DNA of 64,000 nt. Origin: Bacteroidales bacterium (GTDB taxonomy: Bacteria > Bacteroidota > Bacteroidia > Bacteroidales > UBA3824). Below are positions 1 to 64,000 of this stretch, one piece after another. Both the position numbers and the translations under genes were made by a program. Each line of letters starts with the position of its first letter. Positions within the stretch are counted from its first letter, which is position 1. The notes under the pieces were generated by a model. That model did no database searches and had not been told where the DNA came from. It saw only the letters and a list, made by a program, of their open reading frames with translations. Where the stretch lies: contig JAKSUC010000002.1 in the NCBI GenBank assembly GCA_024413595.1, positions 35,335 to 99,334 of the forward strand, in the 5' to 3' direction.

Positions 1-758
1 CGATTTTTAAATAAGAATTTTAGGTCTGCAACTTTAAATTGTTCTTCGTTATCTTGTTGATTTTCAGATTTTGTTTCATTTTCTTCTTTATCAAATTTAC
101 GTTCCATAAAACAATAAATCAAGAAAGCTCCAAAAGAAGCAATTAAAATAATAAGACCAAAAGCAAGCGGACGAGTAATTAATTCATTTTCACCAGCTAA
201 ACGCCCCGACATATAAAAAACCGCTAACATTCCAAGACGTCCAAAAGCAGTGTTAAGTCCCATAGCTAAAGCAAGTTCTTTACCTTTAAACCATTTTACA
301 ATAACTTTTGACGCAATAATACCAGCAATTTCCATTCCCGTACCAAAAATTGCATAACCAAGTGATGCAAGTTTTACAGATGGTGAATAATCAGTTAGAA
401 ACGAATTAAAAAAATCATAACCAAAGCCTCCATTTAAAAACGTGTCGCTCATAGCATAATAATTTATGCTTGCCCCAACCAAAATAACAGAAATGAAAAT
501 TTTACCAGTAAAACGAATACCTAATTTATCAAGAATAATACCTCCAAAAATTAGCATCAAAAAGAAAACATTAAACCAAGAATACGCACTAGAATACATA
601 CCGTAAGCAGTGCTATCCCATCCAAATTTTGGATTACGTTCAATCATACTTTTGAGAGGCGACATAATGTCGGTGAAAAAATATCCGCTAACCATAACTA
701 GCGAAATCAAAATCAAAACCGTCCAACGTGCAGTTTTGCTTTCATGAAGATTTTTCAT
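1..758 (-). CDS. MFS-type membrane transporter, 5' part (gene runs off the left edge)
   Basis: Absent from the ORF track because no stop lies inside the window. My minus-strand read from ATG at 756-758 gives MKNLHESKTARWTVLILISLVMVSGYFFTDIMS... and stays open to base 1 (...FMERKFDKEENETKSENQQDNEEQFKVADLKFLFKN). It shows successive hydrophobic helices. The family call rests on general appearance only. Confidence 0.45.
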   Translation of the reverse strand, partial: MKNLHESKTARWTVLILISLVMVSGYFFTDIMSPLKSMIERNPKFGWDSTAYGMYSSAYSWFNVFFLMLIFGGIILDKLGIRFTGKIFISVILVGASINYYAMSDTFLNGGFGYDFFNSFLTDYSPSVKLASLGYAIFGTGMEIAGIIASKVIVKWFKGKELALAMGLNTAFGRLGMLAVFYMSGRLAGENELITRPLAFGLIILIASFGAFLIYCFMERKFDKEENETKSENQQDNEEQFKVADLKFLFKN

Positions 759-787
759 AATAGAATAAAGTAGTAAATATTTAAATT

Positions 788-2062
788 TTATTTATATTTT
801 CCGTTCCATAAACGGTTAATAGTTTCTTTAGCTTTATTTTCGGCAGGATTGTCGCATGGTTGATAAAAACTTGTACCTTTAATTTGGTCAGGCAAAAATT
901 CTTGATCAACAAAATGTCCAGGATAATCGTGAGAATATTTGTAATCTTTACCATATCCAAGTTGTTTCATAAGTTTAGTTGGAGCATTTCTAAGATGTAG
1001 AGGAACAGGTAAATCGCCTGTTTGTTCAACCAATTGCATAGCAGCATTTATGGCATTGTATGCAGAATTACTTTTAGGCGAATTTGCAAGATAAATAACA
1101 GTTTCGCTAAGCATAATTCTCGACTCTGGATATCCAACTGTGTTAACAGCATTAAAACACGCATTAGCCAACAACATAGCATTAGGATTAGCCAATCCAA
1201 TATCTTCACTTGCAGAAATAACAAGACGACGAGCAATAAATTTTAAATCTTCGCCACCAGCCAACATTCTCGCCAACCAATAAACAGCTGCATTTGCATC
1301 ACTTCCTCTGATACTTTTTATAAAAGCCGAAATAATATCGTAGTGCATTTCTCCATTTTTATCATACATAGCAAGATTTTTTTGGAGACGTTGCATAACA
1401 GTTTCGTCGTTGATAACTACTTGGTCGGAAGTTTCAGCATTAATAACAATTTCGAGAATATTAAGCAATTTACGTGCATCACCACCACTTTGACGAAAAA
1501 GAGCTGAAGTTTCTTCAACTTTGATATTCATTTTTTTAAGTTCAACGTCATTTTCAATGGTATGAGTAAGAAGTTTATCAAGATCTTCTTTTTCTAGTGA
1601 TTTTAAAACGTAAACTTCACAACGTGAAAGCAATGGTGAAATAACTTCAAACGAAGGATTTTCTGTTGTAGCTCCAATTAAAGTGACAATACCTTGTTCT
1701 ACAGCAGCTAAAAGAGAGTCTTGCTGACTTTTGTTGAAACGATGAATTTCGTCGATAAACAAAATAGGAGAGGGCGTATTAAAAAATTGAGAACGTTGCG
1801 CCTTTTCTAAAACATCACGAACATCTTTAACTCCACTATTAACAGCGCTTAATGTAAACATTGCACGATTGCCACTACTAGCAATAATTTTAGCAAGAGT
1901 AGTTTTTCCTACACCTGGAGGTCCCCACAAAATAATACTATGAATACGTCCTGTTTCAATCATATTTCTAAGAACAGCACCTTGTCCAACAAGATGTTGC
2001 TGACCAATATAATCGTCCAATTTTTTAGGCCTCATGCGTTCAGCCAAAGGTTGTAATGCCAT
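788..2062 (-). CDS. rarA: replication-associated recombination protein A (AAA+ ATPase, RarA/MgsA)
   Basis: 424 aa. Walker A GPPGVGKTT, Walker B LFIDEIHRF, and a MgsA-type C-terminal helical domain (AAVYWLARML, RRLVISASEDIGLANP). Confidence 0.9.
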   Translation of the reverse strand: MALQPLAERMRPKKLDDYIGQQHLVGQGAVLRNMIETGRIHSIILWGPPGVGKTTLAKIIASSGNRAMFTLSAVNSGVKDVRDVLEKAQRSQFFNTPSPILFIDEIHRFNKSQQDSLLAAVEQGIVTLIGATTENPSFEVISPLLSRCEVYVLKSLEKEDLDKLLTHTIENDVELKKMNIKVEETSALFRQSGGDARKLLNILEIVINAETSDQVVINDETVMQRLQKNLAMYDKNGEMHYDIISAFIKSIRGSDANAAVYWLARMLAGGEDLKFIARRLVISASEDIGLANPNAMLLANACFNAVNTVGYPESRIMLSETVIYLANSPKSNSAYNAINAAMQLVEQTGDLPVPLHLRNAPTKLMKQLGYGKDYKYSHDYPGHFVDQEFLPDQIKGTSFYQPCDNPAENKAKETINRLWNGKYK

Positions 2063-2178
2063 TTTTTTGATAAATTTTTATCAAAGATAAAAATTTTAAT
2101 TGATAATTTAAAATTGATAATAGGTATTTGAATATTCTTTTAGATTATTGATAAAAATATAGAAATTTAACAAAAATA

Positions 2179-2970
2179 TTATTCTTTTTTTTCTACTTTT
2201 TTTACTACCCAAACGCTTAATTCAAAAATTAAATAAAGAGGAAAAGCTGTTAAAAACATTGTAAAAACATCGGTTGAAGGTGTAATAATAGCAGAAATAA
2301 TTAATACTAAAACAAACGCATGTTTTCGATGGGTTTGCATAAACTTATATTTTAAAATACCAATTTTTGCTAAAAAATATGTGGCAATTGGTAGTTCAAA
2401 TGAAATTCCTGTGGCTAAACATAATTCTACCAAAGTGTCAATGTAAGAGTCTATTGAAATTAAATTTTCGATATCAGGCATCACTTGATACGATGCCAAA
2501 AAATTAACAGAAAGTGGAAAAATTAAATAATACGCAGTAATAACACCTAAATAAAATAGTATTCCTGTAAAAATCAATGCTTTAGAAATGTATTTTTTTT
2601 CGTTTTGATAAAGCGCAGGACGAATAAAAATCCATATTTCACCTGTTATGTATGGCACACAAATAACAAGAGCAACATAAAAAGAAATGCTCATGTGCAT
2701 AAAAAATTGACCTGCAAGACGTGTACTAATAACTTTTACAGGTTCAACTAAAATAGAACCATCACTAACTCCTAAAATTGAAGTAAAAAAATTAAACAAT
2801 CGAAAAGTAGGAAAATCACTATTAGTAGGTGCAAAAATTATTTCTTCAAAAACAAAATTTTTGAGTAAAAAAACAACAATCGCTACTACAAAAACAGCAA
2901 TAAATGACCTAATTAATACACCTCTTAACACTTCGAGGTGATCCCAAAAATTACCTTTTTGTGGATCCAT
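2179..2970 (-). CDS. tatC: twin-arginine translocase subunit TatC
   Basis: 263 aa polytopic protein with the N-terminal FWDHLEVLR motif typical of TatC. It abuts tatA with no gap. Confidence 0.85.
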   Translation of the reverse strand: MDPQKGNFWDHLEVLRGVLIRSFIAVFVVAIVVFLLKNFVFEEIIFAPTNSDFPTFRLFNFFTSILGVSDGSILVEPVKVISTRLAGQFFMHMSISFYVALVICVPYITGEIWIFIRPALYQNEKKYISKALIFTGILFYLGVITAYYLIFPLSVNFLASYQVMPDIENLISIDSYIDTLVELCLATGISFELPIATYFLAKIGILKYKFMQTHRKHAFVLVLIISAIITPSTDVFTMFLTAFPLYLIFELSVWVVKKVEKKE

Positions 2971-3177
2971 TTATTTTGTAGAGTCGTCGGTTTCGGTTTT
3001 GTTAGAATTTGACTTATTATCGTCTTCAGAATTTCCATTCATGGCATCTTTGTATTCTTTTACACCTTTGCCAAGACCTCGCATTAGTTCAGGAATTTTT
3101 TTAGCACCAAACAAAACTAATATAATTATCAGAATAACAATAAGTTCCTGACCTCCAATAATACCTAAAATTGTCAT
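2971..3177 (-). CDS. tatA: twin-arginine translocase TatA/E family subunit
   Basis: 68 aa with one N-terminal TM helix followed by FGAKKIPELMRGLGKGVKEYK, the TatA hinge and amphipathic helix. Confidence 0.85.
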   Translation of the reverse strand: MTILGIIGGQELIVILIIILVLFGAKKIPELMRGLGKGVKEYKDAMNGNSEDDNKSNSNKTETDDSTK

Positions 3178-3336
3178 AATAATTAAGTTTATTTTTTTGA
3201 CAAAAATATAAAAAAAGTTGTTGACCTAAAATATTTTAAGTCGACAACAGAAAAAAATTATTTTATTTCACAAAATATTTTGTTGATATATGGATAAATA
3301 TTTGATTATTAAATAGTTTTTCCTAATGAATTTTTT

Positions 3337-3548
3337 AATAGATTTGGCAAAATAAGAGTTGCTTATTCTGCCAAATTACATGTATTTTTAATAGATTTGG
3401 CAAAATAAGAGTTGCTTATTTTGCCAAATTGCATATATTTTTAATAGATTTGGCAAAATAAGAGTTGCTTATTCTGCCAAATTGTATGTATTTTTAATAG
3501 ATTTGGCAAAATAAAGACCGCTTATTTTGCCAAATCGTATAAATTTTA
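3337..3548. repeat. four tandem 53-bp repeats, each carrying a 14-bp-arm palindrome (TTTGGCAAAATAAG n5 CTTATT[C/T]TGCCAAA)
   Basis: The string aatagatttggc recurs at 3337, 3390, 3443 and 3496, an exact 53-bp period. The arms pair perfectly in units 2 and 4, and with one mismatch in units 1 and 3. Confidence 0.9.
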
Positions 3549-3556
3549 TATCTTTG
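3526..3556 (+). promoter_or_regulatory. Bacteroidota-type promoter for the AAA ATPase gene
   Basis: TTTG at 3526-3529 and TAtcTTTG at 3549-3556, with a 19-nt spacer, 24 nt before the ATG at 3580. The -33 element lies inside the right arm of repeat unit 4. A further half-site TGGCAAAATAA sits at 3557-3567. Confidence 0.5.
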
Positions 3557-3579
3557 TGGCAAAATAAAACACATATATT

Positions 3580-5028
3580 ATGCAGAAGATTATTGGTAGA
3601 GCAAAGGAAATCAGTGAATTAAATGACGTATACACATCAGGAGTTCCAGAATTTGTTGTGATATATGGTAGAAGACGTGTAGGTAAAACTTTTCTAATAA
3701 GAGAAATGTTTGCTGAAAAATTTGCATTTTATCATACAGGATTGGCTCCTCAGGATATTGACGAAACAAATATGATGAATAGTCAGCTAAATAACTTTGC
3801 ATCTTCGTTGCGTAATTATGGAGAACAATGCGGAGTAATTAAAGATTGGATTTCTGCATTTTCTAAACTTAAAACTCTGCTAATAAATAGAATAGAGAAA
3901 AATCCCAAGAAAAGACAAGTTGTGTTTATTGACGAACTACCTTGGCTTGATACACCACGCTCACAATTTATATCTGCATTGGAACACTTTTGGAACGGTT
4001 GGGGTTCTGGAATATCTCAATTAATGTTGATTGTATGTGGATCTGCTATTGCTTGGATTTCGGATAATCTATTGCACAATAAGGGCGGATTATACAATAG
4101 AAAGACAAGAGAAATAAAATTACATTCTTTTACACTTTGCGAAGCTGAACAATTTTACAAGTCGCGTGGCATTGTACTAAATAGATACACTCAATCTCAA
4201 TTATATATGATGATTGGTGGCATTCCATATTATATGACTTATGTGGAAAAGGGTAAAAGTTTAGAACAAATTACAGATAATTTATTTGCAAATCGAAATG
4301 GCAAATTGAGAAACGAATTAGATCAATTATTTGTGTCGCTATTTACTAATCATGAAGAATGTTTAAAAATAATAAAACTGCTATCCAAGAGTAAGATTGG
4401 ATACACAAGAAAGGAAATTGCAGAAATTACCAAAATTCCATACGGTGGTGGATTAACTAAAACATTGAAAGCTCTTGCAGAAAGTGATTTTATTTGTCAA
4501 TATACTTATTACGGCAAACCTTCCAAAGAAGAACGCTATCGACTTGTAGATTTCTTTACAATATATCAGTTGTCGATAATCAACAATAAGAAAAATCCAG
4601 ACTCTAAAGATTGGAAAGATAGATTTGGTTTGAAAGTAATGTCAGCTTGGTATGGAACTGCATTTGAGGCACTTTGTTGGAACCATATATATCAGATAAA
4701 AAATGCACTTGGCATACCATCGGTACATACCGAAGAATTTTCGTGGAGAGTTGAAGCTTCTGAAATTACAAAGGGGGCACAAATAGATCTTATGATACGA
4801 CGTGCAGATGGTATTTTTAATCTTTGCGAGATGAAATTTTCAATATCTGATTATGCTTTTGATAAAGATGAGGAAAATAAACTACGAAATCGCATTGCTA
4901 CTTTCCAAAACATTACTAAATGCAAAGAACCAATAATGCCAATTCTTGTAACTACTTATGGACTTACACAGAATATCTACAGTAATTTGATACAAAAAAC
5001 TATTACTATGGATGATTTGTTTAAATAA
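3580..5028 (+). CDS. AAA+ ATP-binding protein (Arch_ATPase/DUF234-like architecture)
   Basis: 482 aa. Walker A GRRRVGKT and Walker B VVFIDELPWL, with a C-terminal region resembling the DUF234-type nuclease-fold tail. Family call is from motif memory. Confidence 0.7.
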   Translation: MQKIIGRAKEISELNDVYTSGVPEFVVIYGRRRVGKTFLIREMFAEKFAFYHTGLAPQDIDETNMMNSQLNNFASSLRNYGEQCGVIKDWISAFSKLKTLLINRIEKNPKKRQVVFIDELPWLDTPRSQFISALEHFWNGWGSGISQLMLIVCGSAIAWISDNLLHNKGGLYNRKTREIKLHSFTLCEAEQFYKSRGIVLNRYTQSQLYMMIGGIPYYMTYVEKGKSLEQITDNLFANRNGKLRNELDQLFVSLFTNHEECLKIIKLLSKSKIGYTRKEIAEITKIPYGGGLTKTLKALAESDFICQYTYYGKPSKEERYRLVDFFTIYQLSIINNKKNPDSKDWKDRFGLKVMSAWYGTAFEALCWNHIYQIKNALGIPSVHTEEFSWRVEASEITKGAQIDLMIRRADGIFNLCEMKFSISDYAFDKDEENKLRNRIATFQNITKCKEPIMPILVTTYGLTQNIYSNLIQKTITMDDLFK

Positions 5029-5034
5029 TAAGGT

Positions 5035-5991
5035 TTATTCTTTCACCTTTTTAATTTCTTCAATGGACAATCCGGTTTTTTTGGCAATTTCTTCGTTGCT
5101 AAGACCGAGTTCTTTTAACATTTTTATTAATGAAATAAGTTGATTGTCTTTTTGAGCTAACTGATTGTCTTTTTGAGCTAACTGATTTTGTGTTTCTTCC
5201 AATTCATTTTTCAATCCAGAAATCTCATTCTCTTTTTCTGTCCATTTTTGTTCAATTTCTTCTTCAAGTTCTAATTCGCCTTTAACCTTTTGAGAAGCAG
5301 TGGCTTTTAAAAGAGTTTTCATAAGTTCTTGATATTCAGGAGAAGAATAACGAGTATCATCTAATTCAATGTATTTTTTTTCAACAACTTGACTTTGATC
5401 GAAAATGCTGAGCAATTCTTCTAAAACATTTTTTGCATTTTTCTTAACGTATGGTATTTGAACAATAATAGTATCGTGAGTGAGTCCACTAACAAATTTA
5501 TTTGTTTTTGGAATTGAAATTTCGTTGCCTTCATCATCATGAAAAACGTGTTTGTCTTTAATTACGGCGTATTTTAAATTGTCGCCAATAGAGTGTCCCA
5601 GAATATAAATTGCGTAGATATGATATGGAGTTTCTATATTAACTTTTTTACCTCTATTTATAATAGTTTCAGTATTACAATTGTCATCATTTTGATAATG
5701 AAATCCGAGATATTTACGAAAACGCATAATTTCGCCTTTTGCTACGGCTTTTTGCAATTCAATGGTTACAACTTCTGGATTTTTTTCTCCTTCATTTTGA
5801 ATAGTGGCTCCAAAATCAATACGCAATACAGTAATACCATTTTTTGTGGTAACTACATAGTCGTTGTTTTTCATCTTGAGACTCAGAATTTTTTTATTGA
5901 GAATACTACCCAAGAGAAATTTTGCAGCTCTATCGTTTTGCATCACGAACTTAAATACAGAGTCGTATATTGGATTAAAGACTTTAATCAT
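5035..5991 (-). CDS. Rpn-family PD-(D/E)XK recombination-promoting nuclease / putative transposase
   Basis: 318 aa. The N-terminus FNPIYDSVFKFVM...AAKFLLGSIL is typical of this family. The C-terminus has a coiled coil and an HTH-like tail (LSNEEIAKKTGLSIEEIKKV). Confidence 0.65.
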   Translation of the reverse strand: MIKVFNPIYDSVFKFVMQNDRAAKFLLGSILNKKILSLKMKNNDYVVTTKNGITVLRIDFGATIQNEGEKNPEVVTIELQKAVAKGEIMRFRKYLGFHYQNDDNCNTETIINRGKKVNIETPYHIYAIYILGHSIGDNLKYAVIKDKHVFHDDEGNEISIPKTNKFVSGLTHDTIIVQIPYVKKNAKNVLEELLSIFDQSQVVEKKYIELDDTRYSSPEYQELMKTLLKATASQKVKGELELEEEIEQKWTEKENEISGLKNELEETQNQLAQKDNQLAQKDNQLISLIKMLKELGLSNEEIAKKTGLSIEEIKKVKE

Positions 5992-6075
5992 ATCAATTGC
6001 AATTTTTGATTTGGCAAATATAGCAAATAATCAATAATAAAGGGTTAATAATTAAGTGAATTTTTAAAGTTAGTA

Positions 6076-9000
6076 TTATTTAAAATCTTTCTTTTTTAAG
6101 CATAATGCAGGTAAGAAAATCATAATTCCAATTAATGACATCACTAATCCACCAATAGTTCCAACTGATAAAGGAAACCAAAAACCTTCTTTTTCAACGC
6201 CAATTATAAAAGGTATAAAACCTAAAACTGTTGATAAAACAGTTAATAGAATTGGTATAATTTTGATACTAAATGCTTTTATGTAAGCATGACGTGTTTT
6301 TCTACGTTGTTGTTTTATTTGAAATTCGTTTACAATATAAATACTTGCATTTACTGTAATTCCACACAATAAAACCATTGCAGCAAAACCGCCAGTATCA
6401 AATTTTATTGAGAATAAATAGAACGTTAAAAACAAACCAATATATGCAATAGGTATAGTTGCAACAATAATTAATGGATGTTTCAATGAGTTAAACAAAA
6501 TAGAAGTAATAAAAATAATAATAGCTAGAACAAGAGCTAATAATAGATAATGGTTAGAATTTTCGTTTCCAAACCAATAATATCTCCTATCAGCTTTTAT
6601 AGAGTAGCCAATTGGTAATCGTTGAGTATAAATAGAGTCTGTTTCTTGTAAAACTTTGTCTCCCATAATACTAGAACCTATATATTCATATTGCAAACAT
6701 AATTGATATTGTTGATTAGATTTTCGAATATCTTGAGCAGATTGTTCTTTTTCAAAAGTACATAATTGATTAATTTTATACATTCGTCCATTAATTTCGA
6801 CAGGTCTATTTAATAGAGACCAAATGTTATATTCTTCTGACTGTTTAGTATACATAATGATTTCTTCAAGACGATCGCCATTCCAAACCGTTCCACAACC
6901 TTGATTGTTAACAAACGATTGTTGTATAACCCAAAAAAGATATAAAGGTGAAATATTTTGTTTAATCATTTCTTCAGTTTTAGGTTTTAAATGATATTCT
7001 TGATAATCACTTTTGTAATATTGTTCAGTAGAATTTATCATAACTTCTTTGATACGTTTATGAGTTAACAAAAAGTTTTTAACCGTATCTGCCCAATCTA
7101 ACAGACGTTCATAATTATAGCCTGCCATATCAATTTTATAAGAACCCGCCGACTCACGAACATCGTTAGAAAATCCTTGATCTTGAAGACCATAAACACT
7201 CCAACTACCACCACCTAATTGTAATCCTTTGCTAATAATATTAGATTTTAAAGTGTATGGAAAAACTCCATGTTCTGTTTCTTTAGTAAAATATATAGAA
7301 ATATTTCCTTGTTGAGCTTCTACAGTGGTTTCAAAATGTTTTATTTCTTTAAATTGGCTTAAATAACTTTCCATTTTTCTCATCAAATAATCCATTTGAT
7401 TAAAAGTTGTTCCGTATGGAAGAGTGGCGTAAACTTGCAAAACCACTTGATTACGTCCACTTCCCCAATATTGACCAGTCATTACTTTTTCTGCAAAAAG
7501 TCGCAAACTTCCACCAAAAATAACATCTGTATATGGACGAATTGACTCTTGATAAACTTTAGAACCAAAAATTGTGTTGTAAAAACTTGCAAATTTAGAG
7601 TCACTTTTTATTTCTTTTGGCATTAAAAATAGAGGAATACCAAATCCCCAAATTCCTATTATGAAAGTTAATTTTTTGTGATTAACAATGAATTTTATAA
7701 ATTTTTGATATCCATGATTAAAATGAACAGCAAATCTTAATCTACGTTTTGAAAGACTTTTAATTTTAACATCTTTTTGAAGTTGAATAATAGCAGGAAC
7801 TACCCACAAAGCAGTAAACATAGAAATAAATAGGTTTACAATCATAACAACAGAAAAATCATATAGACTAAGTTTTATTCTATCGTCAAGAAAAAATACA
7901 ATAGATAAAGCACCAATTGTGGTTAAAGTTGCAGAAATAATTGGGAGAATGGCTGTTAGATTATGTTCTCGTCGCCAATGATCTGCCATAATAATAGTGT
8001 TGTCGATTATTAAGTTTAGCGAAATTGTAATACCAGCCAATGAATATAATTGAAGTTCAACGCCTAAAAGATAATAAGCTAAACAAGCAACTGCTAAATT
8101 GCAAATTAAACTACAAACAACAACAACAACTTGTCGCCAACTAAAAGATGTTATCCATATAAAAACCAACAAAATCAAAATAGTTAACCCAGAACGAAAA
8201 TATATTTTGTCTAATTCTTCGCTAATTTGTTCTGTTGCATCGTAAGCTAAATTTAATTCATATCCTTGAGGAAGTCTTTTTTTAAGAATATTAATTTTTT
8301 CAACAACTTTTTTTTGCAATTCAATTTGATTAGCATTTTCTGTTGATGAAATATTTAAATAAATCGAATTTAAACCGTTAATTCTTCTAACAAATGTAGG
8401 ATCAGCATCTTGATATTTCATTTTAACAAGACGATTAAGACCAATTTGACCGCCATTGGGTAAAGGTAAATAAATATCTGATAAAATTAACGAAGAGTCT
8501 GATATATTGGTAGATAGAGTGTATTTACCAATGTTTATTTTGGTACGATAATTACTAATAGCTTTTTGTATATCATTTTCGTTAAGACCGAGTTTTTGTA
8601 TCAAGTCAACATCATATTCAAGTTTACGTTGTTTACGTTGAGCACCAGTGATTTCAACTTTGCTAACATCAGGAAATTCAGAAAAACCAGTTTGAAAAAC
8701 ACGTTCTGCATTTTCTAAAATAACTGACGGTTCAGCTAAAGCATTAATAGTGTAACTTAGGAAAATCGGATTATTTTCGTCAGAAGCCCCTTGAACCATG
8801 ATATATGGATAACTAACCCCTTGTGGTAAATCAGGCCAAACTTGACGTATCAACATAGAAATTTCAAATCTTGACGTTTCTATATCGGCATGTTTATCAA
8901 GTTTTATTGTGATATAACCACCTCCATTATATGATGTAGAATTAATTTCTTCAACACCGTTCATTCTTGAAAACATGGCTTCTAATCTACTAGTAACTTC

Positions 9001-9177
9001 CGACTCAACAATTTTAGATGTTGCATTATTCATCGAAAAATTTACATAAATAGAAGGCATTTTTTCAGAAGGTTGCAATTTTAAAGGTAAAAACGGCAAA
9101 AAAGCAATCCCAATGATTGACAGACACAATGCACTAACAATTACAGTAAACGGAGATATAGTTTTTTGCTTTTTCAT
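6076..9177 (-). CDS. RND efflux transporter permease (AcrB/HAE1-like), second permease of the operon
   Basis: 1033 aa with a 12-TM/2-large-loop layout typical of ACR_tran proteins. There is a 4-nt overlap with the upstream TolC gene. Confidence 0.8.
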   Translation of the reverse strand: MKKQKTISPFTVIVSALCLSIIGIAFLPFLPLKLQPSEKMPSIYVNFSMNNATSKIVESEVTSRLEAMFSRMNGVEEINSTSYNGGGYITIKLDKHADIETSRFEISMLIRQVWPDLPQGVSYPYIMVQGASDENNPIFLSYTINALAEPSVILENAERVFQTGFSEFPDVSKVEITGAQRKQRKLEYDVDLIQKLGLNENDIQKAISNYRTKINIGKYTLSTNISDSSLILSDIYLPLPNGGQIGLNRLVKMKYQDADPTFVRRINGLNSIYLNISSTENANQIELQKKVVEKINILKKRLPQGYELNLAYDATEQISEELDKIYFRSGLTILILLVFIWITSFSWRQVVVVVCSLICNLAVACLAYYLLGVELQLYSLAGITISLNLIIDNTIIMADHWRREHNLTAILPIISATLTTIGALSIVFFLDDRIKLSLYDFSVVMIVNLFISMFTALWVVPAIIQLQKDVKIKSLSKRRLRFAVHFNHGYQKFIKFIVNHKKLTFIIGIWGFGIPLFLMPKEIKSDSKFASFYNTIFGSKVYQESIRPYTDVIFGGSLRLFAEKVMTGQYWGSGRNQVVLQVYATLPYGTTFNQMDYLMRKMESYLSQFKEIKHFETTVEAQQGNISIYFTKETEHGVFPYTLKSNIISKGLQLGGGSWSVYGLQDQGFSNDVRESAGSYKIDMAGYNYERLLDWADTVKNFLLTHKRIKEVMINSTEQYYKSDYQEYHLKPKTEEMIKQNISPLYLFWVIQQSFVNNQGCGTVWNGDRLEEIIMYTKQSEEYNIWSLLNRPVEINGRMYKINQLCTFEKEQSAQDIRKSNQQYQLCLQYEYIGSSIMGDKVLQETDSIYTQRLPIGYSIKADRRYYWFGNENSNHYLLLALVLAIIIFITSILFNSLKHPLIIVATIPIAYIGLFLTFYLFSIKFDTGGFAAMVLLCGITVNASIYIVNEFQIKQQRRKTRHAYIKAFSIKIIPILLTVLSTVLGFIPFIIGVEKEGFWFPLSVGTIGGLVMSLIGIMIFLPALCLKKKDFK

Positions 9178-10667
9178 CTTAAATTGTCGAAATCAAATTG
9201 TTCAGAAAGAGAAATACCTTTATCAAAATCGAATAAAGTTTGCTGACGTAAATTATAATAACAATACCAATATTGATATAAACTTGAAATATAATTGTTT
9301 TGAGCCGATACCATTCGTTGTTGAGAACTTGTTAATGTTGTGATATTACAAGAACCTTCTTGAAATCTAAGAATATTTTCTTGATAAATTTCATTAGCAA
9401 GATTTTGTGCAGTTAAAGCACTTTGAAGCATATTATAACGCGAATTTAATTCCCCAATAGTAATAGTTAAATTTTGTTCAAGTTCTTGAATTTGTTGTTC
9501 TTGGTCAATTTTAGCAATATTTAAATTGCTTTCAGCTTGATTTTTTTGCCCTTTTCTCATTCCCCAATCCATAATAGGAATAGCCATCGAAACTGAAATA
9601 ACATCTTTACGCATCAAATCTTTATAAGCATCAGCAATTTCTTCGGCTTGTTGGTTAAAACCAACATTTGCATTTACGCTAATAGTCATTCTATTAGATT
9701 TTTTAATACGGTCGTATTCTTTTTCTGCTTCTAATACAGATTGTTTGTTTTCTAATAATTGATAACTATTTTTATGAAGATATTCTAATGCTAATTCGTT
9801 GTCAATGATTAATTCATTAGGATTTTCAGGAAGAATTAATTCTATTTTTGTGGATTTATCAATTCCTAAAAACGAAGTTAAAGCTAAAGATGCTTTTTGC
9901 ATATCCACTTCAGCTTGTGCAATTTCGTTTTTTGCATTTACAATTTCAAGTTGAATATCCATTAAATCAGTTTTGGTTATAGACGCAATTTTAAATCTTC
10001 GTTCAGCAATAATAAGCGTTGTATCAGCTTTTTGAGCGTTGTTTATAGCATTTTTGTATCTAACTTGCGCTTGTGCTAAATTAAAAAAATATGTAACAGC
10101 ATTTGATGCAATTTGTTCTGCATTATATAAATATTGAAGTTTTGCTTTTTCAAATTTTAGAGGTTCAATTTTTTTGTCCCATTTAAATTGATTAAAACCA
10201 AACATATTGTGTTGATATCCAATACTAAAAGGAGCAGAAGTAAATTGATTATAAGTATTTGCTCCAAAATATCTTAAATAATCTAAACTTGATTGAATAA
10301 AAAATGTACCACCTAAAGGGTCAAAATTTTGAGAAAGCATTAAACTGCCACTGGCAGAATATGATTTTTGTTGACGATAAACATCTATATCGTTTTCAGA
10401 GTCATATCTTTGTATTAATTGGCGATTATATGAAACAGGAACTAAATTTAAACTTAACGAAGGCAAACGATTAGCTTTATAATTTCGATACGACCAATAA
10501 TTAGATAAATACATATTTTTATATCTAAAAGCCGTAAGCGAACTATCTTGAGCTTTTTCAATTGTTTGGTTTAAATCGAGATATAAAACATTTGAGTTTT
10601 GTCCAAAAATTGGAACATATACAAATGTTAATATTGATATTATTATTGTTTTTATAATGTTATTCAT
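9174..10667 (-). CDS. TolC-family outer-membrane efflux protein
   Basis: 497 aa with a signal peptide and two-fold repeated coiled-coil/beta regions. It is embedded between two RND permease genes and overlaps both neighbours. Confidence 0.8.
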   Translation of the reverse strand: MNNIIKTIIISILTFVYVPIFGQNSNVLYLDLNQTIEKAQDSSLTAFRYKNMYLSNYWSYRNYKANRLPSLSLNLVPVSYNRQLIQRYDSENDIDVYRQQKSYSASGSLMLSQNFDPLGGTFFIQSSLDYLRYFGANTYNQFTSAPFSIGYQHNMFGFNQFKWDKKIEPLKFEKAKLQYLYNAEQIASNAVTYFFNLAQAQVRYKNAINNAQKADTTLIIAERRFKIASITKTDLMDIQLEIVNAKNEIAQAEVDMQKASLALTSFLGIDKSTKIELILPENPNELIIDNELALEYLHKNSYQLLENKQSVLEAEKEYDRIKKSNRMTISVNANVGFNQQAEEIADAYKDLMRKDVISVSMAIPIMDWGMRKGQKNQAESNLNIAKIDQEQQIQELEQNLTITIGELNSRYNMLQSALTAQNLANEIYQENILRFQEGSCNITTLTSSQQRMVSAQNNYISSLYQYWYCYYNLRQQTLFDFDKGISLSEQFDFDNLR

Positions 10668-13600
10668 TTTTAATGTTTTTTTTCTCTATAATTGTGTAAA
10701 TCAAAGGAATAATAAATAAACTTACAAAAGTACCAATTGTCATTGTAGAAATCATAGCAATAGCAAGAGGACGTTGAAGTTCAGAACCCATATCGTTTGT
10801 AAACAGAATAGGTAAAGTTGCGCCAATGGTTGTGAGCGAAGTCATTACAATTGCTCTTAAACGGCGTTGTCCAGCAGTGTGAACAGCTTCGGTCAATTCC
10901 ATTCCTTTTCTGCGTAATTCGTTGATAGTGTCTAATTTAAGAATAGAGTCGTTGACAATAATACCACACGAAACTATTATACCAATTCCAGACATTAAAT
11001 TTATTGAAACTCCACACAGCCAAAGAACTATTAATGCAAAAGACGCGTCGATAGGTATTTCCATCAAAACAATTAATGGTTGTTTAAAACTTTCAAATTG
11101 TGCACACATAATAAAATACATCAACATCAACGAAATAAACAAAATTATTATTAATTGTTTCATCATTTCTTTGTTGCTGAAAAATGCACCTGAAAAATCC
11201 ACTTCCCAACGATTATCTTTGTTTACAATATTTCTAATTGTATTACAAAGGTTGTCTGCATTTTCTATATCATAAAAATATATCGGAATATAATCATTAT
11301 TTTTTCCTGCAGTAATAGTTTTTAATTCGTCGGTATAAACTTCTTTAACCAATTGTCGAATAGGAACATAAATTGTTTCTCGATTTTCATTATCATAAAC
11401 AGAAATAGTTCCATTTTGAATAGTTTCTTCTACTTTTTCGGCGTTTCCCGACAAGTAAATTGGCATATAACTACTATAAGAATGTAGCTCTGTGATTTGA
11501 GAACCTGAAATTAAATTACTTAAATAGTTTTGAAGTGTTGCAATATCAACATGATATAATTCTAAAGCGCGACGATCAATTATCAACGTTTTTTCAGGAA
11601 CAAAAGCTAAATTAGAAGAATGATATTCTTTTGTAGCTTGTTTAATTTGATTTTGAAGGTCTTTAATTTCATCAATAGAAGGATCTTGACCACGTTTATT
11701 AAATTGAGCAACAATATCAGCTTCTGAAGTTTCAAACAATTTTTCAAAAATTGTTGTTGGAGGAGCAAATTTTATAGATGCTTGTGGATAATTTTTTGAT
11801 AACCAATTTTTTACATTATTTGTTAGAGGTTCAATGCTATCAGGAGAAGATGTTTTCCAATAAAGTTCTGCTTCGGTTTTTGACAATTCGTTTCCTGCAT
11901 CCACAACATAATCTTGAACTCCAATATATGCTGTATATTCATCTGCTGAATTGCCAACTGCCTTTAATAAACTTTCTGTACGATAGCGATTTTCTTCAAT
12001 ATTTATTTCAGAATTCCATTCAATTTTTGCAGTTTGTTCATAATAATCAATTTGGGGCATTTTTGATTTATTAATAACTGTAAACATAATCCAACATATT
12101 GGTAATGAAAGTAATGCAATTGTTAAAACAATAGTTTTGTGATTATTTATAAAATCAAAAATTTTGTTGTAACCTGTAGAAATTCGTTGAATATGATTTT
12201 CAACATCAGCACCTTTTTTAGCCACTTTTCTAGCCATAATAACTCGATAAATTACAGGAAGCAACATAATACCAACAATATACGAAACTCCTAACCCCGT
12301 TGTAATTGCAAATGCTTGATCTGAGAAAATTGCTCCTGCCATTCCATCAATAAAAACCAACGGAATAAACACTGCTACAGTTGTTAACGACGAACTCAAA
12401 AGTGGTGAAATCATTTCACTTGTTGCTCCAGAACATGAAACTCTAAGAGTTTTGCCACGTTGATGCCATTGTGCTATATTTTCACTAACAATCAGGGCGT
12501 TATCAATCATCATACCAACCACCAATATCAAACCTGATAATGAAACTATATTAAGAGAGCGTCCTCCTATATAAAATGGTATAAATGTGATAATTATAGA
12601 ACTTAGCATGCTAATGCCAATAACAAGAGAAGTTCTTGCGCCACCCATAAAAAGCATTGCAACTAAAATAATCAAAATAAAACCTATAATTAGGTTTTGT
12701 TTAAGGTTACTTATCGTATAATCGAGCAATTCAGTTTGATTTCTGCAAATTTCGAAATCTAAATTTGGAAATTGAATTTTAAATTGGTCAACAATTTCAG
12801 TAATTTTATCTCGCATTGCATCTAACCCTTCGTCTGATTGCTTAATAACTGCCAAAGTAACAACACGTTTGCCATTAGCAAGCGACATTCCTTGTTCTTG
12901 AAGCGTTGAAACTGAAATATTACAAATTTCTTTTAATTGTATAATTCGTTCACCACAAGTGATATAAATATTTTCAACATCTTCTTTTTCGCTCAACAAA
13001 GTGGAAACTTTAATAGTATATTCATAAATTCCATCTTTAACACGCATACTATTAGCTTCTCTGTTATTATTAGTTATTGCATTTGTAATATCATTAATTT
13101 CAAGACCATAAGTGTGCATTTTGTTAAAATCTGGAGTAACCATAATACATTGAGAAGGTACGCCCGTCATATCAGCCATAGCCACTTCGGGCAATTGTTC
13201 CACGCGTCTACGAATGATATTTTCAACCACTTCGCACATTTGTAAAAATTGTCCTTTGTCGTTGTTGTCGTTTTTAAGTGAGATATTTAGATAAAAAACA
13301 GGAATATCAGTAGCACTTGCTTTAATAGCTTTTGGACGTTGAGTACCTTGAGGCAAATAATTCATTGCACCGTCAATTTTCTCATTTACTTCTATATAGG
13401 CGAGGTCGGTGTTAGTTCCAAATTTAAATTTCATGTTTATAACACCAATACCATCACGAACTTCGCTACGAATTTCGTCTAACCCATTAACTTGCAACAA
13501 ATTATTTCTAATGGGTTGAATAATACTTTTTTCAAGTTCTTGCGACGATTTATTTGCGTCACTAGCTTGAACTGTGATTTGCGGAATGGCAATATCTGGC

Positions 13601-13701
13601 AAAAGTGATACGGGCAAAGTTTCGTACATAACCAAACCAATCACCACAAAGGCTAAAAATGCCATTATCACAGCTATCGGACGTCGTACTAAAAAATCCA
13701 C
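10660..13701 (-). CDS. RND efflux transporter permease (AcrB/HAE1-like), first permease
   Basis: 1013 aa. Starts MDFLVRRPIAVIMAFLAFVVIGL..., a classic ACR_tran N-terminus. Confidence 0.85.
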   Translation of the reverse strand: MDFLVRRPIAVIMAFLAFVVIGLVMYETLPVSLLPDIAIPQITVQASDANKSSQELEKSIIQPIRNNLLQVNGLDEIRSEVRDGIGVINMKFKFGTNTDLAYIEVNEKIDGAMNYLPQGTQRPKAIKASATDIPVFYLNISLKNDNNDKGQFLQMCEVVENIIRRRVEQLPEVAMADMTGVPSQCIMVTPDFNKMHTYGLEINDITNAITNNNREANSMRVKDGIYEYTIKVSTLLSEKEDVENIYITCGERIIQLKEICNISVSTLQEQGMSLANGKRVVTLAVIKQSDEGLDAMRDKITEIVDQFKIQFPNLDFEICRNQTELLDYTISNLKQNLIIGFILIILVAMLFMGGARTSLVIGISMLSSIIITFIPFYIGGRSLNIVSLSGLILVVGMMIDNALIVSENIAQWHQRGKTLRVSCSGATSEMISPLLSSSLTTVAVFIPLVFIDGMAGAIFSDQAFAITTGLGVSYIVGIMLLPVIYRVIMARKVAKKGADVENHIQRISTGYNKIFDFINNHKTIVLTIALLSLPICWIMFTVINKSKMPQIDYYEQTAKIEWNSEINIEENRYRTESLLKAVGNSADEYTAYIGVQDYVVDAGNELSKTEAELYWKTSSPDSIEPLTNNVKNWLSKNYPQASIKFAPPTTIFEKLFETSEADIVAQFNKRGQDPSIDEIKDLQNQIKQATKEYHSSNLAFVPEKTLIIDRRALELYHVDIATLQNYLSNLISGSQITELHSYSSYMPIYLSGNAEKVEETIQNGTISVYDNENRETIYVPIRQLVKEVYTDELKTITAGKNNDYIPIYFYDIENADNLCNTIRNIVNKDNRWEVDFSGAFFSNKEMMKQLIIILFISLMLMYFIMCAQFESFKQPLIVLMEIPIDASFALIVLWLCGVSINLMSGIGIIVSCGIIVNDSILKLDTINELRRKGMELTEAVHTAGQRRLRAIVMTSLTTIGATLPILFTNDMGSELQRPLAIAMISTMTIGTFVSLFIIPLIYTIIEKKNIKNE

Positions 13702-13737
13702 GAAATTTTAATTTAAATGTTTATAAATATCTGTAGA

Positions 13738-14781
13738 TTAGTAAATTATTTCGGTTTTGTCGGCTAAATAAGTGTTGCCAGAAACTATAACAGAGTCGCC
13801 GGCTTCAATGCCTGAAATTATTGCAATATTATCGCTATTTTCGATTGAAGTTTCAACATAACACCATCTTGCCAAACCATCTTTGGCTGTAAATACTACA
13901 GGACGATTTGAACGTAAAACCACTGCACTTTTAGGAACTGAAATAAATTCTCCAGCATTTTTACTTATTTTGATACTAACATTCATTCCTTCAAACAATT
14001 CAGAACCATTATTTACAGTAGCTTTTACGCGAACCATTCCGTTATTTTCTACAAATGGATTTATTTCTTTTATTTGACCTGTCCATTTTTTGTCGGGCAT
14101 TGAATATGCCGAAATTTCAACCTTGCCACCTACGGTAACCATGTTTAATTCATTTTCAATAACTGTAAATTCTACACACATAGAATTTTGATCTATTATT
14201 CGGCAAAATGGTTTTGAATTTGAAGTTAAATTACTAACACGGTCATTTAAATTTGCAACCACGCCACTTATTGGAGCTTTTATGGTGCTATGTTCGTAAT
14301 CGTATTTTGTTGAATTATAAGATGATAGTGATTGTAGATAACCACTTTTGATTTCAGCCAATTTTATAATATTATCTGGAATATTAGTTGAGTCGGGATT
14401 ATAACCTTGACCAATAATAGTTTCCTTCATATTTAGTTTTGATTGTTCAAGATTTGCTTGAGCCGACTCAAATTGATTTTTTAATTTATAAGCGTCTAAT
14501 TTTGCGATAGTTGTTCCTGCTTGAACATGTCTACCATTATTGGTAAAAATTTCAGAAATTGTTCCGCTTACTTCCCAATAAATATCTGCATATTTGTCGG
14601 CTGTAATTTTTCCATTGCTTACAATTTCTAAAGCAAATTGACCTTTTTTTGCAACTTCGGTTGTAACTTGTTGACGATCTTCAACAAGAATATTTTGTTG
14701 ACGTTCTTCTTCTGGCTTTTCTTTTGACGAACAAGAAGCCAAAATCAATGAGATTGAGGTTAGTATTAATCCGTATTTCAC
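13738..14781 (-). CDS. efflux RND periplasmic adaptor (MFP/HlyD family) lipoprotein
   Basis: 347 aa. GTG start (cac at 14779-14781), lipobox LILASC, and barrel-sandwich/beta-barrel adaptor-like sequence. First gene of the efflux operon. Confidence 0.8.
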   Translation of the reverse strand: MKYGLILTSISLILASCSSKEKPEEERQQNILVEDRQQVTTEVAKKGQFALEIVSNGKITADKYADIYWEVSGTISEIFTNNGRHVQAGTTIAKLDAYKLKNQFESAQANLEQSKLNMKETIIGQGYNPDSTNIPDNIIKLAEIKSGYLQSLSSYNSTKYDYEHSTIKAPISGVVANLNDRVSNLTSNSKPFCRIIDQNSMCVEFTVIENELNMVTVGGKVEISAYSMPDKKWTGQIKEINPFVENNGMVRVKATVNNGSELFEGMNVSIKISKNAGEFISVPKSAVVLRSNRPVVFTAKDGLARWCYVETSIENSDNIAIISGIEAGDSVIVSGNTYLADKTEIIY

Positions 14782-15432
14782 TTTTTTTATTTAATTAGAT
14801 GATTATTAGTTTTTTTCAAATTAATAGTTAGAATAGATTTATAATTAATTAACACGACAAACTTAGTTAATTTTTTATTAACTAACTATTTTTTGAGATT
14901 TTTTTTTAATAAAAAATGTTAAATGAAATAATGTTTTTAATTCAGTATTTAGTGTTATAAAATATAAAAAAGGAGAAAAATTTATTTTCTCCTTTTTTAA
15001 TTATTCATGAATTAACTAAAAAGCCATACCTTCCACCGAATAAACAATCGGTTTTTCTTTAGAATTTGTTTTAACATAAATTTCGCGAACAAATTCTTCT
15101 GGTTTATCGGTTTTGAAAGATACTGAAACTATTGCAGAATCAGACTTTTTAATTACAGATTTGTCAATTTTTGCAGTAGTACATTCACAAGATGTAAAAA
15201 TTGTATCAATTTTCATTTCTACTAAACTATCATTTTTCAATACAAACTGAGTTTTCATAGTATCCGAAAAAGGGAAACGTCCAAACGAAAAACGGTTTTC
15301 ATTTTGATTATCAGCAATATTTATATTTGTTGTATCAATTCCCAAACGTTCACAAATTGTACGAATATATAGGTCTTTGATTTTGGGATTTTGAACTGGA
15401 TTACCAATTAGAATTACGCGATTGTTTTCGTC
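14664..15432. repeat. segmental duplication block, copy 1 (MFP 5' end, intergenic region, terminator, DUF1573 and the thioredoxin-fold gene 3' half)
   Basis: By-eye alignment shows near-identity with 17641-18403. The 15016-15432 part is also near-identical to 21248-21659. Confidence 0.85.
14971..14993 (-). terminator. rho-independent terminator after cassette 1
   Basis: AGGAGAAAA-attta-TTTTCTCCT flanked by A6 and T6 runs. It is 23 nt downstream of the stop of the 15016..15879 gene. Confidence 0.8.
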
Positions 15433-15879
15433 AAGAAGGAAACATCTAAATTGTTCTTTATCAGGAAAATGATTTAATTTGTTAAAAGAATCATTTATAT
15501 CAATACAAGTTGGATAATTATAATCGGATGTAATAATTTCAAACAAAGCTTCACTTTGACGTTTTGGACTTATATATTTTAAAATCAAAACATTATTATT
15601 AGTAAGAGATAATATATTTTGATTTAAAGTTTTCCATTCGTGCAACTTTAATTGACAACCTATGCAACCTTTTGGATCTGTATAAGTAACAATTTTTAGT
15701 TTATTATCATTGCAATTTATCTTTAAAGTATCATAACCAGATAAAAAAATAGAGCTATCAGAAAAAATAATCTCTTTATTACTCCAATCTTTTATAAGTT
15801 GTTCTATATCATTCTTTACTTGATTTTGACAAGAAATACAAATAAATATAGACAAAATTATAAAGTAAAACTTTTTCAT
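15016..15879 (-). CDS. cassette 1: thioredoxin-fold (TlpA/redoxin-like, CxxC) lipoprotein fused to a DUF1573 domain
   Basis: 287 aa. Lipobox FICISC, the redoxin pattern KIVTYTDPKGCIGCQ and FLLDENNRVILIG, and a C-terminal DUF1573-like beta-sandwich (FSFGRF...FVLKNDS...TSCECTTAKID...). Confidence 0.7.
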   Translation of the reverse strand: MKKFYFIILSIFICISCQNQVKNDIEQLIKDWSNKEIIFSDSSIFLSGYDTLKINCNDNKLKIVTYTDPKGCIGCQLKLHEWKTLNQNILSLTNNNVLILKYISPKRQSEALFEIITSDYNYPTCIDINDSFNKLNHFPDKEQFRCFLLDENNRVILIGNPVQNPKIKDLYIRTICERLGIDTTNINIADNQNENRFSFGRFPFSDTMKTQFVLKNDSLVEMKIDTIFTSCECTTAKIDKSVIKKSDSAIVSVSFKTDKPEEFVREIYVKTNSKEKPIVYSVEGMAF

Positions 15880-16886
15880 TTATTTTCTAAATTAATTTCA
15901 TCTAAATCTAAATATCCAAGTTGAATTTCATCGTCAAATGTAAAAATTAAACGATTATTACTTTCATCATAACAGAAATTTTTAATATTATAACCAACAT
16001 CAAATGTTGAAATATACTCACCGTTTTTATTAAAAACAATGCATTTTGTTGTAATTATTGGGTTTTGCTCAAATTTTCCACCATTGTAGATACAAACTAG
16101 ATATTTATTGGTAAAAAGAGAGTTCCCAAAACATATTAAACCTTCTTCATCCCAATCTGGACCATAAATATTACTTATTAAATTACCATTAAAATCAGCT
16201 ATACTAATCAAATCATACCATATATTACATTCTGCATAAATACTATCTTTATACGAAACTGCTAAAACAAAACGATTTTGTTTAAATTCTTTATGAAAAT
16301 TATTAAATAATTCAATTTTTCCTGATTTAATATTCCATTTTCCTGTTAATGCAGTTGTTTTATTATACCCAATTTCTGCCATAACTCGACATAAAGAAAA
16401 TGTATCATTAGCGTAAATGTATTGTAGTGGATAATTGTCATTTGAGATATGGTATTTTTCAATAGGAGAAAATCTATTATTGATTAAAAGGCTATCTAAT
16501 TTATAAGCTAAAATTTCACATTTTCCACCATCTTGAACATATATTTCGCGAGTAATTTCATTCCAAGATAATTCTCCAGGAATAGTTATTTCATTTGGAC
16601 TTTGTCCTATATTTCCAAATGGTAATACATAATTAAAATTATTTTTGTTAAATAAATGAATTACAGATTCTAACGATTTCGTATCTTTTATAGCTAAATA
16701 TTCACCTATTATGTATGGTACAGAACTATTACTAAAGTAAATCGTATCTATATTAATTTTATGAATTAATTGATTTACATTAATTATATTGTTGCGTTTC
16801 GTTTGATAAATCTCAGTTTTTGAATTATTTTGACAAGCAATAGTTGTAATTAAAATAATCAAAATAAATATCTTTTTCATACTCAA
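15876..16886 (-). CDS. cassette 1: 6-bladed beta-propeller-type lipoprotein (BF3164-like family)
   Basis: 336 aa. Lipobox TTIAC and the motif FGNIGQSPNEI, shared as G-x-GP-x-E/D with the paralogs at 18864, 22127 and 28645. ATGA overlap with the downstream gene. Confidence 0.6.
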   Translation of the reverse strand: MSMKKIFILIILITTIACQNNSKTEIYQTKRNNIINVNQLIHKINIDTIYFSNSSVPYIIGEYLAIKDTKSLESVIHLFNKNNFNYVLPFGNIGQSPNEITIPGELSWNEITREIYVQDGGKCEILAYKLDSLLINNRFSPIEKYHISNDNYPLQYIYANDTFSLCRVMAEIGYNKTTALTGKWNIKSGKIELFNNFHKEFKQNRFVLAVSYKDSIYAECNIWYDLISIADFNGNLISNIYGPDWDEEGLICFGNSLFTNKYLVCIYNGGKFEQNPIITTKCIVFNKNGEYISTFDVGYNIKNFCYDESNNRLIFTFDDEIQLGYLDLDEINLENK

Positions 16887-16895
16887 AATATTAAT

Positions 16896-16940
16896 TTTAT
16901 AGTTCGCTTGTAAATATTAATATCACAAGCAAACTATAAA
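16896..16940 (-). promoter_or_regulatory. intercistronic stem-loop directly 3' of peptide gene 1
   Basis: The 16-bp arms at 16896-16911 and 16925-16940 pair fully except for one position. That position is C.A on the plus strand but G.U on the minus (sense) strand. Confidence 0.65.
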
Positions 16941-16958
16941 ATATTAATTTATAATCAA

Positions 16959-17183
16959 TTATCTAGGACATAAATTTGCATTTAATAAGTCATTACGATG
17001 ACCATTACAATCACATCCGCCAGTCCAATCTTTACAACCATATGGACAACCACTTTCCCCTTGTGCCAAAAGTTCTACATTTTCCATTTGTAATTCAGAC
17101 AAATTATTATTATTATTGTTTATTTGGAATACGCCAAACACTACTGCAACTGCAACTGCTACCGATATAATTAATTTTTTCAT
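16959..17183 (-). CDS. cassette 1: NVEALA-motif small Cys-rich secreted peptide
   Basis: 74 aa: MKKLIISVAVAVAVVFGVFQ, poly-N, LSELQMENVELLAQGE, then the core SGCPYGCKDWTGGCDCNGHRNDLLNANLCPR (5 Cys). Confidence 0.8.
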   Translation of the reverse strand: MKKLIISVAVAVAVVFGVFQINNNNNNLSELQMENVELLAQGESGCPYGCKDWTGGCDCNGHRNDLLNANLCPR

Positions 17184-17505
17184 TTTTGTATAAAATTTGT
17201 GAATTTTCTCAGACTATGATAAATTTTTATCTCTAAGAAAAATTAATAAATAAATTTATAAAAAAAGATACACTTAAAAATTTTAGTTAAGTGTCGTTAT
17301 CGCACATTAATTTCTTGAATTATGTTGACAACTTTTTGGATGGTTAATACGTTTAAGTTTTCGTAGCTTTATTATTTAAAGTTAGACAATAGGGGAAATG
17401 GTTGAGAAGTTTGGAGGACGTCCGCAATCACTCCCCTTTTTTTATAACCATATTTTTCTTAATGATTACGAAACAAATGTATAGTAGTAATTTTACATTT
17501 CCAAA
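17184..17505 (-). promoter_or_regulatory. promoter plus ~280-nt conserved 5' leader of peptide gene 1 (copy A)
   Basis: On the minus strand, TTTG (17502-17505) and TAcaTTTG (17474-17481) are separated by a 20-nt spacer. The leader holds two conserved hairpins: ACACTTAA/TTAAGTGT at 17270-17294, and AGGGGA...TCCCCT at 17391-17437 followed by T7 on the plus strand. It is roughly 90% identical by eye to 20838-21157 and 24086-24409. Confidence 0.6.
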
Positions 17506-17640
17506 TATTTTTTCATCTTTTTTTTATTTTTTTGCGTATTGAATATAAAATATTGATTATTAATTAGTATTATACAAAAAATAGAATAATATTCGAAAAT
17601 ATATTGATTACACAAATTTAAATAACCACATTTTTTGTAG

Positions 17641-17758
17641 TAACTTGTTGACGGTCTTCAATAAGAATGTTTTGTTGACGTTCTTTTTCTGGCTTTTCTT
17701 TTGAAGAACAAGAAACCAGAATCAAAGAGATAGTTGATAGTATTAATCCGTATTTCAC
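17641..17758 (-). pseudogene. duplicated 5' fragment of the MFP adaptor gene
   Basis: The minus strand reads (GTG)KYGLILSTISLILVSCSSKEKPEKERQQNILIEDRQQVTT, then diverges and stops. It matches the first ~41 codons of the 13738..14781 gene, and the upstream region is duplicated as well. Confidence 0.85.
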
Positions 17759-17941
17759 TTTTTTATATATTAGATGATTATTAGTTTTTCAAATTAATAG
17801 TTAAAATAGATTTATAATTAATTAACACGATAAACTTAGTTAATTTTTTATTAATAAACTATTTTTTGCGATTTTTTTTAATAAAAAATGTTAAATGAAA
17901 TAATGTTTTTAATTCAATATTTAGTGTTAAAAATATAAAAA

Positions 17942-17964
17942 AGGAGAAAAATTTATTTTCTCCT
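17942..17964 (-). terminator. rho-independent terminator after cassette 2 (duplicate of 14971-14993)
   Basis: Same AGGAGAAAA-attta-TTTTCTCCT hairpin with flanking A and T runs. Confidence 0.8.
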
Positions 17965-17986
17965 TTTTTAATTATTTATGAATTAA

Positions 17987-18187
17987 CTAAAAAGCCATAC
18001 CTTCCACTGAATAAACAATAGGTTTTTCGTTAGAATTTGTTTTAACATAAACTTCACGCGAAAACTCTTCAGGTTTATCGGTTTTGAAAGTTACAGAAAT
18101 AATTGCAGAATCAGACTTTTTAATTACAGATTTGTCAATTTTTGCAGTAGTACATTCACAAGATGTAAAAATTGTATCAATTTTCAT
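17987..18187 (-). CDS. cassette 2: DUF1573 C-terminal segment, cut off from the thioredoxin-fold ORF by an in-frame TAA
   Basis: 66 aa, nearly identical to residues 222-287 of the cassette 1 fusion protein. It is in frame with 18209..18862 across a TAA at 18209-18211. Confidence 0.6.
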   Translation of the reverse strand: MKIDTIFTSCECTTAKIDKSVIKKSDSAIISVTFKTDKPEEFSREVYVKTNSNEKPIVYSVEGMAF

Positions 18188-18208
18188 TTCTAATAAACTA
18201 TCATTTTT

Positions 18209-18862
18209 TTAAACAAACTGAGTTTTCATTGTATCCGAAAATGGAAAACGTCCAAATGAAAAACGGTTTTCTTTTTGATTTTCAGCAATATTTATATTTG
18301 TTGTATCAATTCCCAAACGTTCGCAAATTGTACGAATATATAGGTCTTTGATTTTAGGATTTTGAACTGGATTGCCAATAAGAATTACGCGATTGTTTTC
18401 GTCTAATAAAAAACAATGAAAACGTTCATCTGACGGAAAATTATTTAGTATGTTTAGAGAATCGTTATAATCAATGAAAATAGGATAATCAAAACCACTA
18501 GTTTTAAGAATAGTTTTGAAATTTCGTGTCTGAATAATATCATCTTTAGGATTAAATGTTATAATAGTTGGACATTTGTTATCAGAAAGTTTCATAATTT
18601 GTTTAATAAAATTATTCCAAACTTCTAATTTTAATTTACAACTTGAACATCCAGAAGAATCTATATATCTAAGCAATTTTACTTTACTTTTGACTTCTAA
18701 TATATTATTGTCTTTATTTGTTGTATAAAAATTTATATCTTGTGGAAATTCTATTTTTTTATTTGTCCATTGCGCAAATAAATCATAAGATTTTTTTGCT
18801 GTATCATTACAAGATATTAATGTTATAATTAAGACAAATATTAATACAAATTTAGTTTTCAT
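18209..18862 (-). CDS. cassette 2: thioredoxin-fold (CxxC) lipoprotein, truncated within the DUF1573 domain
   Basis: The likely start is MKTKFVLIFVLIITLISC (ATG at 18860-18862), since the track ORF extends to 18889. CxxC motif SGCSSCKLKL. The C-terminal half is identical to cassettes 1 and 3. Confidence 0.65.
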   Translation of the reverse strand: MKTKFVLIFVLIITLISCNDTAKKSYDLFAQWTNKKIEFPQDINFYTTNKDNNILEVKSKVKLLRYIDSSGCSSCKLKLEVWNNFIKQIMKLSDNKCPTIITFNPKDDIIQTRNFKTILKTSGFDYPIFIDYNDSLNILNNFPSDERFHCFLLDENNRVILIGNPVQNPKIKDLYIRTICERLGIDTTNINIAENQKENRFSFGRFPFSDTMKTQFV

Positions 18863-18863
18863 T

Positions 18864-19859
18864 CTATTCGTATTTGAATTTAACAACACTAAATTCTGGT
18901 GTTACAGCATAAATACATTTCTTGTTTTCATCAATACAAAAATTAAAAATTTGAGTATCCAAATTAAATATTTTAATTGGATTACCTTCGTAATCAAAAA
19001 CAAATATTTCATTAGAATATTCTTCATCAGCTTCAATAGGTTTTCCACTATATAAAGCCATAATATAATCAGAAGTTGATGCACAGCAAGGATAAGTATC
19101 TCTTTCAATATCACCTTTATGAGGCAAGTTCATTGGACCAATAATTCTTTTATATAATGTTAAATCACTATTATAAATATCAATCATATCATTAATTGAA
19201 TATGCAATTACAATTTTATCACGATGAGAATTATAGCTAATAGTACTATGTAAATAATTAGACCAATTATGTTCTAATGAAAATTCAGGATATAAAACAT
19301 TAGGATATGGAGCATACTTTATATTACTTGTTAATTTGGTATCAAATTCACACAACATCGTATCATTATTAGAATATAATGAAGTAATTAAATTTCCATT
19401 GTTATTCTGAATAAATGATGTTATAGTTTGATCAAATTGAATTTCTTCAATAGGAAGACAACCAATAGTTGTTACAAAGTCATCATATTTATATTTTCTT
19501 ATTAATCGAAAATGAGGCTCTGCAGCCATTACATAATCATCTGTAACAAATATGAAATTACATTGAACACTTTCATTAGGTCCCAATCCACTTGGAACGT
19601 TATATGTTAGAAAATTATTATTATTTAAATTAAATGTTTGAACAAAATAATCTCCTGATCTATTAATTATAAACAAAAGAGAATCTTTTAAATGAATTGA
19701 TAATGGATTCCAAATTGTATCAAGGTTCATTATTTCTCCATGTAATTTTACTTCCTTGAAATCTTCTCTATTTATTCTTATATAATCATTATTCGAGGTA
19801 TTGTTATTACATGAAGAGAAAATGATTAACGAAAATAATAATATTGTTAGCTTTTTCAT
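18864..19859 (-). CDS. cassette 2: 6-bladed beta-propeller-type lipoprotein
   Basis: 331 aa. Lipobox IFSSC and motif SGLGPNESVQC. Paralog of the 15876, 22127 and 28645 genes. Confidence 0.6.
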   Translation of the reverse strand: MKKLTILLFSLIIFSSCNNNTSNNDYIRINREDFKEVKLHGEIMNLDTIWNPLSIHLKDSLLFIINRSGDYFVQTFNLNNNNFLTYNVPSGLGPNESVQCNFIFVTDDYVMAAEPHFRLIRKYKYDDFVTTIGCLPIEEIQFDQTITSFIQNNNGNLITSLYSNNDTMLCEFDTKLTSNIKYAPYPNVLYPEFSLEHNWSNYLHSTISYNSHRDKIVIAYSINDMIDIYNSDLTLYKRIIGPMNLPHKGDIERDTYPCCASTSDYIMALYSGKPIEADEEYSNEIFVFDYEGNPIKIFNLDTQIFNFCIDENKKCIYAVTPEFSVVKFKYE

Positions 19860-19861
19860 TT

Positions 19862-20509
19862 TTATATATTTTTAAGTTTATATGCTAGAATTTTTAACGA
19901 CTTTGTATTCATTAATATTCTATTAATCAATTGTTTAGAAATCAATTTAGTTTCTTGAATATTAAGAATTTGATTTAATAAAGATTGAGAAATATTTGCA
20001 TTTTTATCCACAATTAATACAAGTGGCGTTTCTTTATCATAAATCATTGGTTTTGTGTTAAATTTATAAAATTTAAAATATTCATTAGGTGAAGAATTTG
20101 GAATTTTATATTGAATATACATTTTTAAATTACTAAACACAAATAAAATATCATTATTTCTATATCCAGTTTTAAGAATATCAATATTTTCATTACATAT
20201 AAACTTACCAAAACCGATAGATAATTTTTGCCTCATTTCATAATTTTCATTATAAATAATTTCAGGCGTAGTAAAATTGCTTGATTTTTTTAAATCATAA
20301 TAGTTAATAGAAATATTCCCTATTAATGACTTAAAATCAATTGTTTGTTCTATAGAATTAAAAATAGCTTTTTTATAAATTTCGTATGTCTTTAAAAATT
20401 CTGCACTATATACTTCTTCAGTTTCTTCTTGCTCTTGAGCTAATAAATACTTATTATTAAATAGTAATAATAAAAGAATAAATGTATTTAATATAATTTG
20501 CTTGTTCAT
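19862..20509 (-). CDS. cassette 2: secreted accessory protein of unknown function
   Basis: Likely ATG at 20507-20509 (MNKQIILNTFILLLLLF...LLAQ signal). The C-terminal stretch PLVLIVDKNANISQSLLNQILNIQETK aligns with PLALVLNKKNNIPEDIINRVLSVKDTK of the 23155..23748 protein. Confidence 0.5.
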   Translation of the reverse strand: MNKQIILNTFILLLLLFNNKYLLAQEQEETEEVYSAEFLKTYEIYKKAIFNSIEQTIDFKSLIGNISINYYDLKKSSNFTTPEIIYNENYEMRQKLSIGFGKFICNENIDILKTGYRNNDILFVFSNLKMYIQYKIPNSSPNEYFKFYKFNTKPMIYDKETPLVLIVDKNANISQSLLNQILNIQETKLISKQLINRILMNTKSLKILAYKLKNI

Positions 20510-20523
20510 ATTATTTAAATATA

Positions 20524-20559
20524 ACAATTTTGGTAATAATCAATTATTACCAAAATTGT
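20524..20559 (-). promoter_or_regulatory. intercistronic stem-loop directly 3' of peptide gene 2
   Basis: Perfect 16-bp arms ACAATTTTGGTAATAA / TTATTACCAAAATTGT with a 4-nt loop. Confidence 0.7.
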
Positions 20560-20576
20560 ATTAAATTATCATTATT

Positions 20577-20837
20577 TTACATATGTCCTGTAATACATGG
20601 ATATGGACAACTACCATTGCATTTACTCCCACTTTGCGCACCAACACCTACAACATCACACCATTTATTATTGAAAAAAGCATTCTTACAACAATTATTA
20701 ATTATTTCACCATAATCAGCTAATGCTTCTAAATTATCCATTTGTAATTCACTCAATTGATTATTATTTTGATTAGCTTGGAATACACCAAATGCACTTG
20801 CTGCAATAAAAGCTACAGCGATAAATAATTTTTTCAT
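20577..20837 (-). CDS. cassette 2: NVEALA-motif small Cys-rich secreted peptide
   Basis: Likely start MKKLFIAVAFIAASAFGVFQANQNNNQLSELQMDNLEALADYGE (ATG at 20835-20837), then the core IINNCCKNAFFNNKWCDVVGVGAQSGSKCNGSCPYPCITGHM (6 Cys). Confidence 0.8.
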   Translation of the reverse strand: MKKLFIAVAFIAASAFGVFQANQNNNQLSELQMDNLEALADYGEIINNCCKNAFFNNKWCDVVGVGAQSGSKCNGSCPYPCITGHM

Positions 20838-21157
20838 TTTTGTTAAAATTTTGCATTTTCTTAGACTTTGAATATTTTTTACGTCCAAGAAAAAAATTAA
20901 TAATTTAATAGATAAAATAAATCCACTTAAAAATATAAATTAAGTGTCGTTATCGCACATTAATTCCTTGAATTATGTTGACAACTTTTTGGATGGTTAA
21001 TACGTTTAAGTTTTCATAGCTTTTTATTTAAAGTTAAACAATAGGGGAGATGGTTGAGAAGTTTGGAGGACGTCCGCAATCACTCCCCTTTTTTTATAAC
21101 CATATTTTTCTTAATGATTACGCAACAAATGTATAGTAGTTATTTTACATTTCCAAA
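20838..21157 (-). promoter_or_regulatory. promoter plus conserved 5' leader (copy B)
   Basis: On the minus strand, TTTG (21154-21157) and TAcaTTTG (21126-21133) with a 20-nt spacer. Same hairpins as copy A. Confidence 0.6.
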
Positions 21158-21247
21158 TATTTTTTCAATATTTTTTTGTTTTTTTAATATGATATATAAT
21201 TTTTTGATTATAAAATATTTAGTTTAACTGTTTTATTAAATTATGTA

Positions 21248-21451
21248 TTAATTTACAGCCACTCCATCTACTATATAGACGATCGGTTTTTCTTTAGAAT
21301 TCGTTTTTACATAAACTTCACGCGAAAATTCTTCTGGTTTGTCGGTTTTGAAAGATACTGAAACTATTGCAGAATCAGACTTTTTAATTACAGATTTGTC
21401 AATTTTTGCAGTAGTACATTCACAAGATGTAAAAATTGTATCAATTTTCAT
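21248..21451 (-). CDS. cassette 3: DUF1573 C-terminal segment after an in-frame TAA
   Basis: 67 aa, near-identical to 17987..18187 except for the last residues (VYIVDGVAVN). In frame with 21473..22126 across a TAA at 21473-21475. Confidence 0.6.
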   Translation of the reverse strand: MKIDTIFTSCECTTAKIDKSVIKKSDSAIVSVSFKTDKPEEFSREVYVKTNSKEKPIVYIVDGVAVN

Positions 21452-21659
21452 TTCTAATAAACTATCATTTTTTTAAACAAACTGAGTTTTCATTGTATCC
21501 GAAAATGGAAAACGTCCAAATGAAAAACGGTTTTCTTTTTGATTTTCAGCAATATTTATATTTGTTGTATCAATTCCCAAACGTTCGCAAATTGTACGAA
21601 TATATAGGTCTTTGATTTTGGGATTTTGAACGGGATTGCCAATAAGAATTACGCGATTG
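21248..21659. repeat. homogenised 3' block, copy 3
   Basis: Near-identical by eye to 15016-15432 and 17987-18403. Confidence 0.8.
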
Positions 21660-22126
21660 GAAGAATCGAGAAGGAAACAATGTAAATATTCTTCTGGAGG
21701 AAAACTATTTAAATTAAATATTTCATTTTTTTGATCTATAACAACAGGATGTTCAAAATAAGCCATTCTTAAATTAGTATGAATTTCTCTAATTTCATTT
21801 TTTTTATTTTTAGGATTAATTATAAATAATTTAGCGCACCTATTATTTGTTTTTGCATCAATATAACTAAAAAAATTATTCCAATCAGTTAAACGCATTT
21901 TGCAATTTGTACAGCCAGTTGAATCAATGTAAAACAATATTTTTAGTTCATTATTACTATTATACTCAATTGTATCAGTACCTAATTTCGTAAATATTAA
22001 ATTAGGTAATTTTATTGTTTTATTTGACCATTCATTAACAAGATTTATATAATTCTGTTTATTGTTACAAGAAAATAGTAAACATAATATAAATACAAAT
22101 GAAATTAAACTATAAAATTTATTCAT
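21473..22126 (-). CDS. cassette 3: thioredoxin-fold (CxxC) lipoprotein, truncated within the DUF1573 domain
   Basis: 217 aa. Lipobox LLFSC and CxxC motif TGCTNCKMRL. The divergent N-terminal half is followed by a C-terminal half identical to the other copies. Confidence 0.65.
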   Translation of the reverse strand: MNKFYSLISFVFILCLLFSCNNKQNYINLVNEWSNKTIKLPNLIFTKLGTDTIEYNSNNELKILFYIDSTGCTNCKMRLTDWNNFFSYIDAKTNNRCAKLFIINPKNKKNEIREIHTNLRMAYFEHPVVIDQKNEIFNLNSFPPEEYLHCFLLDSSNRVILIGNPVQNPKIKDLYIRTICERLGIDTTNINIAENQKENRFSFGRFPFSDTMKTQFV

Positions 22127-23179
22127 TTATTTATAATTAAATTTAACAATACTAAACTCTGGAGTTTCGGCAATTGCATAAATTGAATTATTTTCTTCAT
22201 CAACAGCCAAACCATATATGTCAATATTTAAATTGAAAACCTTAAAAGGATTTCCTTCATAATCAAAAACTAATATTTGATTTGGAATAGGATTATCTGG
22301 TGCAGTTTTCCCCTCATAATAGCAACACCAAATATATTTTTTTGTTAAACAACATAATACACATGATCTTTTAGTAGAAGAATTAGGACTTAAAAAGTTA
22401 TCACGTTCTACCATTAATGGTTCAAATCCTATTGGTCCGTGAACACGAGATATTAAATTTAAATCATTATCATAAATATCAAATATGTCTGTAAAAGCAT
22501 AAGGAACAACTATTCGTTCGTTGCTATCATTATAATAAATTCGATTTTGGAATGCAAATTTGTTCTCAATGTCTTTATAATTTTTAGAACTTTCCAAAAT
22601 AGGATATGGAGTATGTTTATCTATTTTATTACCTAAACTATCAAATAATGTTATGGTATTACTTGTATCAATATGACTTGCACCAACTAAATTATTATTA
22701 GATAACAAAACCATTGCGGTTGGATAATAATCTTTTGCTTCGTATGTTGCTATATTACAAATATGCGATTTTTCTAAAAAGTCTTTTTTAGAATATTTCA
22801 TTAGTTGATTTGTTTGTATACTAAATGACAAAATATAATCTTTCATAATCTGCAAAGACCAACAATCAAGACTTTCATTTGGACCAACACCAAAAGTAAT
22901 ATTTTCACATTTTTTTAATTTTGTCTCAAAATCAAATACTTGAGCAAAATTTTCTTGGGATTTATCTATTAATATTAGATTATTATCTTCAATAAAAATT
23001 TGAGTTGGTTTCCAAATCGAATCAAGATTAACAATCTCATAATCAAGATTTTCAATTGATTGAAAGTCATCATAGGTTATATTTTTGATTGACTTATCAA
23101 GATTATTTTCCGAATTGCAACTACAAATAAATATAGCAATTATTATATAAAAATTTATTTTTCCCATGTTTTTACACAA
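22127..23179 (-). CDS. cassette 3: 6-bladed beta-propeller-type lipoprotein
   Basis: 350 aa (start may be M5 at 23167). Lipobox FICSC and motif FGVGPNESLDC. Confidence 0.6.
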   Translation of the reverse strand: MCKNMGKINFYIIIAIFICSCNSENNLDKSIKNITYDDFQSIENLDYEIVNLDSIWKPTQIFIEDNNLILIDKSQENFAQVFDFETKLKKCENITFGVGPNESLDCWSLQIMKDYILSFSIQTNQLMKYSKKDFLEKSHICNIATYEAKDYYPTAMVLLSNNNLVGASHIDTSNTITLFDSLGNKIDKHTPYPILESSKNYKDIENKFAFQNRIYYNDSNERIVVPYAFTDIFDIYDNDLNLISRVHGPIGFEPLMVERDNFLSPNSSTKRSCVLCCLTKKYIWCCYYEGKTAPDNPIPNQILVFDYEGNPFKVFNLNIDIYGLAVDEENNSIYAIAETPEFSIVKFNYK

Positions 23180-23748
23180 AATGTTAATATTTCAAAATAA
23201 GTAGTATTATTTTTTATATAATTTATATCATTTTTATTTATTTCTTTAGTATCCTTTACTGATAAAACACGATTAATAATATCTTCTGGAATATTATTTT
23301 TTTTATTTAATACTAAAGCTAAAGGTATATATCTATTTGTTTTAAAATCTTGTATTTCAAATGGATATAAAATTATATTAATATTTTGATGCTCTCTTTT
23401 AAATGGAATATATAATGTTCCACGTGCTGTTGTTGTCATAACACAACAGATATCATTTTGATCTATTGCTAACGCAAAAATATGACTTAATGAACTATCA
23501 AAATCTTGATAAAAATAAGTTTTCCCATGAAAAAAGTCACTTTTTTCTTTTAAATTATAAGAAAAAACAAATAATCTTGCTTTTGCATTTAATATAGGAA
23601 TTTTATATTTTATATTACTGTTTTTTAGAATTATTGCGTGCGGATTTACAGATCCAGCTTGTAAACCAAATGATGCAACAGCAACTTCTCCTTGGGCATA
23701 AACATTATAACTTAAAAATACAAATATTAAAATAAAAAATATCTTCAT
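23155..23748 (-). CDS. cassette 3: secreted accessory protein of unknown function (homolog of 19862..20509)
   Basis: 197 aa with signal peptide MKIFFILIFVFLSYNVYAQ and C-terminal similarity to the cassette 2 accessory protein. Confidence 0.5.
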   Translation of the reverse strand: MKIFFILIFVFLSYNVYAQGEVAVASFGLQAGSVNPHAIILKNSNIKYKIPILNAKARLFVFSYNLKEKSDFFHGKTYFYQDFDSSLSHIFALAIDQNDICCVMTTTARGTLYIPFKREHQNINIILYPFEIQDFKTNRYIPLALVLNKKNNIPEDIINRVLSVKDTKEINKNDINYIKNNTTYFEILTFCVKTWEK

Positions 23749-23767
23749 AATAATACGAATAATTTAT

Positions 23768-23802
23768 AATTCTGTTATTGATATTAAATCAATAACAGAA
23801 TT
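23768..23802 (-). promoter_or_regulatory. intercistronic stem-loop directly 3' of peptide pseudogene 3
   Basis: Perfect 15-bp arms AATTCTGTTATTGAT / ATCAATAACAGAATT with a 5-nt loop. Confidence 0.7.
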
Positions 23803-23843
23803 AATCTATAATAAATAGCCTATTATATAATAAGCAAAATTTT

Positions 23844-24085
23844 TTAATTAGGATAACTATCAGGACAACGCTCAGTATATCCAGTACTTGTATACATTAT
23901 ATCACAATACCAATAAGGATTATAATGACATACCATACGACATCCATATGAAGCACTTTCACCTTGTGCCAAAAGTTCAGCATTTTCCATTTGTAATTCA
24001 CTCAATTGATTATTATTTTGATTAGCTTGGAATCACCAAATGCACTTGCTGCAATAAAAGCTACAGCGATAAATAATTTTTTCAT
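23844..24085 (-). pseudogene. cassette 3: NVEALA-motif peptide gene with a 1-nt deletion (frameshift)
   Basis: The span is 242 nt, which is not a multiple of 3. Compared with gene 2 (ggaatacaccaaatgc), this copy reads ggaatcaccaaatgc. The conceptual repair gives MKKLFIAVAFIAASAFGVFQANQNNNQLSELQMENAELLAQGE followed by SASYGCRMVCHYNPYWYCDIMYTSTGYTERCPDSYPN. Confidence 0.8.
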
Positions 24086-24409
24086 TTTTGTTAAAATTTT
24101 GCATTTTCTTAGACTTTGAATATTTTTTACGTCCAAGAAAAAAATTAATAATTTAATAGATAAAATAAATCCACTTAAAAATAAAAATTAAGTGTCGTTA
24201 TCGCACATTAATTCCTTGAATTATGTTGACAACTTTTGGATGGTTAATTCGTTTAAGTTTTCATAGCTTTATTATTTAAAGTTAGACAATAGGGGAAATG
24301 GTTGAGAAGTTTGGTAGACGTACGCAATCACTCCCCTTTTTATTTTTATAACCATATTTTTCTTAATGATTACGTAACAAATTTATGATAGTAATTTTAC
24401 ATTTCCAAA
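24086..24409 (-). promoter_or_regulatory. promoter plus conserved 5' leader (copy C)
   Basis: On the minus strand, TTTG (24406-24409) and TAaaTTTG (24378-24385) with a 20-nt spacer. Same hairpins as the other copies, with clustered substitutions at the tip of the GGGGA hairpin. Confidence 0.55.
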
Positions 24410-24538
24410 TATTTTTTCAACTTTTTTTTTGTTTTTTTTAATATGATATATAATTTTTTGATTATAAAATATTTAGTTTAACTGTTTTATTAAATTATTA
24501 TGTGTGTATTATATAATTTAAATACCAAATAAATGATT

Positions 24539-26230
24539 TTAATTATTAGTCTTAAATAGTTTTTCCATATTTTCCACTTTACTTCGCATTTCGCGAGTAG
24601 CTTCTGACTCAATTTTAATAAATTTATTCATAATTATTTCATATTCAGCCTTTCTGTTTTCAGGCTTAAAATAATTTTCATTTGCATATAACAAATATAA
24701 TAAGTAATGAGGATAAAGTCTATTCGGTAATCTGTGAGACGAACGAATATAATATTTTTCAGCTTCAGAATAATTATTTAAGTTTTGATAACATTCTCCA
24801 ATAACATTAAATATCATAGGATCAGAAAGATAATTAAGACATTTGTTTAATTCTATAATAGCATCTTGATATTTTTCTGTTTTATAAAGCGAATGTCCAT
24901 ATTCATAAAGAAATCTTCCATTCCAATCCATTTTATCTGACATTTCAGCATAATATTTGGCTGCTTTTGTGTAAACTTTCATATTATAAAACATTTGCGA
25001 TTTTTCCCATTTTTGCATTAAATCAATGCGTTCTGAATAAATTGGACGTTTTATAATCATAAATATTGCTAAAATAGAAAGTAAACTAGCTAAAATAATT
25101 TTATGATAAACATAATTTATGTTTTCTGGAATAATTAATCCAATAGTTAAAATAATCAGAAGTACCACAAATGCAGGTATTTGCATTGGGTAAGATGCAA
25201 AGCAAAAAACTAACAACGAAATTATTCCACCAACAAATTGAAATCTCTTATTTTTATGGGCAAAAAATATTGCAAAAACTAAAAATGCAATAATCAATAA
25301 AGTTAACGGAATTCCATATAATATTGCAAATTGTAAATATTCATTAAACGCATAATCAGGAGAAGTGGCAATATTTTCTTCGTTACCAATATTAAAATAT
25401 CCTTTTTTTTCAATAATGTTAGCAAAATATTTTTCTTGAGCGTTGCCGTATGCAGGTGAAAAAATGTCGTGCCCCGAAATTGGAGAATCCATTACAGCTA
25501 AAGTAGAAATTTTCCATAAAAATAATCTACCATTTGCCGACTCGCTTTTCACTTTCCAAATACCTATTCCAGCTAAAAATAATATTATAACACCTATTAT
25601 TAATAATAATTTTTTGTTGATTTTTATTTTGTCAAGATATTTTTTTAAAATTCCTGAGCATAATAAAACATATATGCAACCAAAACAACCTGAAATCCAA
25701 CTTGTTCTACTCATGGTTGATGGCAAAACAATTATTAATAAAACTAATGTAAAAATTAATATATAATATTGCGATAATATATTGATTTTCTGAAATTTAG
25801 TAATATTTTCAGATTTATTTAAATTTTCTTTTTTCACTTTGATATTCAGCCACATATTTAATGCAATAGGAAGTGTAATTGCCAAATATCCGCCTAAAGG
25901 TCCTGGATTATAAAACGAACCTGTTAATTTAAATATAGAGTGATTAGAATAAGAAAAACCGTATAATTGCATCAAAGAATAAAATGCTTCTATACAGCCA
26001 ACTATAACAATACACCATTCTAAAGTGGATAAAATATGTTTTTTTTCAACAAAAAAAATTGCTACTCCTATAATAATAATTGGAAAAATTCCACGTAAAC
26101 AAAATGAATTCCATTGAGAAATTTGCATTATTTCGTCGGATAGTTTTGCTACTCCATAATTTAGCATCAACCAATATATTACGCTAAAAAAGATTAATCC
26201 ACAAAATATTTTTCTAAGTGTATCAGTCAT
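24539..26230 (-). CDS. O-antigen ligase/polymerase-like (Wzy_C-type) membrane protein with C-terminal TPR repeats
   Basis: 563 aa with about 10 TM helices, a loop reading PSTMSRTSWISG, and a soluble TPR-like C-terminus (AAKYYAEM..., YQDAIIELNKCL..., YSEAEKYYIRS). Confidence 0.55.
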   Translation of the reverse strand: MTDTLRKIFCGLIFFSVIYWLMLNYGVAKLSDEIMQISQWNSFCLRGIFPIIIIGVAIFFVEKKHILSTLEWCIVIVGCIEAFYSLMQLYGFSYSNHSIFKLTGSFYNPGPLGGYLAITLPIALNMWLNIKVKKENLNKSENITKFQKINILSQYYILIFTLVLLIIVLPSTMSRTSWISGCFGCIYVLLCSGILKKYLDKIKINKKLLLIIGVIILFLAGIGIWKVKSESANGRLFLWKISTLAVMDSPISGHDIFSPAYGNAQEKYFANIIEKKGYFNIGNEENIATSPDYAFNEYLQFAILYGIPLTLLIIAFLVFAIFFAHKNKRFQFVGGIISLLVFCFASYPMQIPAFVVLLIILTIGLIIPENINYVYHKIILASLLSILAIFMIIKRPIYSERIDLMQKWEKSQMFYNMKVYTKAAKYYAEMSDKMDWNGRFLYEYGHSLYKTEKYQDAIIELNKCLNYLSDPMIFNVIGECYQNLNNYSEAEKYYIRSSHRLPNRLYPHYLLYLLYANENYFKPENRKAEYEIIMNKFIKIESEATREMRSKVENMEKLFKTNN

Positions 26231-26284
26231 AGTTTTTTGAAGTAAATGCTATCTTGATTTATTGTATAAAGTAAAGATTAATTG

Positions 26285-27331
26285 CTATTTTTCAAGATAT
26301 TTATATTTATTTTGACGTTGTTGCCAACGTTCTCTTGCATATTGTTGCATATCAGCAACTGTATCTTTTTCGTCGATAATTTCAAAACCAAGTAGAGTTT
26401 CAATAATATCTTCCATTGTTGCAATTCCGTCCATTCCACCATATTCGTCAACAACTAAAGCTATTTGTTCTTTTTTCTTTAGTAAATCTTCCCAAAGTGA
26501 AATAACAGGTTTTGTGTTAGGAACCACAACAATATCTCGTTTCATGTCTTTAAGTTTCATTGAGTCATGATCTTCTGCCAACGACTCCATAACTTGTTGA
26601 CGAAAAACATATCCAATAATATTTTCATCGTTGCCATTATAAATAGGAATTCTTGAAAATCTTAAATAATCTTTATTATCAAGAAATTGTCCTAAAGTCA
26701 TATTTTCATCTGCCACCGAAACTACAACTCGTGGTGTCATAATATCACTTACACGATAGTTTCTAAGTTTCATAAGGTTTTGAATTATAGTATTTTCCTT
26801 TTCTTTAAAAATACCTTCTTCTGTACCAATAGTTGCAAGAGCAGAAATTTCTTCACGACTGATTGTTGGTGTATTTTTATCTTTTTTAAATAGTTTTGTA
26901 AGTTGTTGAACTATAATAACTAATGGAAATGTTATTATATAAGTTATACTTATTAAATGTCCCACCAAACCAGCAAGTTTTTCCCAATATTTAGCGCCAA
27001 TAGTTTTTGGTGTAATTTCCGAAAAAACAAGAATTAAAATTGTTAAAATTGCCGATACAATGCCTAAACTTTCAGAACCATACACTTTTGCTGCTTGTGC
27101 ACCCACCATGGCGGCACCTGCGGTATTTGCAATTGTATTTAAAGATAAAATTGCAGCTAAAGGACGGTCTACGTCTGATTTTAGTTTACATAGTTTTTTT
27201 ACGCCTTTGCTTTTAGAATTTTCGTTGATTTTTATAAAAATGGGTGTTACACTTAGTAAAACACTTTCCATCAGCGAACATATAAAAGATATTAATAATG
27301 AAGCTGATAAATAGATAATTAATAGAGTCAT
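26285..27331 (-). CDS. CNNM/DUF21 plus CBS-pair domain membrane protein (hemolysin-related family)
   Basis: 348 aa with an N-terminal DUF21 TM region followed by CBS-pair sequence (RVSDIMTPRVVV..., IALVVDEYGGMDGIATMEDIIE). Confidence 0.8.
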   Translation of the reverse strand: MTLLIIYLSASLLISFICSLMESVLLSVTPIFIKINENSKSKGVKKLCKLKSDVDRPLAAILSLNTIANTAGAAMVGAQAAKVYGSESLGIVSAILTILILVFSEITPKTIGAKYWEKLAGLVGHLISITYIITFPLVIIVQQLTKLFKKDKNTPTISREEISALATIGTEEGIFKEKENTIIQNLMKLRNYRVSDIMTPRVVVSVADENMTLGQFLDNKDYLRFSRIPIYNGNDENIIGYVFRQQVMESLAEDHDSMKLKDMKRDIVVVPNTKPVISLWEDLLKKKEQIALVVDEYGGMDGIATMEDIIETLLGFEIIDEKDTVADMQQYARERWQQRQNKYKYLEK

Positions 27332-27376
27332 AGTCTATTTTGATGAATAATTTATTTTTGACAAAAGTATAAAAAA

Positions 27377-27402
27377 ACGGTTAGGAACAAAAATCCTAAC
27401 CG
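27377..27402 (-). terminator. rho-independent terminator after asd
   Basis: ACGGTTAGGA-acaaaa-TCCTAACCGT with an A7 run on one side and a T6 run on the other. Confidence 0.8.
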
Positions 27403-27424
27403 TTTTTTATGATAGATTATTTTT

Positions 27425-28435
27425 TTATTTTACATTACCAACTTTGATAAGATATTCAGCAATTTGAACAGCATTTAAAGCTGCACCTTTACGAATTTGG
27501 TCACCACTAATCCAAAGTGTTAAACCATTTTCGTCAGTGATATCTTTTCTCATACGTCCAACAAAAATATCATCTTTACCAGCAGTTTCAAGAGGCATTG
27601 GGTAAACAAGATTTGTTGGATCGTCTTTTAATTGACAACCAGGAGCCGCAGCAATAGCTTTTTGAGCTTCTTCAACGCTGATTGGTTTTTCGGTTTCGAT
27701 CCAAATAGACTCAGAATGAGAACGTAAAGAAGAAACTCTAACGCAAGTTGCAGAACATTTAACATCTGAATGCATAATTTTACGAGTTTCATTATACATT
27801 TTCATTTCTTCTTTAGTGTAACCGTTAGGTTGAAAAACATCAATTTGAGGAATAACATTGTATGCCAATTGATGAGCAAATTTTTTAACTGTAACAGGTT
27901 GATTATTAAGAATTTCAGAATATTGTTGTTGTAATTCAGCCATTGCAGCAGCACCAGCACCCGAAGCTGATTGATAACTAGAAACATGAATTCTCTTGAT
28001 GTGAGAAATATTTTCTAGAGGTTGAAGAGCAACAACCATCATAATTGTTGTACAATTAGGATTTGCAATAATACCACGAGGACGGTTTAAAGCGTCTTCT
28101 GCATTACATTCAGGAACCACCAAAGGAACATCTTCGTCCATACGGAAAGCACTTGAATTGTCAATCATTACGGCACCGTATTTAGTTATGTCAGTAGCAA
28201 ATTCTTTAGAAGTGCCAGCTCCAGCTGATGTGAAAGCAATATCAACGTCTTTAAAATCATCATTGTGTTGAAGAAGTTTTACTTCAATTTCTTTACCTTT
28301 GAATGTGTATTTTGTTCCTGCACTACGTTGAGAACCAAATAATACCAATTCATCCATAGGAAAATTTCTTTCGGCGAGAATGCGCAAAAATTCTTGTCCT
28401 ACCGCACCACTCGCACCTACAATTGCTACTTTCAT
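27425..28435 (-). CDS. asd: aspartate-semialdehyde dehydrogenase
   Basis: 336 aa. [19 protein letters not shown](P) fold, active-site region IANPNCTTI, and SYQSASGAG. Confidence 0.9.
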
Positions 28436-28644
28436 TTTTTATATATGTTTTAAAATTTAAAGTCCCAAAATTATGCTTTTTACATGATATTTCAATAGCT
28501 TTTTTCTAAATTTAATTTTGATTTAATAATTAAGATTTTTTATTTTTATTAATGATTTGGTAATACTATTAATGTAATATTAAACAATGAAAGATGTGTT
28601 TTATTATCTTATTTTGTTGTATTTATATAATTAATAATAAATAT

Positions 28645-29685
28645 TTATTTTAATAAACTTTTATAAATTCCCATTTCATTTTTTGAAGAGTCTAATCCTA
28701 TTGCATATATTTCATCATTATGAATAGTAAATGAAGTAATTGGTATATTGGTTTTATATAGTTTTAATATATTACCTTTATAATCTATTTGATATATAAT
28801 GCTATTTACATTACCTTCCGAAACTTCTTTAAACGAATCATTCCAACATAGTGACCAAAAACTATCTTGATAAGCAATCACATACGTAAAATATGTTAAT
28901 TTTTCCTCATTATAAACTATTTCATTATTATTTATTTCAAAATTATTTTTGTCATAATCTTTAAAATAAAGTCTTCTATTTAATTTCATATTATTTATAG
29001 AAACTAAATCTATCATTTTATAGTTTTTATAAGCTATTACTATGTTTTTTTCATTAGCAGAATATGTCGATAGAAATATTTGCATTGTTAGACTAAATTT
29101 TGATAAATCTTTATATTTTTTAGGAATTTTGTAAAAATTATAATTTGAAATAGAATCTTTCTTTCTATCATAATATTGTATTTGATATTCTCCTGTTTTT
29201 GTGACAACTATAGCTGTATCATTATATAATAAAACATTATTAACCATAAAAAAATCTTTAGGTAAAGGTTTTTCTGTAATGTTTTCTTTACAATTTGAAT
29301 TTACAGAAACTTGTAAATATTTATAATCATCAACTATGTTAATAGCTTTTTCTTCATTTTTACCTTTTGATACTAAAAATGGAATAATGAAATCAGTTGG
29401 TCCTTGTCCTATATTTCCAAATTCTAGAATTAATGTATCTTTATAATATATCTTAAAAAAATTTTTTTTGACTTTTGTAAATTGCTCTGAAACAATAAAT
29501 AATGAATCAAGAAAACAACAATTTGTTGGTATTAATGGTTGTATATTTAATTTCAATGGCTTAAAATTTATTGTTGTTGTATCAATACTTATATTATCTA
29601 TAGGTTCTATTAATTGTTCTGAATTATTAGAACAACTTGTAATGTAAAATAGTAGTAATAATAAACACTTATAATATTTATTCAT
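28645..29685 (-). CDS. cassette 4: 6-bladed beta-propeller-type lipoprotein
   Basis: The likely start is MNKYYKCLLLLLFYITSC (ATG at 29683-29685). The track ORF extension to 29760 runs through a 21-bp-arm hairpin. Motif FGNIGQGPTDF. Confidence 0.6.
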   Translation of the reverse strand: MNKYYKCLLLLLFYITSCSNNSEQLIEPIDNISIDTTTINFKPLKLNIQPLIPTNCCFLDSLFIVSEQFTKVKKNFFKIYYKDTLILEFGNIGQGPTDFIIPFLVSKGKNEEKAINIVDDYKYLQVSVNSNCKENITEKPLPKDFFMVNNVLLYNDTAIVVTKTGEYQIQYYDRKKDSISNYNFYKIPKKYKDLSKFSLTMQIFLSTYSANEKNIVIAYKNYKMIDLVSINNMKLNRRLYFKDYDKNNFEINNNEIVYNEEKLTYFTYVIAYQDSFWSLCWNDSFKEVSEGNVNSIIYQIDYKGNILKLYKTNIPITSFTIHNDEIYAIGLDSSKNEMGIYKSLLK

Positions 29686-29716
29686 AAATAAAATATTTTT
29701 AATTAGTGAAATATTT

Positions 29717-29767
29717 TTAATTAGTGAATAAATATATGATTTTATAATATATTTATTCACTAATTAA
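29717..29767 (-). promoter_or_regulatory. intercistronic stem-loop directly 3' of peptide gene 4
   Basis: Perfect 21-bp arms TTAATTAGTGAATAAATATAT / ATATATTTATTCACTAATTAA with a 9-nt loop. Confidence 0.7.
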
Positions 29768-29799
29768 TTATAATGATATTAGGTTTGTAGAATATATAA

Positions 29800-30087
29800 T
29801 TATTTACATCTTCTAATAACTTCTACGCAAGCAACTGAACTACAAGAACAATCACGAGAACAAATATTATTTTCCCACATATAGTTTGAAACACGGTATT
29901 CTGCAATACCCCAATCACAATTATTACTACCTCCACCACCTGAGCTTTCTCCATTTTCTGCACCCAATGCTAGTAATTCTACATTTTCCATTTGTAAATC
30001 ACTCAATTGATTATTATTTTGATTTGCTTGGAATATACCAAAAGCACCTGCAGCTACTATGGCTACTGATATAAAAAGTTTTTTCAT
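29800..30087 (-). CDS. cassette 4: NVEALA-motif small Cys-rich secreted peptide
   Basis: 95 aa: MKKLFISVAIVAAGAFGIFQANQNNNQLSDLQMENVELLALGAE, then the core NGESSGGGGSNNCDWGIAEYRVSNYMWENNICSRDCSCSSVACVEVIRRCK (6 Cys). Confidence 0.8.
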   Translation of the reverse strand: MKKLFISVAIVAAGAFGIFQANQNNNQLSDLQMENVELLALGAENGESSGGGGSNNCDWGIAEYRVSNYMWENNICSRDCSCSSVACVEVIRRCK

Positions 30088-30219
30088 GTTTTCTTTATGT
30101 TTTAAGATTAAAAATTAATAAAACAACCGGTTGGTCAAACTTCCAAGAAAAACAAATTTAATTTTTTGAGTCACTAGTAAAATCAAAATCTTAAATAGTT
30201 CTTTTAGGTTTTGACGATG

Positions 30220-30251
30220 CAAATATAGAAAACGCATTTTTTATTTCCAAA
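30220..30251 (-). promoter_or_regulatory. promoter of peptide gene 4
   Basis: On the minus strand, TTTG (30248-30251) and TAtaTTTG (30220-30227) with a 20-nt spacer. It shares the AAAATATTTGGAAA context with the three other peptide promoters. Confidence 0.55.
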
Positions 30252-30402
30252 TATTTTGTAAATTATTTACGTTTTTTTTTTTGATTAACTTTACATCTTT
30301 TAGAACGACACACCATCTATTGAATAAATTTGAATTTTTATGTTTAATTATTTAGTTTTTTGTTTTTAATTAGTAGAGAAAGATAGTGAGATTGTTTCTA
30401 GA

Positions 30403-32094
30403 TTAATCATACATAATTTGATAATCTTTTTTTCTACCTCTAATCCAAAATTCTTGAGGAATAGCTTTCCAATTTCCTTTAGCATGAGGCGAAACAACTT
30501 TCATTTCTTCGATATGACGCATAATAATATATCGTAAATCTTTGCTAGTTGCAGAAGAAATACGTTCTAATAAATTTTCGTGACAAATACCAGAACCATC
30601 AGTTAAATGACCACCGCCACCATTTCCACGATACGAATTTATGGCAACAGTATAAATTTTGTCAAGTTCAAATGGTCGTCCATCGGAAAAACTTTGAATT
30701 GTAATTTTTTCACCAGCAGGTTTTGTTAAGTCAACTGTATAATTTATACCAGAAGCAGATGAATAATTATAAAATTTTCCAGCGGTTCGGTCGTTGCCTT
30801 TTTCGTCAACTTCAAAAAGAACAAGATGATCTTTTTTGTCGCTCATTGTGTTAAACCATGTTCCGTAAGAATATTCAAGATAATCGAGAATTTCTTTACC
30901 TGAAAGTTTCATTGTATATAGCAGATTTTCAAACTTGTAAAGTTTAAACATATCTCTAATACAAACTGTACCTTTTGACACTTTGCTATCAAAAGTTAAA
31001 GGAGCTGCAAACGAAACATCAGCACCAGTTTCTTCTAATTGAATACTATGAATTAAATCAACAAAAGCCGAATTTCCAAACATTGCATCTCTTGACGAAA
31101 TTGTTCTTGTAAATTTTGCAATTGGTTTAGAAACATAATGTTTAATCATGTTGATATAGTCAGAATAGCGTTTCATCATTTCGCTATCTGGTTCACAGCT
31201 ATTCATTTCCATGATTAAACCAGTAATTTTTTTATCTATGAGTTTATCACCGTCTTTTTTTACTTGAATAGAAGCAACAGCAGCTAATTTAGCGCAATTT
31301 TTAGGGTCAAGAATAATAACGCGTCCGCCTTCTGAATTTCTAACCACCATATTAAATTCTTGATGATCGTGACCTGCAAAAATCAAATCAAATCCAGGAA
31401 CTTTTTGAGCCACAAGATTAGAAGCGTTTTCGTTTTTATATTCTTCGTCACTTCTATTATTATAAGTGCTATCAACTCCAGAATGACATAAACCAACAAT
31501 AATATCTGGATTTTCTTTTTCTTTAACAATTTTAATCCATTTTTGAGCACATTCCACCATATCTTGAAATTCGATACCTTCCCAAATTTTTTCAGGAAGC
31601 CAAACAGGAATTGATGGAGTAATAAACCCAATAATAGCAATTTTTACATTTTTACGCGTAATAATTGTATATGGCTTAAAATAAGGTTCCCCCGTTAATT
31701 TATTAACAGCATTTGCTGCCAACCATGGAAAATTAAATTCATTAATAAGTTTGTCATAAACTTCATGCCCAGTTTCAATATCATGATTACCAACGCTTGC
31801 AGCATCGTATTTCATAAAATTCATAACATCGGCACAAATATGCGACTCGCCAGGTTTTCTTTCGTAGTTTGAATAATAAACCACAGGTTGACCTTGAAGA
31901 AAATCTCCATTGTCTAATAAAATCACTTCTTGACTAGTAACGCTACGTTGTTCTTTAATATAAGTGTAAACTTGAGCTAAAGAAGTGTTAAGAGGTTCAT
32001 TTTCAATAAAATCGTATGGAAAAATAGCTCCGTGTACGTCGCCTGTTGCGATTATTTTTATTTTGATGGTTTCCGGAACCGTTGTATTTTCCAT
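30403..32094 (-). CDS. bifunctional metallophosphatase / 5'-nucleotidase (UshA/CpdB-like)
   Basis: 563 aa. Calcineurin-like motifs GDVHGA, DNGDFLQG, GNHD and GHDH, plus a C-terminal 5'-nucleotidase domain. Confidence 0.8.
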   Translation of the reverse strand: MENTTVPETIKIKIIATGDVHGAIFPYDFIENEPLNTSLAQVYTYIKEQRSVTSQEVILLDNGDFLQGQPVVYYSNYERKPGESHICADVMNFMKYDAASVGNHDIETGHEVYDKLINEFNFPWLAANAVNKLTGEPYFKPYTIITRKNVKIAIIGFITPSIPVWLPEKIWEGIEFQDMVECAQKWIKIVKEKENPDIIVGLCHSGVDSTYNNRSDEEYKNENASNLVAQKVPGFDLIFAGHDHQEFNMVVRNSEGGRVIILDPKNCAKLAAVASIQVKKDGDKLIDKKITGLIMEMNSCEPDSEMMKRYSDYINMIKHYVSKPIAKFTRTISSRDAMFGNSAFVDLIHSIQLEETGADVSFAAPLTFDSKVSKGTVCIRDMFKLYKFENLLYTMKLSGKEILDYLEYSYGTWFNTMSDKKDHLVLFEVDEKGNDRTAGKFYNYSSASGINYTVDLTKPAGEKITIQSFSDGRPFELDKIYTVAINSYRGNGGGGHLTDGSGICHENLLERISSATSKDLRYIIMRHIEEMKVVSPHAKGNWKAIPQEFWIRGRKKDYQIMYD

Positions 32095-32407
32095 TGTTTT
32101 ATTGTGTATAATTTATTGTTTGTTAATATTTTATATGATTTTTTTAATATTGTAGTATTTAAAATAATCATTTTTCAAAATTAATGAATTTTTTTAATAT
32201 TTAGTAAATATTTTCGACTTCTTTAATTTTTTTACACAATTATTTTTTATTTTCTTTATGATAATAAGGTATAATATTCTATAAAACATAGACTTTGATA
32301 TTTTATAATTTAATAAATTATTATATAAATTTTTTTTATTTTTTTATTTTATAAAAGTGATTTTTTAAAGAAAAAAACTTCTGTTAATTTTGCACAAAAA
32401 TTGAACT

Positions 32408-33154
32408 ATGGCAAAACGATTAAAAAAATATATAAATAAAAAGGTTAAATCGTTGAAAAAAGTTAAAAATTCATTGTCGCGCGATTATAAAAAAAGTAAA
32501 ATGAATACCAAAAAAGGAAAACGCAAAATGAACTTTTTTTGTGTGTTGATAATGATTGTATTAGGTATATTTTTGTTTTCTTTATGTGTAAAAACCACCG
32601 AACCTGTAAGTCCTAAAGCAAAGGGTGTTGATATTGCAATGTATAATTATGGTTCTGAAATAAAAAGACTTTCAAAACAATTTAATTTGTCACCTTCTTA
32701 TTTAATGGCTTTAATTATGTTAGAGAGTTCAGGAATGAAAGAAGTGCCACCACGATTTGAAAAACATGTTTATAAAAAATTAAAGTCGGTTCAAGAAAAA
32801 AAAATATCTGATTTAGAAAATATAAGTTATAAAGAAATATCCCAAGCTAGTGACGCAGCCTTAAAAAATCTTGCATCATCTTGGGGCCCATTTCAATTGA
32901 TGGGTTATAAATGTATCCATTTGGGAATTGAAATTAAGGATTTGAGAGGTGAAAATTCGTTATATTATGGAGTTTTGTGGATAGACCAAACCTACGGCGA
33001 TTATATTCGTAAAAAGAAATATAAAGATGCGTTCCATATTCACAATACAGGTCGTCCAGTTCCAGCAAATGGAAAATATAAAACGTATAATCCTGATTAT
33101 GTGCCTAATGGAATAGAATATATGAAAATTTTTGAAGAAAAATTTAAGGAATAA
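32408..33154 (+). CDS. membrane-anchored N-acetylmuramidase-like protein (DUF3380-type)
   Basis: Motifs LESSG, RFEKHVY and SWGPFQLMGYK resemble the DUF3380 muramidase family. One TM helix (FFCVLIMIVLGIFLFSL). The start is uncertain: 32408, 32501 or 32528. Confidence 0.5.
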   Translation: MAKRLKKYINKKVKSLKKVKNSLSRDYKKSKMNTKKGKRKMNFFCVLIMIVLGIFLFSLCVKTTEPVSPKAKGVDIAMYNYGSEIKRLSKQFNLSPSYLMALIMLESSGMKEVPPRFEKHVYKKLKSVQEKKISDLENISYKEISQASDAALKNLASSWGPFQLMGYKCIHLGIEIKDLRGENSLYYGVLWIDQTYGDYIRKKKYKDAFHIHNTGRPVPANGKYKTYNPDYVPNGIEYMKIFEEKFKE

Positions 33155-33241
33155 TGTTTTATTATATAGTTTTGCAAAATTTTTGTAATTATTATAATCA
33201 ATAATTAACTCATTAATAATATTTAATTTAATAAAAACAAT

Positions 33242-34345
33242 ATGAAAATCAATCAATCCAAAGCATTAATTGCAATATCTGCAATAGCTTTATTTTCGAT
33301 TTTGCCTTCAAGTTCTGACGCTCAAATCAATCTAAAATCTGACGATGGCAAATTAAGTTTAAAATTAATTGGTCGTACCAATTTTGATGCGGGTATGTAT
33401 CTTGATACTATTGATCATGCAGATAATGGCGTTTGTGTAAACGATACTCGTCTTGGTATAAACGCTAAATATGGCGAAAAATGGTCAACTAAAATTGAAA
33501 TTTGTTACACTGAAAAAACTATTTCTTTCCGTGACGTTTATTTCAATTATGAATTTAACAAAAACAATCACATTCAATTTGGTAACTTCTTTATGCCTTT
33601 TGGTATCAAGGCTTTAGGTCTTGCTTATAAATTTGTTGAAGATGCCTCTGTAGACTACGCATTTTGTCCTGCTCGTAAAATGGGTATCGCTTATATGTAT
33701 ACTTCTGATAAATTTAATTTTACTGGTGGTATTTTTAGTGATGGTAATGTTGATAAAAAAGCTATCAATCAAGGATTAAATCTTTCTGCCAAAGTTATTT
33801 TCCGTCCTATTATTAACGAGTCTACTGTTTTACACTTTGGCGTAGCTCCTTTGTATACTAATAGTCCTAACGAACCTTCTTTCACAGGCATTATGCCAAC
33901 TACTATTCATACTAACAAATTGATTTCTACTGGTACTTTAGGTGCTCCTTCTTATTTAAGATATGAAGGTGAATTAATTTTTATTCACAAAAAATTCTAT
34001 TTAGAAGGTCATTATCAAGGTGCTAATGTTGATATGAGAAACGAAGATGCTTATAATTGTGGTGGTTGGTTTGCTCAAGCTGGTATTTTGTTGATTGGTG
34101 ATCAACAAAACTATAATAAATCTACTGGTTTGGCAGCTAATGCTTCTCCTAAAAACTTAGAATTGTTAGCTCGTGTTGACGAATTAGATTTTGGTACTAA
34201 AGGTGGTCGTCAAAATGATTTAATGATTGGTATCAACTATTTCTTTAGTAAAAATTTAAATATGAAACTCAACTTTGTTAATGCACATGTTAAAGATGGT
34301 GAGTCTTTCAATTTAATTCAACTTCGTACACAATTCTCTTTCTAA
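33242..34345 (+). CDS. outer-membrane porin (phosphate-selective porin O/P-like)
   Basis: 367 aa with a signal peptide ending SSDAQ, alternating beta-strand pattern and a C-terminal aromatic residue (QFSF). Confidence 0.5.
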   Translation: MKINQSKALIAISAIALFSILPSSSDAQINLKSDDGKLSLKLIGRTNFDAGMYLDTIDHADNGVCVNDTRLGINAKYGEKWSTKIEICYTEKTISFRDVYFNYEFNKNNHIQFGNFFMPFGIKALGLAYKFVEDASVDYAFCPARKMGIAYMYTSDKFNFTGGIFSDGNVDKKAINQGLNLSAKVIFRPIINESTVLHFGVAPLYTNSPNEPSFTGIMPTTIHTNKLISTGTLGAPSYLRYEGELIFIHKKFYLEGHYQGANVDMRNEDAYNCGGWFAQAGILLIGDQQNYNKSTGLAANASPKNLELLARVDELDFGTKGGRQNDLMIGINYFFSKNLNMKLNFVNAHVKDGESFNLIQLRTQFSF

Positions 34346-34370
34346 TTAAGAGTTTAATATTTATAAAAAA

Positions 34371-34397
34371 ATCCTATCAAACTTTATTTGATAGGAT
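34371..34397. terminator. bidirectional rho-independent terminator between convergent genes
   Basis: ATCCTATCAAA-cttta-TTTGATAGGAT flanked by A7 and T6 runs. Confidence 0.8.
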
Positions 34398-34417
34398 TTT
34401 TTGTTTTCTATTCTGAA

Positions 34418-35038
34418 TTATCTAATATAATTAGTTTTAACAGCAGGTTCGCGAGTTGGTTTATTGATACCAGCTTTTTTACCATTTTCGATACATTTTA
34501 AAAGCCAAGCCATATTGTCTGCCAAAGTTCGCATAGTTTGCATTCCTTCAAGATCTTGAACCACTTCTTCAGGTGCGTTTCCATGAACTTGGTTCCAATA
34601 TTGAGAACTAACAATTGGCATACAATTAATTCCAAAATATTTGTTTATATCGTCAAAAGCACAACTAGCTCCTCCACGACGACAACTTACTACTGCTGCG
34701 GCTGGTTTGTAAGCAAGTTTACTTCCTGCTGAAAAAAACAATCTATCCATAAAACATTTTAATTGTCCTGAAATTGCTGCATAATAAACTGGCGAGCCAA
34801 ATACAAATCCATCAGCGGAGGCATATTTCTCAACAAATTGATTTACAATATCATCTTGTATACATTTACCTAATTTAGGACATTGTCGACATCCTAAACA
34901 ACCTGCTATTGGTTTTACGCCTATTTGAAATATTTCTGTTTCTATGCCTTGTTTTTCAAGTTGTTTTGCCACTTCACTTAATGCTGTAAATGTACAACCA
35001 TTTTTACGTGGGCTTCCGTTTATTAATACTACTTTCAT
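34418..35038 (-). CDS. flavodoxin-like NAD(P)H-dependent FMN reductase / iron-sulfur flavoprotein family
   Basis: 206 aa. MKVVLINGSPRKNGCT N-terminus and a Cys cluster GCLGCRQCPKLGKC. Confidence 0.75.
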   Translation of the reverse strand: MKVVLINGSPRKNGCTFTALSEVAKQLEKQGIETEIFQIGVKPIAGCLGCRQCPKLGKCIQDDIVNQFVEKYASADGFVFGSPVYYAAISGQLKCFMDRLFFSAGSKLAYKPAAAVVSCRRGGASCAFDDINKYFGINCMPIVSSQYWNQVHGNAPEEVVQDLEGMQTMRTLADNMAWLLKCIENGKKAGINKPTREPAVKTNYIR

Positions 35039-35045
35039 TTTTATT

Positions 35046-35597
35046 CTATTTTATTTCCATTCCATTTTTGATTTTTGCTAAAACTTCGTCTCCACAAAGC
35101 GCTTGAGCTAGAAATAATCCAAATTTTATTGATTGTCCAGCTCCGGTTGATGTAAATAGATTTCCATCTTGTTCTACGTCGTTGCCTGTAAATTGATAAT
35201 TTTCAGACATTTCAGCTTTGCAACATGAATGTGATGTTACTTTTTTACCTAATCCAATTTTGTTTTTTAACAAAACTGTTGGACCAGCACAAATTGCAGC
35301 TAAAAATTTTCCGCTTTTATATTGATTTATAGCTATTTCTCCAACTATTTTGTTGTTACATAAATTTTCATATCCAGGATATCCTCCAGGTAAATAAATT
35401 AAATCTGCATCAGAAAAATCTGAGTCTTTATAAGTTATATCAGCTTCTACTTTCACTTTGTTTGATGCAGAAACTATTTTTTGTTCTGTAACAGAAACGG
35501 TTTTTACGTCTATTCCTCCTCTACGAAAAATATCGTAAGGTGCTAATGCTTCTATTAATTCAAAGCCATCTGCTAAAAAAATATATACTTTTTTCAT
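35046..35597 (-). CDS. DJ-1/PfpI family protein
   Basis: 183 aa. Nucleophile elbow AAICAGP and LPGG motif. Confidence 0.85.
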   Translation of the reverse strand: MKKVYIFLADGFELIEALAPYDIFRRGGIDVKTVSVTEQKIVSASNKVKVEADITYKDSDFSDADLIYLPGGYPGYENLCNNKIVGEIAINQYKSGKFLAAICAGPTVLLKNKIGLGKKVTSHSCCKAEMSENYQFTGNDVEQDGNLFTSTGAGQSIKFGLFLAQALCGDEVLAKIKNGMEIK

Positions 35598-35617
35598 TAT
35601 TGTTTTGATGTTTTTTA

Positions 35618-36961
35618 TTATAGTGATAATGCTTGTAATGCTTGCGTTATTCGGTCTTCACCAATTAATTTTGATGCTATACGGCGTTTATTATCAATCA
35701 GATACATTATTGGTGTACTAACTATGTAATAATATTCGCGAAAATGTGAATGATTTTCCGTGTCGCATAAATCTATCCAAGGAAAATTTTTGCGTTCTGA
35801 ATTTTGACGAATACTTTCATACGAAAAATTATCATTACACAAAGAAAATATTTGATAACCTTTTTCAATTAATTGTGGATAATATAATTTTAGAGAATTT
35901 TCTGCACTATCGCAATGTCCACAACCATTTGCCCAAAAAAGAATTAATATTGGTTTTGAAGATGAATAATCAAAAATAGATATAGAGTCATCTGAATTTA
36001 TTTTTCTTACTTTTATGTTGTGAGCATCATATCCAATAATTGCAGATTTGTAAATATCTCTCTGATTTTCAATCATTTTGTGAGTTTCTTCTGGTAATCC
36101 TTTAACAGTGTCGTTTAAAAAATATGAGTCGGCAATGTGAACAAAAACTTCGTTCATTCCAAGTTTAAAAAATCCTCGATAAAAATTTAATAAATAACCA
36201 GTTACATAATGGTATACTTCAATATTTTCTTTGCTTAAATTAATTAATTTGTCAGTTTGACGAATTATTTCAGGAACACCACTTTCTATATAATGAGCAA
36301 TATGAGAGCGAATTACTTTATAAAAGAAAGGAGTTCTAATAAGTCCTTTTTGAGAAAAATTAACATAATTCCACATTTCTTGGTTCGAAAAGTTGGTGGA
36401 ATTCATACATTTAAGAACGTCTTCAAAAAAAGTATTATGATTTTTAGAAGCTTCAATTTTCCACGCCTCATTATAAACTGCGTCAATTTTTGACAATTCA
36501 ATATCCAGTTTTTCAATTTTAGAAGAGTCGGTTGTGTATTTTTTTAATGTGTCAATTTCATGCTGTTTTATAACAATATCTGTCATTCTACGTTGATAAT
36601 CAAAAAAATTGCTATTCATTTCCGAGCCAGTAATTTTCATAGTTTTTTGCGGATCGTTTGCGTCACATTTCATAACAAATTTTTGATTATTTTCATCTAT
36701 CAAAATATCAATAACTTGAGCATTTTTATCTAAAATTACGGAATAAATACCAGAAGGTAAATTTTCATTACCGCGAAAAACATAAAATCCGTTTTCACTT
36801 GAAGCAGAGTCGGTTATAAGATATTGTTTATCTTCATAATAATATGCAAGACGAACTTTTTGAGGTTCTAAATGTGATGGTTTTATTTTTATTTCATATC
36901 CTTGTGATAAACAAGTGTTTATACAAATTATAAAAGAAATAAATGTCAAAAATAATTTCAT
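35618..36961 (-). CDS. thioredoxin-fold (TlpA-like) protein with an N-terminal beta-rich and helical extension
   Basis: 447 aa with a signal peptide and C-terminal FWANGCGHCD (CGHC active site). Confidence 0.7.
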   Translation of the reverse strand: MKLFLTFISFIICINTCLSQGYEIKIKPSHLEPQKVRLAYYYEDKQYLITDSASSENGFYVFRGNENLPSGIYSVILDKNAQVIDILIDENNQKFVMKCDANDPQKTMKITGSEMNSNFFDYQRRMTDIVIKQHEIDTLKKYTTDSSKIEKLDIELSKIDAVYNEAWKIEASKNHNTFFEDVLKCMNSTNFSNQEMWNYVNFSQKGLIRTPFFYKVIRSHIAHYIESGVPEIIRQTDKLINLSKENIEVYHYVTGYLLNFYRGFFKLGMNEVFVHIADSYFLNDTVKGLPEETHKMIENQRDIYKSAIIGYDAHNIKVRKINSDDSISIFDYSSSKPILILFWANGCGHCDSAENSLKLYYPQLIEKGYQIFSLCNDNFSYESIRQNSERKNFPWIDLCDTENHSHFREYYYIVSTPIMYLIDNKRRIASKLIGEDRITQALQALSL

Positions 36962-37001
36962 AATAATGATTTTTATTTTTTTTCAAATATACTAAAAAAA
37001 A

Positions 37002-37024
37002 TGGACAGTAAAAAACTGTCCATT
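37002..37024 (-). terminator. rho-independent terminator
   Basis: ATGGACAGT-aaaaa-ACTGTCCAT preceded on the plus strand by an A8 run, which gives a U-run on the minus transcript. Confidence 0.7.
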
Positions 37025-37048
37025 TATCAATAAAAAACTAAATAATTA

Positions 37049-38617
37049 TCACTTTTTATTTTCAGCTTCTTCAATCATATTTATAAGTTCATAAACTTGA
37101 GTATGAGAAAGACGTTTAGCTAAAATTTCTTTCTTTTCGTCTAATAAATAAAGAGTTGGTGTACTATTAACATCGTAATTATCACGATATTGATCAAAAG
37201 GGTTCCAACAATTAATCCAACCTTTTTCAAATAATTTGTGTTCTTTTACAAAATCAAACCATTTGTTGATATGTCGGTGAAGATCACCAAGATTATCAAC
37301 GCTTTTGTTCATATATACAGCCCAAACCGTAACACCATAATTTTTTAGAGTATCTTGGTAATATTTGAAAAGTTTTGGAATTTCTTCTTTACAATGGCTA
37401 CAATCTGGTTCCCAAAATGTAATTAAAGTATATTTTGATTTAGAGTCGTGCATTTCAACATAACCATCAAATTTGTTAACAAGATTATCAAGAATTTTAA
37501 CCACATCATTTCTACGAGCTTCAAAATCAGGTTTCTTTTTTTCAATTTCAACGCCTTCAGTTTTAAGCACTTCGGTAAATGGACGCAAAGCATCAATTCT
37601 TGTTGTGTCGTTTGGAAGCAATTGCATCAACATTGGTTTTGATTTGTTACCAACAAGACAATTTTCTTTTTTAGTAATTTTCTTTTTTAAAGCAGTTTTA
37701 AAAGAGTCGGTATCCCAAACAGCATCTTTAACATAAATTTCTGCTAATGAACAATATACATTTTCAGCCATCATTGACTCGCTTTTTGCATATTTATTAA
37801 AAAAGTAAACTAAAACATAACGGAAAAGTTCTTCGCTTGTTCTAGCTTTATTAACCATCATTGTAGTTTCTTTAATCAAAGAGTCAGGCATTTGAACCAC
37901 AATATTTTCAATATATCTTTCTATTTTTGGTTCATAAAGAGCAGTTCGTAACAAACGTCCATCCGACAAATCAAAATTATCAAAATAGTGAGCTTTATAA
38001 TAAAAATATCTTTCGTTTTGATCTGTAATATTTTCAGGAATAGTAATATCACGTGTAGCTGTCAAAAATTTAGAGAAAAACATATTTGGATATTTCGAAA
38101 TTTGTTCTTGATATTTATTTTCAACATTTTTATTTATAACATCTAGTTTTGCTTGACATTCTTCAATTTTAGCTGTGTTATTTTTTTCTTTATATTTGGT
38201 TAAATCAGCTGAAATTTTTTCATATTCTTCTTTAGAAGCGTTCAAAAACTTTTGATAGTCAACAAATAATTGATTTTCTAAACTACCAGTAATAACCATT
38301 TTTTCTAAAAAGTCGGTTGTGTCGTTTTCAATAGAAAATTTTTGGTTGTCATTATCAATAAGAATATCAAAATAATTTCTATTTGGTAAAAATACAAAAT
38401 ACATTCCTCCTGTCAGTTCTTTTTTTCCTTTAAAAACACCTACACCTTTAGAGTCGAGTTTTGCAGTGTCATCGGGAATAAGTTTTTCGTTAAAATGATG
38501 ACCTAAAATAACTTCCTGATTGGGAAGATTTTTGATTGTGATACCAATTTCGTGTTTTTGAGCCATTAAATTTAAGCTTAATACGCTAATCAGTATTAAT
38601 AAAAAAATCTTTTTCAT
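37049..38617 (-). CDS. thioredoxin-fold (TlpA-like) protein, paralog of 35618..36961
   Basis: 522 aa with a signal peptide and C-terminal FWEPDCSHCKEE (CSHC active site). Confidence 0.7.
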   Translation of the reverse strand: MKKIFLLILISVLSLNLMAQKHEIGITIKNLPNQEVILGHHFNEKLIPDDTAKLDSKGVGVFKGKKELTGGMYFVFLPNRNYFDILIDNDNQKFSIENDTTDFLEKMVITGSLENQLFVDYQKFLNASKEEYEKISADLTKYKEKNNTAKIEECQAKLDVINKNVENKYQEQISKYPNMFFSKFLTATRDITIPENITDQNERYFYYKAHYFDNFDLSDGRLLRTALYEPKIERYIENIVVQMPDSLIKETTMMVNKARTSEELFRYVLVYFFNKYAKSESMMAENVYCSLAEIYVKDAVWDTDSFKTALKKKITKKENCLVGNKSKPMLMQLLPNDTTRIDALRPFTEVLKTEGVEIEKKKPDFEARRNDVVKILDNLVNKFDGYVEMHDSKSKYTLITFWEPDCSHCKEEIPKLFKYYQDTLKNYGVTVWAVYMNKSVDNLGDLHRHINKWFDFVKEHKLFEKGWINCWNPFDQYRDNYDVNSTPTLYLLDEKKEILAKRLSHTQVYELINMIEEAENKK

Positions 38618-38873
38618 AATTTATTATAATGAGAGTTGTTTTGTTACAAATATAGTCTAATTTTTAAACGTAGAAGTTGTATCAAAATTCTAAGTTTAAC
38701 TTTTTTTAGCATGCAAAACAAAGGTAAAAATTATATGTTATATTTTCAAATTATTTTTTTTATAAATAATATATTCGTAAATCAATACTTTAATATTTTC
38801 AATTATTTTTTTTTTCAATTTTTTGCTTTTTTTGCAAAAATATAGTAACTTACATAAATTTAAAAAAGAAATT

Positions 38874-41800
38874 ATGAATAATAAATTATTATCATTTGTT
38901 TTACCATTTTTACTGTTTTTTGCAGTTAATGAGTATATAAATCACAGTAATATTAACCTGAATAATAAAATAATAGAAATGACACCTCCAAATTACGAAG
39001 AATTATGGAAAAAGGTAGTAGATTTTGAACATAAAGGTCTACCTAAAAGCGCGTTAGAAGTTGTAGAACAAATCTACAAATTAGCAAAAAATGAAGATAA
39101 TGGCGATCAAATAATTAAAGCTATTATTCACAAAATGAAATATAAAGATAAATTTGAGGACTCTAAATTTGAAACAAATTTTGCTGAAATTTTAAAAGAA
39201 GCTGAGGGTGCCAAATTCCCTTTAAATTGTGTTTTGTATTCTTTTGCAGCTGATTTAATTAATCAATATACTGACGAAAATTATTATCAATTTATGTCAA
39301 GATCAGAAACTACTGATTTTGACAATAATGATATGAAAACTTGGTCTATTCAAAAATTGAATTCTGAGTTTTTAAAATATACATTTAAATCTATTGAAAA
39401 TAAAGAAGAATTAGCTAAAATAAAATATGATTATTATCCATCAATAATTTTAAAAGGTTCAAAACCAGAAGGATGTCGTCCATCGCTTTATGATTATTTG
39501 GCTTATCATGCTTTTGAAAATGTAAAAAGTATGAAAACAACAATGCCTGAAACTTATTTTTTTGCAGATGATTTTTATTTTGACATTGAAAAATTTGCAA
39601 ATACTGATTTGCAAGAAGGTGACTCATTGTCTGTAAATTACAATTCTTTAAAAATACTTCAAGATTTAGCAAAAATTAGAATTTCAGAAACAGAAAAAAA
39701 CGAAGAAGCATTAGTTGATTTTATATTACAATATCTTGATTTTGTGTCTAATAAATCAGCAAATGCTAATAAAGATAATCTTTTGCTATGTGCTCTTGAA
39801 AATTTAGAAAACAAATATTCTAATTCAAAATATAAATCAGGAATAAGTTACACATTAGCAAAATTTTATTATGATAAAGTAGAAAACGTAAAAAGTTTTG
39901 GTGAAGGCAATAAACAATATAGAAAAATTGCTCATGATATTTGTCAAAAAATAGTAGATGATAATCCAAATTCAGAATATGGCATTTCTGCTTATAATTT
40001 AATTCAAAAAATTGAAGAAAAGTCTATTACAGCCACTTTTGAAAGTATTGTTGTTCCAAATAATAATTTTATTGGGCTTATCGATTACCAAAATTTGTCT
40101 GAAATTTATTTTAAAATCATAAAAATAGATTATGATAAATATATATCAATAAATGAAGAGCCTGAAAGTTATGATCAAAAATTTCAAAAATATTTAAAAA
40201 CTGGTAAAATTGTAAATGAGTTTTCTAAGCAAATACCAGATAATCATGATTATATAAATCATAAAGTTGAAATTGTTTTTCCAAAACAAGATATTGGATT
40301 TTATTTAATTGCAATTTCAGATAATGCAAATTTTGCCGATAAAACTATAATAAAAGTATGTCCGATAACAATTTCTAATCTTTCCATAAATTTTCAGCAA
40401 AAAGATAATGGAAATCAAATATGTTATGTTTCGTCGCGAATAGAAGGAAATCCAATAGAAAGTGCAAACATTAAGCTATATTACCAAGAATATAGTAAAT
40501 TACGTAGAAAATGGGTATGGTCTAAAATTTTAGACGTAAAAACAAATAAAGAAGGAATAGTTGAATTTCCAAAACCAAAATCTGATCAAAATAGTTATGA
40601 AGTAGTTGTTGGAAAAAATAATGATACTTTGCGTGCTGGAGAATTATATATGTATAATATCTCAAAACCTGAAGCACATGAACAAGTTTATATGTTTACA
40701 GATAGAGCAATTTATCGTCCAGGACAAACTATTTATTTTAAGGGATATGCAATGAATTTTGATGAAAATAACGTTGCTACACCTATTTGTGATAAAAATT
40801 ATACAGTAATTCTTCGAGACGTTAATAATAAAGAAATTTCGTATGTAAAATTGGTGTCTAATGAATATGGAACTTTTAATGGTCAGTTTGAAATTCCTAC
40901 AGGTTTATTGAATGGAAATATGACTATTATGACAAATCGTTCTTATTATAAAAGTGTTAAAGTAGAAGAATATAAACGACCCACTTTTGAAGTTGAACTT
41001 AATAGGATAGAAGGTACTTATGTTACAAATGATGATGTAATAGTAAAAGGAAATGCCAAAAGTTATTCTGGAATGACAGTTAATAATGCAGAGGTGAAAT
41101 TCAGAGTTACTCGCACTCCAAAATTTGATTTTGGACGTCATTTTTACTTTTTTAGACCATCACAAAATCCTATTGAAATAGTTCATGGAACAGTAGTTAC
41201 AAACGAAAAAGGAGATTTTGAATTTAAATTTAAAGCAGAACCAGATCCAATGGCTGGTACAACTCCAGATGTTGCATTTAATTATTCTGCATCGGTTGAA
41301 ATAACTGATGTTAATGGTGAAACACATCAAGCATCTAGAAATGTAACTATTGGATTTTCTTCTATGGATTTGAATGTTTATACAAATTCGTTTTTCACTA
41401 AAAGTAATGATTTTGTAGTTGATATATCGGCTCGTAATCTAGATTTTGTTCCTATTAATACAAAAGGTGTTGCCAAAATATCTAAAGTTATTGATAATGG
41501 ATTGTTAATCAATAGAAAATGGCAAAATCCTGATACTAATATTTACACAATAGAAGAATGGAAATCTTTGGTTCCAGGTTTTGTTTATGGAAAATCTTAT
41601 TTTGATGAAAAATATTCAATTGACAAAGTTGTTTTAACAAAAGATTTTGACACTGAGAAAGAAAATAAGATAACAATTCCTGAAGTTAAGAATTTTGAGT
41701 CTGGTTATTATCAAATAGAAGTTGCATCAAACGATCCAAAAACAGGACGTGAAATAAAGTCAAAATCTTATTTTTCAGTATGTAATCAAACAGACAAAAA

Positions 41801-44800
41801 ATTACCAAATTCTGATTATTTAGTAGTTGAGCGATTAAACAATAATTTAAAAGTTGGGGAAAAAGCACAATTTTTAGTAGGAACTTCTCTTAATAATCAG
41901 TCAATATTATACAGAATTTATCAAGCTAATACCTTGATTTCAAGCAAAATAATAACGCTTGATAATGAAATGAAAATGTTTGAAATTCCTATAGAAAATA
42001 ATAAAGAAGGAAATATAAGGGCAATACTTTATTTTGTTAATCATAATACATATTTTGAAAAAAATGCAGTATTTTCAATACCCAATTATGATAAAGATCT
42101 TAGTATAGAATATTTAACATTTCGAGACAAACTTCAACCAGGAGAAAATGAAACATGGAAACTAAAAGTAACCGACCATGATGGCAAAAATGTTTCAGCA
42201 GAAGTGGCTGCAACTATGTATGATAAATCGTTAGATGCTTTTGCTAAAAATAATTATGATGTATCTGTTCCATATTCTTATAACTATTATAATTTAACTA
42301 GTTCAACACCAACTTTTGGAACTCAAGCAGCTAATTATATATCTAATTATATAGTTGATAGAAGATTTTTTAAATCTCAATATGGTTCATTAAATTGGTT
42401 TGGCTATAGATATTCAAATTATAGAAATAATTATAGAATGGCTGGCATGGCAATGGAGGTAATGGAAATGGAAGATTGTTGCGAAATGGTACCAGCTTCA
42501 AATGCAAAGATGAGTATGGGGATGGCTAAAAAATCTATGGCAATGGAAATGCCAATGGCAAGTATGGCAAATATGAGTGCTCAAAATACAGAAGTAAAAG
42601 ACGAAGAAGAAAATCCTACCGAAGAAGTTCAAGTTCGTACAAATTTTAACGAAACTGCATTTTTTTATCCCGAACTTAGAACAGATGAAAATGGAGAATT
42701 AAATATTGAATTTACTATGCCAGAGTCGCTTACTTCTTGGCGAATGATGGCTATTGCACATACAAAACAATTACAATTTGCTTTTTCTGAAAAAGAAATT
42801 GTAACTCAAAAACAATTAATGGTTCAACCAAATGCTCCTAGATTTTTTAGAGAAAACGATAAAATATTTATTCCTGTTAAAATAGGAAATCTAAGTGAAA
42901 CTGATTTAGATGGAAAAATTACAATTGAAATATTTGATCCTCTTACAGAAAAAAAAGTTGACAATGTTGTAAAAGTTTCAGAACAAAATTTTAGTGTAAA
43001 AAAAGGATTAAGTACTTCTGTAGATTTTGAACTTGAAATTCCAGAACGTTACAGTACATTGGCTTATAAGATTATAGCAAAATCAGGAAATTTTGCAGAT
43101 GGCGAACAAAAAGCATTACCTATTATGAGTAATAGAATGTTGGTTACAGAAGCACTTCCATTGCCAATAAATGCCAATCAAACAAAGAATTACAAGTTTG
43201 AAAAACTTATAAATTCTGCAAATTCATCAACACTTCGTCAACACAAATTAACATTAGAATTTACCTCAAATCCTGCATGGTATGCAGTTCAAGCATTGCC
43301 TTACATGATGGAATATCCGTATGAATGTAACGAACAAACATTCAGTCGTTTATATGCAAATTCTATAGCAGCACACATTGCAAATTCGTCTCCAAAAATC
43401 AAAGCAGTTTTTGATGCTTGGAAAAATTCTGATAGTAAAGCTTTGCTTTCAAATCTTGAAAAAAATGAAGAATTAAAATCAGTTCTTCTTCAAGAAACAC
43501 CTTGGGTGATGGAAGGTGCTAACGAAACAGAACGTAAACAGCGTGTTGGATTATTATTTGACCTAAATAAAATTGCAGGTGAAGAACGAAAAACTCTTGA
43601 AAAACTTCGTAAAAATCAATATCCTTCAGGTGGTTGGCCGTGGTTTGATAAAATGCCAGAAAGCAATTATGTTACACTCTACATTGTAGAAGGTATGGGT
43701 CATCTTAAAAAATTGGGTATCAATACTTTTAATGAACCTAAAAATCATAATATGCTTGAAAAAGCTATTAATTTTATTGACGATGAATTTGTTAAATATT
43801 ATAAAGAATTAAAGAAAGTATATTCTGATAAAGAATTAAAAGAGGGTAATTTCTTGACATTTACAGCTATTAATTATCTTTATGCTCGTAGCTATTTTAC
43901 CGAAATTCCTATTTCTTCAAAAACAAAAGAAGCATTTAATTTCTTTATAGGTAAAGCTGAAAAATATTGGCTAAAAACAGGTAAATATTCACAAGCAATG
44001 ATTTCTATGTTTTTGCATAGATATGGAAATAAAACAGTTCCTAATGATATATTAAAATCATTAAAAGAACATTCCACTTCTTCAGAAGAAATGGGAATGT
44101 ATTTTGCCGATAATGTTTCAGGATTTTTGTGGCACGAAGCTCCAATTGAAACACAATCTATTATAATTGAAGCATTTGATGAGGTTGCCAACGACCAAGA
44201 GATAGTAGACCAATTGAAAATTTGGCTTTTAAAACAAAAACAAACTACAGATTGGAAAACAACAAAAGCAACAGCAGAAGCTTGTTATGCTTTGTTGTTG
44301 CGTGGCACAGATTTACTTTCAAATTCTGAAATATGTACAATATTGCTTAATAATCAACCAGTTGATCCAAAATCTAATCCTGATATAAAAGCTGATGCAG
44401 GAACAGGTTATTTTAAAACATCATGGTCGGGCAACGAAGTAAAACCTGAAATGGGAAATGTTACTGTAACAAATCCAAATAATGGTGTAGCTTGGGGTGC
44501 GCTTTATTGGCAATATTTTGAACAACTTGATAAAATTACATTTGCTGAAACACCTTTAAAAATTTCTAAAAAATTATTTAGAGAAAATATTACAGACAAA
44601 GGTGTTGTTATTGAACCTGTTACAGAAAACTCAAATTTAAAACCAGGAGATAAAATTGTTGTTCGTATCGAAATCAGAACTGACCGTGATATGGAATATG
44701 TTCATTTAAAAGATATGCGAGCTTCTGGTTTTGAGCCAGTTAATGTTCTTTCTGGATACCGTTATCAAGGTGGAATTGGATATTATGAATGTACAAAAGA

Positions 44801-44972
44801 CGCATCAACAAATTTCTTTATTGAATATTTAAGAAAAGGAACCTATGTATTTGAATATAAACTTTATGTTCAACATAAAGGTAATTTCTCAAATGGAATT
44901 ACATCAATTCAATGTATGTATGCACCAGAATTTACTGCTCATTCAGAAGGTGTTAGAGTAGAAGTTAAATAG
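38874..44972 (+). CDS. alpha-2-macroglobulin family protein (large, with a thioester-type CxEQ motif)
   Basis: The first ATG is at 38874 (MNNKLLSFVLPFLLFF); the track ORF begins at a TTG at 38823. It has MG-domain-like repeats and YPYECNEQTFSR (CNEQ at 43326-43337). Confidence 0.8.
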   Translation: MNNKLLSFVLPFLLFFAVNEYINHSNINLNNKIIEMTPPNYEELWKKVVDFEHKGLPKSALEVVEQIYKLAKNEDNGDQIIKAIIHKMKYKDKFEDSKFETNFAEILKEAEGAKFPLNCVLYSFAADLINQYTDENYYQFMSRSETTDFDNNDMKTWSIQKLNSEFLKYTFKSIENKEELAKIKYDYYPSIILKGSKPEGCRPSLYDYLAYHAFENVKSMKTTMPETYFFADDFYFDIEKFANTDLQEGDSLSVNYNSLKILQDLAKIRISETEKNEEALVDFILQYLDFVSNKSANANKDNLLLCALENLENKYSNSKYKSGISYTLAKFYYDKVENVKSFGEGNKQYRKIAHDICQKIVDDNPNSEYGISAYNLIQKIEEKSITATFESIVVPNNNFIGLIDYQNLSEIYFKIIKIDYDKYISINEEPESYDQKFQKYLKTGKIVNEFSKQIPDNHDYINHKVEIVFPKQDIGFYLIAISDNANFADKTIIKVCPITISNLSINFQQKDNGNQICYVSSRIEGNPIESANIKLYYQEYSKLRRKWVWSKILDVKTNKEGIVEFPKPKSDQNSYEVVVGKNNDTLRAGELYMYNISKPEAHEQVYMFTDRAIYRPGQTIYFKGYAMNFDENNVATPICDKNYTVILRDVNNKEISYVKLVSNEYGTFNGQFEIPTGLLNGNMTIMTNRSYYKSVKVEEYKRPTFEVELNRIEGTYVTNDDVIVKGNAKSYSGMTVNNAEVKFRVTRTPKFDFGRHFYFFRPSQNPIEIVHGTVVTNEKGDFEFKFKAEPDPMAGTTPDVAFNYSASVEITDVNGETHQASRNVTIGFSSMDLNVYTNSFFTKSNDFVVDISARNLDFVPINTKGVAKISKVIDNGLLINRKWQNPDTNIYTIEEWKSLVPGFVYGKSYFDEKYSIDKVVLTKDFDTEKENKITIPEVKNFESGYYQIEVASNDPKTGREIKSKSYFSVCNQTDKKLPNSDYLVVERLNNNLKVGEKAQFLVGTSLNNQSILYRIYQANTLISSKIITLDNEMKMFEIPIENNKEGNIRAILYFVNHNTYFEKNAVFSIPNYDKDLSIEYLTFRDKLQPGENETWKLKVTDHDGKNVSAEVAATMYDKSLDAFAKNNYDVSVPYSYNYYNLTSSTPTFGTQAANYISNYIVDRRFFKSQYGSLNWFGYRYSNYRNNYRMAGMAMEVMEMEDCCEMVPASNAKMSMGMAKKSMAMEMPMASMANMSAQNTEVKDEEENPTEEVQVRTNFNETAFFYPELRTDENGELNIEFTMPESLTSWRMMAIAHTKQLQFAFSEKEIVTQKQLMVQPNAPRFFRENDKIFIPVKIGNLSETDLDGKITIEIFDPLTEKKVDNVVKVSEQNFSVKKGLSTSVDFELEIPERYSTLAYKIIAKSGNFADGEQKALPIMSNRMLVTEALPLPINANQTKNYKFEKLINSANSSTLRQHKLTLEFTSNPAWYAVQALPYMMEYPYECNEQTFSRLYANSIAAHIANSSPKIKAVFDAWKNSDSKALLSNLEKNEELKSVLLQETPWVMEGANETERKQRVGLLFDLNKIAGEERKTLEKLRKNQYPSGGWPWFDKMPESNYVTLYIVEGMGHLKKLGINTFNEPKNHNMLEKAINFIDDEFVKYYKELKKVYSDKELKEGNFLTFTAINYLYARSYFTEIPISSKTKEAFNFFIGKAEKYWLKTGKYSQAMISMFLHRYGNKTVPNDILKSLKEHSTSSEEMGMYFADNVSGFLWHEAPIETQSIIIEAFDEVANDQEIVDQLKIWLLKQKQTTDWKTTKATAEACYALLLRGTDLLSNSEICTILLNNQPVDPKSNPDIKADAGTGYFKTSWSGNEVKPEMGNVTVTNPNNGVAWGALYWQYFEQLDKITFAETPLKISKKLFRENITDKGVVIEPVTENSNLKPGDKIVVRIEIRTDRDMEYVHLKDMRASGFEPVNVLSGYRYQGGIGYYECTKDASTNFFIEYLRKGTYVFEYKLYVQHKGNFSNGITSIQCMYAPEFTAHSEGVRVEVK

Positions 44973-44992
44973 ATTTTTATTAATATCAAGAA

Positions 44993-45028
44993 AGAGGAAT
45001 GTGATTTTTTACATTCCTCTTTTTTTTC
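44993..45028 (+). terminator. rho-independent terminator after the alpha-2-macroglobulin gene
   Basis: AGAGGAATGT-gatttttt-ACATTCCTCT followed by T8. Confidence 0.8.
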
Positions 45029-45076
45029 TCATAATTTTTAGTTATCTTTACGAATAAACCAATAAATTATATTATC

Positions 45077-45880
45077 ATGAAAATAACCAATTTAAAAATA
45101 GTATTATTGACAACAACATTATTTATGTTGGCTTGTAGCAAAGAGTCAGACACTGACCCTGAAAATGGTGATAATCCTTCGTCAAGTGACCAAAATTATA
45201 CTTATCACGAAACTATGGATGGAAAAGTTGAATGGAAAGATGCGTCAAAAAACACATATTTTTCAGGAAACAAAGATCCGTTTAGAACAATGACAAGTGA
45301 TAATTATATTAAAATATCGCAAACATCTGGCAAAGGAAATGGTAAATTAAATAATTATTGTCTTGGAACATTTGGAAGTCAGTTAAATTGTTTTTCATCA
45401 GGATTTGAAACGGAATTTAAATACGTTTCAGGCGATTTAAATAATTATGGAGTATCATTAATTGGCAAAAAATGGGGCGGATCTTCTAAAAGTGGTTATA
45501 CTTATCAAATGGTTGACGAATATAGATTTTCTTTGTATTTAGATGGGAAATTTGAAATAAATTATTATCCGTCAGCTGGTTATAATGATAATAAAACATC
45601 GATAGCTTCAATTTTACCAGAAGAGTCAAATATAAATGTAAAACCCAAAGCATCTAATATATTGTTAATTCAGTCATCAAAAAGTGGAATTCAAGTTATT
45701 ATGAACAAAAAATTGATTTATACAATTCAAAACCCAACAGTAGAGTCAGGAATGATTGCAATATTTCAATCACAACCAAGCAAAACAGATTGTTCAGAAA
45801 ATCCACTAGAAATGTATATAAAAATATTAAATGTTCAAAGTAATGAGAAAAATGAAGATAATCCAATGAATAAACAATAA
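45077..45880 (+). CDS. lipoprotein of unknown function
   Basis: 267 aa with lipobox FMLACS. I recognise no family motif. Confidence 0.5.
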   Translation: MKITNLKIVLLTTTLFMLACSKESDTDPENGDNPSSSDQNYTYHETMDGKVEWKDASKNTYFSGNKDPFRTMTSDNYIKISQTSGKGNGKLNNYCLGTFGSQLNCFSSGFETEFKYVSGDLNNYGVSLIGKKWGGSSKSGYTYQMVDEYRFSLYLDGKFEINYYPSAGYNDNKTSIASILPEESNINVKPKASNILLIQSSKSGIQVIMNKKLIYTIQNPTVESGMIAIFQSQPSKTDCSENPLEMYIKILNVQSNEKNEDNPMNKQ

Positions 45881-45964
45881 CAAAAACATATTCATATTTT
45901 GAGTTTTTTTAACTCAAAATATGAATTATGTAAAATTAATGTATTAAAAGCAATAACCGTTATT

Positions 45965-46516
45965 TTATCTTATACGATCTTCAAAACGTTTAATAACAAT
46001 AGAATCTATATATTCTACACGTCTTTTAGGTTGATGACGTTTTTCGTATCTATTTTTAAAATATTGATAAGCCAAATCGTTTTTCAAAATTTCTTCAACA
46101 ATATCATATAACTTTTTAAAATTTTCGATACGAGATTGAGGAAGAGTATTTGTTTCATATTTCTTTTTATTAAGGAAATACCATTGTTTAGACGAAACAC
46201 TTAATGGTAATTCATTATACATTCTAACATATTCATACATACTCTTAAAATTTTCCAACCATTTATAATCGCTTTTTTTAGAAGTTAGGTCAGAATAAAT
46301 ATGTTTAATTCTTTGAATTTCTGTTTTGTGTTCATTAGATAAGATATCATAAAATTTGTTGATATCGTTCCACCAATTATGAAGTTTTAATTCTTCTATG
46401 TTTGATACTATACAGAATGGAAAATGTTTTTCACGTTGTAAAAACATTTCAATTTTTTGAAGATTTTCTGAAAATAATCTTTCAATTTCAATTACTTGAG
46501 TATTTCTCTTGTTCAT
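45965..46516 (-). CDS. hypothetical protein (possible helicase-associated 'HA' repeats)
   Basis: 183 aa with repeated W-x-x-x-F/Y helices (HNWWNDINKFYDIL; YKWLENFKSMYEYV; KQWYFLNKKKYE). The assignment is weak. Confidence 0.3.
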   Translation of the reverse strand: MNKRNTQVIEIERLFSENLQKIEMFLQREKHFPFCIVSNIEELKLHNWWNDINKFYDILSNEHKTEIQRIKHIYSDLTSKKSDYKWLENFKSMYEYVRMYNELPLSVSSKQWYFLNKKKYETNTLPQSRIENFKKLYDIVEEILKNDLAYQYFKNRYEKRHQPKRRVEYIDSIVIKRFEDRIR

Positions 46517-47311
46517 TGTTTATTATTTTTTGAGTTTTGAATTATTCTTTTTTTAATTAATATATAATAAAAAAAACTTTCAATTTTTTACTATTTCAAC
46601 TTGAATGTTATAATAATTTGTAAAATTATTTTTAGAAATTATACATTACTTTTATATTTATTTATAATATAAGGTTAAGTAATATTAATCTATCTTTTTT
46701 GTAATAAATTTCAAATTGATATATTACTTGTTATATCACACATTCATCATTAAACTAGTGTATTTTGTTAAGTATTTCTTTATTAGTATATTCATTATTA
46801 AAAATCTATCTTTATTTTATGGGACAAATATAATAATAATTATTTGATTAATCATTAACAATATTAATAATTTTTCAAATTTTTAATTATTTTAATTTAA
46901 TCCTCTAAAAGTATGTTTTGTTTTCGTGTTATTTTTGTTGATATATTAATTTAAACGATTGATTATTAATTAAATACATGTGTATGAATTTAGACAAGTA
47001 TAAATATTTAATCTCACGAATTTTGAAACATTTACCAAGTGATTATAATAAAAATATTCAATTTAATTTTTTTTTCATATAGCTAATATCTATTTTTGTT
47101 CCATCTTTTAGTCTTTGTGCAATAATAATTGGTAAATTTCATTTATTGATTTTTAATTAATTTTTTTTCAAATATATTTTTATATAATAGTATTTGTTAT
47201 CATTTTTTTTATTCTACATGATATTAATAAGATTTTATTATTTAGAAGATTTTTTAAATATTAATTCTTATTTTTCTTTTCTTTTTTTATTTTTGTCAAA
47301 AATCAGTAATC

Positions 47312-48040
47312 ATGACAAAAATTATAACAATTTTGTTTTTATTTTTATCACTTTCTGTTTTTTCACAACAAAAAAATGGAATAGTTTTTACGTTTTCTTT
47401 TGATGATAAACCTTTGATTTTAAACGAATTTCGTGAGAATTCTATAAAAGATATGAAATATTGTATTTGTCAAAGTCAATATTTTATTTCTAACATAAAA
47501 TTGATTAATAAAGATGGAAGTGAACAATATTTTTCTAATAAAATTCATTATGTTGATGCCGAAATACCTTCAACTTTGCAATGGTTTGTAGACGATAATT
47601 TTTCTTTAGAAAATGTTGAATATTTGACTTTTACTTTTGGTTTTGATTCAATATCTAATCGCAGTTATATGTTTAAAAATCCGCCTGAAAATCTTATGTT
47701 CTGGCCTGATTATTTAGGTGGTGGTTATCATTATATGAAAACTAATATTCGTTTTGTGGATAATTTTAATGAAAGTTATGTTTTTAATTGTCATATAGGT
47801 CGTGGACAAGTTTATGATGAAGAAAATGAGCCAATTAGTTATATTGATAATGATTTTTCAGTTACTATTCCTATAAAAACAACAAAAATTAATGATAATG
47901 ATTTTGCTATCATTAATTTAAATTTAGCAAAATTGTTTGATTCTCATTCTGCTTTAGAACTTATTGATTTACGTGGTATTATGAATAATCAAAAGGCTAT
48001 GAAAATGTTTTCTGAAGAATTAAAAAATGCTTTTGAATAA
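47312..48040 (+). CDS. MbnP-like periplasmic (copper-binding family) protein
   Basis: 242 aa with a signal peptide. It lies immediately upstream of a di-heme peroxidase (3-nt gap), as in MbnP-MbnH pairs. The beta-rich sequence includes YFISNIKLINKDG and GGGYHYMK. Family call is from memory. Confidence 0.5.
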   Translation: MTKIITILFLFLSLSVFSQQKNGIVFTFSFDDKPLILNEFRENSIKDMKYCICQSQYFISNIKLINKDGSEQYFSNKIHYVDAEIPSTLQWFVDDNFSLENVEYLTFTFGFDSISNRSYMFKNPPENLMFWPDYLGGGYHYMKTNIRFVDNFNESYVFNCHIGRGQVYDEENEPISYIDNDFSVTIPIKTTKINDNDFAIINLNLAKLFDSHSALELIDLRGIMNNQKAMKMFSEELKNAFE

Positions 48041-48043
48041 TTT

Positions 48044-49189
48044 ATGAAACACATTTATATATTATTCTTTTTATTTTTTATTGTAGGCTGTAAAATTAAT
48101 AATAGCCCAAGTATTTATTCGCCAATAAAATATGATATTGGCGTTCCAATGTTTCCAGATTCGTTGAATATTCCTAATGATAATCCATTAACAGTAGATG
48201 GTGCTAAACTAGGAAGATACCTTTTTTATGATGTAAGACTTTCAGGAAATAAAAATAAACCAATGAGTTGTGCCACTTGTCATAAACAAGAAAATGCTTT
48301 TGAATGTGGAATAAATGAGTTTCCTGATGGTCGTCCTATTGGAAATTCAGGACAAAAAACTCCGAATGTTATGTTACCACTTTTTAATGTGGTTTGGAAC
48401 AATAGTGGATATTTTTGGAATGGTTATGTTTCAAAATCTAACACAACTTTAGGAAGTGAAAAATACGGAGTTCCTGCTGATTCAATTTATTCAATAACAA
48501 ACATAGAGTCAACAGTTTGGATGGGAATAGCGGCACCTCATGAGATGAATGGTGATATTGACAAAACTGTTAAATTAATAAGTAAAGATCCATTTTATCA
48601 AGATTTGTTTTTTAAAGCATTTGGAACCAAAGAAATTAATATAACATTGATTTCAAAAGCAATAGCACAGTTTGTACGTTCAATAGTTTCATTTGAGTCA
48701 AAATTTGACCGTTTTATGGCTGGTGAACTTCAACTTTCAAAATCAGAAATGCGTGGTTTAATGTTGTTTACTACAGAGGGCGCAGATTGTTTTCATTGTC
48801 ATGGTAGTCCTGCGTTGCCACTTTGGACAACAAATCAATTTATGAACAATGCAAAAGATATTGAATTTGAAGGTCAAAATGATAGATATGCAGTAACAAA
48901 AAATCCTATGGACAAAGGAAAATATCGTGTTCCAACTCTTAGAAATATTGAATTTACAGGACCATATATGCACGATGGAAGATACAAAACTCTTGATGAA
49001 GTTTTAGAATTTTATAACAATGGACTTAAACGTTCGCCATATGTCGATCCTTTGTCAATAAATGCAAATCATGGAGGTATGCACTTGAGTGATAAAGATT
49101 TAAAAGATTTAAAAGCTTTCCTTTTAACATTGAGTGATACCGCTTTTATTCACAATCCTAAATATTCAAATCCGTGGGATAATAATTAA
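48044..49189 (+). CDS. di-heme cytochrome c peroxidase (MauG/MbnH-like)
   Basis: 381 aa with two CxxCH heme sites (CATCH, CFHCH) and PTLRNIEFTGPYMHDG. Confidence 0.85.
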   Translation: MKHIYILFFLFFIVGCKINNSPSIYSPIKYDIGVPMFPDSLNIPNDNPLTVDGAKLGRYLFYDVRLSGNKNKPMSCATCHKQENAFECGINEFPDGRPIGNSGQKTPNVMLPLFNVVWNNSGYFWNGYVSKSNTTLGSEKYGVPADSIYSITNIESTVWMGIAAPHEMNGDIDKTVKLISKDPFYQDLFFKAFGTKEINITLISKAIAQFVRSIVSFESKFDRFMAGELQLSKSEMRGLMLFTTEGADCFHCHGSPALPLWTTNQFMNNAKDIEFEGQNDRYAVTKNPMDKGKYRVPTLRNIEFTGPYMHDGRYKTLDEVLEFYNNGLKRSPYVDPLSINANHGGMHLSDKDLKDLKAFLLTLSDTAFIHNPKYSNPWDNN

Positions 49190-49722
49190 CAAACCACTTC
49201 ATTCATTTTAATATCATGCTCTTCGTTAGGGATATTTTCTAAAAGTTGAAATGGAAAACAAACACCAATTTTGTAAGCATTTGTTAGTTTCGGTAATAGT
49301 CTATCATAAAAACCTTTACCTCTTCCTAAACGATTTTTTTGTTTGTCAAAAGCCATTCCAGGAATAATGGCTAAATTAATTTTATGATAATCACATTCTT
49401 CAAAAATTTTTCCTGTTGGTTCTAATATACCAAAAGCACCGATTTTTAGAGAATTTTTATCTGAATAAACTTTCAAAACTAAATTTTCTCCTTCTACAAC
49501 AGGTAATAAAATGTTTTTTTGGTATAACTCTGCATTTTTGATAAGAAGTTGAGTGTCAACTTCATCAGCTAAAGAATTGTATAATAAAACATTAGTAGAA
49601 GCGCGCCATAATCCGTCATTTATAATGCTTTTGCATATATTTTCTGACATAGAAAAAAGTTCCGACTTAGAAAATCTCAATTTTCTAAGTCGGACTTCTT
49701 CTCTAATTTGTTTTTTATTCAT
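49186..49722 (-). CDS. 5-formyltetrahydrofolate cyclo-ligase
   Basis: 178 aa. GMAFDKQKNRLGRGKGFYDRLL signature. Confidence 0.85.
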   Translation of the reverse strand: MNKKQIREEVRLRKLRFSKSELFSMSENICKSIINDGLWRASTNVLLYNSLADEVDTQLLIKNAELYQKNILLPVVEGENLVLKVYSDKNSLKIGAFGILEPTGKIFEECDYHKINLAIIPGMAFDKQKNRLGRGKGFYDRLLPKLTNAYKIGVCFPFQLLENIPNEEHDIKMNEVVC

Positions 49723-49766
49723 TATATTGATTTAAATAATCAGTTATTTCTACTCACTACAAAACA

Positions 49767-50492
49767 TCAATATTTTTTAAACCAACTAACAATTTTCATT
49801 TTTAGCACACCCCACACAGCTTCACCAAAAATATTAGTGCTCATTTTTGAAGTACCTTGTTTACGATCGGTAAAAATGATTGGAACTTCTTTGATTTTAA
49901 ATTTCTTTTTCCAAGCAGTGAATTTCATTTCGATTTGAAAACCGTATCCTTTCATTTTAATATGGTCTAAATTAATAGCTTGCAACACTTTTTTTGTATA
50001 ACAAACAAAACCTGCTGTTGTGTCCATAATTTTCATTCTAGTAACAGTTCTAACATACGCAGAACCATAATAAGACATTAAAACACGTCCAATAGGCCAA
50101 TTAACAACGTTTACACCAGAAATATATCTACTTCCAATCGACATATCATATTTGTCAATAGCGCAAGCATTATAAAGATTTATTAACTCTTCAGGAGGAT
50201 GCGAAAAGTCGGCGTCCATTTCAAAAATGTAGTCATAATTATGTTCTAAACTCCACTTAAAACCTGTAATATAAGCAGTTCCAAGTCCAAGTTTTCCACT
50301 ACGTTGTATCATAAATAAACGATCTGGATATTCAGCCATTATATTTTTAACAATGTCGGCAGTTCCATCTGGTGAATTATCGTCAATTACCAAAATGTCA
50401 AATGGTTCTGGTAATTTAAATACAACTCTAATTATATTCTCAATATTTTCTTTTTCCTTATATGTAGGAATTATTATAACTTTATTAGACAC
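49767..50492 (-). CDS. polyprenol-phosphate mannosyltransferase (GT2, Dpm1-like)
   Basis: 241 aa. VIIIPTYKEKENI, DDNSPDGT and MDADFSHP motifs. Confidence 0.8.
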   Translation of the reverse strand: MSNKVIIIPTYKEKENIENIIRVVFKLPEPFDILVIDDNSPDGTADIVKNIMAEYPDRLFMIQRSGKLGLGTAYITGFKWSLEHNYDYIFEMDADFSHPPEELINLYNACAIDKYDMSIGSRYISGVNVVNWPIGRVLMSYYGSAYVRTVTRMKIMDTTAGFVCYTKKVLQAINLDHIKMKGYGFQIEMKFTAWKKKFKIKEVPIIFTDRKQGTSKMSTNIFGEAVWGVLKMKIVSWFKKY

Positions 50493-50504
50493 GATTGGTG
50501 TTTT

Positions 50505-51521
50505 TTAAAATTCAAAAAATGTTTTCTTTTTCTTAATGATGCTATTGTAAACTATACTACCATTATATATTTCTTTATGGTTATAGTTTACGGCGATTTT
50601 TTTTAATTGTTTTCTCTGTTTTATTAGAGTTGGTAAATTAAAATAAAATGCAAAATGTGCTTTTATAACGGCTATAAAATATGAAAATTGTAATTTGCAT
50701 AAATAAATTATTGCCGAAATACCATCAAGACACATTCTAAACCATAAAATAGGTAATAACCTTTTAGGAGACAGATTTTTATACAACATTTTCAAACTAT
50801 TTCTGTAATTCAAAAATAGTTTGTGTGGATTTCCTTGATTTAAAGTACCTCCACCAAGATGAAAAACTTCAGCCTCTGCACAATATAAAACTTTCATACC
50901 CAAGTTTTTAACTCGCCAGCAAAAGTCTATTTCTTCCATGTGAGCAAAAAAATTATCGTCTAAACCGCCACACTTTTTATAAATATCTGCTTTAACAGCC
51001 ATAAAAGCACCAGATGCCCAAAAAATATCTTTGTTTACCAAATTATATTGACCATTATCAGGTTCTATATTTTCTAAAATTCGTCCTCTGCAAAAAGGAT
51101 AACCAAACATATCTATAAAACCACCTGCTGCTCCTGCATATTCAAACATTTCTGGTGATTTTAGAGATTTTATTTTTGGCATAGCAACGGCTACATCTTG
51201 ATTTTCTTCAAGCAATTTTATTAATGGTGTAACTGCGTCGCTTTTTAGTTCTATATCGCTGTTACACAATATAAAATAATCGCTTTCTATTTGGTTTAGT
51301 GCCAAATTATAACCTTTTGCAAATCCATAATTTTGGTCTAATATAATAATTTTAACTTGTGGAAAATTGTTTTTTAATAAGTTAATTGAATTATCGGTGC
51401 TATTATTGTCGGCAACAACTACCTCATAATTAGGTTTATTACAATATTTAATTATTGACGGTAAATATTCGTTAAGAAATTTTTCTCCGTTCCAGTTTAA
51501 TATAACTATTGAAACTTTCAT
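50505..51521 (-). CDS. glycosyltransferase family 2 protein
   Basis: 338 aa. VSIVILNWNG and VADNNSTDNS, with a DxD-like NSD and a C-terminal TM region. Confidence 0.8.
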   Translation of the reverse strand: MKVSIVILNWNGEKFLNEYLPSIIKYCNKPNYEVVVADNNSTDNSINLLKNNFPQVKIIILDQNYGFAKGYNLALNQIESDYFILCNSDIELKSDAVTPLIKLLEENQDVAVAMPKIKSLKSPEMFEYAGAAGGFIDMFGYPFCRGRILENIEPDNGQYNLVNKDIFWASGAFMAVKADIYKKCGGLDDNFFAHMEEIDFCWRVKNLGMKVLYCAEAEVFHLGGGTLNQGNPHKLFLNYRNSLKMLYKNLSPKRLLPILWFRMCLDGISAIIYLCKLQFSYFIAVIKAHFAFYFNLPTLIKQRKQLKKIAVNYNHKEIYNGSIVYNSIIKKKKTFFEF

Positions 51522-51528
51522 CGGTAAA

Positions 51529-52320
51529 TTATTTCATATAATTCTTAACTTTGTTAAGAAATTCATCATAAACGTTATTTCCTGCAGCAATAATTTCACC
51601 GCCAAAAATATAATTATCTTCTCCGTTAAAATCACAAACTTTACCACCTGCTTCTTCAACAATAAAAGCTCCTGCAGCAACGTCCCATGGATGAAGACCA
51701 TATTCATAAAAAGCCTCAAATCTTCCGCAAGCTGTGTATGCTAAATCTGTAGCGGCAGAACCTAAACGTCTCATACCATGAGTATTAATCATCATATCAG
51801 CCATAGATTTCATAAATTTGTCCTGACGTGAAAAATCATAATATGGAAAACCAGTTGCTATTAACGAGTCTTTAAGATTGTTTCGTTTTGAAACAAAAAT
51901 TTGTTTGTTGTTAAGATATGCTCCATTTCCTTTTGACGCAGCAAAACATTCATCCAAGCCTATTTCATAAACAACACCTACAACGGTTTTATTATTTTCT
52001 TGAAGAGCAATGCTTATGCAAACAGGAAAAATTCCATGAATAAAATTGGTTGTTCCATCAAGAGGGTCTACAATCCAATTATAAATATCCCCACGATCGT
52101 TTCTTGTTCCCTCTTCGGCAATAAATCCTGCTTCAGGTACTATTTTAGATAGTTGTTCAACAATTTTCTTTTCAGAAGTTTTGTCTACGTAAGAAACAAA
52201 ATCATTTTTCCCTTTAATTTCAATTTTGTTAGTATCAAAATTGTCGTGTTCGTGACGAATATATTTTCCAGTTTCAATAGCAAGTTTTGAAACTTCGTCA
52301 CATATTTTTTTGTAGTCCAT
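51529..52320 (-). CDS. inositol monophosphatase family protein
   Basis: 263 aa. IVDPLDGTTNF and WDVAAG motifs. Confidence 0.9.
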   Translation of the reverse strand: MDYKKICDEVSKLAIETGKYIRHEHDNFDTNKIEIKGKNDFVSYVDKTSEKKIVEQLSKIVPEAGFIAEEGTRNDRGDIYNWIVDPLDGTTNFIHGIFPVCISIALQENNKTVVGVVYEIGLDECFAASKGNGAYLNNKQIFVSKRNNLKDSLIATGFPYYDFSRQDKFMKSMADMMINTHGMRRLGSAATDLAYTACGRFEAFYEYGLHPWDVAAGAFIVEEAGGKVCDFNGEDNYIFGGEIIAAGNNVYDEFLNKVKNYMK

Positions 52321-52328
52321 TATAATAA

Positions 52329-53558
52329 TTAATCTTTTTTTTCTATTATTTCAGCATTTGGTATTTGAGGAATTTGTTCAATAGGTTTACACAATTCAGA
52401 AATTTTGTCTCTAAATTTATAAGTTAGAAAAATAATAACTGCACCAGAAATTAATAAACCAGTAGCAATCATTTGAGCTTGTGTAACTTCCATTCCTAAA
52501 ATATTAAATTTATTATTTACTCTAATTTGTTCAATTAGTAAACGTTCAATACCTTGCAACGACAAGTAAATACCAAGCAACATTCCTGGAAATTTGATTT
52601 TTTTTCTAATACAAAAAATAATTCCAAAAATAATAAGCATCATTAAACTTTCGTAAAGCGAAGTAGGATAAACACTTTCAGCTAACATTCTGCAATGTTG
52701 ACCAGTACAATCAGGAATATGAATGCCATTATTAATCACATTGTGAGGAAAATTACTGCTCCAAGCCCATTCTGGTATCCAAGAAGGACAAGGATTATTA
52801 TTAACAATTCCCCAACATCCATCACCTGAAATTTGACAACCTAATCTACCTAAAGCATAACTCATAGGTAAACCAAATGCTGCTGCATCAAGTGTATGAA
52901 ACGAATTGATTTTTAGTTTTTTAAGGTATATTGCACCAGCAGTACCACCAACAATTAATCCTCCAAAAAAAGTAAGGCCACTAAAAGAAAATAATTCTCC
53001 AATCGGGTCGGCTAAAAATCTGTCAAAATTTTCAAGATTGTGAAAAATTTTTGCACCTATAATACCAAATAAACCAGTAACAACTAAAATATTGCCTGTT
53101 AATTGGTGAGGCATTTGTTTGATAATTACTGTTTTAGGTTTATCAAGTTTTTTCTTATTTCTATCATACCAAGTATAACCAGCAGTAATAAGTCCGCAAA
53201 TTATACCTCCAACCCAACTACCGCGAGTTGAAAGTAAAAATTCTTGTGCATTTTCTGAAAATTCATTATAGTTAAAAATGATTTCTACAACTTTAAAACA
53301 AACTAAGAATGTTAATAAAAAAGATGAGATTAATTCTAAAGGAGTTGCTTTTTCACCTATTTTATCAATTTTGTATAGAGCGCACATAAGACCTTCTGAC
53401 TCTTTACGTTTATATTCAGAAGTCATGATAAATGCTCCAACTATAAAAGCAACCGCAACAAAAAAACCATAGGTTTGAATTGGAAGTGAAAGATTTGTTC
53501 CTATAAAATCATTAATTGCATCACTTATAGTTGGATAGCTTAATAGAATAAATTTCAT
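52329..53558 (-). CDS. lgt: prolipoprotein diacylglyceryl transferase (extended form)
   Basis: 409 aa. GLTFFGGLIVG, GRLGCQISGDGCWG (in place of the usual GRxGNFxNGE) and PTSLYESL motifs, in a polytopic protein. Confidence 0.7.
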   Translation of the reverse strand: MKFILLSYPTISDAINDFIGTNLSLPIQTYGFFVAVAFIVGAFIMTSEYKRKESEGLMCALYKIDKIGEKATPLELISSFLLTFLVCFKVVEIIFNYNEFSENAQEFLLSTRGSWVGGIICGLITAGYTWYDRNKKKLDKPKTVIIKQMPHQLTGNILVVTGLFGIIGAKIFHNLENFDRFLADPIGELFSFSGLTFFGGLIVGGTAGAIYLKKLKINSFHTLDAAAFGLPMSYALGRLGCQISGDGCWGIVNNNPCPSWIPEWAWSSNFPHNVINNGIHIPDCTGQHCRMLAESVYPTSLYESLMMLIIFGIIFCIRKKIKFPGMLLGIYLSLQGIERLLIEQIRVNNKFNILGMEVTQAQMIATGLLISGAVIIFLTYKFRDKISELCKPIEQIPQIPNAEIIEKKD

Positions 53559-53787
53559 TTTTTTAGAATTATAATTTTATAAAGTTGCGAAATTATAAAT
53601 TAATTTTGTTATTGCAAAACTGAAATACTTCTTTAATATTAATTATTAAATTATTATATTTTTTTTTTATAAATAAAATCAAATAAAATTTAATGAATAT
53701 ATTTTTTGAGAAAATTAATTATTGACAAAACAAAAAAAATATTATCTTTGTGTATTTACAAATTAAAAATATTAAACCTAAGACAAT

Positions 53788-54252
53788 ATGGAAAATCAAG
53801 TAGCAGGTTGGTTAGTGTTACACACTGAAGGAAAAGAAGTTATAAGTTTTGAATTAAAAGAAGGTAAAAACCGAATTGGTAGAAAAACAACTCAAAATAG
53901 TCCAGAAATTTTTATTGATGGCGATTTGTTTGTTAGTAGAAATCATGCAGTTTTGGTTGTAAGAAAAAATGAAAAAACTGAATATGAATATATAATAGCA
54001 GATAATACTGAAATTCAAGGAAAACCTAGTTTAAATGGAACTTATATTAATGGAAATAGTGAACGTTTAGGAGAAAGTCCTGTTAAACTAAAAGATGGTG
54101 ATACAATTCAAATTGGATTAACTAAATTTGTTTTAAAAACTTCAACTGTTGCCATTAATGCAGAAGACGCTATAAAATTGGCTGCTAAAGTTGAATATAC
54201 AAATACCGTTGAATTTGAAAATTCTCAAGCTGTTTTGCGTAAACGTTGTTAA
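53788..54252 (+). CDS. FHA domain-containing protein
   Basis: 154 aa. GR...VSRNHAVL...SLNGTYING...L..GDTIQIG pattern. Confidence 0.85.
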   Translation: MENQVAGWLVLHTEGKEVISFELKEGKNRIGRKTTQNSPEIFIDGDLFVSRNHAVLVVRKNEKTEYEYIIADNTEIQGKPSLNGTYINGNSERLGESPVKLKDGDTIQIGLTKFVLKTSTVAINAEDAIKLAAKVEYTNTVEFENSQAVLRKRC

Positions 54253-54267
54253 TTATAAATTTTTGTT

Positions 54268-55725
54268 TTGATGATAAAAAAGATTAATATTTTATTATTA
54301 TTGTTATTGTTTTGTAATTATATTTATGCTCAAAATATAACAATAGAAGGTAATGCTAAATCTTATGCAGGTGATACGTTAAATATTTATGTTAATGATA
54401 ATTATTTAACAAAAGATAACAAAATTATTTCATCTGCTATTGTTAATCAAGAAGGAGATTTTAATTTTTATATTAATATTAATGAAACTCAATTAGCTTA
54501 TATTGATTTATCTGTTTTTGTAGGTTACATTTTTTTAGAGCCAAAACAGAATTTAACTATTGTATTGCCTACAAAACAACAATTAAGAATTGAAGATCAA
54601 TTAAATCCATATTTTAAACCAATAAAATTTTATGTAAAATGTTTAAATTGTTTAGACGACGATTTAAATATCTTGATACCTAAATTTAATGAACTTTATA
54701 ATCAAGCACTTGATACAATTTTATTTACATCATACAAAGATTTTTCAAAATCATCAACCGACAAAATTAAAAAATCTATTTCAGATAAATTTCCTACTAA
54801 AAATAAATATTTTATTGATTATAAAGATTATACATTTGCAATGTTAGATTATACAGCATATCATAGAAGTAAAGATGATATTGTAGAAAAAATGTTTACT
54901 AACAGAGATGTTTTATTAAATAATCCAGCATATATGGATTTGTTTGAAGAAATGTTTTCAAATGTTTTGTCTGGTGGTCAAACTTCGGTTATTAGTGTAA
55001 AAAACATTTATTCAGGTATTTATGACAAAAGTTATAATACTTTAAAACATATTTTAATGAGTGATAAAAAACTATCAGGAAATGATTTATTAACAGATTA
55101 TGTTATTTTAAAAGGATTATACGATAGTTATTATTGTGATGAATATCCTAAGGAATATTTAATTGCAGTTACCGACTCATTAATGTTAAATTCAAAACAT
55201 AAACAAGTTAAAGCAATAGCACAATCATTATCTCAAAAATTTACAAAATTAATGGTTGGTTATCCAGCACCACAATTTAGTTTAAAAGATAAAAATGGAA
55301 ATGATTTTATTTTGCAACAGCAATCAAAATTTGTATATATAACATTTTTTAATCCAAATAGTTATACCGCACAATCAGAATTTGAATTGTTAAAACAAAT
55401 AAGAACAGAATTTCCACCCGAAGTATTAACAATGGTAACAATATTTGTATCGTCACAACAATCAGAAATGCAACAGTTTTTAAATAAAAATCCAGATTGT
55501 AATTGGTCGATAGTATGGTATCAAGGTGATAATCAATTATTAAGAGATTATAATGTAAAAGCCTATCCTTCGTATTATATGGTAAATCCAGAAGGAAATT
55601 TAATAATGAACCCAGCACCTTCGCCTACAGAAAATTTTCAACCTAAATTTGCCTCTCTTATAAATGATTGGAAAATTTATCAAGCAAGAAAACAAGCTCG
55701 CGAAAACGATAAAAAATTAAGATAA
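54268..55725 (+). CDS. thioredoxin-fold (TlpA-like) protein lacking the CxxC motif
   Basis: 485 aa with a signal peptide. It has the same N-terminal beta-rich/helical/C-terminal Trx layout as 35618 and 37049, but the active-site position reads FFNPNSYTAQSE. Confidence 0.5.
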   Translation: MMIKKINILLLLLLFCNYIYAQNITIEGNAKSYAGDTLNIYVNDNYLTKDNKIISSAIVNQEGDFNFYININETQLAYIDLSVFVGYIFLEPKQNLTIVLPTKQQLRIEDQLNPYFKPIKFYVKCLNCLDDDLNILIPKFNELYNQALDTILFTSYKDFSKSSTDKIKKSISDKFPTKNKYFIDYKDYTFAMLDYTAYHRSKDDIVEKMFTNRDVLLNNPAYMDLFEEMFSNVLSGGQTSVISVKNIYSGIYDKSYNTLKHILMSDKKLSGNDLLTDYVILKGLYDSYYCDEYPKEYLIAVTDSLMLNSKHKQVKAIAQSLSQKFTKLMVGYPAPQFSLKDKNGNDFILQQQSKFVYITFFNPNSYTAQSEFELLKQIRTEFPPEVLTMVTIFVSSQQSEMQQFLNKNPDCNWSIVWYQGDNQLLRDYNVKAYPSYYMVNPEGNLIMNPAPSPTENFQPKFASLINDWKIYQARKQARENDKKLR

Positions 55726-55769
55726 TTTGTTTTTTATTAAAATTTATATTCAAATAAATAGATTAGGTA

Positions 55770-57593
55770 ATGTTAAAACTTGTAAAACACGGACTTACAA
55801 AATATCAAAGTTCTAAACTCAATTCATTTATTGAGAAGTTCTTGTTTTATACAACATTAATAGCATTTTTTGTAGCAGTTTACGAAATTGGTTTTTTAGA
55901 TAGTTCAACAGATACAACTATTCTTCATAATTTTTATTATATTTATTTATTAGTTTACTTTTTTAGTTTTTCAACAAGAATTCCCTCTATGTTTCAAAAG
56001 AAAAGTAAAATATATTTAACTATAATAAGAATATTATTGTTTGCATTTTTAATATTTTATTTTTTTAATGTAAAATTTTTGTTTGATGCAGTAGATTATC
56101 ATGGTTTATTTTATAGACTAATAACTAGTCCAAATATAGTTTATGTATTGATAATCAGTATATTTTTTATAGAAGTTTCAAAATCAACGTATAAAGTTCT
56201 TGTATTTAATATAACACCAGAAATACTTTTTGCATTGAGTTTCATAGCTTTAATATTTATTGGAGCTGGATTATTAATGTTGCCAAATGCTACAGTAACC
56301 AAAATAAAATTTGTAGATGCCTTGTTTATGGCAACAAGTGCAACAAGTATAACCGGATTACAATGTATCGACTCAGCAGTTGGTTTCACATCTTTGGGAC
56401 AAGGTATAATATTGTGTCTCTTGCAGATAGGTGGTTTGGGCGTTATGACATTTACTTGTTTTATAGTTTATTTTTTTAAAGATACCAGTTCGTTTAAAGC
56501 AGGAGTAATGTTGGGAAACATGATGAGTACCGAACGTTTTGGAAATGCTTTTAAAACCATTTTAAAAATAGTAGTTTATACATTTACCATTGAAGGAATT
56601 GGAGGATTAGCAATATTTTTATCAATAAGATACGATAATTCTTTTCCAACCCTAACAGATAAAATAACATTTTCGATTTATAATGCAGTTTCATCATTTT
56701 GTAATGCTGGGTTTTCTACAATTCCAGGAAGTATGACGTCTGATTTAGTTTTCAAAAATTATCCATTAAAATTGATAATTTCAATGATGGCAATATTAGG
56801 AGGAGTAGGTTTTCCAATATTGATGAATTTACAAGACTCAATTTCAAAATTTTTTACAAATGTAAAAAATGCTTTTTTTAAGCATAAAAAATTTGTACAT
56901 CTGCCACGAGTTGTAAATGTAAATACAAAATTAGCGTCAATAGTTTCAGTAGTTTTGTTGATATTTGGAACTTTGTCGTTTTTTATATTAGAATATAACA
57001 ACACATTAAAATTACATGATGGATTATTGTATAAATTTATAGACTCGTTTTATTATTCAGTTATGCCACGTTCAGCAGGATTTAATGATGTAGGATTAGA
57101 CACATTTAAAATACCTACATTGTTGATAATAATGTTTTTAATGTGGGTTGGCGCATCTCCAGTTTCAACAGGAGGAGGGATAAAAACCACAACATTCGGA
57201 GTTGCAATATTAGATATTTTTAGTATTTTGCGAGGCAAAGATAGAATAGAAATTTTTTGTAGAAAAATAGCTAATAGTACTGTACGTCACGCATTTGCAG
57301 TAATAATGATTTCATTAGCAGCATTAGGAATAGGTACATTTTTGTTGATGATATTTGAAGAAAAAAATTCATCAGCCAATTTATTAAATTTAGCATTTGA
57401 ATGTACATCAGCATATTGTACCTGCGGATTAAGTATGGGAATAACCCCGGAATTAAGTGATGCAAGTAAATTATTATTATCATTTTTGATGTATATAGGT
57501 AGGGTAGGAGCATTAACAATAGCCGCAGCATTTTTTAAGAAAACAAAATCGTTGAAATATATGTATCCAAAGGAAAAAATCCATATAGGATAA
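55770..57593 (+). CDS. trkH: TrkH/KtrB family potassium transporter
   Basis: 607 aa polytopic protein with repeated selectivity-filter-like SITGL, CNAGFS and TGGGIKT motifs. Confidence 0.85.
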   Translation: MLKLVKHGLTKYQSSKLNSFIEKFLFYTTLIAFFVAVYEIGFLDSSTDTTILHNFYYIYLLVYFFSFSTRIPSMFQKKSKIYLTIIRILLFAFLIFYFFNVKFLFDAVDYHGLFYRLITSPNIVYVLIISIFFIEVSKSTYKVLVFNITPEILFALSFIALIFIGAGLLMLPNATVTKIKFVDALFMATSATSITGLQCIDSAVGFTSLGQGIILCLLQIGGLGVMTFTCFIVYFFKDTSSFKAGVMLGNMMSTERFGNAFKTILKIVVYTFTIEGIGGLAIFLSIRYDNSFPTLTDKITFSIYNAVSSFCNAGFSTIPGSMTSDLVFKNYPLKLIISMMAILGGVGFPILMNLQDSISKFFTNVKNAFFKHKKFVHLPRVVNVNTKLASIVSVVLLIFGTLSFFILEYNNTLKLHDGLLYKFIDSFYYSVMPRSAGFNDVGLDTFKIPTLLIIMFLMWVGASPVSTGGGIKTTTFGVAILDIFSILRGKDRIEIFCRKIANSTVRHAFAVIMISLAALGIGTFLLMIFEEKNSSANLLNLAFECTSAYCTCGLSMGITPELSDASKLLLSFLMYIGRVGALTIAAAFFKKTKSLKYMYPKEKIHIG

Positions 57594-57605
57594 AAAAATA
57601 TAAAT

Positions 57606-58295
57606 ATGAAAAAATACATAATAGTAGGATTAGGAAATTTTGGTTCATCATTAGCCATAAAGTTGACAAACGCAGGCAACGAAGTTTTTGGAGCAGACTC
57701 AATTTTAAATAGGGTAGAAGCAATTCAAGATAAAATAACTTCGGCAGCAATGCTTGATTGTACAGATTTTAATGCAATAAAGTCGGCTCTTCCATATAAA
57801 GATACAGATTGTGTAATAGTTGCAATAGGCGAAGATATTGGAGCGTCAATTCTTGTAAGTGCCACATTTAAACAATTGAATGTTAAGCGAATAATGAGTC
57901 GTGCAATTTCAGAAACTCATCAGCGAGTTTTAGAAGCAATTGGCATAACAGAAATTGTGCATCCAGAGGAAGAGTCTGCATCAAGATTAACCGAAGTTTT
58001 GAGTTTAACTGGAGCAATGGATGTTTATAGTTTGTTTGATAAACATAAAGTTGTAGAAGTAAAACTTCCAGAACGATATTTTGGTAAAAAAATAATAGAA
58101 ACTGATATTCGTCAAAAATATCATCTTAATATTTTGACTGTGATTAAGTTAGTGAAACATAAAACACTTCTTGGAAATACCAAAGAAAAACAAGAAGTTC
58201 TTGATTATGTTACACCAAACACATTGCTCGAGTCGGGAGATTTGATTGTTGTTTTTGGACGTTCAAGCGATTTAAAAGAATTTGTGAATGATTAA
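57606..58295 (+). CDS. trkA: TrkA/KtrA potassium uptake NAD-binding subunit
   Basis: 229 aa. IIVGLGNFGSSLA Rossmann motif plus a TrkA-C-like C-terminus. Follows trkH. Confidence 0.85.
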   Translation: MKKYIIVGLGNFGSSLAIKLTNAGNEVFGADSILNRVEAIQDKITSAAMLDCTDFNAIKSALPYKDTDCVIVAIGEDIGASILVSATFKQLNVKRIMSRAISETHQRVLEAIGITEIVHPEEESASRLTEVLSLTGAMDVYSLFDKHKVVEVKLPERYFGKKIIETDIRQKYHLNILTVIKLVKHKTLLGNTKEKQEVLDYVTPNTLLESGDLIVVFGRSSDLKEFVND

Positions 58296-58361
58296 GATAT
58301 GATTGATAAACTTGAGATATTTTATTAAGATTATATCTCAAGTTGATTATTATATTTTTTC

Positions 58362-59609
58362 TTATTTATTCATCGAATTAATAATTTTATATCCAATAAG
58401 TCTATTTCCACGATAAGAATAATTAGTATTGTAAATAGTTATAAGATAGCTATTTTCAGTATTATACCACGAACCATCAAGATATTCAATTGAATTGTCA
58501 GAATGTTGATTTATAAATGTAAAATTATACAAACCTTGTTTTAAAAGCATATTACATTCATAAAGATTGGTTTCAGAATTAAATTGTAATAGGTTTTCTT
58601 CATTAAGTTCATAATTAGAAAGTTGACCAAAAACATAAATTTTACCATCAGCAAACGCATCATATTTTAGTTTAAAATTTACGTTTATATAGTCAGCTTC
58701 AAGTTCATTGTCAAAACCTCGATCGTTTTTGATATAATATTGCCCGTTTAAATCTTCTTTATAAGAATATGAATTGTATGAAGGATAATATGTTGTAAGA
58801 TCAAAAGAATATAAATTGTTTTTAAATTCAATTTTGTCAATTCCCAACGATCTAAAATTTTTATCTTTAGCGTCAAAAAATTCATATTCACAACCACCTT
58901 TAAAAATGTTGTTACCTTCGTTGTTATTATACCTTATATTGTATGTATCAGCATAATTGTGGTTTAGTTCACAGCGTGAATTAATGTTACCATTTTGTTG
59001 AACGTAAACTTTCATAAATTTTGTTGGATTAGAAATACGTTCTTTGCTATTATCAATATTTATGTTAATTTGTTGACAATCAATAGAATATTCTGCTAAA
59101 AATGGTCTCTCAATTTCTGCATCAACCATTAATTGAGTTTCATTATCGCAAATCATAAATTTTTTTATCAAAATAATATTATCAGGATTAGATGTTTCGT
59201 AAACTTTTATAATATAATTTCCACTAATATTTAAAGTTATATCGTTGTTTGGAATATTAATTTTATAGTGAGTAAATTTAGAATGAGTGTTAAACGAGCT
59301 AGAAAAATCGTCGGCTGTTCTATTGTCAAAACCATCTGCAAATTCATAAAAATCTAAATCGTCGGGAACAAAATCTGCATCACAATGTTGAATTGTATAC
59401 GACAAATCAGAATAATTATCGTTTATAATGTCGAACGAAAGAGTTAAACTTTCTGATAAATAACAAATTGGAAGTCCAAAATTTGTTTCAGTTTTACGAA
59501 ACTCAACAGTTTTAATATCTTTTCCAATATATTCTTTAATGGCGTTTTGTGCTGATATATTGAAAGATATAAATATTAAAAATAAAAAAATTGCTAATTT
59601 TTTAGTCAT
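58362..59609 (-). CDS. DUF5103-like protein (type IX secretion 'plug' family)
   Basis: 415 aa with a signal peptide. LSYTIQHCDADFVPDDLDFYEFADGF resembles the conserved Y-x-I-x-HC-x-x-D-W block I recall for DUF5103. Confidence 0.4.
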   Translation of the reverse strand: MTKKLAIFLFLIFISFNISAQNAIKEYIGKDIKTVEFRKTETNFGLPICYLSESLTLSFDIINDNYSDLSYTIQHCDADFVPDDLDFYEFADGFDNRTADDFSSSFNTHSKFTHYKINIPNNDITLNISGNYIIKVYETSNPDNIILIKKFMICDNETQLMVDAEIERPFLAEYSIDCQQININIDNSKERISNPTKFMKVYVQQNGNINSRCELNHNYADTYNIRYNNNEGNNIFKGGCEYEFFDAKDKNFRSLGIDKIEFKNNLYSFDLTTYYPSYNSYSYKEDLNGQYYIKNDRGFDNELEADYINVNFKLKYDAFADGKIYVFGQLSNYELNEENLLQFNSETNLYECNMLLKQGLYNFTFINQHSDNSIEYLDGSWYNTENSYLITIYNTNYSYRGNRLIGYKIINSMNK

Positions 59610-59680
59610 AATAGTATTTCTAATTTATTTTGATAATAACTTTGCAAAGGTTATAATAAAAATGTTTAAAACAATAAAAA

Positions 59681-60712
59681 ATGAAAATAGTTTGTGATAA
59701 TAAAGTAAGATTTTTGGGAGATGTATTTCATGGCATTGCAAATGTTGAATATTATCCAGGAAGTGAAATAGATAAAACCAAAGTAAAAGACGCTGACGCA
59801 TTGTTGGTTCGCACTAGAACGCAATGTAACGAAAATTTACTATCGGGAAGTAGTGTAAAATTTATAGGCACAGCCACAATTGGTTTTGATCATATTGATA
59901 CAAATTATTGTGAAAAAAATGGAATATTTTGGACAAATGCTCCAGGTTGCAATTCAGGTTCTGTTTGTCAATATATTATTTCTGTATTACATTGTTTATC
60001 AAAATATTATGGGTTTTTATTAAACAAAAAAACAATTGGAATAATAGGAGCGGGGCACGTTGGTTCAAAAGTGATAAAAGCTTCAAAAATTCTAGGAATG
60101 AATGTTTTAGTAAATGATCCACCTTTACAAAAATTAGGAAACAAAGATTATGATTTTTGTGATATAGATTATTTATTAAAAAATTCTGACATAGTAGATA
60201 TTCACGTTCCATTTAATAAAGATGGAGAATATTCAACCAATCATTTAGTAAATAGTGAATTTATCTCAAAAATGAAGAAAAATTCTATAATAATCAATTC
60301 GTCGCGCGGACCAGTAGCTGATAATTTAGAATTATTAGAAGCATTAAAACACGAAAAAATTTTAACAGCAGTTCTTGATGTTTGGGAAAATGAACCAAAA
60401 ATAAATATTGAACTATTACAACGTGTATTTTTAGCCACACCACATATAGCAGGTTATTCTGTAGATGGCAAGGCAAATGCCACAATGCAGATTGTAAGAC
60501 AATTAAGTAAATTTTTTAATTTAAATTTAAACAATTGGACACCGTCAGTAAAAGGTTATGATGGTTTTATGCTTAATTATGATTTAATTACAGATTATGA
60601 GCAAGTTATTAAATCGTATAATGTTTTAAGAGATAGTGAAAAATTAAAAACTTCACCCGAAAAATTTGAATGGTTTAGAGAAAATTATCCTACACGACGC
60701 GAACAATTATAA
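59681..60712 (+). CDS. pdxB: 4-phosphoerythronate dehydrogenase (D-2-hydroxyacid dehydrogenase family)
   Basis: 343 aa. GIIGAGHVGSKV NAD-binding site, the catalytic-region HIAGYS, and a PdxB-like N-terminus MKIVCDNK. Confidence 0.75.
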   Translation: MKIVCDNKVRFLGDVFHGIANVEYYPGSEIDKTKVKDADALLVRTRTQCNENLLSGSSVKFIGTATIGFDHIDTNYCEKNGIFWTNAPGCNSGSVCQYIISVLHCLSKYYGFLLNKKTIGIIGAGHVGSKVIKASKILGMNVLVNDPPLQKLGNKDYDFCDIDYLLKNSDIVDIHVPFNKDGEYSTNHLVNSEFISKMKKNSIIINSSRGPVADNLELLEALKHEKILTAVLDVWENEPKINIELLQRVFLATPHIAGYSVDGKANATMQIVRQLSKFFNLNLNNWTPSVKGYDGFMLNYDLITDYEQVIKSYNVLRDSEKLKTSPEKFEWFRENYPTRREQL

Positions 60713-60910
60713 AAAAAACGGGCCTTCAAATGGTCCGTTTTACTAGGTTAAAAAATGTTTTAGTTTTTGGTTTTAAAGTGTAAGTTCGGAATAACGTATA
60801 AAAAAAGTTTTGTTTTAGTTTTGTTTGTTTTCATATTAAAGACACTTTTGAAGTGTTTTACCCTTAAAAAAAAATAAAAAAAATTATATTTTTATTTAAA
60901 ATGTTGAAAA

Positions 60911-62854
60911 TTAATTATTAAAACGCCATAAAATACCAAACATAAAATGAAAGTCTGGAATAGGATAAACATCAGTAGGCGCATAATAATCTTGAAACAT
61001 TTCGTCATTGATGTGTTCCCATTTAAAAAACATTAATACACCCTTGATTTTGATGTTAAAAAATCCATTAATAATAGGATAATTACCCACAGTATATCTG
61101 CTAGAAGGGTAGAAAACCGAAGTTGCCGGAGAATAACCAAAAGCATTATATTCACCAGAATATCTAACTTCACCACCTATTTGAGTTAAAAGAACATTTT
61201 TAACTAAATAAAATTCAAAATAAGTTGAATGATAAAGAGCATATTTAGGTAAATTAAAAATTTCGTTTTTATTAGAATTTTGCCAAGTAAATCTATTCGC
61301 AAAACGAACATGCCAAACAAAAAAGTCTTTTTGAAGGCTAATAGTTTGAACCGTAATAGCATCAGAACATTGTTCTGGCACAACGTCAGTGTTAAAATAT
61401 ATATATTTGTTAAGCAAATAATTAGAAGCTCCAATTTTTAAATGCCAACGAGGAATACCAAATTCAGCACCAATTCTAGTTACTTGAGTTTTACTAAAAT
61501 TATTGTTCCATTTAAAATTATTGCTATTATATTTTTGTTCAAAATAAGTAGGTTCCGTATTATAAAAATCAAAAGTAGCGTTTAAATATCCATTAATCGT
61601 ATCGCTATTATTTTTGAAATATTTATAACCTAAATTAGCATTAAATTCAACGTCACCAGAACGATATCCAGTTAAATATTGTTTATAATCAGCATTTAAA
61701 AATAAATTTTTTGATTTATTTTTAAAAATACCAGCTTCAAAAAAAGTATTTTGATAAGTATTTTGATTAAGACTTTCGATATGATTAGTTAAATTGTAGT
61801 ACATTTCATGTTCAACACCTAATGCACCTCTAAGACCAGGAGAATAACCCATTAATTGACCTTCGCAAACTTTAAGTTGAACTTTGTTAGTTAAACGACG
61901 AAAGAAAATAGAGTCATATGTGCTTTTTTTAGATTTGAAAAAATTATGATAAATGGAAGTATCCATATCATTATCAGTGTATGTTCTAAATTGTTTTTCA
62001 AAATCGAAAATATAATTAAAAGCTAAACGAGGAGTATAAATTTCAGTTCTTGTAGTATCGTTAATAATTTTAAAATCAGTAGTTCCAATAGAATATTCAG
62101 ACACCAATCCCCAATGACGATAACCCCAATAGCTATCACTTTTGCTCATTTTTGTATTAAAACGTTTGTCAGTGATTTCAACAGTGTCGATAATACCGCC
62201 ATTTTCTTGAATTTGAAATTTATTAAATTTATAAAAAGCATGAATACTAAAATGTTTTCCTCTATAACTAATGTTTGGAGCAATAGAAGTTAAACGAGTG
62301 TGTTGATTAGTGATACGACCTTCGCTACCATCAAGGTTTATATTAAAAGCCCAATTAAGTTTTTTGTTAACATTTTGAGTATGAGTAAAATCCACAATTT
62401 GACAGTTTCTAGCTTTAGGCGTTGTGGCATAATAAAGCACAGTGTAAGGATGATTAACTTGGTAATATTTAGTTTTTTCAGGAGTGTTCCAAAAATCGTT
62501 TAAATAATTAAAAAATATAATAGAATTCCATTTATTGATAGGTCTATCGTCAAAAATGTTAGAAATATAAGGCGATGCCATATTTCCAAGATTAGAATTA
62601 GAAATAGAACTTTTATCAATTTTGTCATAAACTTGAAAAAGATGTAAACTAGTATCTTGCGATAAATCATATTCAACAGGCGAATAATCTTTACCTAAGG
62701 TCCATTCATTAACAACTAAAGGAATATCTTTTTTGTCGCTTTTTTTGTCTTTTTTTTGAGCAACAACGTTACTAGTCGCCATAATCATAATTAAAATGGC
62801 GAGAAAAATGTTTTTGTGTTTTATTTCACACATATTAAAAATATATTTGTTCAT
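60911..62854 (-). CDS. large outer-membrane beta-barrel protein ('putative porin' type)
   Basis: The track ORF starts at a TTG at 62911. More likely starts are ATG 62854 or 62833 (MCEIKHKNIFLAILIMIMATSNVVAQ signal). The sequence is rich in alternating aromatic beta-strand patterns. Confidence 0.45.
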   Translation of the reverse strand: MNKYIFNMCEIKHKNIFLAILIMIMATSNVVAQKKDKKSDKKDIPLVVNEWTLGKDYSPVEYDLSQDTSLHLFQVYDKIDKSSISNSNLGNMASPYISNIFDDRPINKWNSIIFFNYLNDFWNTPEKTKYYQVNHPYTVLYYATTPKARNCQIVDFTHTQNVNKKLNWAFNINLDGSEGRITNQHTRLTSIAPNISYRGKHFSIHAFYKFNKFQIQENGGIIDTVEITDKRFNTKMSKSDSYWGYRHWGLVSEYSIGTTDFKIINDTTRTEIYTPRLAFNYIFDFEKQFRTYTDNDMDTSIYHNFFKSKKSTYDSIFFRRLTNKVQLKVCEGQLMGYSPGLRGALGVEHEMYYNLTNHIESLNQNTYQNTFFEAGIFKNKSKNLFLNADYKQYLTGYRSGDVEFNANLGYKYFKNNSDTINGYLNATFDFYNTEPTYFEQKYNSNNFKWNNNFSKTQVTRIGAEFGIPRWHLKIGASNYLLNKYIYFNTDVVPEQCSDAITVQTISLQKDFFVWHVRFANRFTWQNSNKNEIFNLPKYALYHSTYFEFYLVKNVLLTQIGGEVRYSGEYNAFGYSPATSVFYPSSRYTVGNYPIINGFFNIKIKGVLMFFKWEHINDEMFQDYYAPTDVYPIPDFHFMFGILWRFNN

Positions 62855-63154
62855 AAACAAAAATTTCAAGATTATCAACCAACAAATATTGTTGGTAAAA
62901 ATTTTCTGCAAAAATAAATTTCAATTATCAAAACATCAAATTTAAAATTTGAGTAATTACTAATTTTTTGAAAATTTTTATTAAATTAAGTTATTATTTT
63001 CTCAAAAAAGAAGAATTTATAAAAAATGCGACTTTCAAAAACATTGTTTTAATCTCAAAAAATAAAAAAAATAATCAATAAAAATAAAAAAATAGATTGC
63101 AAATATCTTAATATCAATAAACAAAAAAAAAGTTTAAAAAAAAGTTCAAAAAAA

Positions 63155-63187
63155 TTTGCAAGATATATGAAAAAGACCTTACATTTG
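63155..63187 (+). promoter_or_regulatory. Bacteroidota-type promoter for tRNA-His
   Basis: TTTG at 63155-63158 and TAcaTTTG at 63180-63187 with a 21-nt spacer, 14 nt before the tRNA. Confidence 0.5.
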
Positions 63188-63201
63188 CACCCGAAAAATG
63201 A

Positions 63202-63275
63202 GCCGAGGTAGCTCAGTCGGTTAGAGCATCGGATTGTGGATCCGAGGGTCATGGGTTCGAATCTCTTCCTCGGTA
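63202..63275 (+). tRNA. tRNA-His (anticodon GTG)
   Basis: Hand-folded cloverleaf: acceptor gccgagg/cctcggt, D arm gctc-agtcggtta-gagc, anticodon arm tcgga-ttGTGga-tccga, variable loop gggtc, T arm atggg-ttcgaat-ctctt, discriminator A. No CCA is encoded. Confidence 0.8.
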
Positions 63276-63286
63276 CTCAGTTTTAG

Positions 63287-63318
63287 GTCGTCAAATTTCT
63301 TTTGGCGACTTTTTTTTT
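63287..63318 (+). terminator. rho-independent terminator after tRNA-His
   Basis: GTCGTCAAA-tttct-TTTGGCGAC (one G.U pair) followed by T9. Confidence 0.7.
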
Positions 63319-63465
63319 ACTTATTTTTCCAAATTTGATATTATTCCTAAAACTATTTTAAAAAGTTTTTCTTAGAAATTTCTTCTTTAGGTATTTATTA
63401 GATGATGTTTTATAAAAATGTATATTTTTTGATAGAACTATGAAGGTTAAAATAAATAACAAATT

Positions 63466-64000
63466 TTATAAAATTCTAACACCTAAAAGAGTAATGTCGT
63501 CTGTTTGAATAGAAGAAGACATCCAATAATCTAATTCATTCATTAAATTATTTTTTTGAATATTAACAGGAAGCATATCATTTTGAGAAAAAAATTCAAC
63601 TAATCCAGGTTGAGAAAAACAATTTCCACATTCTCCACCTTTTTGATTTTGTAGTCCATTTGTAACAAAATAAACCATGTCATTAGGAAAAAGAGTAATT
63701 TGTTTTGTTGTAAAAGTTTCAGTATCAGATTTGATAATAGATTCAACCGATCTAGAATCACCTTTTTCAACAATCACTTGTCCTCGTCGCGAAATATATA
63801 TATATTGACACGAAGTAGAAAAATCAACGTCGTAAGAATTTTTATAAAACTTACAAACCGTCATTTCCATACCATCTCTTTTTTTCAAAAAATATTCGTC
63901 AGCTTCTTTGTAAATTGTATTAATGAAAAAAGAGCCTAAACTTTCAATAATTTGAGAAGGTGATATATCAATACTAGATTTAACAAGAATATCTTTTAAA
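63466..64000 (-). CDS. PP2C/SpoIIE-family protein phosphatase, C-terminal part (gene runs off the right edge)
   Basis: The minus frame is open from base 64000 (…LKDILVKSSIDISPSQIIESLGSFFINTIYKEADEYFLKKRDGMEMTV…). DGMEMTV and the terminal DDITLLGVRIL match PP2C motifs. Confidence 0.6.
   Translation of the reverse strand, partial: LKDILVKSSIDISPSQIIESLGSFFINTIYKEADEYFLKKRDGMEMTVCKFYKNSYDVDFSTSCQYIYISRRGQVIVEKGDSRSVESIIKSDTETFTTKQITLFPNDMVYFVTNGLQNQKGGECGNCFSQPGLVEFFSQNDMLPVNIQKNNLMNELDYWMSSSIQTDDITLLGVRIL

Follow-up and report, generated by a model that had tools for sequence, protein, structure and literature searches.

TlpA, ResA and StoA, the described proteins most like the thioredoxin domain considered here, are typically reductases. 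Thioredoxin-like domains are also known in fusion with an NHL propeller: in NHLRC2 the two form a functional unit with a Cys motif in the interdomain cleft (PMC6107167), and SOQ1 is likewise such a fusion. DUF1573, in turn, has selenoprotein members with UGC at the CxC-type motif (PMC9312934, PMC13188914), which argues for redox activity. In the Bacteroidales locus described here, the thioredoxin-like protein and the NHL-type propeller are encoded by adjacent separate genes, next to the gene for a small peptide of the Pfam NVEALA family (PF14055). The initial annotation regarded this family as having no assigned function, and the name 'NVEALA' was found in no paper of the literature searched; the family comprises 5,882 clusters at 50% identity.

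A mosaic array of cassettes

The ORF list of the window (the whole 64,000-nt stretch analysed) contains three head-to-tail minus-strand cassettes at ~14,966-24,409, with the gene order and the abutting or overlapping junctions (ATGA at 15876-15879; 18862/18864; 22126/22127) found as first described. The order is promoter, ~290-nt leader, peptide gene, hairpin, optional accessory gene (cassettes 2 and 3 only), propeller gene, thioredoxin gene and terminator. A fourth peptide and propeller pair (28645-30087) lies outside the region covered by the initial annotation and had been missed there. The non-coding elements and a gene fragment within the array, all on the minus strand, are as follows.

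14966..14998, minus: intrinsic terminator 3' of cassette 1, 15-bp stem and U run (fold z-score -6.5)
16894..16942, minus: perfect 20-bp hairpin separating the peptide and propeller genes of cassette 1 (inverted repeat; -24 kcal/mol, z -6.9)
17184..17505, minus: conserved leader (~290 nt) of cassette 1 with Bacteroidetes-type promoter-like motif at 17474-17505 (85-87% identity with the remaining two copies)
17618..17758, minus: N-terminal fragment of the downstream MFP gene, 46 aa, between cassettes 2 and 1 (MFP HMM 2e-18)
17937..17969, minus: intrinsic terminator 3' of cassette 2 (exact repeat of 14966-14998)
20524..20559, minus: 16-bp hairpin past peptide gene 2 (self-BLAST; fold z -4.1)
20838..21157, minus: conserved leader of cassette 2 with promoter-like motif at 21126-21157 (self-BLAST, alignment)
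23767..23803, minus: 16-bp hairpin past peptide gene 3 (self-BLAST; fold z -5.2)
24086..24409, minus: conserved leader of cassette 3 with promoter-like motif at 24378-24409 (self-BLAST, alignment)

Each cassette is probably its own transcription unit. The promoter-like motif, TTTG-N20-TAcaTTTG in cassette 1, precedes each of the four peptide genes, and that of peptide 4 at 30220-30251 has the -33 element TTTGGAAAT in common. The cassette leader matched no Rfam family at gathering thresholds.

The array had been regarded as a tandemly triplicated operon, but self-BLAST instead gave alternating conserved and variable blocks. Two blocks per cassette are 85-95% identical, one consisting of the promoter, the leader and the peptide pre-pro region, the other of the 3' half of the thioredoxin gene and DUF1573, and in the DNA between them no similarity across cassettes was detectable by the same comparison; the propellers encoded there are 25-33% identical among cassettes and the peptide cores are unalignable. 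The array is a mosaic in which divergent cassettes are bordered by conserved recombination flanks, not a plain triplication, and the 46-aa MFP fragment, which is taken in by a 90.6% identical repeat (14660-15518 / 17637-18489, self-BLAST), is a scar from insertion or duplication of a cassette. Diversification affects the core, the accessory protein, the propeller and the CxxC-bearing half of the thioredoxin protein in concert, while the leader and the C-terminal half of the thioredoxin protein stay constant, suggesting that the partners are specific for their core and that recombination in the constant flanks swaps cassettes. Recombination alone would hardly explain the constancy, since a constant 35-aa thioredoxin segment is kept as protein between genomes with only 29-63% identity at third codon positions, pointing to functional constraint.

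Peptides and their partner proteins

The genes of the three cassettes and of the additional pair are listed below.

15016..15879, minus: cassette 1 thioredoxin(CIGC)-DUF1573(SCEC) lipoprotein, the only intact fusion (DUF1573, 61.3 bits)
15876..16886, minus: beta-propeller lipoprotein of cassette 1, start codon probably the ATG at 16880 (AF2 model, pLDDT 90.1)
16959..17183, minus: NVEALA pre-pro-peptide 1, 74 aa, 5 Cys in the core (PF14055, 37.8 bits)
17987..18187, minus: remnant of DUF1573 in cassette 2, cut off from its thioredoxin domain by a nonsense codon, 66 aa and lacking a signal peptide (92% identity with the C-terminus of copy 1)
18209..18862, minus: cassette 2 thioredoxin(CSSC) lipoprotein, truncated by TAA at 18209-18211
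18864..19859, minus: cassette 2 beta-propeller lipoprotein (PF15869 TolB_like, 73.7 bits)
19862..20509, minus: cassette 2 secreted accessory protein, ~215 aa (homologous to accessory protein 3)
20577..20837, minus: NVEALA pre-pro-peptide 2, 86 aa from ATG, 6 Cys (PF14055, 36.0 bits)
21248..21451, minus: cassette 3 DUF1573 remnant (ORF list, alignment with copy 1)
21473..22126, minus: cassette 3 thioredoxin(CTNC) lipoprotein, same TAA at 21473-21475 (weak NCBIfam StoA_CxxC match, 0.0015)
22127..23179, minus: cassette 3 beta-propeller lipoprotein (PF15869 TolB_like, 64.3 bits)
23155..23748, minus: cassette 3 secreted accessory protein, 197 aa (homologous to accessory protein 2)
23844..24085, minus: NVEALA peptide 3 pseudogene, split in two ORFs (repaired form PF14055, 35.4 bits)
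28645..29760, minus: propeller-like lipoprotein 4, probable start near 29685, no thioredoxin gene (iterated propeller HMM; GxGPxE motif aligns)
29800..30087, minus: NVEALA pre-pro-peptide 4, 95 aa, 6 Cys (PF14055, 30.0 bits; local HMM 3.6e-22)

Peptides 1, 2 and repaired 3 exceed the Pfam gathering cut-off of 27 bits, bearing out their earlier assignment to NVEALA. Each precursor begins with a hydrophobic segment of Sec type, signal or anchor, continues with a pro-region that is acidic, amphipathic and conserved, 'LSxLQxEN(V/I)EALA', and ends in a hypervariable core (30-60 aa) that is rich in aromatic residues and usually has 4 or 6 Cys. Because an aromatic residue often occupies position -3 of the predicted SPase-I site past the hydrophobic segment, the N-terminus may be either a signal that is cleaved off or an anchor. 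In 115 family cores, 8.7% of the residues are Cys, with 4 as the most frequent count (66/115) and an even count in 82%, and several cores have odd counts, as peptide 1 does with 5. The abundance of Cys and its mostly even number are compatible with disulfides and with a dedicated CxxC partner.

For that partner, the thioredoxin fold and the active sites CIGC, CSSC and CTNC proposed earlier were recovered: the family profile matches StoA (5e-6), and the AF2 model of copy 1 (pLDDT 92.7) matches ResA/DsbE/Prx and a PapD-like Ig domain in Foldseek, with the CxxC at the N-terminal end of a helix. Pfam's thioredoxin-type models (Redoxin, AhpC-TSA and similar) gave no match to the thioredoxin halves, even with the threshold relaxed to E<=10. 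The CxxC is invariant in the thioredoxin family and the CxC motif of DUF1573 nearly so. The fusion itself did not hold for all copies, because an in-frame TAA common to thioredoxin genes 2 and 3, where copy 1 has TTG (15238-15240), falls ~20 residues into DUF1573. Of the earlier proposal of a dedicated oxidase or isomerase, 'oxidase' is not established given the resemblance to typical reductases.

TolB_like matches identify propellers 2 and 3, while propeller 1, which has no Pfam match, is identified by homologues that carry PF17170/PF15869, by a family profile that matches NHL proteins and BF0058, and by the 6-bladed NHL-like fold of its model, so that the earlier propeller call stands. Propeller 4 also has no Pfam match, and propellers of this superfamily are found alone as well (Parabacteroides). 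Inspection of signals gave lipoboxes in all propeller and thioredoxin proteins and SPase-I-type signals in both accessory proteins, in line with the lipobox and secreted proteins first described. Accessory protein 2 has no match in Pfam or PDB; its homologues are encoded at the same position in two other loci (L001, L012).

Disabling mutations are present in two of the three cassettes, leaving only cassette 1 intact. In peptide gene 3, alignment with copy 2 shows a 1-nt deletion in the signal region (within 24025-24043), and this frameshift reflects either decay of the gene or a sequencing error.

Recurrence in other genomes and neighbouring genes

The order peptide, propeller, thioredoxin recurs in ~50 other loci, often as arrays. 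Upstream sequence of 1.6 kb or more was available for 35 non-redundant genes of the thioredoxin family; an NVEALA peptide is encoded no farther than 3.2 kb upstream in 26 of them, and in 23 the gene immediately upstream, on the same strand, is a propeller gene. Both counts are lower bounds because the propeller HMM misses divergent members; loci fetched by the peptide alone all have an adjacent propeller. Thus the three gene types form a real conserved module. Triads and tandem arrays occur in dozens of independent loci in Bacteroidales of rumen, termite, mouse and human gut, including isolate assemblies of Bacteroides sp. 224, Dysgonomonas reticulitermitis and Parabacteroides goldsteinii. In our window the array is flanked by the following genes.

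6076..9177, minus: second RND transporter in the efflux operon downstream, 1033 aa (Pfam ACR_tran 7.7e-84)
9174..10667, minus: TolC-like outer-membrane efflux protein OEP (Pfam OEP 5.1e-28)
10660..13701, minus: RND transporter, 1013 aa (Pfam ACR_tran 6.3e-157)
13738..14781, minus: lipoprotein MFP (periplasmic adaptor) belonging to the RND pump, the next gene downstream after cassette 1 (Pfam HlyD_D23 1.2e-20)
24539..26230, minus: polytopic membrane protein with a Wzy_C (O-antigen-ligase-like) domain and TPR at its C-terminus, adjoining the array on its upstream side (Wzy_C 6.3e-12, TPR_2)

The MFP-RND-OEP-RND order is also found 3' of cassettes in L004 and L014, MFP orthologues lie downstream of cassettes in L001, L004, L012, L013, L014, L020, L029, L051 and L066, and Wzy_C/TPR orthologues are present in 8 of the 18 non-redundant loci that span 8 kb or more and in L066. 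Frequent neighbours elsewhere are an S26 peptidase, a ~650-aa transglutaminase-like lipoprotein, a Wzy_C/TPR protein, an RND pump and a GerE regulator. Among rumen MAGs the linkage to RND and Wzy_C genes could partly reflect shared ancestry, and the triad occurs without these neighbours in L006 and L016. The system is larger than the three-gene cassette, taking in the flanking Wzy_C/TPR protein and the MFP-RND-OEP-RND pump and, elsewhere, also the S26 peptidase, the transglutaminase-like lipoprotein and the GerE regulator, none of which three is in the window. The Pfam scan, which covered all window ORFs of at least 120 aa and, of the smaller ones, only peptide genes 1, 2, 4 and repaired 3, returned no rSAM, LanM, YcaO or C39/ABC genes, in agreement with the reported absence of known RiPP-type genes.

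A proposed folding pathway

With moderate confidence, we read the locus as an array whose polymorphic cassettes belong to a widespread and uncharacterised peptide system of Bacteroidales, with a putative disulfide folding pathway. Most likely the system makes disulfide-bonded secreted peptides. The precursor would be exported by Sec to the periplasm, where the cognate NHL-type propeller lipoprotein may bind the core and the TlpA-like CxxC lipoprotein, aided by the CxC motif of DUF1573, may form or shuffle disulfides. The pro-region would then be removed, candidates being the S26 peptidase and/or the transglutaminase-like lipoprotein encoded elsewhere, and the adjacent pump may export the mature peptide through the outer membrane. 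The most likely end use is interbacterial antagonism or signalling. The cassettes of this gut or rumen Bacteroidales genome are probably swappable, each peptide having its own propeller and thioredoxin-like lipoprotein.

Mosaic organization of the array

The locus, which lies on a 131-kb contig of a metagenome-assembled 'Bacteroidales bacterium' (locus tags MJ211_008xx) and has a GC content of ~23-26%, is a damaged, mosaic case of a Bacteroidales peptide system that is real and large and has apparently not been studied. Gene order, gene junctions, lipoboxes, the secreted accessory proteins and the CIGC, CSSC and CTNC motifs were all found as the initial annotation had described them, and the genes are arranged as follows.

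26230-24539, minus strand: Wzy_C/TPR membrane protein, at the upstream end of the gene order
After the Wzy_C/TPR gene, minus strand: cassette 3, then cassette 2, each with peptide, accessory, propeller and thioredoxin genes
17618-17758, minus strand: 46-aa fragment of an MFP gene, between cassettes 2 and 1
Between the MFP fragment and the efflux operon, minus strand: cassette 1, with peptide, propeller and thioredoxin-DUF1573 genes
14781-6076, minus strand: efflux operon (MFP, RND, OEP, RND), 3′ of cassette 1

The second RND gene is directly followed, also on the minus strand, by a 318-aa ORF (5035-5991) that matched no family and had no homologue among 31 homologous loci from other Bacteroidales genomes (L001-L031).

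The array had been taken for a tandemly triplicated operon. Three cassettes are indeed present, but the mosaic pattern of identity rules out a simple recent triplication, only two blocks per cassette being conserved in self-BLAST.

14660-15518, 17637-18489 and 21212-21712: block A, the 3′ half of the thioredoxin gene with DUF1573 and downstream DNA, ~91-92% identity
17034-17560, 20727-21248 and 23940-24501: block B, the promoter-like element, 290-nt leader and peptide pre-pro region, 85-95% identity

The 2-2.5 kb of DNA between the blocks showed no similarity between cassettes. At the protein level the propellers are 25-33% identical between cassettes, the two accessory proteins 28% identical to each other, and the N-halves of the thioredoxin proteins 36-38% identical, as against 94-97% for their C-parts; the DUF1573 remnants share 89-92% identity, the peptide leaders share 66-90%, and the peptide cores are essentially unalignable. 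The core, the accessory protein, the propeller and the CxxC-bearing half of the thioredoxin protein diversify together against constant flanks, an argument for partners that are specific to each core.

In cassette 2, block A extends over a terminator into the MFP gene, of which it includes the initial ~40 codons; this MFP fragment is a scar indicating that cassettes were added via recombination or duplication spanning the 3′ flank. A homologous locus from another genome (L042) has fragments of an S26 peptidase gene behind each of its four cassettes, the last fragment running off the contig end:

2734-2907 of L042: S26 peptidase gene fragment
4922-5095 of L042: S26 peptidase gene fragment
7674-7895 of L042: S26 peptidase gene fragment

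Fragments of the 3′-flanking gene at cassette junctions thus look like a recurrent signature of cassette addition. The thioredoxin homologues closest to those of this array, P0002 and P0004, belong to one assembly, GCA_024500545.1.

Each of the four peptide genes is preceded, in the correct orientation, by TTTGGAAAT-N-TAnnTTTG, which we call promoter-like from its position, its orientation and the common extended -33 element; the sigma-A motif TTTG-N17-21-TAnnTTTG is not enriched window-wide (11 observed vs 6.7 expected). Perfect hairpins of 16-20 bp lie 3′ of peptide genes 1-3 (z-scores -4.1 to -6.9), and a canonical terminator follows cassettes 1 and 2. Together these signals would fit one transcription unit per cassette, in which the hairpin after the precursor gene may set the stoichiometry.

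17184-17473, 20838-21125 and 24086-24377, minus strand: 5′ leader of ~290 nt

Between cassettes, the coding regions are less conserved than this leader. Its sequence includes a GGGGAG...CUCCCC-type stem, and also a CACUUAA...UUAAGUG hairpin with a U run behind it, which may be an attenuator; the folding z-score of the leader is weak (-2.45). Rfam, run on the whole window, returned tRNA alone (a tRNA gene lies at 63202-63275, plus strand), with no match of the leader to a riboswitch or leader family at gathering thresholds. A search of loci L001-L031 by nhmmer with the three leader copies gave no match, nor did the JGI metagenome collection contain an exact 22-nt pattern taken from the leader.

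NVEALA peptides and their lipoprotein partners

Peptides 1 and 2 score 37.8 and 36.0 bits against PF14055 (gathering cut-off 27 bits), and peptide 3 scores 35.4 bits once its frameshift is repaired, so the family membership proposed for the three stands. A fourth peptide (30.0 bits) and its propeller had been overlooked; this pair carries the extended promoter-like element of the other cassettes and has no thioredoxin gene.

29800-30087: peptide 4, NVEALA family, 6 Cys, 4 kb upstream of the array
28645-29760: propeller 4, a propeller-like lipoprotein paired with peptide 4

The window peptides fit the family form of ~60-140 aa with a hydrophobic N-terminus and then N-[VI]-E-A-L-A (64-142 aa among the members listed). 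When 1.84 billion representative proteins were searched with an NVEALA profile, 5,882 clusters were found at E<=1e-3 and 1,375 at E<=1e-10, the clusters being defined at 50% identity. The design is constant: a basic N-terminus, a hydrophobic stretch of ~16 residues and a short polar linker lead to an acidic amphipathic motif, (L/M)S(D/E)LQxEN(V/I)EAL(A/G), often followed by xGE, and then to a hypervariable core. In two alignments (A5 and A6) N35 does not vary, and E37 is invariant or almost invariant. Among 115 cores, 66 have four Cys, 18 six, 14 five and 7 two, 82% of the counts being even; Cys accounts for 8.7% of core residues, and aromatic residues account for 11%. In our own reading of the motif, EALA and EALG would satisfy the -3/-1 small-residue rule of S26 peptidases, and the hydrophobic positions appear spaced like those of double-glycine leaders, some members having EALGDGG.

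The statement of the initial annotation that NVEALA proteins have no assigned function agrees with the literature searched: no paper in the library names the family, and queries on the peptide, the Pfam/DUF families, BF3164 and Bacteroid propellers, bacteriocins and thioredoxins found no functional study. Its report that known RiPP/bacteriocin genes are absent was also borne out, because the cassette genes and the ORFs of 120 aa or more in the window included no C39-ABC exporter, rSAM, LanM/LanKC, YcaO or lasso B/C gene, and none of these enzymes was seen in the related loci examined.

PF15869 (TolB_like; cut-off 29.2 bits) matched propeller 2 (73.7 bits) and propeller 3 (64.3 bits), and propellers 1 and 4 had no Pfam match even at E<=10. 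Homologues of propeller 1 carry PF17170/PF15869, and its AF2 model (pLDDT 90.1) is 6-bladed and NHL-like; NHL propellers came on top in Foldseek, where DUF4221 (3s9j) and BF0058 (4raa) also matched, and the propeller family profile gave sequence-level matches to NHL proteins/repeats and to 4raa. The only invariant motif in the propellers is the NHL-like GxGPxE, and conserved catalytic residues were not found. Of the predicted 6-bladed, BF3164-like propeller, the fold is supported by the model of propeller 1 and by TolB_like in propellers 2 and 3; no NCBIfam model for BF3164 lipoproteins or for propellers matched any of the three propellers scanned (1-3) at E<=0.1. NCBIfam gave no meaningful match for any cassette protein, and the accessory proteins had no Pfam match and no PDB sequence relative.

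The thioredoxin fold is supported by a 31-homologue profile that matches B. subtilis StoA (3erw) at E 5.1e-6 and by an AF2 model (pLDDT 92.7) for which Foldseek returned, at E ~1e-5, ResA, DsbE, Prx (peroxiredoxins) and Bacteroides thiol-disulfide oxidoreductases. C72 and C75 of the CxxC are invariant in 31 sequences, and the model places this motif at the N-terminus of a helix that begins with residue 73. Redoxin and AhpC-TSA, the Pfam families suggested for this domain, did not fit: neither they nor Thioredoxin_8 or any other thioredoxin-type Pfam model matched any of the three N-domains at E<=10; NCBIfam StoA_CxxC hit copy 3 at 0.0015 (18.5 bits), far below its cut-off. DUF1573 (PF07610, cut-off 26.1 bits), which had been assigned to every copy, was detected in copy 1 (61.3 bits, residues 193-285, SCEC present), where PapD-like domains, those of HYDIN and P. 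gingivalis 2qsv, were the structural matches of the Ig domain model, but is not intact in copies 2 and 3. Across the family, the DUF1573 S-C-x-C, the lipobox Cys and C146 are nearly invariant. DUF1573 selenoprotein members carry UGC at the CxC-type motif (PMC9312934, PMC13188914), so the CxC is probably redox-active.

15150-15260: 35-aa segment CFLLDxxNRVILIGNPVQNPKIKDLYIRTICERLG, thioredoxin protein residues ~146-180

This segment is nearly invariant in proteins that are only ~40% identical overall. Its third codon positions are 29-63% identical between genomes, showing that the constraint acts on the protein and ruling out that the C-half of the thioredoxin protein is conserved merely by recombination; the 80% third-position identity within the window suggests local homogenisation or a recent common origin.

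The window contains three more large extracytoplasmic thioredoxin-domain proteins (35618-36961 and 37049-38617, minus strand; 54268-55725, plus strand), two with DUF4369 (one also with DUF5106) and AhpC-TSA/Thioredoxin_8, and the third with AhpC-TSA/Thioredoxin_8 only. The many TlpA-like paralogues of this genome could also act on Cys-rich substrates. Other genes in the window were these.

38823-44972, plus strand: 2049-aa bacterial alpha-2-macroglobulin (MG2, A2M and bMG10 domains)
47312-49189, plus strand: MbnP/MbnH-like pair with no apparent relation to the cassettes, namely an MbnP-family protein (2.8e-18) and, after it, a di-haem cytochrome c peroxidase/MauG-family protein (1.3e-36)
52329-53558, minus strand: long Lgt (prolipoprotein diacylglyceryl transferase)
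58362-59609, minus strand: T9SS plug-domain protein

The system in other genomes and the lesions in this locus

Homologous loci were fetched via the thioredoxin protein, the peptide or propeller 1, and 66 of them were annotated with locally built HMMs. The order peptide-propeller-thioredoxin recurs in Bacteroidales from the rumen and from termite, mouse and human guts. For 35 non-redundant thioredoxin genes with enough upstream DNA, an NVEALA gene lay upstream in at least 26 and a propeller gene directly upstream in at least 23, so the three gene types, whose co-occurrence the initial annotation had proposed to check, recur together in these loci. In loci seeded with the peptide, the propeller was immediately 3′ of the peptide in all five non-redundant cases and the thioredoxin protein was present in three of the five; since propellers also occur alone, without a peptide, we take peptide and propeller to be the core pair. 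Tandem arrays are common (L034, L037, L042, L059, L029 and L067); that of Dysgonomonas reticulitermitis (L067, 349-16663) lines up six or more NVEALA/propeller cassettes and includes a stand-alone 116-aa DUF1573 gene. Neighbouring genes in the 18 non-redundant loci of at least 8 kb are listed below.

Recurrent neighbours of the cassettes, with the share of these loci in which each occurs
S26 signal-peptidase-like protein: 11/18
~650-aa lipoprotein with a transglutaminase-like core and an F5/8-type-C domain: 9/18
Wzy_C/TPR protein: 8/18
MFP: 8/18
RND: 7/18
GerE-type regulator: 4/18

In Bacteroides sp. 224 (L066, 6422-20306) a single cluster contains the whole set, and one additional propeller gene lies between RND and OEP. 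These two assemblies and that of Parabacteroides goldsteinii are from isolates, so genetics should be feasible. Tables for B. thetaiotaomicron list BT0662 as an O-antigen ligase family protein, BT0663 as hypothetical, BT0664 as a 6-bladed propeller, BT0667 as lepB and BT0669 as an RND adaptor, the expression changes of BT0662-BT0669 under iron limitation being mostly not significant (PMC10434189). This order of annotations suggests that BT0662-BT0669 is the same system.

In the present locus, a 1-nt deletion in the signal region, within 24025-24043, splits peptide 3 into ORFs 24002-24136 and 23844-24005; peptides 1, 2 and 4 have intact reading frames. Thioredoxin genes 2 and 3 have in common a TTG-to-TAA change ~20 residues into DUF1573, at 18209-18211 and 21473-21475 respectively, leaving thioredoxin-only lipoproteins of 217 aa and 66-aa DUF1573 remnants that lack the first strands and a signal peptide. 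These lesions, and the fact that no S26, transglutaminase-like or GerE gene was found in the window, make it possible, if short of probable, that cassettes 2 and 3 are non-functional relics and that at most cassette 1 and the fourth pair are active, or that the lesions are artefacts of a metagenome assembly in which repeats of 0.5-0.9 kb with 85-95% identity are prone to mis-assembly. On the other hand, the propeller, accessory and thioredoxin N-domain ORFs are all still open, the promoter-like motifs, hairpins and terminators are kept, and the truncated thioredoxin copies 2 and 3 may stay functional, because thioredoxin-only homologues of ~170-220 aa are frequent elsewhere (21 of 50 clusters).

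Known systems and possible functions

The system has partial counterparts among known ones. Pediocin PA-1 with PedC and the Bacteroidales bacteroidetocin clusters with a thiol oxidoreductase are class II bacteriocins with a thioredoxin-like accessory protein. Like them, the NVEALA cassettes combine a conserved leader and a variable Cys-containing core with a dedicated CxxC thioredoxin-fold protein, which in those operons is thought to secure the correct disulfides, and have a hairpin after the precursor gene. Unlike them, they have no double-glycine leader and no C39-ABC transporter; the precursor has a Sec-type N-terminus, the partners are lipoproteins including an obligate NHL propeller, and S26, transglutaminase-like, Wzy_C/TPR and RND genes are linked. 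The heat-stable enterotoxin (ST) of E. coli is a pre-pro-peptide exported by Sec, oxidized by periplasmic DsbA and released through a TolC-dependent efflux pump. The logic that we propose is alike (signal peptide, pro-region, multi-disulfide core, periplasmic oxidation and exit by a tripartite pump), the role of RND in the NVEALA system being suggested by gene linkage only; however, ST uses the housekeeping DsbA and MacAB-TolC, and has neither cognate propeller and thioredoxin lipoproteins nor polymorphic cassette arrays. NVEALA cassettes thus resemble secreted disulfide-rich peptide/bacteriocin systems in logic, with no machinery in common.

The pairing of propeller and thioredoxin fold also has precedents. 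In NHLRC2 a Trx-like domain and a 6-bladed NHL propeller form a cleft with a Cys motif, and a ligand site has been proposed there (PMC6107167); in SOQ1 a Trx-like domain is fused to an NHL propeller as one functional unit (bioRxiv 10.1101/2021.03.16.435614). The NVEALA system likewise pairs a CxxC-type Trx-like domain with an NHL propeller, but as separate, translationally coupled lipoproteins beside the gene of the presumed substrate peptide, with an extra DUF1573 CxC domain and with sequence homology at the fold/repeat level only. The mau cluster of methylamine dehydrogenase has the same shape of triad, a small exported Cys-rich polypeptide (MauA), a propeller (MauB) and a Trx-fold assembly factor (MauD). 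The sequence of MauA and its cofactor Trp residues are conserved and MauB is 7-bladed, whereas NVEALA cores are hypervariable and their propeller has six blades and no conserved catalytic residues; a small subunit and a 7-bladed heavy subunit of methylamine-dehydrogenase type are therefore not what we find here. In genome organization, the 'orphan' modules of CDI and Rhs loci are similar in having constant flanks, variable cassettes, tandem stacking, fragments of flanking genes at the junctions and some decayed modules, although the proteins are unrelated and in the NVEALA system an entire 2-2.5-kb operon varies as a unit, made up of the peptide core, the accessory protein, the propeller and the thioredoxin N-half.

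Beyond this anatomy, every mechanistic step is one that we infer. By analogy with NHLRC2 and SOQ1, the NHL propeller lipoprotein would capture the exported peptide, and the CxxC/CxC lipoprotein would form or shuffle its disulfides; the S26 and papain-fold transglutaminase-like proteins are candidate peptidases for the pro-region, and the RND/OEP pump is a candidate exit through the outer membrane, as in the ST route. As a whole, what the initial annotation had observed was partly confirmed, and its interpretation as a secreted-peptide system is partly supported. We tentatively propose, as a possibility and not as the probable answer, that the NVEALA cassettes are a new, Bacteroidota-specific class of ribosomal peptides that are matured wholly outside the cytoplasm, expelled by RND pumps and exchanged between strains for competition or communication. 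In such a class, Sec-exported precursors would meet a lipoprotein machine consisting of the NHL propeller for substrate capture, the Trx-CxxC/DUF1573-CxC redox pair, the papain-fold transglutaminase-like lipoprotein and/or an S26 leader peptidase, and the Wzy_C/TPR protein; the RND pump would expel the matured peptides, and whole peptide/propeller/thioredoxin specificity modules would be swapped between strains by recombination at the constant flanks, giving thousands of strain-specific disulfide-rich peptides for gut and rumen competition or communication.

The main rival makes the propeller an immunity or decoy protein. The peptide would then be a bacteriocin-like toxin. The propeller, possibly with the accessory protein, would not be a maturation factor but would confer immunity to its cognate peptide, or would be a receptor variant, itself resistant, by which the peptide is sequestered at the envelope; arrays would be collections of immunity cassettes in which toxin genes are free to decay. 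The divergence of the propellers fits this, the leader that generic chaperones would recognise being constant, and so do the frameshifted peptide gene of cassette 3, whose accessory, propeller and thioredoxin N-domain ORFs remain open, and the solitary propellers; the arrays with fragments of flanking genes (MFP here, four times S26 in L042) also have junctions resembling those of the orphan toxin-immunity arrays of CDI and Rhs loci. We nevertheless consider it unlikely. The propeller gene nearly always follows the peptide directly and is translationally coupled to the thioredoxin gene, which fits a maturation complex too; the fused Trx-NHL proteins suggest joint handling of a substrate; and the usual immunity proteins of small peptides are membrane proteins and not 340-aa propellers.

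Alternatively, the NVEALA protein could stay in the envelope, anchored or periplasmic, as a small disulfide-rich subunit or ligand of the propeller that serves, for example, surface variation or sensing and not secretion. In many cases a good SPase-I site is missing from its hydrophobic N-terminus, position -3 being aromatic, peptide and propeller are an obligate gene pair, and mau clusters join the same kinds of protein. This reading seems improbable to us, because cores so variable in length and sequence are unlike a conserved enzyme subunit, because the propellers have only the NHL-like motif as an invariant one and no conserved catalytic residues, and because linkage to S26, the transglutaminase-like protease-fold lipoprotein and the RND/OEP exporter points to processing and export. 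Very improbable, in our view, is a buffer against metal or redox stress, in which the peptides would bind metals or electrophiles and pass them to the RND pump while the thioredoxin lipoprotein keeps them reduced. The array does adjoin the MFP-RND-OEP-RND operon, whose adaptor matches a CusB/HlyD-type barrel-sandwich model, and the thioredoxin domain is like those of the reductase-type TlpA and ResA; but the cores have no common metal-binding spacing of Cys, His or Met, their hypervariability and the cassette arrays are unexpected for a metal chaperone, and the triad is also found without any RND pump.

The analysis places the NVEALA peptides, ~5,900 clusters at 50% identity across gut, rumen and termite Bacteroidales, in a multi-gene system that is conserved and also comprises their cognate propeller and redox lipoproteins, and this context offers, for thousands of 'hypothetical' genes, a hypothesis that is concrete and can be tested. 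Secreted disulfide-rich effectors, if that is what the peptides are, would form a major and unexplored pool of molecules for strain-specific antagonism or signalling in the microbiome, and would exemplify peptides matured wholly outside the cytoplasm and possibly exported by RND pumps.

What the first reader, a model, noticed from the sequence alone, without database searches (positions are those of the whole stretch)
16896..23802. A long, sequence-unrelated perfect inverted repeat sits directly 3' of every peptide ORF
Each cassette has a hairpin just after its peptide stop codon:
- Cassette 1: 16-bp arms at 16896-16940.
- Cassette 2: 16-bp arms at 20524-20559.
- Cassette 3: 15-bp arms at 23768-23802.
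- Cassette 4: 21-bp arms at 29717-29767.

They lie 17-41 nt after the stop and before the next gene. The four hairpins share no sequence, so position and structure are conserved but sequence is not. The single imperfect pair, in cassette 1, is C.A on the plus strand but G.U on the sense (minus) strand, which fits a function in the mRNA. None is followed by a clean U-run. They therefore look like partial terminators, processing sites or 3' stabilisers that uncouple peptide abundance from the downstream genes, as seen after precursor genes in many bacteriocin/RiPP operons.
Basis: seen in the sequence. Interest (0 to 1): 0.65.

Follow-up and report, generated by a model that had tools for sequence, protein, structure and literature searches.

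The report
Stem-loops after NVEALA peptide genes
Each of four small secreted-peptide genes (NVEALA family) in this Bacteroidales genome is followed by a long RNA hairpin just before the next gene, and relatives keep a hairpin there with unrelated sequence, so it most likely lets the cell make far more peptide message than message for the partner genes, a familiar trick in bacteriocin operons.

Summary
All four NVEALA-family (PF14055) peptide genes in the window, on the minus strand, are followed by a 16-21 bp stem-loop. The stems start 16-40 nt after the stop codon and end 13-31 nt before the next ATG. Predicted energies are -16 to -23 kcal/mol, against 0 comparable repeats in composition-matched shuffles.

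The hairpin is a family trait:
- In related loci from other Bacteroidales assemblies, 18 of 21 NVEALA stops are followed by a strong hairpin, against 14 of 51 other co-directional gaps (p=1e-5).
- The hairpin sequences are mutually unrelated.
- The sense strand folds better: 30 G.U pairs against 8, and better energies and z-scores (p about 0.002-0.003).
- One orthologous pair shows two compensatory pair changes.

Most hairpins lack a U-tract. The window's ordinary gene-end terminators have clear A/T-run flanks. No promoter motif lies between the peptide gene and the next gene.

The best reading is an intercistronic mRNA element, either a leaky terminator or a processing/3'-stabiliser hairpin. 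It would give a peptide-only transcript in excess over read-through, as with mccA-mccB.

Long inverted repeats are common in this genome's intergenic DNA, as terminators, so size alone is not special. This is a new member of a known kind, of modest interest.

The parts
16894..16942 (-). H1: stem-loop after peptide gene 1. 18-20 bp, with one U.G pair on the sense strand.
   Evidence: Energy is -22.7 kcal/mol on the sense strand and -15.2 on the antisense. It starts 16 nt after the stop and ends 13 nt before the next ATG.
20524..20559 (-). H2: perfect 16-bp stem-loop with a 4-nt loop, after peptide gene 2.
   Evidence: Energy is -16.1 kcal/mol. It starts 17 nt after the stop and ends 14 nt before the ATG. 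The tail is UAUAUUUAAA.
23767..23803 (-). H3: perfect 16-bp stem-loop with a 5-nt loop, after peptide gene 3.
   Evidence: Energy is -17.5 kcal/mol. It starts 40 nt after the stop and ends 18 nt before the ATG.
29717..29767 (-). H4: perfect 21-bp stem-loop with a 9-nt loop, after peptide gene 4. Its 3' arm is followed by a tandem duplicate of TTCACTAATTAAAAATAT.
   Evidence: Energy is -19.5 kcal/mol. It starts 32 nt after the stop and ends 31 nt before the ATG.
16959..17183 (-). Peptide gene 1. NVEALA family, 74 aa: signal-like N-terminus, LQMENVELLA motif, Cys-rich variable C-terminus.
   Evidence: Pfam PF14055, E=1.6e-9. Alignments.
20577..20837 (-). Peptide gene 2. NVEALA family, 86 aa.
   Evidence: Pfam PF14055, E=1.2e-8. 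Identical to an NCBI 'NVEALA domain-containing protein [Bacteroidales bacterium]'.
23844..24086 (-). Peptide gene 3. NVEALA family, interrupted by a 1-nt deletion in the signal/leader region.
   Evidence: The profile hits two adjacent ORF pieces.
29800..30087 (-). Peptide gene 4. NVEALA family, 95 aa.
   Evidence: Pfam PF14055, E=4.2e-7.
15876..16880 (-). First gene after H1. 334 aa, a distant relative of the TolB-like six-bladed propeller proteins.
   Evidence: Alignment with the propeller genes of cassettes 2 and 3. Syntenic genes in relatives carry TolB_like, DUF4221 or DUF5128.
19862..20509 (-). First gene after H2. 215 aa with no family match, followed by a TolB_like propeller gene at 18864-19859.
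23155..23748 (-). First gene after H3. 197 aa with no family match, followed by a TolB_like propeller gene at 22127-23179.
28645..29685 (-). First gene after H4. 346 aa, a distant propeller-like protein.
17474..17505 (-). Candidate Bacteroidetes-type promoter of cassette 1 (TTTG, 20 nt, TACATTTG). It implies a 5' leader of about 290 nt.
   Evidence: The same motif is conserved upstream of all four cassettes. The leader is 88-91% identical among cassettes 1-3.
21126..21157 (-). Candidate promoter of cassette 2.
24378..24409 (-). Candidate promoter of cassette 3.
30220..30251 (-). Candidate promoter of cassette 4 (TTTG, 20 nt, TATATTTG).
14965..14999 (-). Canonical terminator with A-run and T-run flanks that closes cassette 1. 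Included as a contrast to H1-H4.
17936..17970 (-). Identical canonical terminator that closes cassette 2. Included as a contrast.

Best explanation
Each cassette is one operon. It runs from a Bacteroidetes-type promoter through a long 5' leader, the NVEALA peptide gene and the stem-loop, into the propeller / thioredoxin-like-DUF1573 genes.

The stem-loop forms in the sense mRNA between the peptide gene and the next gene and defines a 3' end there. This could happen by inefficient (leaky) intrinsic termination, or by blocking 3'-to-5' exonucleases after cleavage, possibly by an RNase III-type enzyme acting on these unusually long perfect stems.

The result would be an abundant, stable, peptide-only transcript plus a minor read-through transcript that supplies the downstream proteins. 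Peptide would then be made in large excess over its partner proteins.

What is shown: the presence, position, structural conservation, sense-strand bias and operon context of the hairpins. What is inferred: that RNA 3' ends form there, and that the peptide/partner ratio is the selected effect.
For: - **Real and non-random.** (11 perfect inverted repeats of at least 14 bp against 0 in shuffles).
- **Conserved in position and structure, not in sequence, across the family.**
  - 18 of 21 NVEALA stops have a local fold of -15 kcal/mol or better within 100 nt, against 14 of 51 other co-directional gaps of at least 50 nt, 7% of packed gaps and 26% of convergent ends. Fisher p=1.2e-5.
  - In a separate shuffle test, 23 of 26 downstream regions beat at least 99% of shuffles.
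  - The 22 hairpins have stems of 10-23 bp. They start a median of 25 nt after the stop and end a median of 18 nt before the next ATG.
  - There is no sequence similarity among non-orthologous hairpins.
  - The most distant family member sampled (L031) also has an 18-bp hairpin, 27 nt after its stop.
- **RNA-level, sense-strand signal.**
  - Mean energy is -20.1 kcal/mol on the sense strand against -17.5 on the antisense (Wilcoxon p=0.002).
  - G.U pairs number 30 on the sense strand against 8 on the antisense (binomial p=5e-4).
  - Composition-controlled z-scores are -4.5 against -4.0 (p=0.003).
  - The L031 hairpin folds on the sense strand only (z -3.6 against -0.9).
  - H1 has one U.G pair on the sense strand.
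- **Compensatory change.** The orthologous hairpins of L008 and L016 differ by two compensatory pair changes: T-A to C-G, and T.G to A-T.
- **Operon context.**
  - Only 13-31 nt separate each hairpin from the next ATG.
  - No TAnnTTTG motif lies between the peptide start and the downstream ATG.
  - A conserved TTTG-N20-TAnnTTTG promoter sits upstream of every peptide gene.
  - In relatives, the gap after the NVEALA gene is 66-116 nt, whereas the other genes of the operon overlap or abut.
- **Not ordinary full terminators.** The U-tract is missing in most. T averages 3.9 of the 8 nt after the stem against a 41% background, and only 5 of 22 have at least 5 T. The window's other gene-end hairpins carry T runs of 4-8 with matching A runs.
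- **Experimental precedent.** The mccA-mccB intergenic terminator gives a roughly 20:1 excess of a short, stable peptide transcript. That arrangement is conserved between E. coli and H. pylori without sequence conservation (PMC4231749).
Against: - No transcript data were available, so no 3' end, coverage step or half-life has been shown.
- Hairpins without a U-tract are poor intrinsic terminators for the RNA polymerases studied so far. The termination variant is therefore weak for most members, and the processing/stabiliser variant has no direct support either.
- Within the window, H2-H4 are perfect palindromes that fold equally well on both strands. The strand argument is a family-level statistic of moderate size.
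- Part of the raw sense bias reflects slight G+T richness of the sense strand.
- The comparison set is 22-23 loci, mostly from related gut and rumen Bacteroidales assemblies. It is not the whole PF14055 family.
- Cassettes 2 and 3 carry decayed genes (a frameshift and a nonsense codon), so not every hairpin in the window need be under current selection.
Confidence: 0.6

Rival explanations
1. The hairpins are ordinary, efficient terminators that end a monocistronic peptide gene. The downstream genes are transcribed from their own promoters.
For: - In this window, hairpins of the same size almost always sit 9-21 nt after a stop codon as terminators.
- H2 passes a lenient terminator scan.
- A few relatives (L003, L015, L001a, L009a) have T-rich tails.
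Against: - Only 13-31 nt separate each hairpin from the next ATG.
- No TAnnTTTG motif occurs within or after the peptide genes.
- 17 of 22 hairpins lack a U-tract, unlike the genome's clear terminators.
- Downstream genes follow at a tight, conserved distance in every locus.
Confidence: 0.12
2. The hairpin mainly tunes translation of the downstream gene. Bacteroidetes lack Shine-Dalgarno-led initiation and depend on unstructured, A-rich start regions, so a stable structure placed about 18 nt upstream could limit or position ribosome loading or reinitiation.
For: The distance from stem to ATG is narrow (8-32 nt, median 18) across loci. That is tighter than the distance from stop to stem (1-50 nt).
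Against: - The stems never include the start codon.
- The 13-31 nt between stem and ATG are AU-rich and unstructured in the predicted folds.
- A short, minimal spacer is also what a terminator or stabiliser packed into an operon would leave.
Confidence: 0.12
3. The repeats act at the DNA level. They would be palindromic protein-binding sites, or structure-specific recombination sites that delimit exchangeable cassettes, in the manner of integron attC sites.
For: - Conservation of structure and position without sequence, directly after a cassette ORF, is also the hallmark of attC sites.
- The cassettes are mosaics, with conserved 5' and 3' blocks and a variable middle.
- H2-H4 are perfect DNA palindromes.
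Against: - There are no attC core sites (RYYYAAC / GTTRRRY) in or around any of the four hairpins, and the perfect stems carry no extrahelical bases.
- No integrase or recombinase was found among the window's annotated genes.
- The homology breakpoints lie 130-180 nt upstream of the hairpins, at the leader/core junction, not at the hairpins.
- Family-wide G.U asymmetry favours the sense RNA.
- With every hairpin sequence different, each would need its own binding protein.
Confidence: 0.04
4. The repeats are chance palindromes or slippage products of very AT-rich, low-complexity intergenic DNA and have no function.
For: - The local G+C of the four window gaps is only 12-16%.
- H1 and H4 are flanked by short direct repeats.
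- Cassettes 2 and 3 contain decayed genes.
Against: - Shuffles give 0 perfect inverted repeats of at least 14 bp, against 11 observed.
- Z-scores are -3.8 to -7.1.
- Relatives whose post-stop regions reach 30-36% G+C also keep a hairpin at this position.
Confidence: 0.02

Closest known systems
The mccA-mccB intergenic terminator of the microcin C operon (Zukher et al. 2014, PMC4231749)
   Same: - A short peptide gene comes first in the operon.
- A hairpin lies in the gap before the genes that handle the peptide.
- The outcome is an abundant, stable, peptide-only RNA plus a minor read-through RNA.
- The arrangement is conserved between species without sequence conservation.
   Different: - mccA encodes 7 residues, and termination there depends on a ribosome bound to the message. 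Here the ORFs are 74-95 codons, and the stop-to-stem distance varies from 1 to 50 nt, so a fixed ribosome-hairpin geometry is unlikely.
- The mcc element is a functional intrinsic terminator. Most NVEALA hairpins lack a U-tract.
- The host phylum, the peptide family and the partner genes are all different.
Inverted repeats after lantibiotic and bacteriocin structural genes, for example between nisA and nisB (recalled from general knowledge; no supporting paper was found in the library)
   Same: A hairpin directly after the precursor gene, thought to allow limited read-through into the modification and export genes and to stabilise the precursor mRNA.
   Different: - Those are Gram-positive operons with recognised modification enzymes.
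- NVEALA loci encode no known peptide-modifying enzyme. Their partners are six-bladed propeller lipoprotein-like proteins, a CxxC thioredoxin-like/DUF1573 protein, an S26 peptidase, a Wzy_C/TPR protein and an RND pump.
Intercistronic 3'-stabiliser hairpins that give segmental mRNA stability, such as REP elements in malEFG and the puf operon hairpins (general knowledge)
   Same: A stable stem-loop without a U-tract, lying between cistrons of one operon. It would protect the upstream segment from 3' exonucleases and so raise the upstream gene's expression relative to the downstream genes.
   Different: REP elements are a repeated sequence family. Here every hairpin is unique in sequence, and differential decay has not been measured.
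Canonical Rho-independent terminators of the same genome
   Same: Similar stem length (13-16 bp) and similar distance after a stop codon (9-21 nt).
   Different: - The genome's terminators have a G+C-containing core flanked by an A-run and a T-run, and they stand at operon ends.
- H1-H4 have stems of 10-20% G+C and no adjoining T-run, and the next gene follows within 13-31 nt.

Membership tests
Intrinsic (Rho-independent) terminator | A stable stem-loop shortly after the stop codon, on the transcribed strand | tested here: met
   Energies are -16 to -23 kcal/mol, and the stems start 16-40 nt after the stop.
Intrinsic (Rho-independent) terminator | A U-tract of about 5-9 nt immediately after the stem | tested here: not met
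   - The tails are UAAUAUUUUG, UAUAUUUAAA, UAAAUUAUUC and AAAUAUUUCA.
- Across the family, only 5 of 22 hairpins have at least 5 T in the 8 nt after the stem, and the mean of 3.9 T is close to background.
- The window's other gene-end hairpins do have T runs.
Intrinsic (Rho-independent) terminator | RNA 3' ends map at the base of the hairpin | not testable with these tools
   No transcriptome or Term-seq data were available.
Precursor-peptide attenuator of bacteriocin or microcin operons (mccA type) | A short secreted or precursor peptide gene is promoter-proximal, with its partner genes downstream in the same operon | tested here: met
   - A promoter motif lies upstream of each peptide gene and none lies downstream of it.
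- Gene order is conserved in relatives.
Precursor-peptide attenuator of bacteriocin or microcin operons (mccA type) | A hairpin in the gap between the peptide gene and the next gene, conserved in place but not in sequence | tested here: met
Precursor-peptide attenuator of bacteriocin or microcin operons (mccA type) | Two transcripts from one promoter: an abundant short one and a minor long one | not testable with these tools
   This needs a Northern blot, RNA-seq or Term-seq.
Precursor-peptide attenuator of bacteriocin or microcin operons (mccA type) | The peptide is a substrate of downstream enzymes, or an exported bioactive product | tested here: inconclusive
   - The peptides have a signal-like N-terminus, a conserved leader motif and hypervariable Cys-rich cores.
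- The partner genes include a CxxC thioredoxin-like protein, an S26 peptidase and an RND pump.
- No known modifying enzyme is present, and no paper was found on the family.
Intercistronic mRNA 3'-stabiliser / RNase III processing hairpin | A long, near-perfect stem between cistrons, without terminator features | tested here: met
   Stems are 16-21 bp in the window and 10-23 bp in relatives, and most lack a U-tract.
Intercistronic mRNA 3'-stabiliser / RNase III processing hairpin | Cleavage or exonuclease stalling at the hairpin, and a longer half-life for the upstream segment | not testable with these tools
   This needs RNA end mapping and decay measurements in wild type and in RNase mutants.
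Integron attC recombination site | Conserved R''/R' core sites (RYYYAAC ... GTTRRRY) at the ends of the imperfect palindrome | tested here: not met
   No match on either strand, in or within 15 nt of any of the four hairpins.
Integron attC recombination site | An integron integrase nearby | tested here: not met
   Pfam annotation of 50 of the 52 ORFs called in the window shows no integrase or recombinase.
Any described RNA family (Rfam 15) | A covariance-model match | tested here: not met
   The only match in the window is a tRNA. Nothing matches in 16500-30500 at E up to 1 except a chance sRNA hit elsewhere.

The most novel reading that the evidence does not exclude
The stem-loop is an obligatory, family-wide part of an uncharacterised Bacteroidales peptide system. 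That system comprises an NVEALA peptide with a conserved leader and a hypervariable Cys-rich core, plus a six-bladed propeller protein, a thioredoxin-like/DUF1573 protein, an S26 peptidase, a Wzy_C/TPR protein and an RND pump.

In this reading the hairpin works by a mechanism other than classical U-tract termination. One candidate is RNase III-type cleavage of the long perfect stems. Another is U-tract-independent, factor-assisted termination by the Bacteroidetes RNA polymerase. The hairpin would travel with each exchangeable core-plus-partner module. This would mark NVEALA peptides as high-copy secreted products, whether bacteriocins or signals, and would give a first handle on their regulation.
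Probability: 0.25. Interest if true: 0.55.

Novelty: new member of a known kind. Interest (0 to 1): 0.3.

Why it matters
NVEALA (PF14055) is a widespread Bacteroidales peptide family. The full-text search found no paper that names it.

A conserved hairpin directly after these genes, with unrelated sequences, matches the arrangement seen after bacteriocin and microcin precursor genes. This supports the view that NVEALA peptides are abundant, exported products whose partner genes are needed only in small amounts.

It also gives a simple structural signature for annotating such loci: leader motif, then variable Cys-rich core, then hairpin, then propeller gene. The sites to mutate or map in a first experiment are precisely defined.

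It does not reveal a new kind of regulation.

Tried and rejected
- **Collection scans with the NVEALA motif.** Scans of the genome and metagenome collections with LQ[ML]ENVE[LA]L gave only 2 + 2 confirmed loci. The comparison set therefore came from exact-protein look-ups.
- **Word-indexed protein search with peptide 2.** It found only the peptide itself.
- **Rfam.** No family matches the hairpins or the conserved 5' leader.
- **Literature.**
  - No paper mentions NVEALA.
  - Nothing useful was found for the partner domains.
  - One Bacteroides terminator search failed on syntax, and the repeat gave nothing specific.
  - Searches for lantibiotic read-through hairpins found nothing usable.
- **Selenocysteine idea.** The thioredoxin-like/DUF1573 gene is split in cassettes 2 and 3, and cassette 1's copy weakly matches the OS_HP2 (seleno)protein family. 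This idea is rejected: the in-frame stop is TAA, replacing a TTA Leu codon.
- **attC-like recombination sites.** Rejected.
- **TAnnTTTG motif alone as a promoter test.** The 20 matches on the sense strand of the 19.5-kb region searched equal the number expected by chance (my own estimate from base composition). Only the four copies that are conserved and have a -33 TTTG at the right spacing were accepted.
- **T-run comparison with 'other' strong hairpins in related loci.** This was uninformative, because many of those lie inside coding sequence of higher G+C. Only the within-window contrast was used.

Full report
**What is there**

All relevant genes lie on the minus strand. A Pfam scan and a family profile find exactly four NVEALA-family (PF14055) peptide genes in the window: 16959-17183, 20577-20837, 23844-24086 (frameshifted) and 29800-30087. 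Each has a signal-like N-terminus, a conserved '...LSELQMENVELLA' leader motif and a variable Cys-rich C-terminus. The peptides are identical to proteins that NCBI names 'NVEALA domain-containing protein [Bacteroidales bacterium]', from a 131-kb assembled contig.

| Hairpin | Coordinates | Stem | Energy (kcal/mol) |
|---|---|---|---|
| H1 | 16894-16942 | 18-20 bp, one U.G on the sense strand | -22.7 sense, -15.2 plus |
| H2 | 20524-20559 | 16 bp perfect | -16.1 |
| H3 | 23767-23803 | 16 bp perfect | -17.5 |
| H4 | 29717-29767 | 21 bp perfect | -19.5 |

The stems begin 16, 17, 40 and 32 nt after the stop. They end 13, 14, 18 and 31 nt before the ATG of the next co-directional gene.

**Chance**

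The intergenic segments fold far better than dinucleotide shuffles, with z-scores of -3.8 to -7.1. The window contains 11 perfect inverted repeats of at least 14 bp, whereas ten shuffles that keep local composition gave none.

Such repeats are nevertheless not rare in this genome's intergenic DNA. Apart from a four-unit tandem array at 3342-3536, the other strong hairpins sit 9-21 nt after stop codons. Most have a G+C-containing core flanked by an A-run and a T-run, which makes them ordinary bidirectional terminators. Examples are 14965-14999, 17936-17970, 27372-27408, 34366-34402 and 44988-45025.

What sets H1-H4 apart is not length. They lie inside an operon, they lack the A/T-run flanks, and their stems have only 10-20% G+C.

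**Related loci**

A profile search finds 385 representative family members. Exact-protein look-ups returned loci L003-L031 from other Bacteroidales assemblies, and motif scans added L001, L002, L021 and L022.

Gene order is conserved: NVEALA gene, then a six-bladed propeller protein (TolB_like, DUF4221 or DUF5128), a DUF1573 protein, a protein of about 646 aa, a Peptidase_S26, a Wzy_C/TPR protein and RND pump components. The gap after the NVEALA gene is 66-116 nt, whereas the other genes overlap or abut.

- 23 of 26 non-redundant downstream regions fold better than at least 99% of shuffles.
- 18 of 21 NVEALA stops have a local fold of -15 kcal/mol or better within 100 nt. The figure is 14 of 51 for other co-directional gaps of at least 50 nt, 7% for packed gaps and 26% for convergent ends. 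Fisher p=1.2e-5.
- The 22 clear hairpins have 10-23 pairs (median 15.5). They start 1-50 nt after the stop (median 25) and end 8-32 nt before the next ATG (median 18).
- Apart from near-identical orthologues, none resembles another in sequence.
- The most distant member sampled (L031) has an 18-bp hairpin 27 nt after its stop.
- The exceptions are truncated NVEALA remnants (L023, L024) and two genes whose successor starts within 3-15 nt (L002, L019 at 7998).

**RNA or DNA?**

Across the family the sense strand folds better than the antisense:

- Mean energy is -20.1 against -17.5 kcal/mol (Wilcoxon p=0.002).
- G.U pairs number 30 against 8 (p=5e-4).
- After controlling for strand composition with dinucleotide shuffles, z-scores are -4.5 against -4.0 (p=0.003).
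- The L031 hairpin exists only on the sense strand.
- Two orthologous hairpins (L008 and L016, whose peptides are about 80% identical) differ by two compensatory pair changes, plus one two-base disruption.

In the window itself only H1 is asymmetric. The effect is moderate, and the hairpin segments used for the G.U count were chosen from the sense fold. I therefore treat this as good but not conclusive evidence for function in the sense mRNA.

**Operon context**

A Bacteroidetes-type promoter (TTTG, about 20 nt, TAnnTTTG) is conserved upstream of all four peptide genes, with the -7 box starting at 17481, 21133, 24385 and 30227. This implies 5' leaders of about 290 nt for cassettes 1-3 and about 130 nt for cassette 4. 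No such motif lies between any peptide start codon and the downstream ATG. The -7 motif alone occurs at chance frequency, so only the conserved, correctly spaced copies count.

Cassettes 1-3 share an 85-95% identical 5' block (promoter, leader, signal/leader peptide) and an 87-90% identical 3' block. The core peptide, the hairpin and the first downstream genes are unrelated between cassettes. The hairpin lies 130-180 nt inside the variable module, not at a homology breakpoint.

**Mechanism**

The best-supported reading is an intercistronic mRNA stem-loop that creates a 3' end after the peptide gene. This could be leaky termination, or a barrier or processing site that leaves a stable peptide-only RNA. 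Read-through would supply the partner genes at a lower level.

The experimental precedent is the mccA-mccB terminator. There, a short stable peptide RNA outnumbers the polycistronic RNA about 20:1, and the scheme is conserved between species without sequence conservation (PMC4231749).

The lack of a U-tract argues against efficient classical termination. T averages 3.9 of the 8 nt after the stem against a 41% background, and only 5 of 22 hairpins have at least 5 T. The unusually long perfect stems make a stabiliser or RNase III-type site at least as likely. Sequence alone cannot decide between these.

**Rivals**

- **Full terminators with separate downstream promoters.** There is no room and no motif for such promoters.
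- **Control of downstream translation.** The stems never cover the start region, although the tight stem-to-ATG spacing keeps this reading alive.
- **DNA-level recombination or binding sites.** There are no attC cores, no integrase was found in the window, the breakpoints lie elsewhere and the folding bias favours the sense strand.
- **Chance.** Excluded by the shuffles and by the conservation in relatives.

**Comparison and novelty**

No Rfam family matches, and no paper in the library mentions NVEALA. Hairpins after precursor-peptide genes are a known device. That NVEALA genes carry one as a family trait appears to be unreported, but it is a new member of a known kind. Interest is modest, at about 0.3.

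The larger open question is what the NVEALA-propeller-thioredoxin-like system does.

Noticed in passing
window 23844-24086 (-), near 24030: The cassette 3 NVEALA gene has a 1-nt deletion in its signal/leader region relative to cassette 2 (GGTGTATTCC becomes GGTGATTCC). Only a 53-aa ORF starting at the leader motif remains. It is probably a pseudogene, yet its hairpin is perfect.
   Followed up: partly
window 18209-18211 (-), and the equivalent site in cassette 3 around 21470: The thioredoxin-like (CxxC)/DUF1573 gene is intact in cassette 1 (15016-15879, 287 aa). In cassette 2 it is cut by a TTA-to-TAA nonsense codon, and cassette 3 shows the same split ORF with an identical protein sequence up to the break. 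The gene weakly matches the OS_HP2 (seleno)protein family, so I checked for an in-frame TGA. The stop is TAA, so this is not selenocysteine.
   Followed up: yes
window 17184-17533, 20838-21185, 24087-24437 (-): Cassettes 1-3 share an 88-91% identical leader of about 290 nt between the candidate promoter and the peptide ATG. It contains potential stems (for example GGGGAG...TTCCCC, and CACTTAA...TTAAGTG). It has no Rfam match and no counterpart in the related loci. It may be a regulatory 5' UTR.
   Followed up: partly
window 14928-15518, 17900-18489, 21213-21715 and the 5' blocks listed above: Cassettes 1-3 are mosaics. The 5' and 3' ends are near-identical, while the middle (core peptide, hairpin, propeller genes) is unrelated. 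This suggests module exchange by recombination in the conserved flanks.
   Followed up: partly
window 3342-3536: Four tandem 53-nt units lie in the divergent gap between tatA (2971-3177, minus) and an ATPase_2 gene (3580-5028, plus). Each holds a 15-bp palindrome (ATTTGGCAAAATAAG ... CTTATTTTGCCAAAT).
   Followed up: no
window 29690-29735 (-): The 3' arm of H4 is followed by a tandem duplicate (TTCACTAATTAAAAATAT, two copies). The 5' arm could therefore pair with either copy, giving alternative hairpins.
   Followed up: no
window 49661-49694: A perfect 15-bp inverted repeat (-19.4 kcal/mol) lies inside the first 20 codons of the 5-formyltetrahydrofolate cyclo-ligase ORF (49186-49722, minus). 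It is about 70 nt after the stop of the upstream glycosyltransferase gene.
   Followed up: no
loci L003-L016, L028-L031; window 10660-32094: A conserved Bacteroidales locus: NVEALA peptide, six-bladed propeller, DUF1573/thioredoxin-like protein, a protein of about 646 aa, Peptidase_S26, Wzy_C/TPR protein, and RND membrane-fusion and AcrB proteins. No paper on it was found. In the window, the genes for the ~646-aa protein and the S26 peptidase are absent, and asd and a CNNM gene are inserted between cassettes 4 and 3.
   Followed up: partly
L019 3567-3878, 9557-9910, 10142-10495: Further ORFs of 103-117 aa precede DUF5128 propeller genes and are followed by strong hairpins, but they were not caught by the NVEALA profile. 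They may be divergent members of the same peptide class.
   Followed up: no

Follow-up and report, generated by a model that had tools for sequence, protein, structure and literature searches.

The region carrying the small genes g1, g2, pg3 and g4 is, on balance, best explained as a tandem array of cassettes belonging to the Bacteroidales NVEALA system, whose pre-pro-peptides would be exported by Sec, folded by disulfides and pumped out of the cell, with a propeller as the cognate partner. A cassette contains a small pre-pro-peptide gene, its own six-bladed propeller lipoprotein, and often a lipoprotein with a CxxC motif and DUF1573. The unit of variation is the core together with the downstream propeller lipoprotein, which the preliminary description of this DNA had missed, as it had the homogenisation of the leader module within each genome and a conserved accessory set of the CxxC lipoprotein, a Wzy_C-TPR protein, an S26 peptidase, and an RND pump. 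The system is widespread in gut bacteria and unstudied; a literature search on its Pfam family, PF14055, returned neither a paper nor an experiment.

Organization of the cassette array

In the window (the whole 64-kb stretch of DNA analysed), a six-frame motif search and the ORF lists reveal four small genes with the leader and no others, each of them on the minus strand (Table 1). Three of them, g1, g2, and the frameshifted pg3, are situated within 16959–24085, and g4 is located approximately 5.7 kb outside this range. The label "NVEALA-family" used previously is to be corrected to the already catalogued PF14055, which is matched by g1, g2, and g4, each above the cutoff of 27 bits. In pg3, a single T is missing from GGTG(T)ATTCC, at about 24034/24033, and this splits the frame. 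The NCBI annotation of g2 has a longer start, a TTG at 20888.

Table 1. Features of the NVEALA array and its surroundings in the window.
Feature	Position	Strand	Details
Tripartite efflux pump, directly downstream of array	6076–14781	-	phmmer, Pfam-typed L044 and L052 homologues (ACR_tran, HlyD, OEP)
Second RND gene	6076–9177	-
OMF gene	9174–10667	-
RND gene	10660–13701	-
MFP gene	13738–14781	-
CxxC + DUF1573 lipoprotein gene A	15016–15879	-	Intact; DUF1573 9.3e-17 (Pfam); CxxC present
Propeller A, divergent propeller lipoprotein	15876–16886	-	Cognate partner type of CPxGC core class
Stem-loop 3' of g1, stable	16894–16942	-	z = -7.9
g1, NVEALA gene	16959–17183	-	74 aa; core SGCPYGCKDWTGGCDCNGHRNDLLNANLCPR; PF14055 37.8 bits
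Cassette A promoter-like element	17474–17535	-	Repeat family D5
Duplicated 5' end of efflux MFP gene	17618–17758	-	Carried along in cassette duplication
CxxC + DUF1573 lipoprotein gene B	17987–18889	-	In-frame TAA, same as gene C
Propeller B, TolB_like six-bladed propeller lipoprotein	18864–19859	-	Pfam 2.1e-20
221-aa secreted-looking protein	19862–20527	-	No family assigned; ORF list
Stem-loop 3' of g2, terminator-like	20524–20559	-	16-bp stem, then T-rich tail; z = -4.2
g2, NVEALA gene	20577–20837	-	86 aa from MKKLF; core (DYGE)IINNCCKNAFFNNKWCDVVGVGAQSGSKCNGSCPYPCITGHM; PF14055 34.6 bits
Cassette B promoter-like element	21126–21187	-	TTTG 21157–21154, TACATTTG 21133–21126
CxxC (thioredoxin-like) + DUF1573 lipoprotein gene C	21248–22126	-	Split by in-frame TAA
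Propeller C, TolB_like six-bladed propeller lipoprotein	22127–23179	-	Pfam PF15869 1.5e-17
197-aa secreted-looking protein	23155–23748	-	No family assigned; type carried by cassettes B and C only
Stem-loop just 3' of pg3, stable	23767–23803	-	Inverted repeat; MFE z = -6.2
pg3, NVEALA gene	23844–24085	-	1-nt deletion in signal segment; core SASYGCRMVCHYNPYWYCDIMYTSTGYTERCPDSYPN
Cassette C promoter-like element	24378–24439	-	TTTG-N20-TAnnTTTG; D5; then conserved 5' region, ~290 nt
Wzy_C (O-antigen-ligase-like) + TPR membrane protein	24539–26230	-	Wzy_C 6.3e-12; upstream end of array
Propeller D, divergent propeller lipoprotein after g4	28645–29760	-	Probable start near 29685
Stem-loop 3' of g4	29717–29767	-	Fold z-score and repeat search
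g4, NVEALA gene	29800–30087	-	95 aa; core NGESSGGGGSNNCDWGIAEYRVSNYMWENNICSRDCSCSSVACVEVIRRCK; PF14055 30.0 bits; MCQ2973346.1 "NVEALA domain-containing protein"
g4 promoter-like element	30220–30281	-	Repeat D5

The promoter-like motif, read off the sequence of cassette B, is of the Bacteroidetes type and is conserved in all four cassettes, corresponding to the four copies of repeat D5. The 5' regions of cassettes B and C are 95.6% identical over 519 nt, and 14660–15518 matches 17637–18489 at 90%. The 197-aa protein, which matches neither Pfam nor NCBIfam, is weakly related to the 221-aa protein.

Leader and core

The precursor contains a hydrophobic signal-type N-terminus, a polar N/Q spacer, an amphipathic helix with the motif [LM]SDL[QA][LM]EN[VI]E[A/L]L[A/G] followed by xGE, and a core of approximately 40 aa. 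The proposed leader/core logic is borne out by the leader profile, which recovers 167 representative proteins (E<=1e-3) sharing one leader and carrying very diverse Cys-rich tails. Among 148 leaders, position -1 is occupied by A in 130, G in 16, S in 1, and T in 1, position -3 by A in 102, L in 20, I in 9, V in 8, and M in 6, and 26% have Q at position +1. The motif with which the leader ends obeys the signal-peptidase -3/-1 rule. The cores of the same set have a median length of 39 aa and an even Cys number in 82%; the odd number in the remaining 18% counts against disulfide-rich peptides.

The resemblance to a double-glycine leader is only loose, as previously stated. Bacteriocins or microcins that depend for export and cleavage on a C39-peptidase ABC transporter, its gene lying elsewhere in the genome, would account for the hydrophobic residues at -4, -7, -12, and -15, counted from the conserved G, a spacing comparable with the double-glycine consensus LSxxELxxIxGG. 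However, no GG/GA/GS pair exists, the residue preceding the G is variable, and a hydrophobic signal-like segment stands before the helix. Simultaneously, no C39/ABC gene was found in the scanned window ORFs, in agreement with the earlier remark on C39 peptidases, nor among the recurrent neighbours and ten large flanking ORFs scanned in approximately 24 related loci, so that bacteriocins of this type are hardly credible here.

The four cores quoted in the preliminary description are as given and do not align mutually; in an alignment of the four genes, the invariant columns end at the leader with the exception of one column. "Hypervariable" is nevertheless a misleading term, as the cores belong to discrete recurrent families with conserved cysteine frameworks. 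The pg3 core has relatives in P0008, P0087, P0060, and P0053 (z 6.7–12.8) and the g4 core reaches z up to 13, so that both have clear relatives elsewhere, with conserved Cys frameworks; the relatives of the g1 core, which show CPxGC...GCxC, and those of the g2 core are weak. Alignable cores had been named as evidence against a hypervariable core, and such alignments exist across genomes but not between paralogues in one genome.

Mosaic structure and recombination

The DNA of g2 and pg3 is near-identical from approximately 130 nt 5' of the ATG through ...CAATTGAGTGAATTACAAATGGA (alignment A1), apart from the 1-nt deletion. There the similarity is lost: the identity of the two is 494/513 on the left side of the break and 18/47 on its right side. 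Past this breakpoint pg3 tracks g1 (AAATGCTGAACTTTTGGCACAAGGTGAAAGTG vs AAATGTAGAACTTTTGGCACAAGGGGAAAGTG), despite differing signal-segment DNA. Of the informative sites in the three-way alignment, 79 lie 5' of the break, and pg3 agrees with g2 at 74 of them; 25 lie 3' of it, and pg3 agrees with g1 at 24 of these. The mosaic is thus confirmed by a triplet test (Fisher 1.2e-17): pg3 combines a 5' part of the g2 type with a helix of the g1 type. The observation first described is confirmed. The signal segment, the NVEALA helix, and the core likewise form separate blocks with breakpoints between them across the family, in both isolates and MAGs, and the promoter/5'UTR belongs to the same 5' block as the signal segment.

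In X. muris, a 1725-nt repeat of 97.7% identity stops precisely where the pattern searched for has its last base, within the final Ala codon of the leader motif, and repeats ending at the leader were observed in four further genomes. A trivial origin of the mosaic, through tandem duplication with fast divergence of an unconstrained tail or through repeat mis-assembly, is very unlikely. The window does derive from a MAG, and the cassettes arose by tandem duplication, in which even part of the next gene was copied along; however, phylogenetic incongruence exists along the gene, and the cores are constrained, since their Cys frameworks are conserved and related cores occur in other genomes. Moreover, the mosaic is not a MAG artefact, because equally sharp leader/core breaks occur in the isolates X. 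muris PMUR, P. coprophilus DSM 18228, Bacteroides sp. ET71, and Parabacteroides sp. An277.

For leaders of the same genome the similarity is 0.50, for those of different genomes 0.30 (p=6e-9); for cores it is 0.10 in both comparisons. The leaders therefore group by genome, suggesting concerted evolution. Recombination breakpoints sit at or inside the leader-coding DNA, and the 5' module, comprising promoter, 5'UTR, and leader, is held near-identical among paralogues of one genome by recombination or gene conversion, and the core with its propeller represents old, co-inherited lineages.

Propeller partners

A propeller gene lies within approximately 100 nt 3' of the NVEALA gene in 28 of about 45 cases; other NVEALA genes are followed by a DUF4221 or DUF5128 family protein, the latter being a six-bladed propeller family. 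Core similarity correlates with the similarity of the downstream propellers (Pearson Mantel r=0.67, p<=1e-4), and the top-10 core and propeller pairs overlap in 8, vs a maximum of 4 in 10000 permutations. The best matches of propeller A, L062_440_1474 (248 bits) and L031_6055_7113 (233 bits), each lie 3' of an NVEALA gene of the same core class, CPxGC. Such covariation demonstrates co-inheritance rather than physical binding.

The AF2 model of propeller B has six blades (pLDDT 82.7), and its top Foldseek matches are PAL 3fvz (best; E 2.5e-11, TM 0.61), NHL domains, and BF0058 4raa. The propellers look like binders rather than enzymes, because their median pairwise identity is 16%, few residues are conserved, and the fold is generically NHL-like. 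This bears on the possibility of RiPP precursors, in which the leader would recruit an enzyme altering the core beyond disulfides, either the propeller, matched best in the PDB by the fold of peptidyl-alpha-hydroxyglycine amidating lyase (PAL), or the Wzy_C-TPR protein through glycosyl or ligase chemistry. The single leader with many cores, the PAL match, and the conserved Wzy_C-TPR neighbour fit such a scheme, which is nonetheless improbable. Beyond the invariant lipobox Cys, only the GxGPxE motif is conserved, and its Glu is the sole polar residue conserved at >=90%; a shared catalytic set is therefore not evident in the propellers, whose low identity and generic PAL fold match also argue against it. 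Meanwhile, Pfam scans of ORFs from the window and from related loci show no recognised RiPP enzyme family (radical SAM, LanM, YcaO, others), and with a Sec-type N-terminus the substrate would leave the cytoplasm and be out of reach of typical RiPP enzymes.

An uncleaved NVEALA protein, permanently anchored in the inner membrane with its Cys-rich tail docked on the cognate propeller in a structural or sensory envelope complex that releases nothing, is unlikely, yet deserves more weight than RiPP chemistry. It is consistent with the one-to-one pairing and co-inheritance of core and propeller, and with the hydrophobic run (median 16 residues, n=148), whose length is intermediate between those of a signal peptide and an anchor; beta-propellers that bind small Cys-rich subunits are known, e.g., in the methylamine and quinohemoprotein amine dehydrogenases. 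However, the small-residue -3/-1 rule is strictly kept at the leader end, and S26 paralogues with intact catalytic boxes, as well as tripartite pumps, are repeatedly found beside NVEALA genes. In addition, a strong stem-loop stands past the peptide gene in 28 of 46 cases, among them the four of the window, suggesting that expression of the peptide is not coupled to that of the partner, and frameshifted or truncated peptide genes stand beside intact propellers, e.g., pg3 and propeller C.

Accessory genes and proposed export route

The CxxC motif is kept in 15 of 16 aligned CxxC-lipoprotein sequences, the exception being a 92-aa fragment. A putative thioredoxin fold is weakly supported: hhalign aligns the lipoprotein, including its CxxC, with the TlpA-like domains of the window (E 1.2e-4), the Pfam AhpC-TSA matches are sub-threshold, and the AF2 model failed (pLDDT 38). 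Wzy_C-TPR homologues adjoin NVEALA genes in five loci (L037, L041, L044, L058, and L069), four of which contain an S26 (signal-peptidase-I paralogue) gene with all catalytic boxes present; the 64-kb window has no S26 gene, which counts against the favoured reading. RND, MFP, and OMF genes are found near NVEALA genes in L044, L052, L037, L066, and the window, and the pump homologues in L044 and L052 likewise flank NVEALA loci.

For the favoured reading of exported disulfide-rich peptides, we infer cleavage, disulfide formation, export, and biological activity as follows. The precursor would be exported by Sec, and the pro-region would be cut off at or near the A-x-A-like ...E-A-L-A site, possibly by signal peptidase I, of which several genomes carry dedicated S26 paralogues. 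Periplasmic disulfides would be made by the CxxC lipoprotein, and the folded peptide would be extruded through the adjacent RND/MFP/OMF pump, while the cognate propeller would bind its core specifically, serving either as an immunity-like protector or as a chaperone/adaptor. Most probably, the product is a polymorphic secreted peptide for interbacterial competition or signalling. Against the cleavage step, the xGE after ALA is conserved across core classes, which is unexplained if ALA is the cleavage site; against export, a terminator-like hairpin stands between array and pump in the window.

Comparison with known systems

Two comparisons speak against the proposed route: the ALA site follows the hydrophobic segment at a distance of approximately 25 residues, an unusual spacing for signal peptidase I, and RND pumps are not known as peptide exporters, the precedent pump, MacAB, being of the ABC type. 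The proposed route as a whole has its precedent in that of the E. coli enterotoxin STII, which passes through Sec, DsbA, and a tripartite pump (PMC5985334).

Organization of the NVEALA cassettes

All relevant genes of the locus, where the G+C content is very low (about 23-25%), lie on the minus strand. A six-frame motif search of the window yields four small genes (g1, g2, the frameshifted pg3, and g4), which join a common leader to differing Cys-rich cores. In g1, g2, and g4, the size, the N-terminal hydrophobic segment, and the motif agree with the Pfam family PF14055 (NVEALA; gathering cutoff 27 bits), that is, Bacteroidales proteins of about 70-90 aa carrying the motif after a hydrophobic N-terminus. 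The motif occurs in this genome as NVELLA, NLEALA, and NAELLA. The 3' fragment of pg3 alone gives no PF14055 match, and the repaired reading aligns through the leader. NCBI already lists g4 under the PGAP name 'NVEALA domain-containing protein' (MCQ2973346.1). The genes belong to this known, catalogued, and uncharacterised Pfam family, whose entry states no function. The interval assigned to the feature in the preliminary description encloses g1, g2, and pg3, whereas g4, although on its list, lies outside.

The units of g1, g2, pg3, and g4 (cassettes A, B, C, and D, respectively) are ordered as a promoter-like element, a conserved 5' region of about 290 nt, the NVEALA gene, a strong stem-loop, a gene for a six-bladed beta-propeller lipoprotein (propeller), and a gene for a CxxC + DUF1573 lipoprotein (CxxC protein). 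Cassettes B and C alone contain an extra secreted-looking protein between the stem-loop and the propeller; these two proteins have signal-like N-termini, are weakly related to each other, and match neither Pfam nor NCBIfam, and the related loci examined contain no relatives. Cassette D (g4 and a propeller) is situated 5 kb upstream of the array, past two housekeeping-looking genes.

Features of the NVEALA array and its surroundings in the window
Feature	Position	Strand	Remark
MFP/RND/OMF/RND efflux operon	6076-14781	-	cassettes C, B, and A run straight into it
MFP gene start	14660-14781		counterpart of the copy in cassette B
Terminator-like hairpin	14965-14999		between array and pump
CxxC/DUF1573 gene, cassette A	15016-15879		TTG in place of the TAA of B and C
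Propeller A	15876-16886
g1	16959-17183	-	NVEALA gene, PF14055 37.8 bits
Copy of MFP gene start	17618-17758		end of cassette B, 140 nt
In-frame TAA, CxxC/DUF1573 gene of B	18209-18212
Extra protein, cassette B	19862-20527	-	221 aa
g2	20577-20837	-	NVEALA gene, PF14055 34.6 bits
G+C-rich hairpin (GGGGAG...CTCCCC), then T7	21010-21098	+	copies near 17358-17446 and 24262-24350
Promoter-like element, cassette B	21157-21126		TTTG-N20-TAnnTTTG
In-frame TAA, CxxC/DUF1573 gene of C	21473-21476
Extra protein, cassette C	23155-23748	-	197 aa
pg3	23844-24085	-	NVEALA motif; one T missing, frameshift
Wzy_C + TPR membrane-protein gene	24539-26230	-	precedes cassettes C, B, and A
g4	29800-30087	-	NVEALA gene, PF14055 30.0 bits
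Two large proteins	35618-36961, 37049-38617	-	C-terminal TlpA-like WxxxCxxC thioredoxin domains
MbnP-like gene, then di-haem cytochrome c peroxidase (MauG/MbnH-like) gene	47312-49189	+	unrelated to the NVEALA finding
AhpC/TSA protein	54268-55725	+	C-terminal thioredoxin-fold domain without WxxxCxxC

Recombination at the leader/core junction

From about 130 nt before the ATG up to ...CAAATGGA, g2 and pg3 have nearly the same DNA, and beyond this point the similarity is lost; the DNA alignment thus bears out the earlier observation that the two agree from the ATG onwards apart from a 1-nt deletion. Past this break, pg3 resembles g1 through the ENxELLAQGES codons, although the two have different signal segments. 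In a three-way alignment of g1, g2, and pg3, covering about 420 nt of upstream sequence and the leader, pg3 equals g2 at 74 of 79 informative sites on the 5' side of the break and g1 at 24 of 25 sites on the 3' side (Fisher 1.2e-17), while the identity between g2 and pg3 falls from 494/513 to 18/47. The mosaic noted in the preliminary description is therefore confirmed and far beyond chance, and the block that it saw shared between pg3 and g1 despite their differing signal segments is recovered. Further upstream in the same alignment, a short patch of g1-like sites points to another small conversion tract. As had been claimed, the four cores cannot be aligned with one another.

Self-BLAST shows the cassettes to be conserved at both ends and variable in between. 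Among cassettes A, B, and C, identity is 84-96% in the 5' module, and it is 76-90% between cassettes in the 3' half of the CxxC/DUF1573 gene; at the DNA level, the cassettes cannot be aligned over the core, the extra protein, the propeller, and the first half of the CxxC gene. Cassette B closes with a copy of the beginning of the efflux MFP gene, indicating that the array expanded when a cassette was duplicated in tandem along with the junction downstream of it. The CxxC/DUF1573 genes of cassettes B and C share an in-frame TAA located exactly between the CxxC and DUF1573 domains, and the DUF1573 part is an intact ORF with its own ATG. The shared TAA may represent a common pseudogenisation or a domain split spread by gene conversion.

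Related loci were retrieved with a hand-made degenerate DNA pattern for MENVEALA, which gave 67 loci, about 40 of them chance matches in other phyla and about 27 in Bacteroidales (Bacteroides, Phocaeicola, Prevotella, Xylanibacter, Parabacteroides, and Tannerella). With a leader HMM, about 50 NVEALA genes are detected there, at a density of up to five per 8 kb. The isolate Xylanibacter muris PMUR has a 1725-nt repeat of 97.7% identity whose end coincides exactly with the final base of the search pattern, within the last Ala codon of the motif. In a Tannerellaceae MAG, 91% identity over 540 nt is followed by none, and equally sharp leader/core breaks exist in Bacteroides sp. ET71, Phocaeicola coprophilus DSM 18228, and one further contig (L066). 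The window comes from a MAG; the breaks in isolate genomes rule out an assembly artefact. The recurrence in other genomes makes the leader-coding DNA a general recombination junction: a conserved N-terminal part and a variable C-terminal part meet at a conserved motif, as in polymorphic systems.

A genome scan with signal-segment patterns yields no relatives, and the MENVEALA pattern has 0 matches in viral contigs, so that phage carriage is without sign there. Typical NVEALA/propeller/Wzy_C-TPR/S26 arrangements (S26, a signal-peptidase-I paralogue) are also observed in three bins outside the Bacteroidales, namely an Oribacterium sp. bin (L066), a Tepidanaerobacteraceae MAG (L058), and an uncultured bacterium (L018), probably through mis-binning or possibly through horizontal transfer.

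Leader plan and core families

Word-indexed homologue searches recover little (g2 retrieves only itself, propeller B two proteins, and the propeller alignment seven); hence, the breadth of the family is taken from an exhaustive profile search with the 45-aa leader (E<=1e-3). This search yields 167 representative proteins (clusters at 50% identity), of which one of 1022 aa (P0004) looks spurious and nearly all others measure 55-150 aa and follow one plan. They begin with MKK and a hydrophobic stretch of about 16 residues, towards the end of which small residues occur, and continue with a polar N/Q-rich spacer. The spacer is followed by the helix [LM]SDL[QA][LM]EN[VI]E[A/L]L[A/G], by [QED]GE, and by a tail of median 39 aa, in which the Cys count is even in 82% and odd in 18%, the commonest count being 4. 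Together with the breaks in other genomes, these representatives show that the modular leader/core logic proposed at the outset was right.

The motif invariably ends in a small residue (A 130, G 16, S 1, T 1), and position -3 is occupied by A, L, I, V, or M. The end of the leader motif thereby obeys the -3/-1 rule of type I signal peptidase. Q occupies +1 in 26%, presumably recalling the 'Q-rule' of Bacteroidetes.

A conserved leader with a variable core is also the arrangement of RiPP precursors, and the first description had noted a loose likeness to double-glycine leaders and the absence of a nearby C39 peptidase gene. However, the junction reads ALA-[QED]-G-E, and the residue preceding G is variable, leaving no GG, GA, or GS at -2/-1. 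Among the Pfam-scanned ORFs of the window and the recurrent-neighbour and large flanking ORFs of related loci, there is no C39/ABC transporter, radical SAM, or other recognised RiPP enzyme. With its defining motifs and genes missing from the scanned ORFs, processing by a double-glycine/C39 system is rejected; the likeness was indeed no more than loose.

The cores had been called hypervariable, a term that needs correction. The pg3 core has relatives in P0008 (z=12.8), P0087, P0060, and P0053, and the g4 core in P0114 (z=13), P0014, P0037, P0095, P0069, and others. The g1 core is a weaker case, sharing CPxGC...GCxC with P0031, L031_5719, and L062_1550, and the g2 core has one weak relative only (P0012). 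Further recurrent core classes are seen by eye among the leader-profile proteins. Cys frameworks are conserved between window cores and their relatives elsewhere, whereas paralogues inside one genome have unrelated cores. Judged by their sequences, the cores are many discrete Cys-framework families, not noise.

Co-inheritance of core and propeller

Leader similarity is higher within a genome (0.50) than between genomes (0.30; p=6e-9), whereas core similarity is 0.10 in both cases. A propeller gene is located within about 100 nt downstream in 28 of about 45 NVEALA genes. Most of the remainder are followed by a DUF4221 or DUF5128/DUF4934 protein; DUF5128 is itself a six-bladed propeller family, and the propeller profile constructed for this analysis also recovers several of these DUF4221/DUF5128/DUF4934 neighbours.

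Core similarity predicts propeller similarity (24 gene pairs, Pearson Mantel r=0.67, p<=1e-4), and 8 of the top-10 core and propeller pairs are in common, against a maximum of 4 in 10000 permutations. Leader similarity is barely predictive of propeller similarity (r=0.16). With most pairs being unrelated, the rank-based Mantel test gives a weak result (rho 0.12, p=0.07); the signal resides in the top pairs and in the Pearson version. In the case of g1 and propeller A, the best relatives are found in a Tannerellaceae MAG, where two propellers (248 and 233 bits) each follow an NVEALA gene with a g1-like CPxGC core and a differing leader. These results show that core and propeller are inherited as one unit, from which recombination separates the leader. 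Such co-inheritance is consistent with specific binding between core and propeller, without proving it.

Propeller and CxxC lipoproteins

The AF2 model of propeller B is a confident six-bladed propeller (pLDDT 82.7), and its Foldseek matches are generic and NHL-like only, including PAL (3fvz, TM 0.61), the Brat/TRIM NHL domains, Lp49, Drp35, and B. fragilis BF0058 (4raa). A comparison of 32 full-length propellers gives a median identity of 16%; only the lipobox Cys (100%) and a GxGPxE motif with a single Glu are conserved in them, and no shared catalytic set is evident. The predicted fold and this pattern of conservation argue for lipoprotein binders rather than enzymes with a common active site. 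The interpretation of the peptides as enzymatically modified RiPPs is likewise rejected, no modifying enzyme of a recognised class having been found among the scanned ORFs and no shared catalytic set being evident in the propellers.

In the CxxC protein, the (G)CxxC is invariant. Aligned with the TlpA-like domains of the window, it gives an hhalign E of 1.2e-4 (probability 55%) with the CxxC in register, and its relatives show AhpC-TSA matches below threshold. PDB sequence searches with the propeller and the CxxC protein return nothing useful, and the AF2 model of the CxxC/DUF1573 protein is unusable (pLDDT 38). The window region is unusually rich in extracytoplasmic thiol-oxidoreductase-like genes. 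It also contains an MbnP-like and MauG/MbnH-like gene pair, a combination known from copper-related operons.

Neighbouring genes and expression signals

The recurring neighbours of NVEALA genes form a conserved accessory set, limited to the propeller, CxxC/DUF1573, Wzy_C-TPR, S26, and RND/MFP/OMF genes. Wzy_C-TPR homologues exist in five related loci (L037, L041, L044, L058, and L069), four of which contain the S26 paralogue with intact SMxPT, KRxxxxPGD, and GDNxxxSxDS boxes. The RND, MFP, and OMF genes adjoin NVEALA genes in L044, L052, L037, L066, and the window; in L044, S26, NVEALA, propeller, Wzy_C-TPR, MFP, and RND genes are situated head to tail on one strand. In three genera, a large protein with ricin-lectin, transglutaminase-core (papain-like), and discoidin domains (L037 5058-8000, L069 2772-4682, and L034 6428-7999) adjoins the S26/Wzy_C-TPR/NVEALA genes and could be a further processing or target-binding component. 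The window contains neither an S26 gene nor this large protein.

The element TTTG-N20-TAnnTTTG is kept in all four cassettes and presumably matches the primary-sigma promoter consensus of Bacteroidetes. In addition, an unusually stable stem-loop lies within 80 nt 3' of all four window genes (z from -4.2 to -7.9) and of 28 of 46 family genes overall. Such a pattern would be typical of strong expression of a structural gene, with weaker read-through into the partners downstream.

Cassettes A-C have, inside the conserved 5' region and antiparallel to the NVEALA genes, a G+C-rich hairpin that comes after a U-rich stretch. This stretch weakly matches the FopS sRNA (RF04319; 25.2 bits against a gathering score of 56, E=3.3 in a 13.7-kb search), and none of 20 related loci has a FopS match at the gathering score. 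In the Rfam scan of the window, tRNA alone reaches the gathering score. The hairpin could belong to an antisense sRNA gene or a 5'UTR structure.

A candidate route of maturation and export

The precursor would be exported by Sec, and its pro-region would be removed by LepB, or by the dedicated S26 paralogue where one exists, with the cut falling directly at the A-x-A-like motif end or close to it. Disulfides would be formed by the CxxC lipoprotein, the peptide would be extruded by the RND tripartite pump, and the cognate propeller would act as a core-specific binder, either immunity-like or as a chaperone. Taken as a whole, we give this route slightly better than even chances. Against it, the ALA site lies a long way from the hydrophobic segment, the route gives no reason for the conservation of xGE after ALA, the terminator-like hairpin parts the pump from the array, and 18% of the cores have an odd number of Cys. 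RND pumps are, to our knowledge, not established as peptide exporters.

The NVEALA cassettes might constitute a polymorphic peptide-toxin/immunity system that extends through the order Bacteroidales and has so far gone unrecognised, or else a system of peptide ligands and receptors, a tentative proposal that we consider less likely than not. Disulfide-knotted peptides of about 40 aa would then be matured outside the cytoplasm by a dedicated signal-peptidase-I paralogue and the CxxC lipoprotein and exported by the RND-type tripartite pump, and each would be neutralised or recognised by its co-diversifying propeller. Simultaneously, the leader-coding DNA would serve as a recombination handle that swaps core-propeller units between cassettes and strains. 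The frameshifted pg3 stands beside an intact propeller, and truncated peptide genes occur at other loci; a degenerate peptide gene with an intact propeller fits, anecdotally, the retention of a protective partner.

Nothing on the NVEALA system was found in the literature searched, reviews on Bacteroidales included; neither the leader/core interpretation of PF14055 nor its recombining 5' module or cognate propeller appears to have been described there. The genes themselves are a known and large Pfam family; the picture at the system level, of putatively exported leader/core Cys-rich peptides with the evolution of polymorphic cassettes, is absent from that literature. Bacteroidales dominate the human and animal gut, and, as far as we know, only a few secreted weapons have been recognised in them (BSAPs, bacteroidetocins, BcpT, and T6SS effectors). 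Discrete core families with their own propeller and a recombining leader turn an anonymous Pfam entry into concrete, testable hypotheses. If the pathway is true, it would represent a new extracytoplasmic route of peptide maturation and export in Gram-negative anaerobes and a source of new disulfide-rich scaffolds.

Comparison with known systems

Conotoxin superfamilies and the prochlorosin/Nif11-NHLP leaders resemble NVEALA in having one conserved leader, many unrelated cores, and class-specific Cys frameworks. However, conotoxins are eukaryotic, and prochlorosins need LanM and a C39 transporter, neither of which is found in the ORFs scanned at NVEALA loci. Bacteroidetocins belong to the same order and have a similar mature size (42 aa, with four Cys in disulfides; PMC11901371), but possess a 15-aa double-glycine leader without a Sec-like segment, propeller partner, or NVEALA motif, and bear no sequence relation to NVEALA.

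The E. coli enterotoxin STII passes through Sec, then DsbA, and then MacAB-TolC (PMC5985334), a precedent for the proposed NVEALA route. STa and STII are small, as is NVEALA, and have a signal segment (with a pro-region in STa), Cys residues in even number, an oxidoreductase in the periplasm, and a required tripartite pump (PMC5985334); in NVEALA, the signal segment and the oxidoreductase would be putative counterparts, most cores have an even number of Cys, and a pump is encoded next door. Their pump is of the MacB ABC type, whereas the NVEALA-adjacent pump is of the RND type; furthermore, NVEALA differs in its putative dedicated lipoprotein oxidoreductase, the many paralogous cores per genome, and the cognate propeller.

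CdiA-CT/CdiI, with its VENN junction, and Rhs share with NVEALA a conserved N-terminus, a short junction motif, and a C-terminus swapped by recombination. In these systems, too, the variable part moves along with a cognate gene directly behind it, and tandem arrays and degenerate copies occur. The variable part of NVEALA is a Cys-rich peptide of about 40 aa rather than an enzyme domain, its putative delivery is by Sec instead of T5SS/T6SS, and its partner, which may confer immunity to a possibly toxic peptide, is a propeller lipoprotein of about 340 aa. In evolutionary logic, NVEALA matches polymorphic toxin/immunity cassettes.
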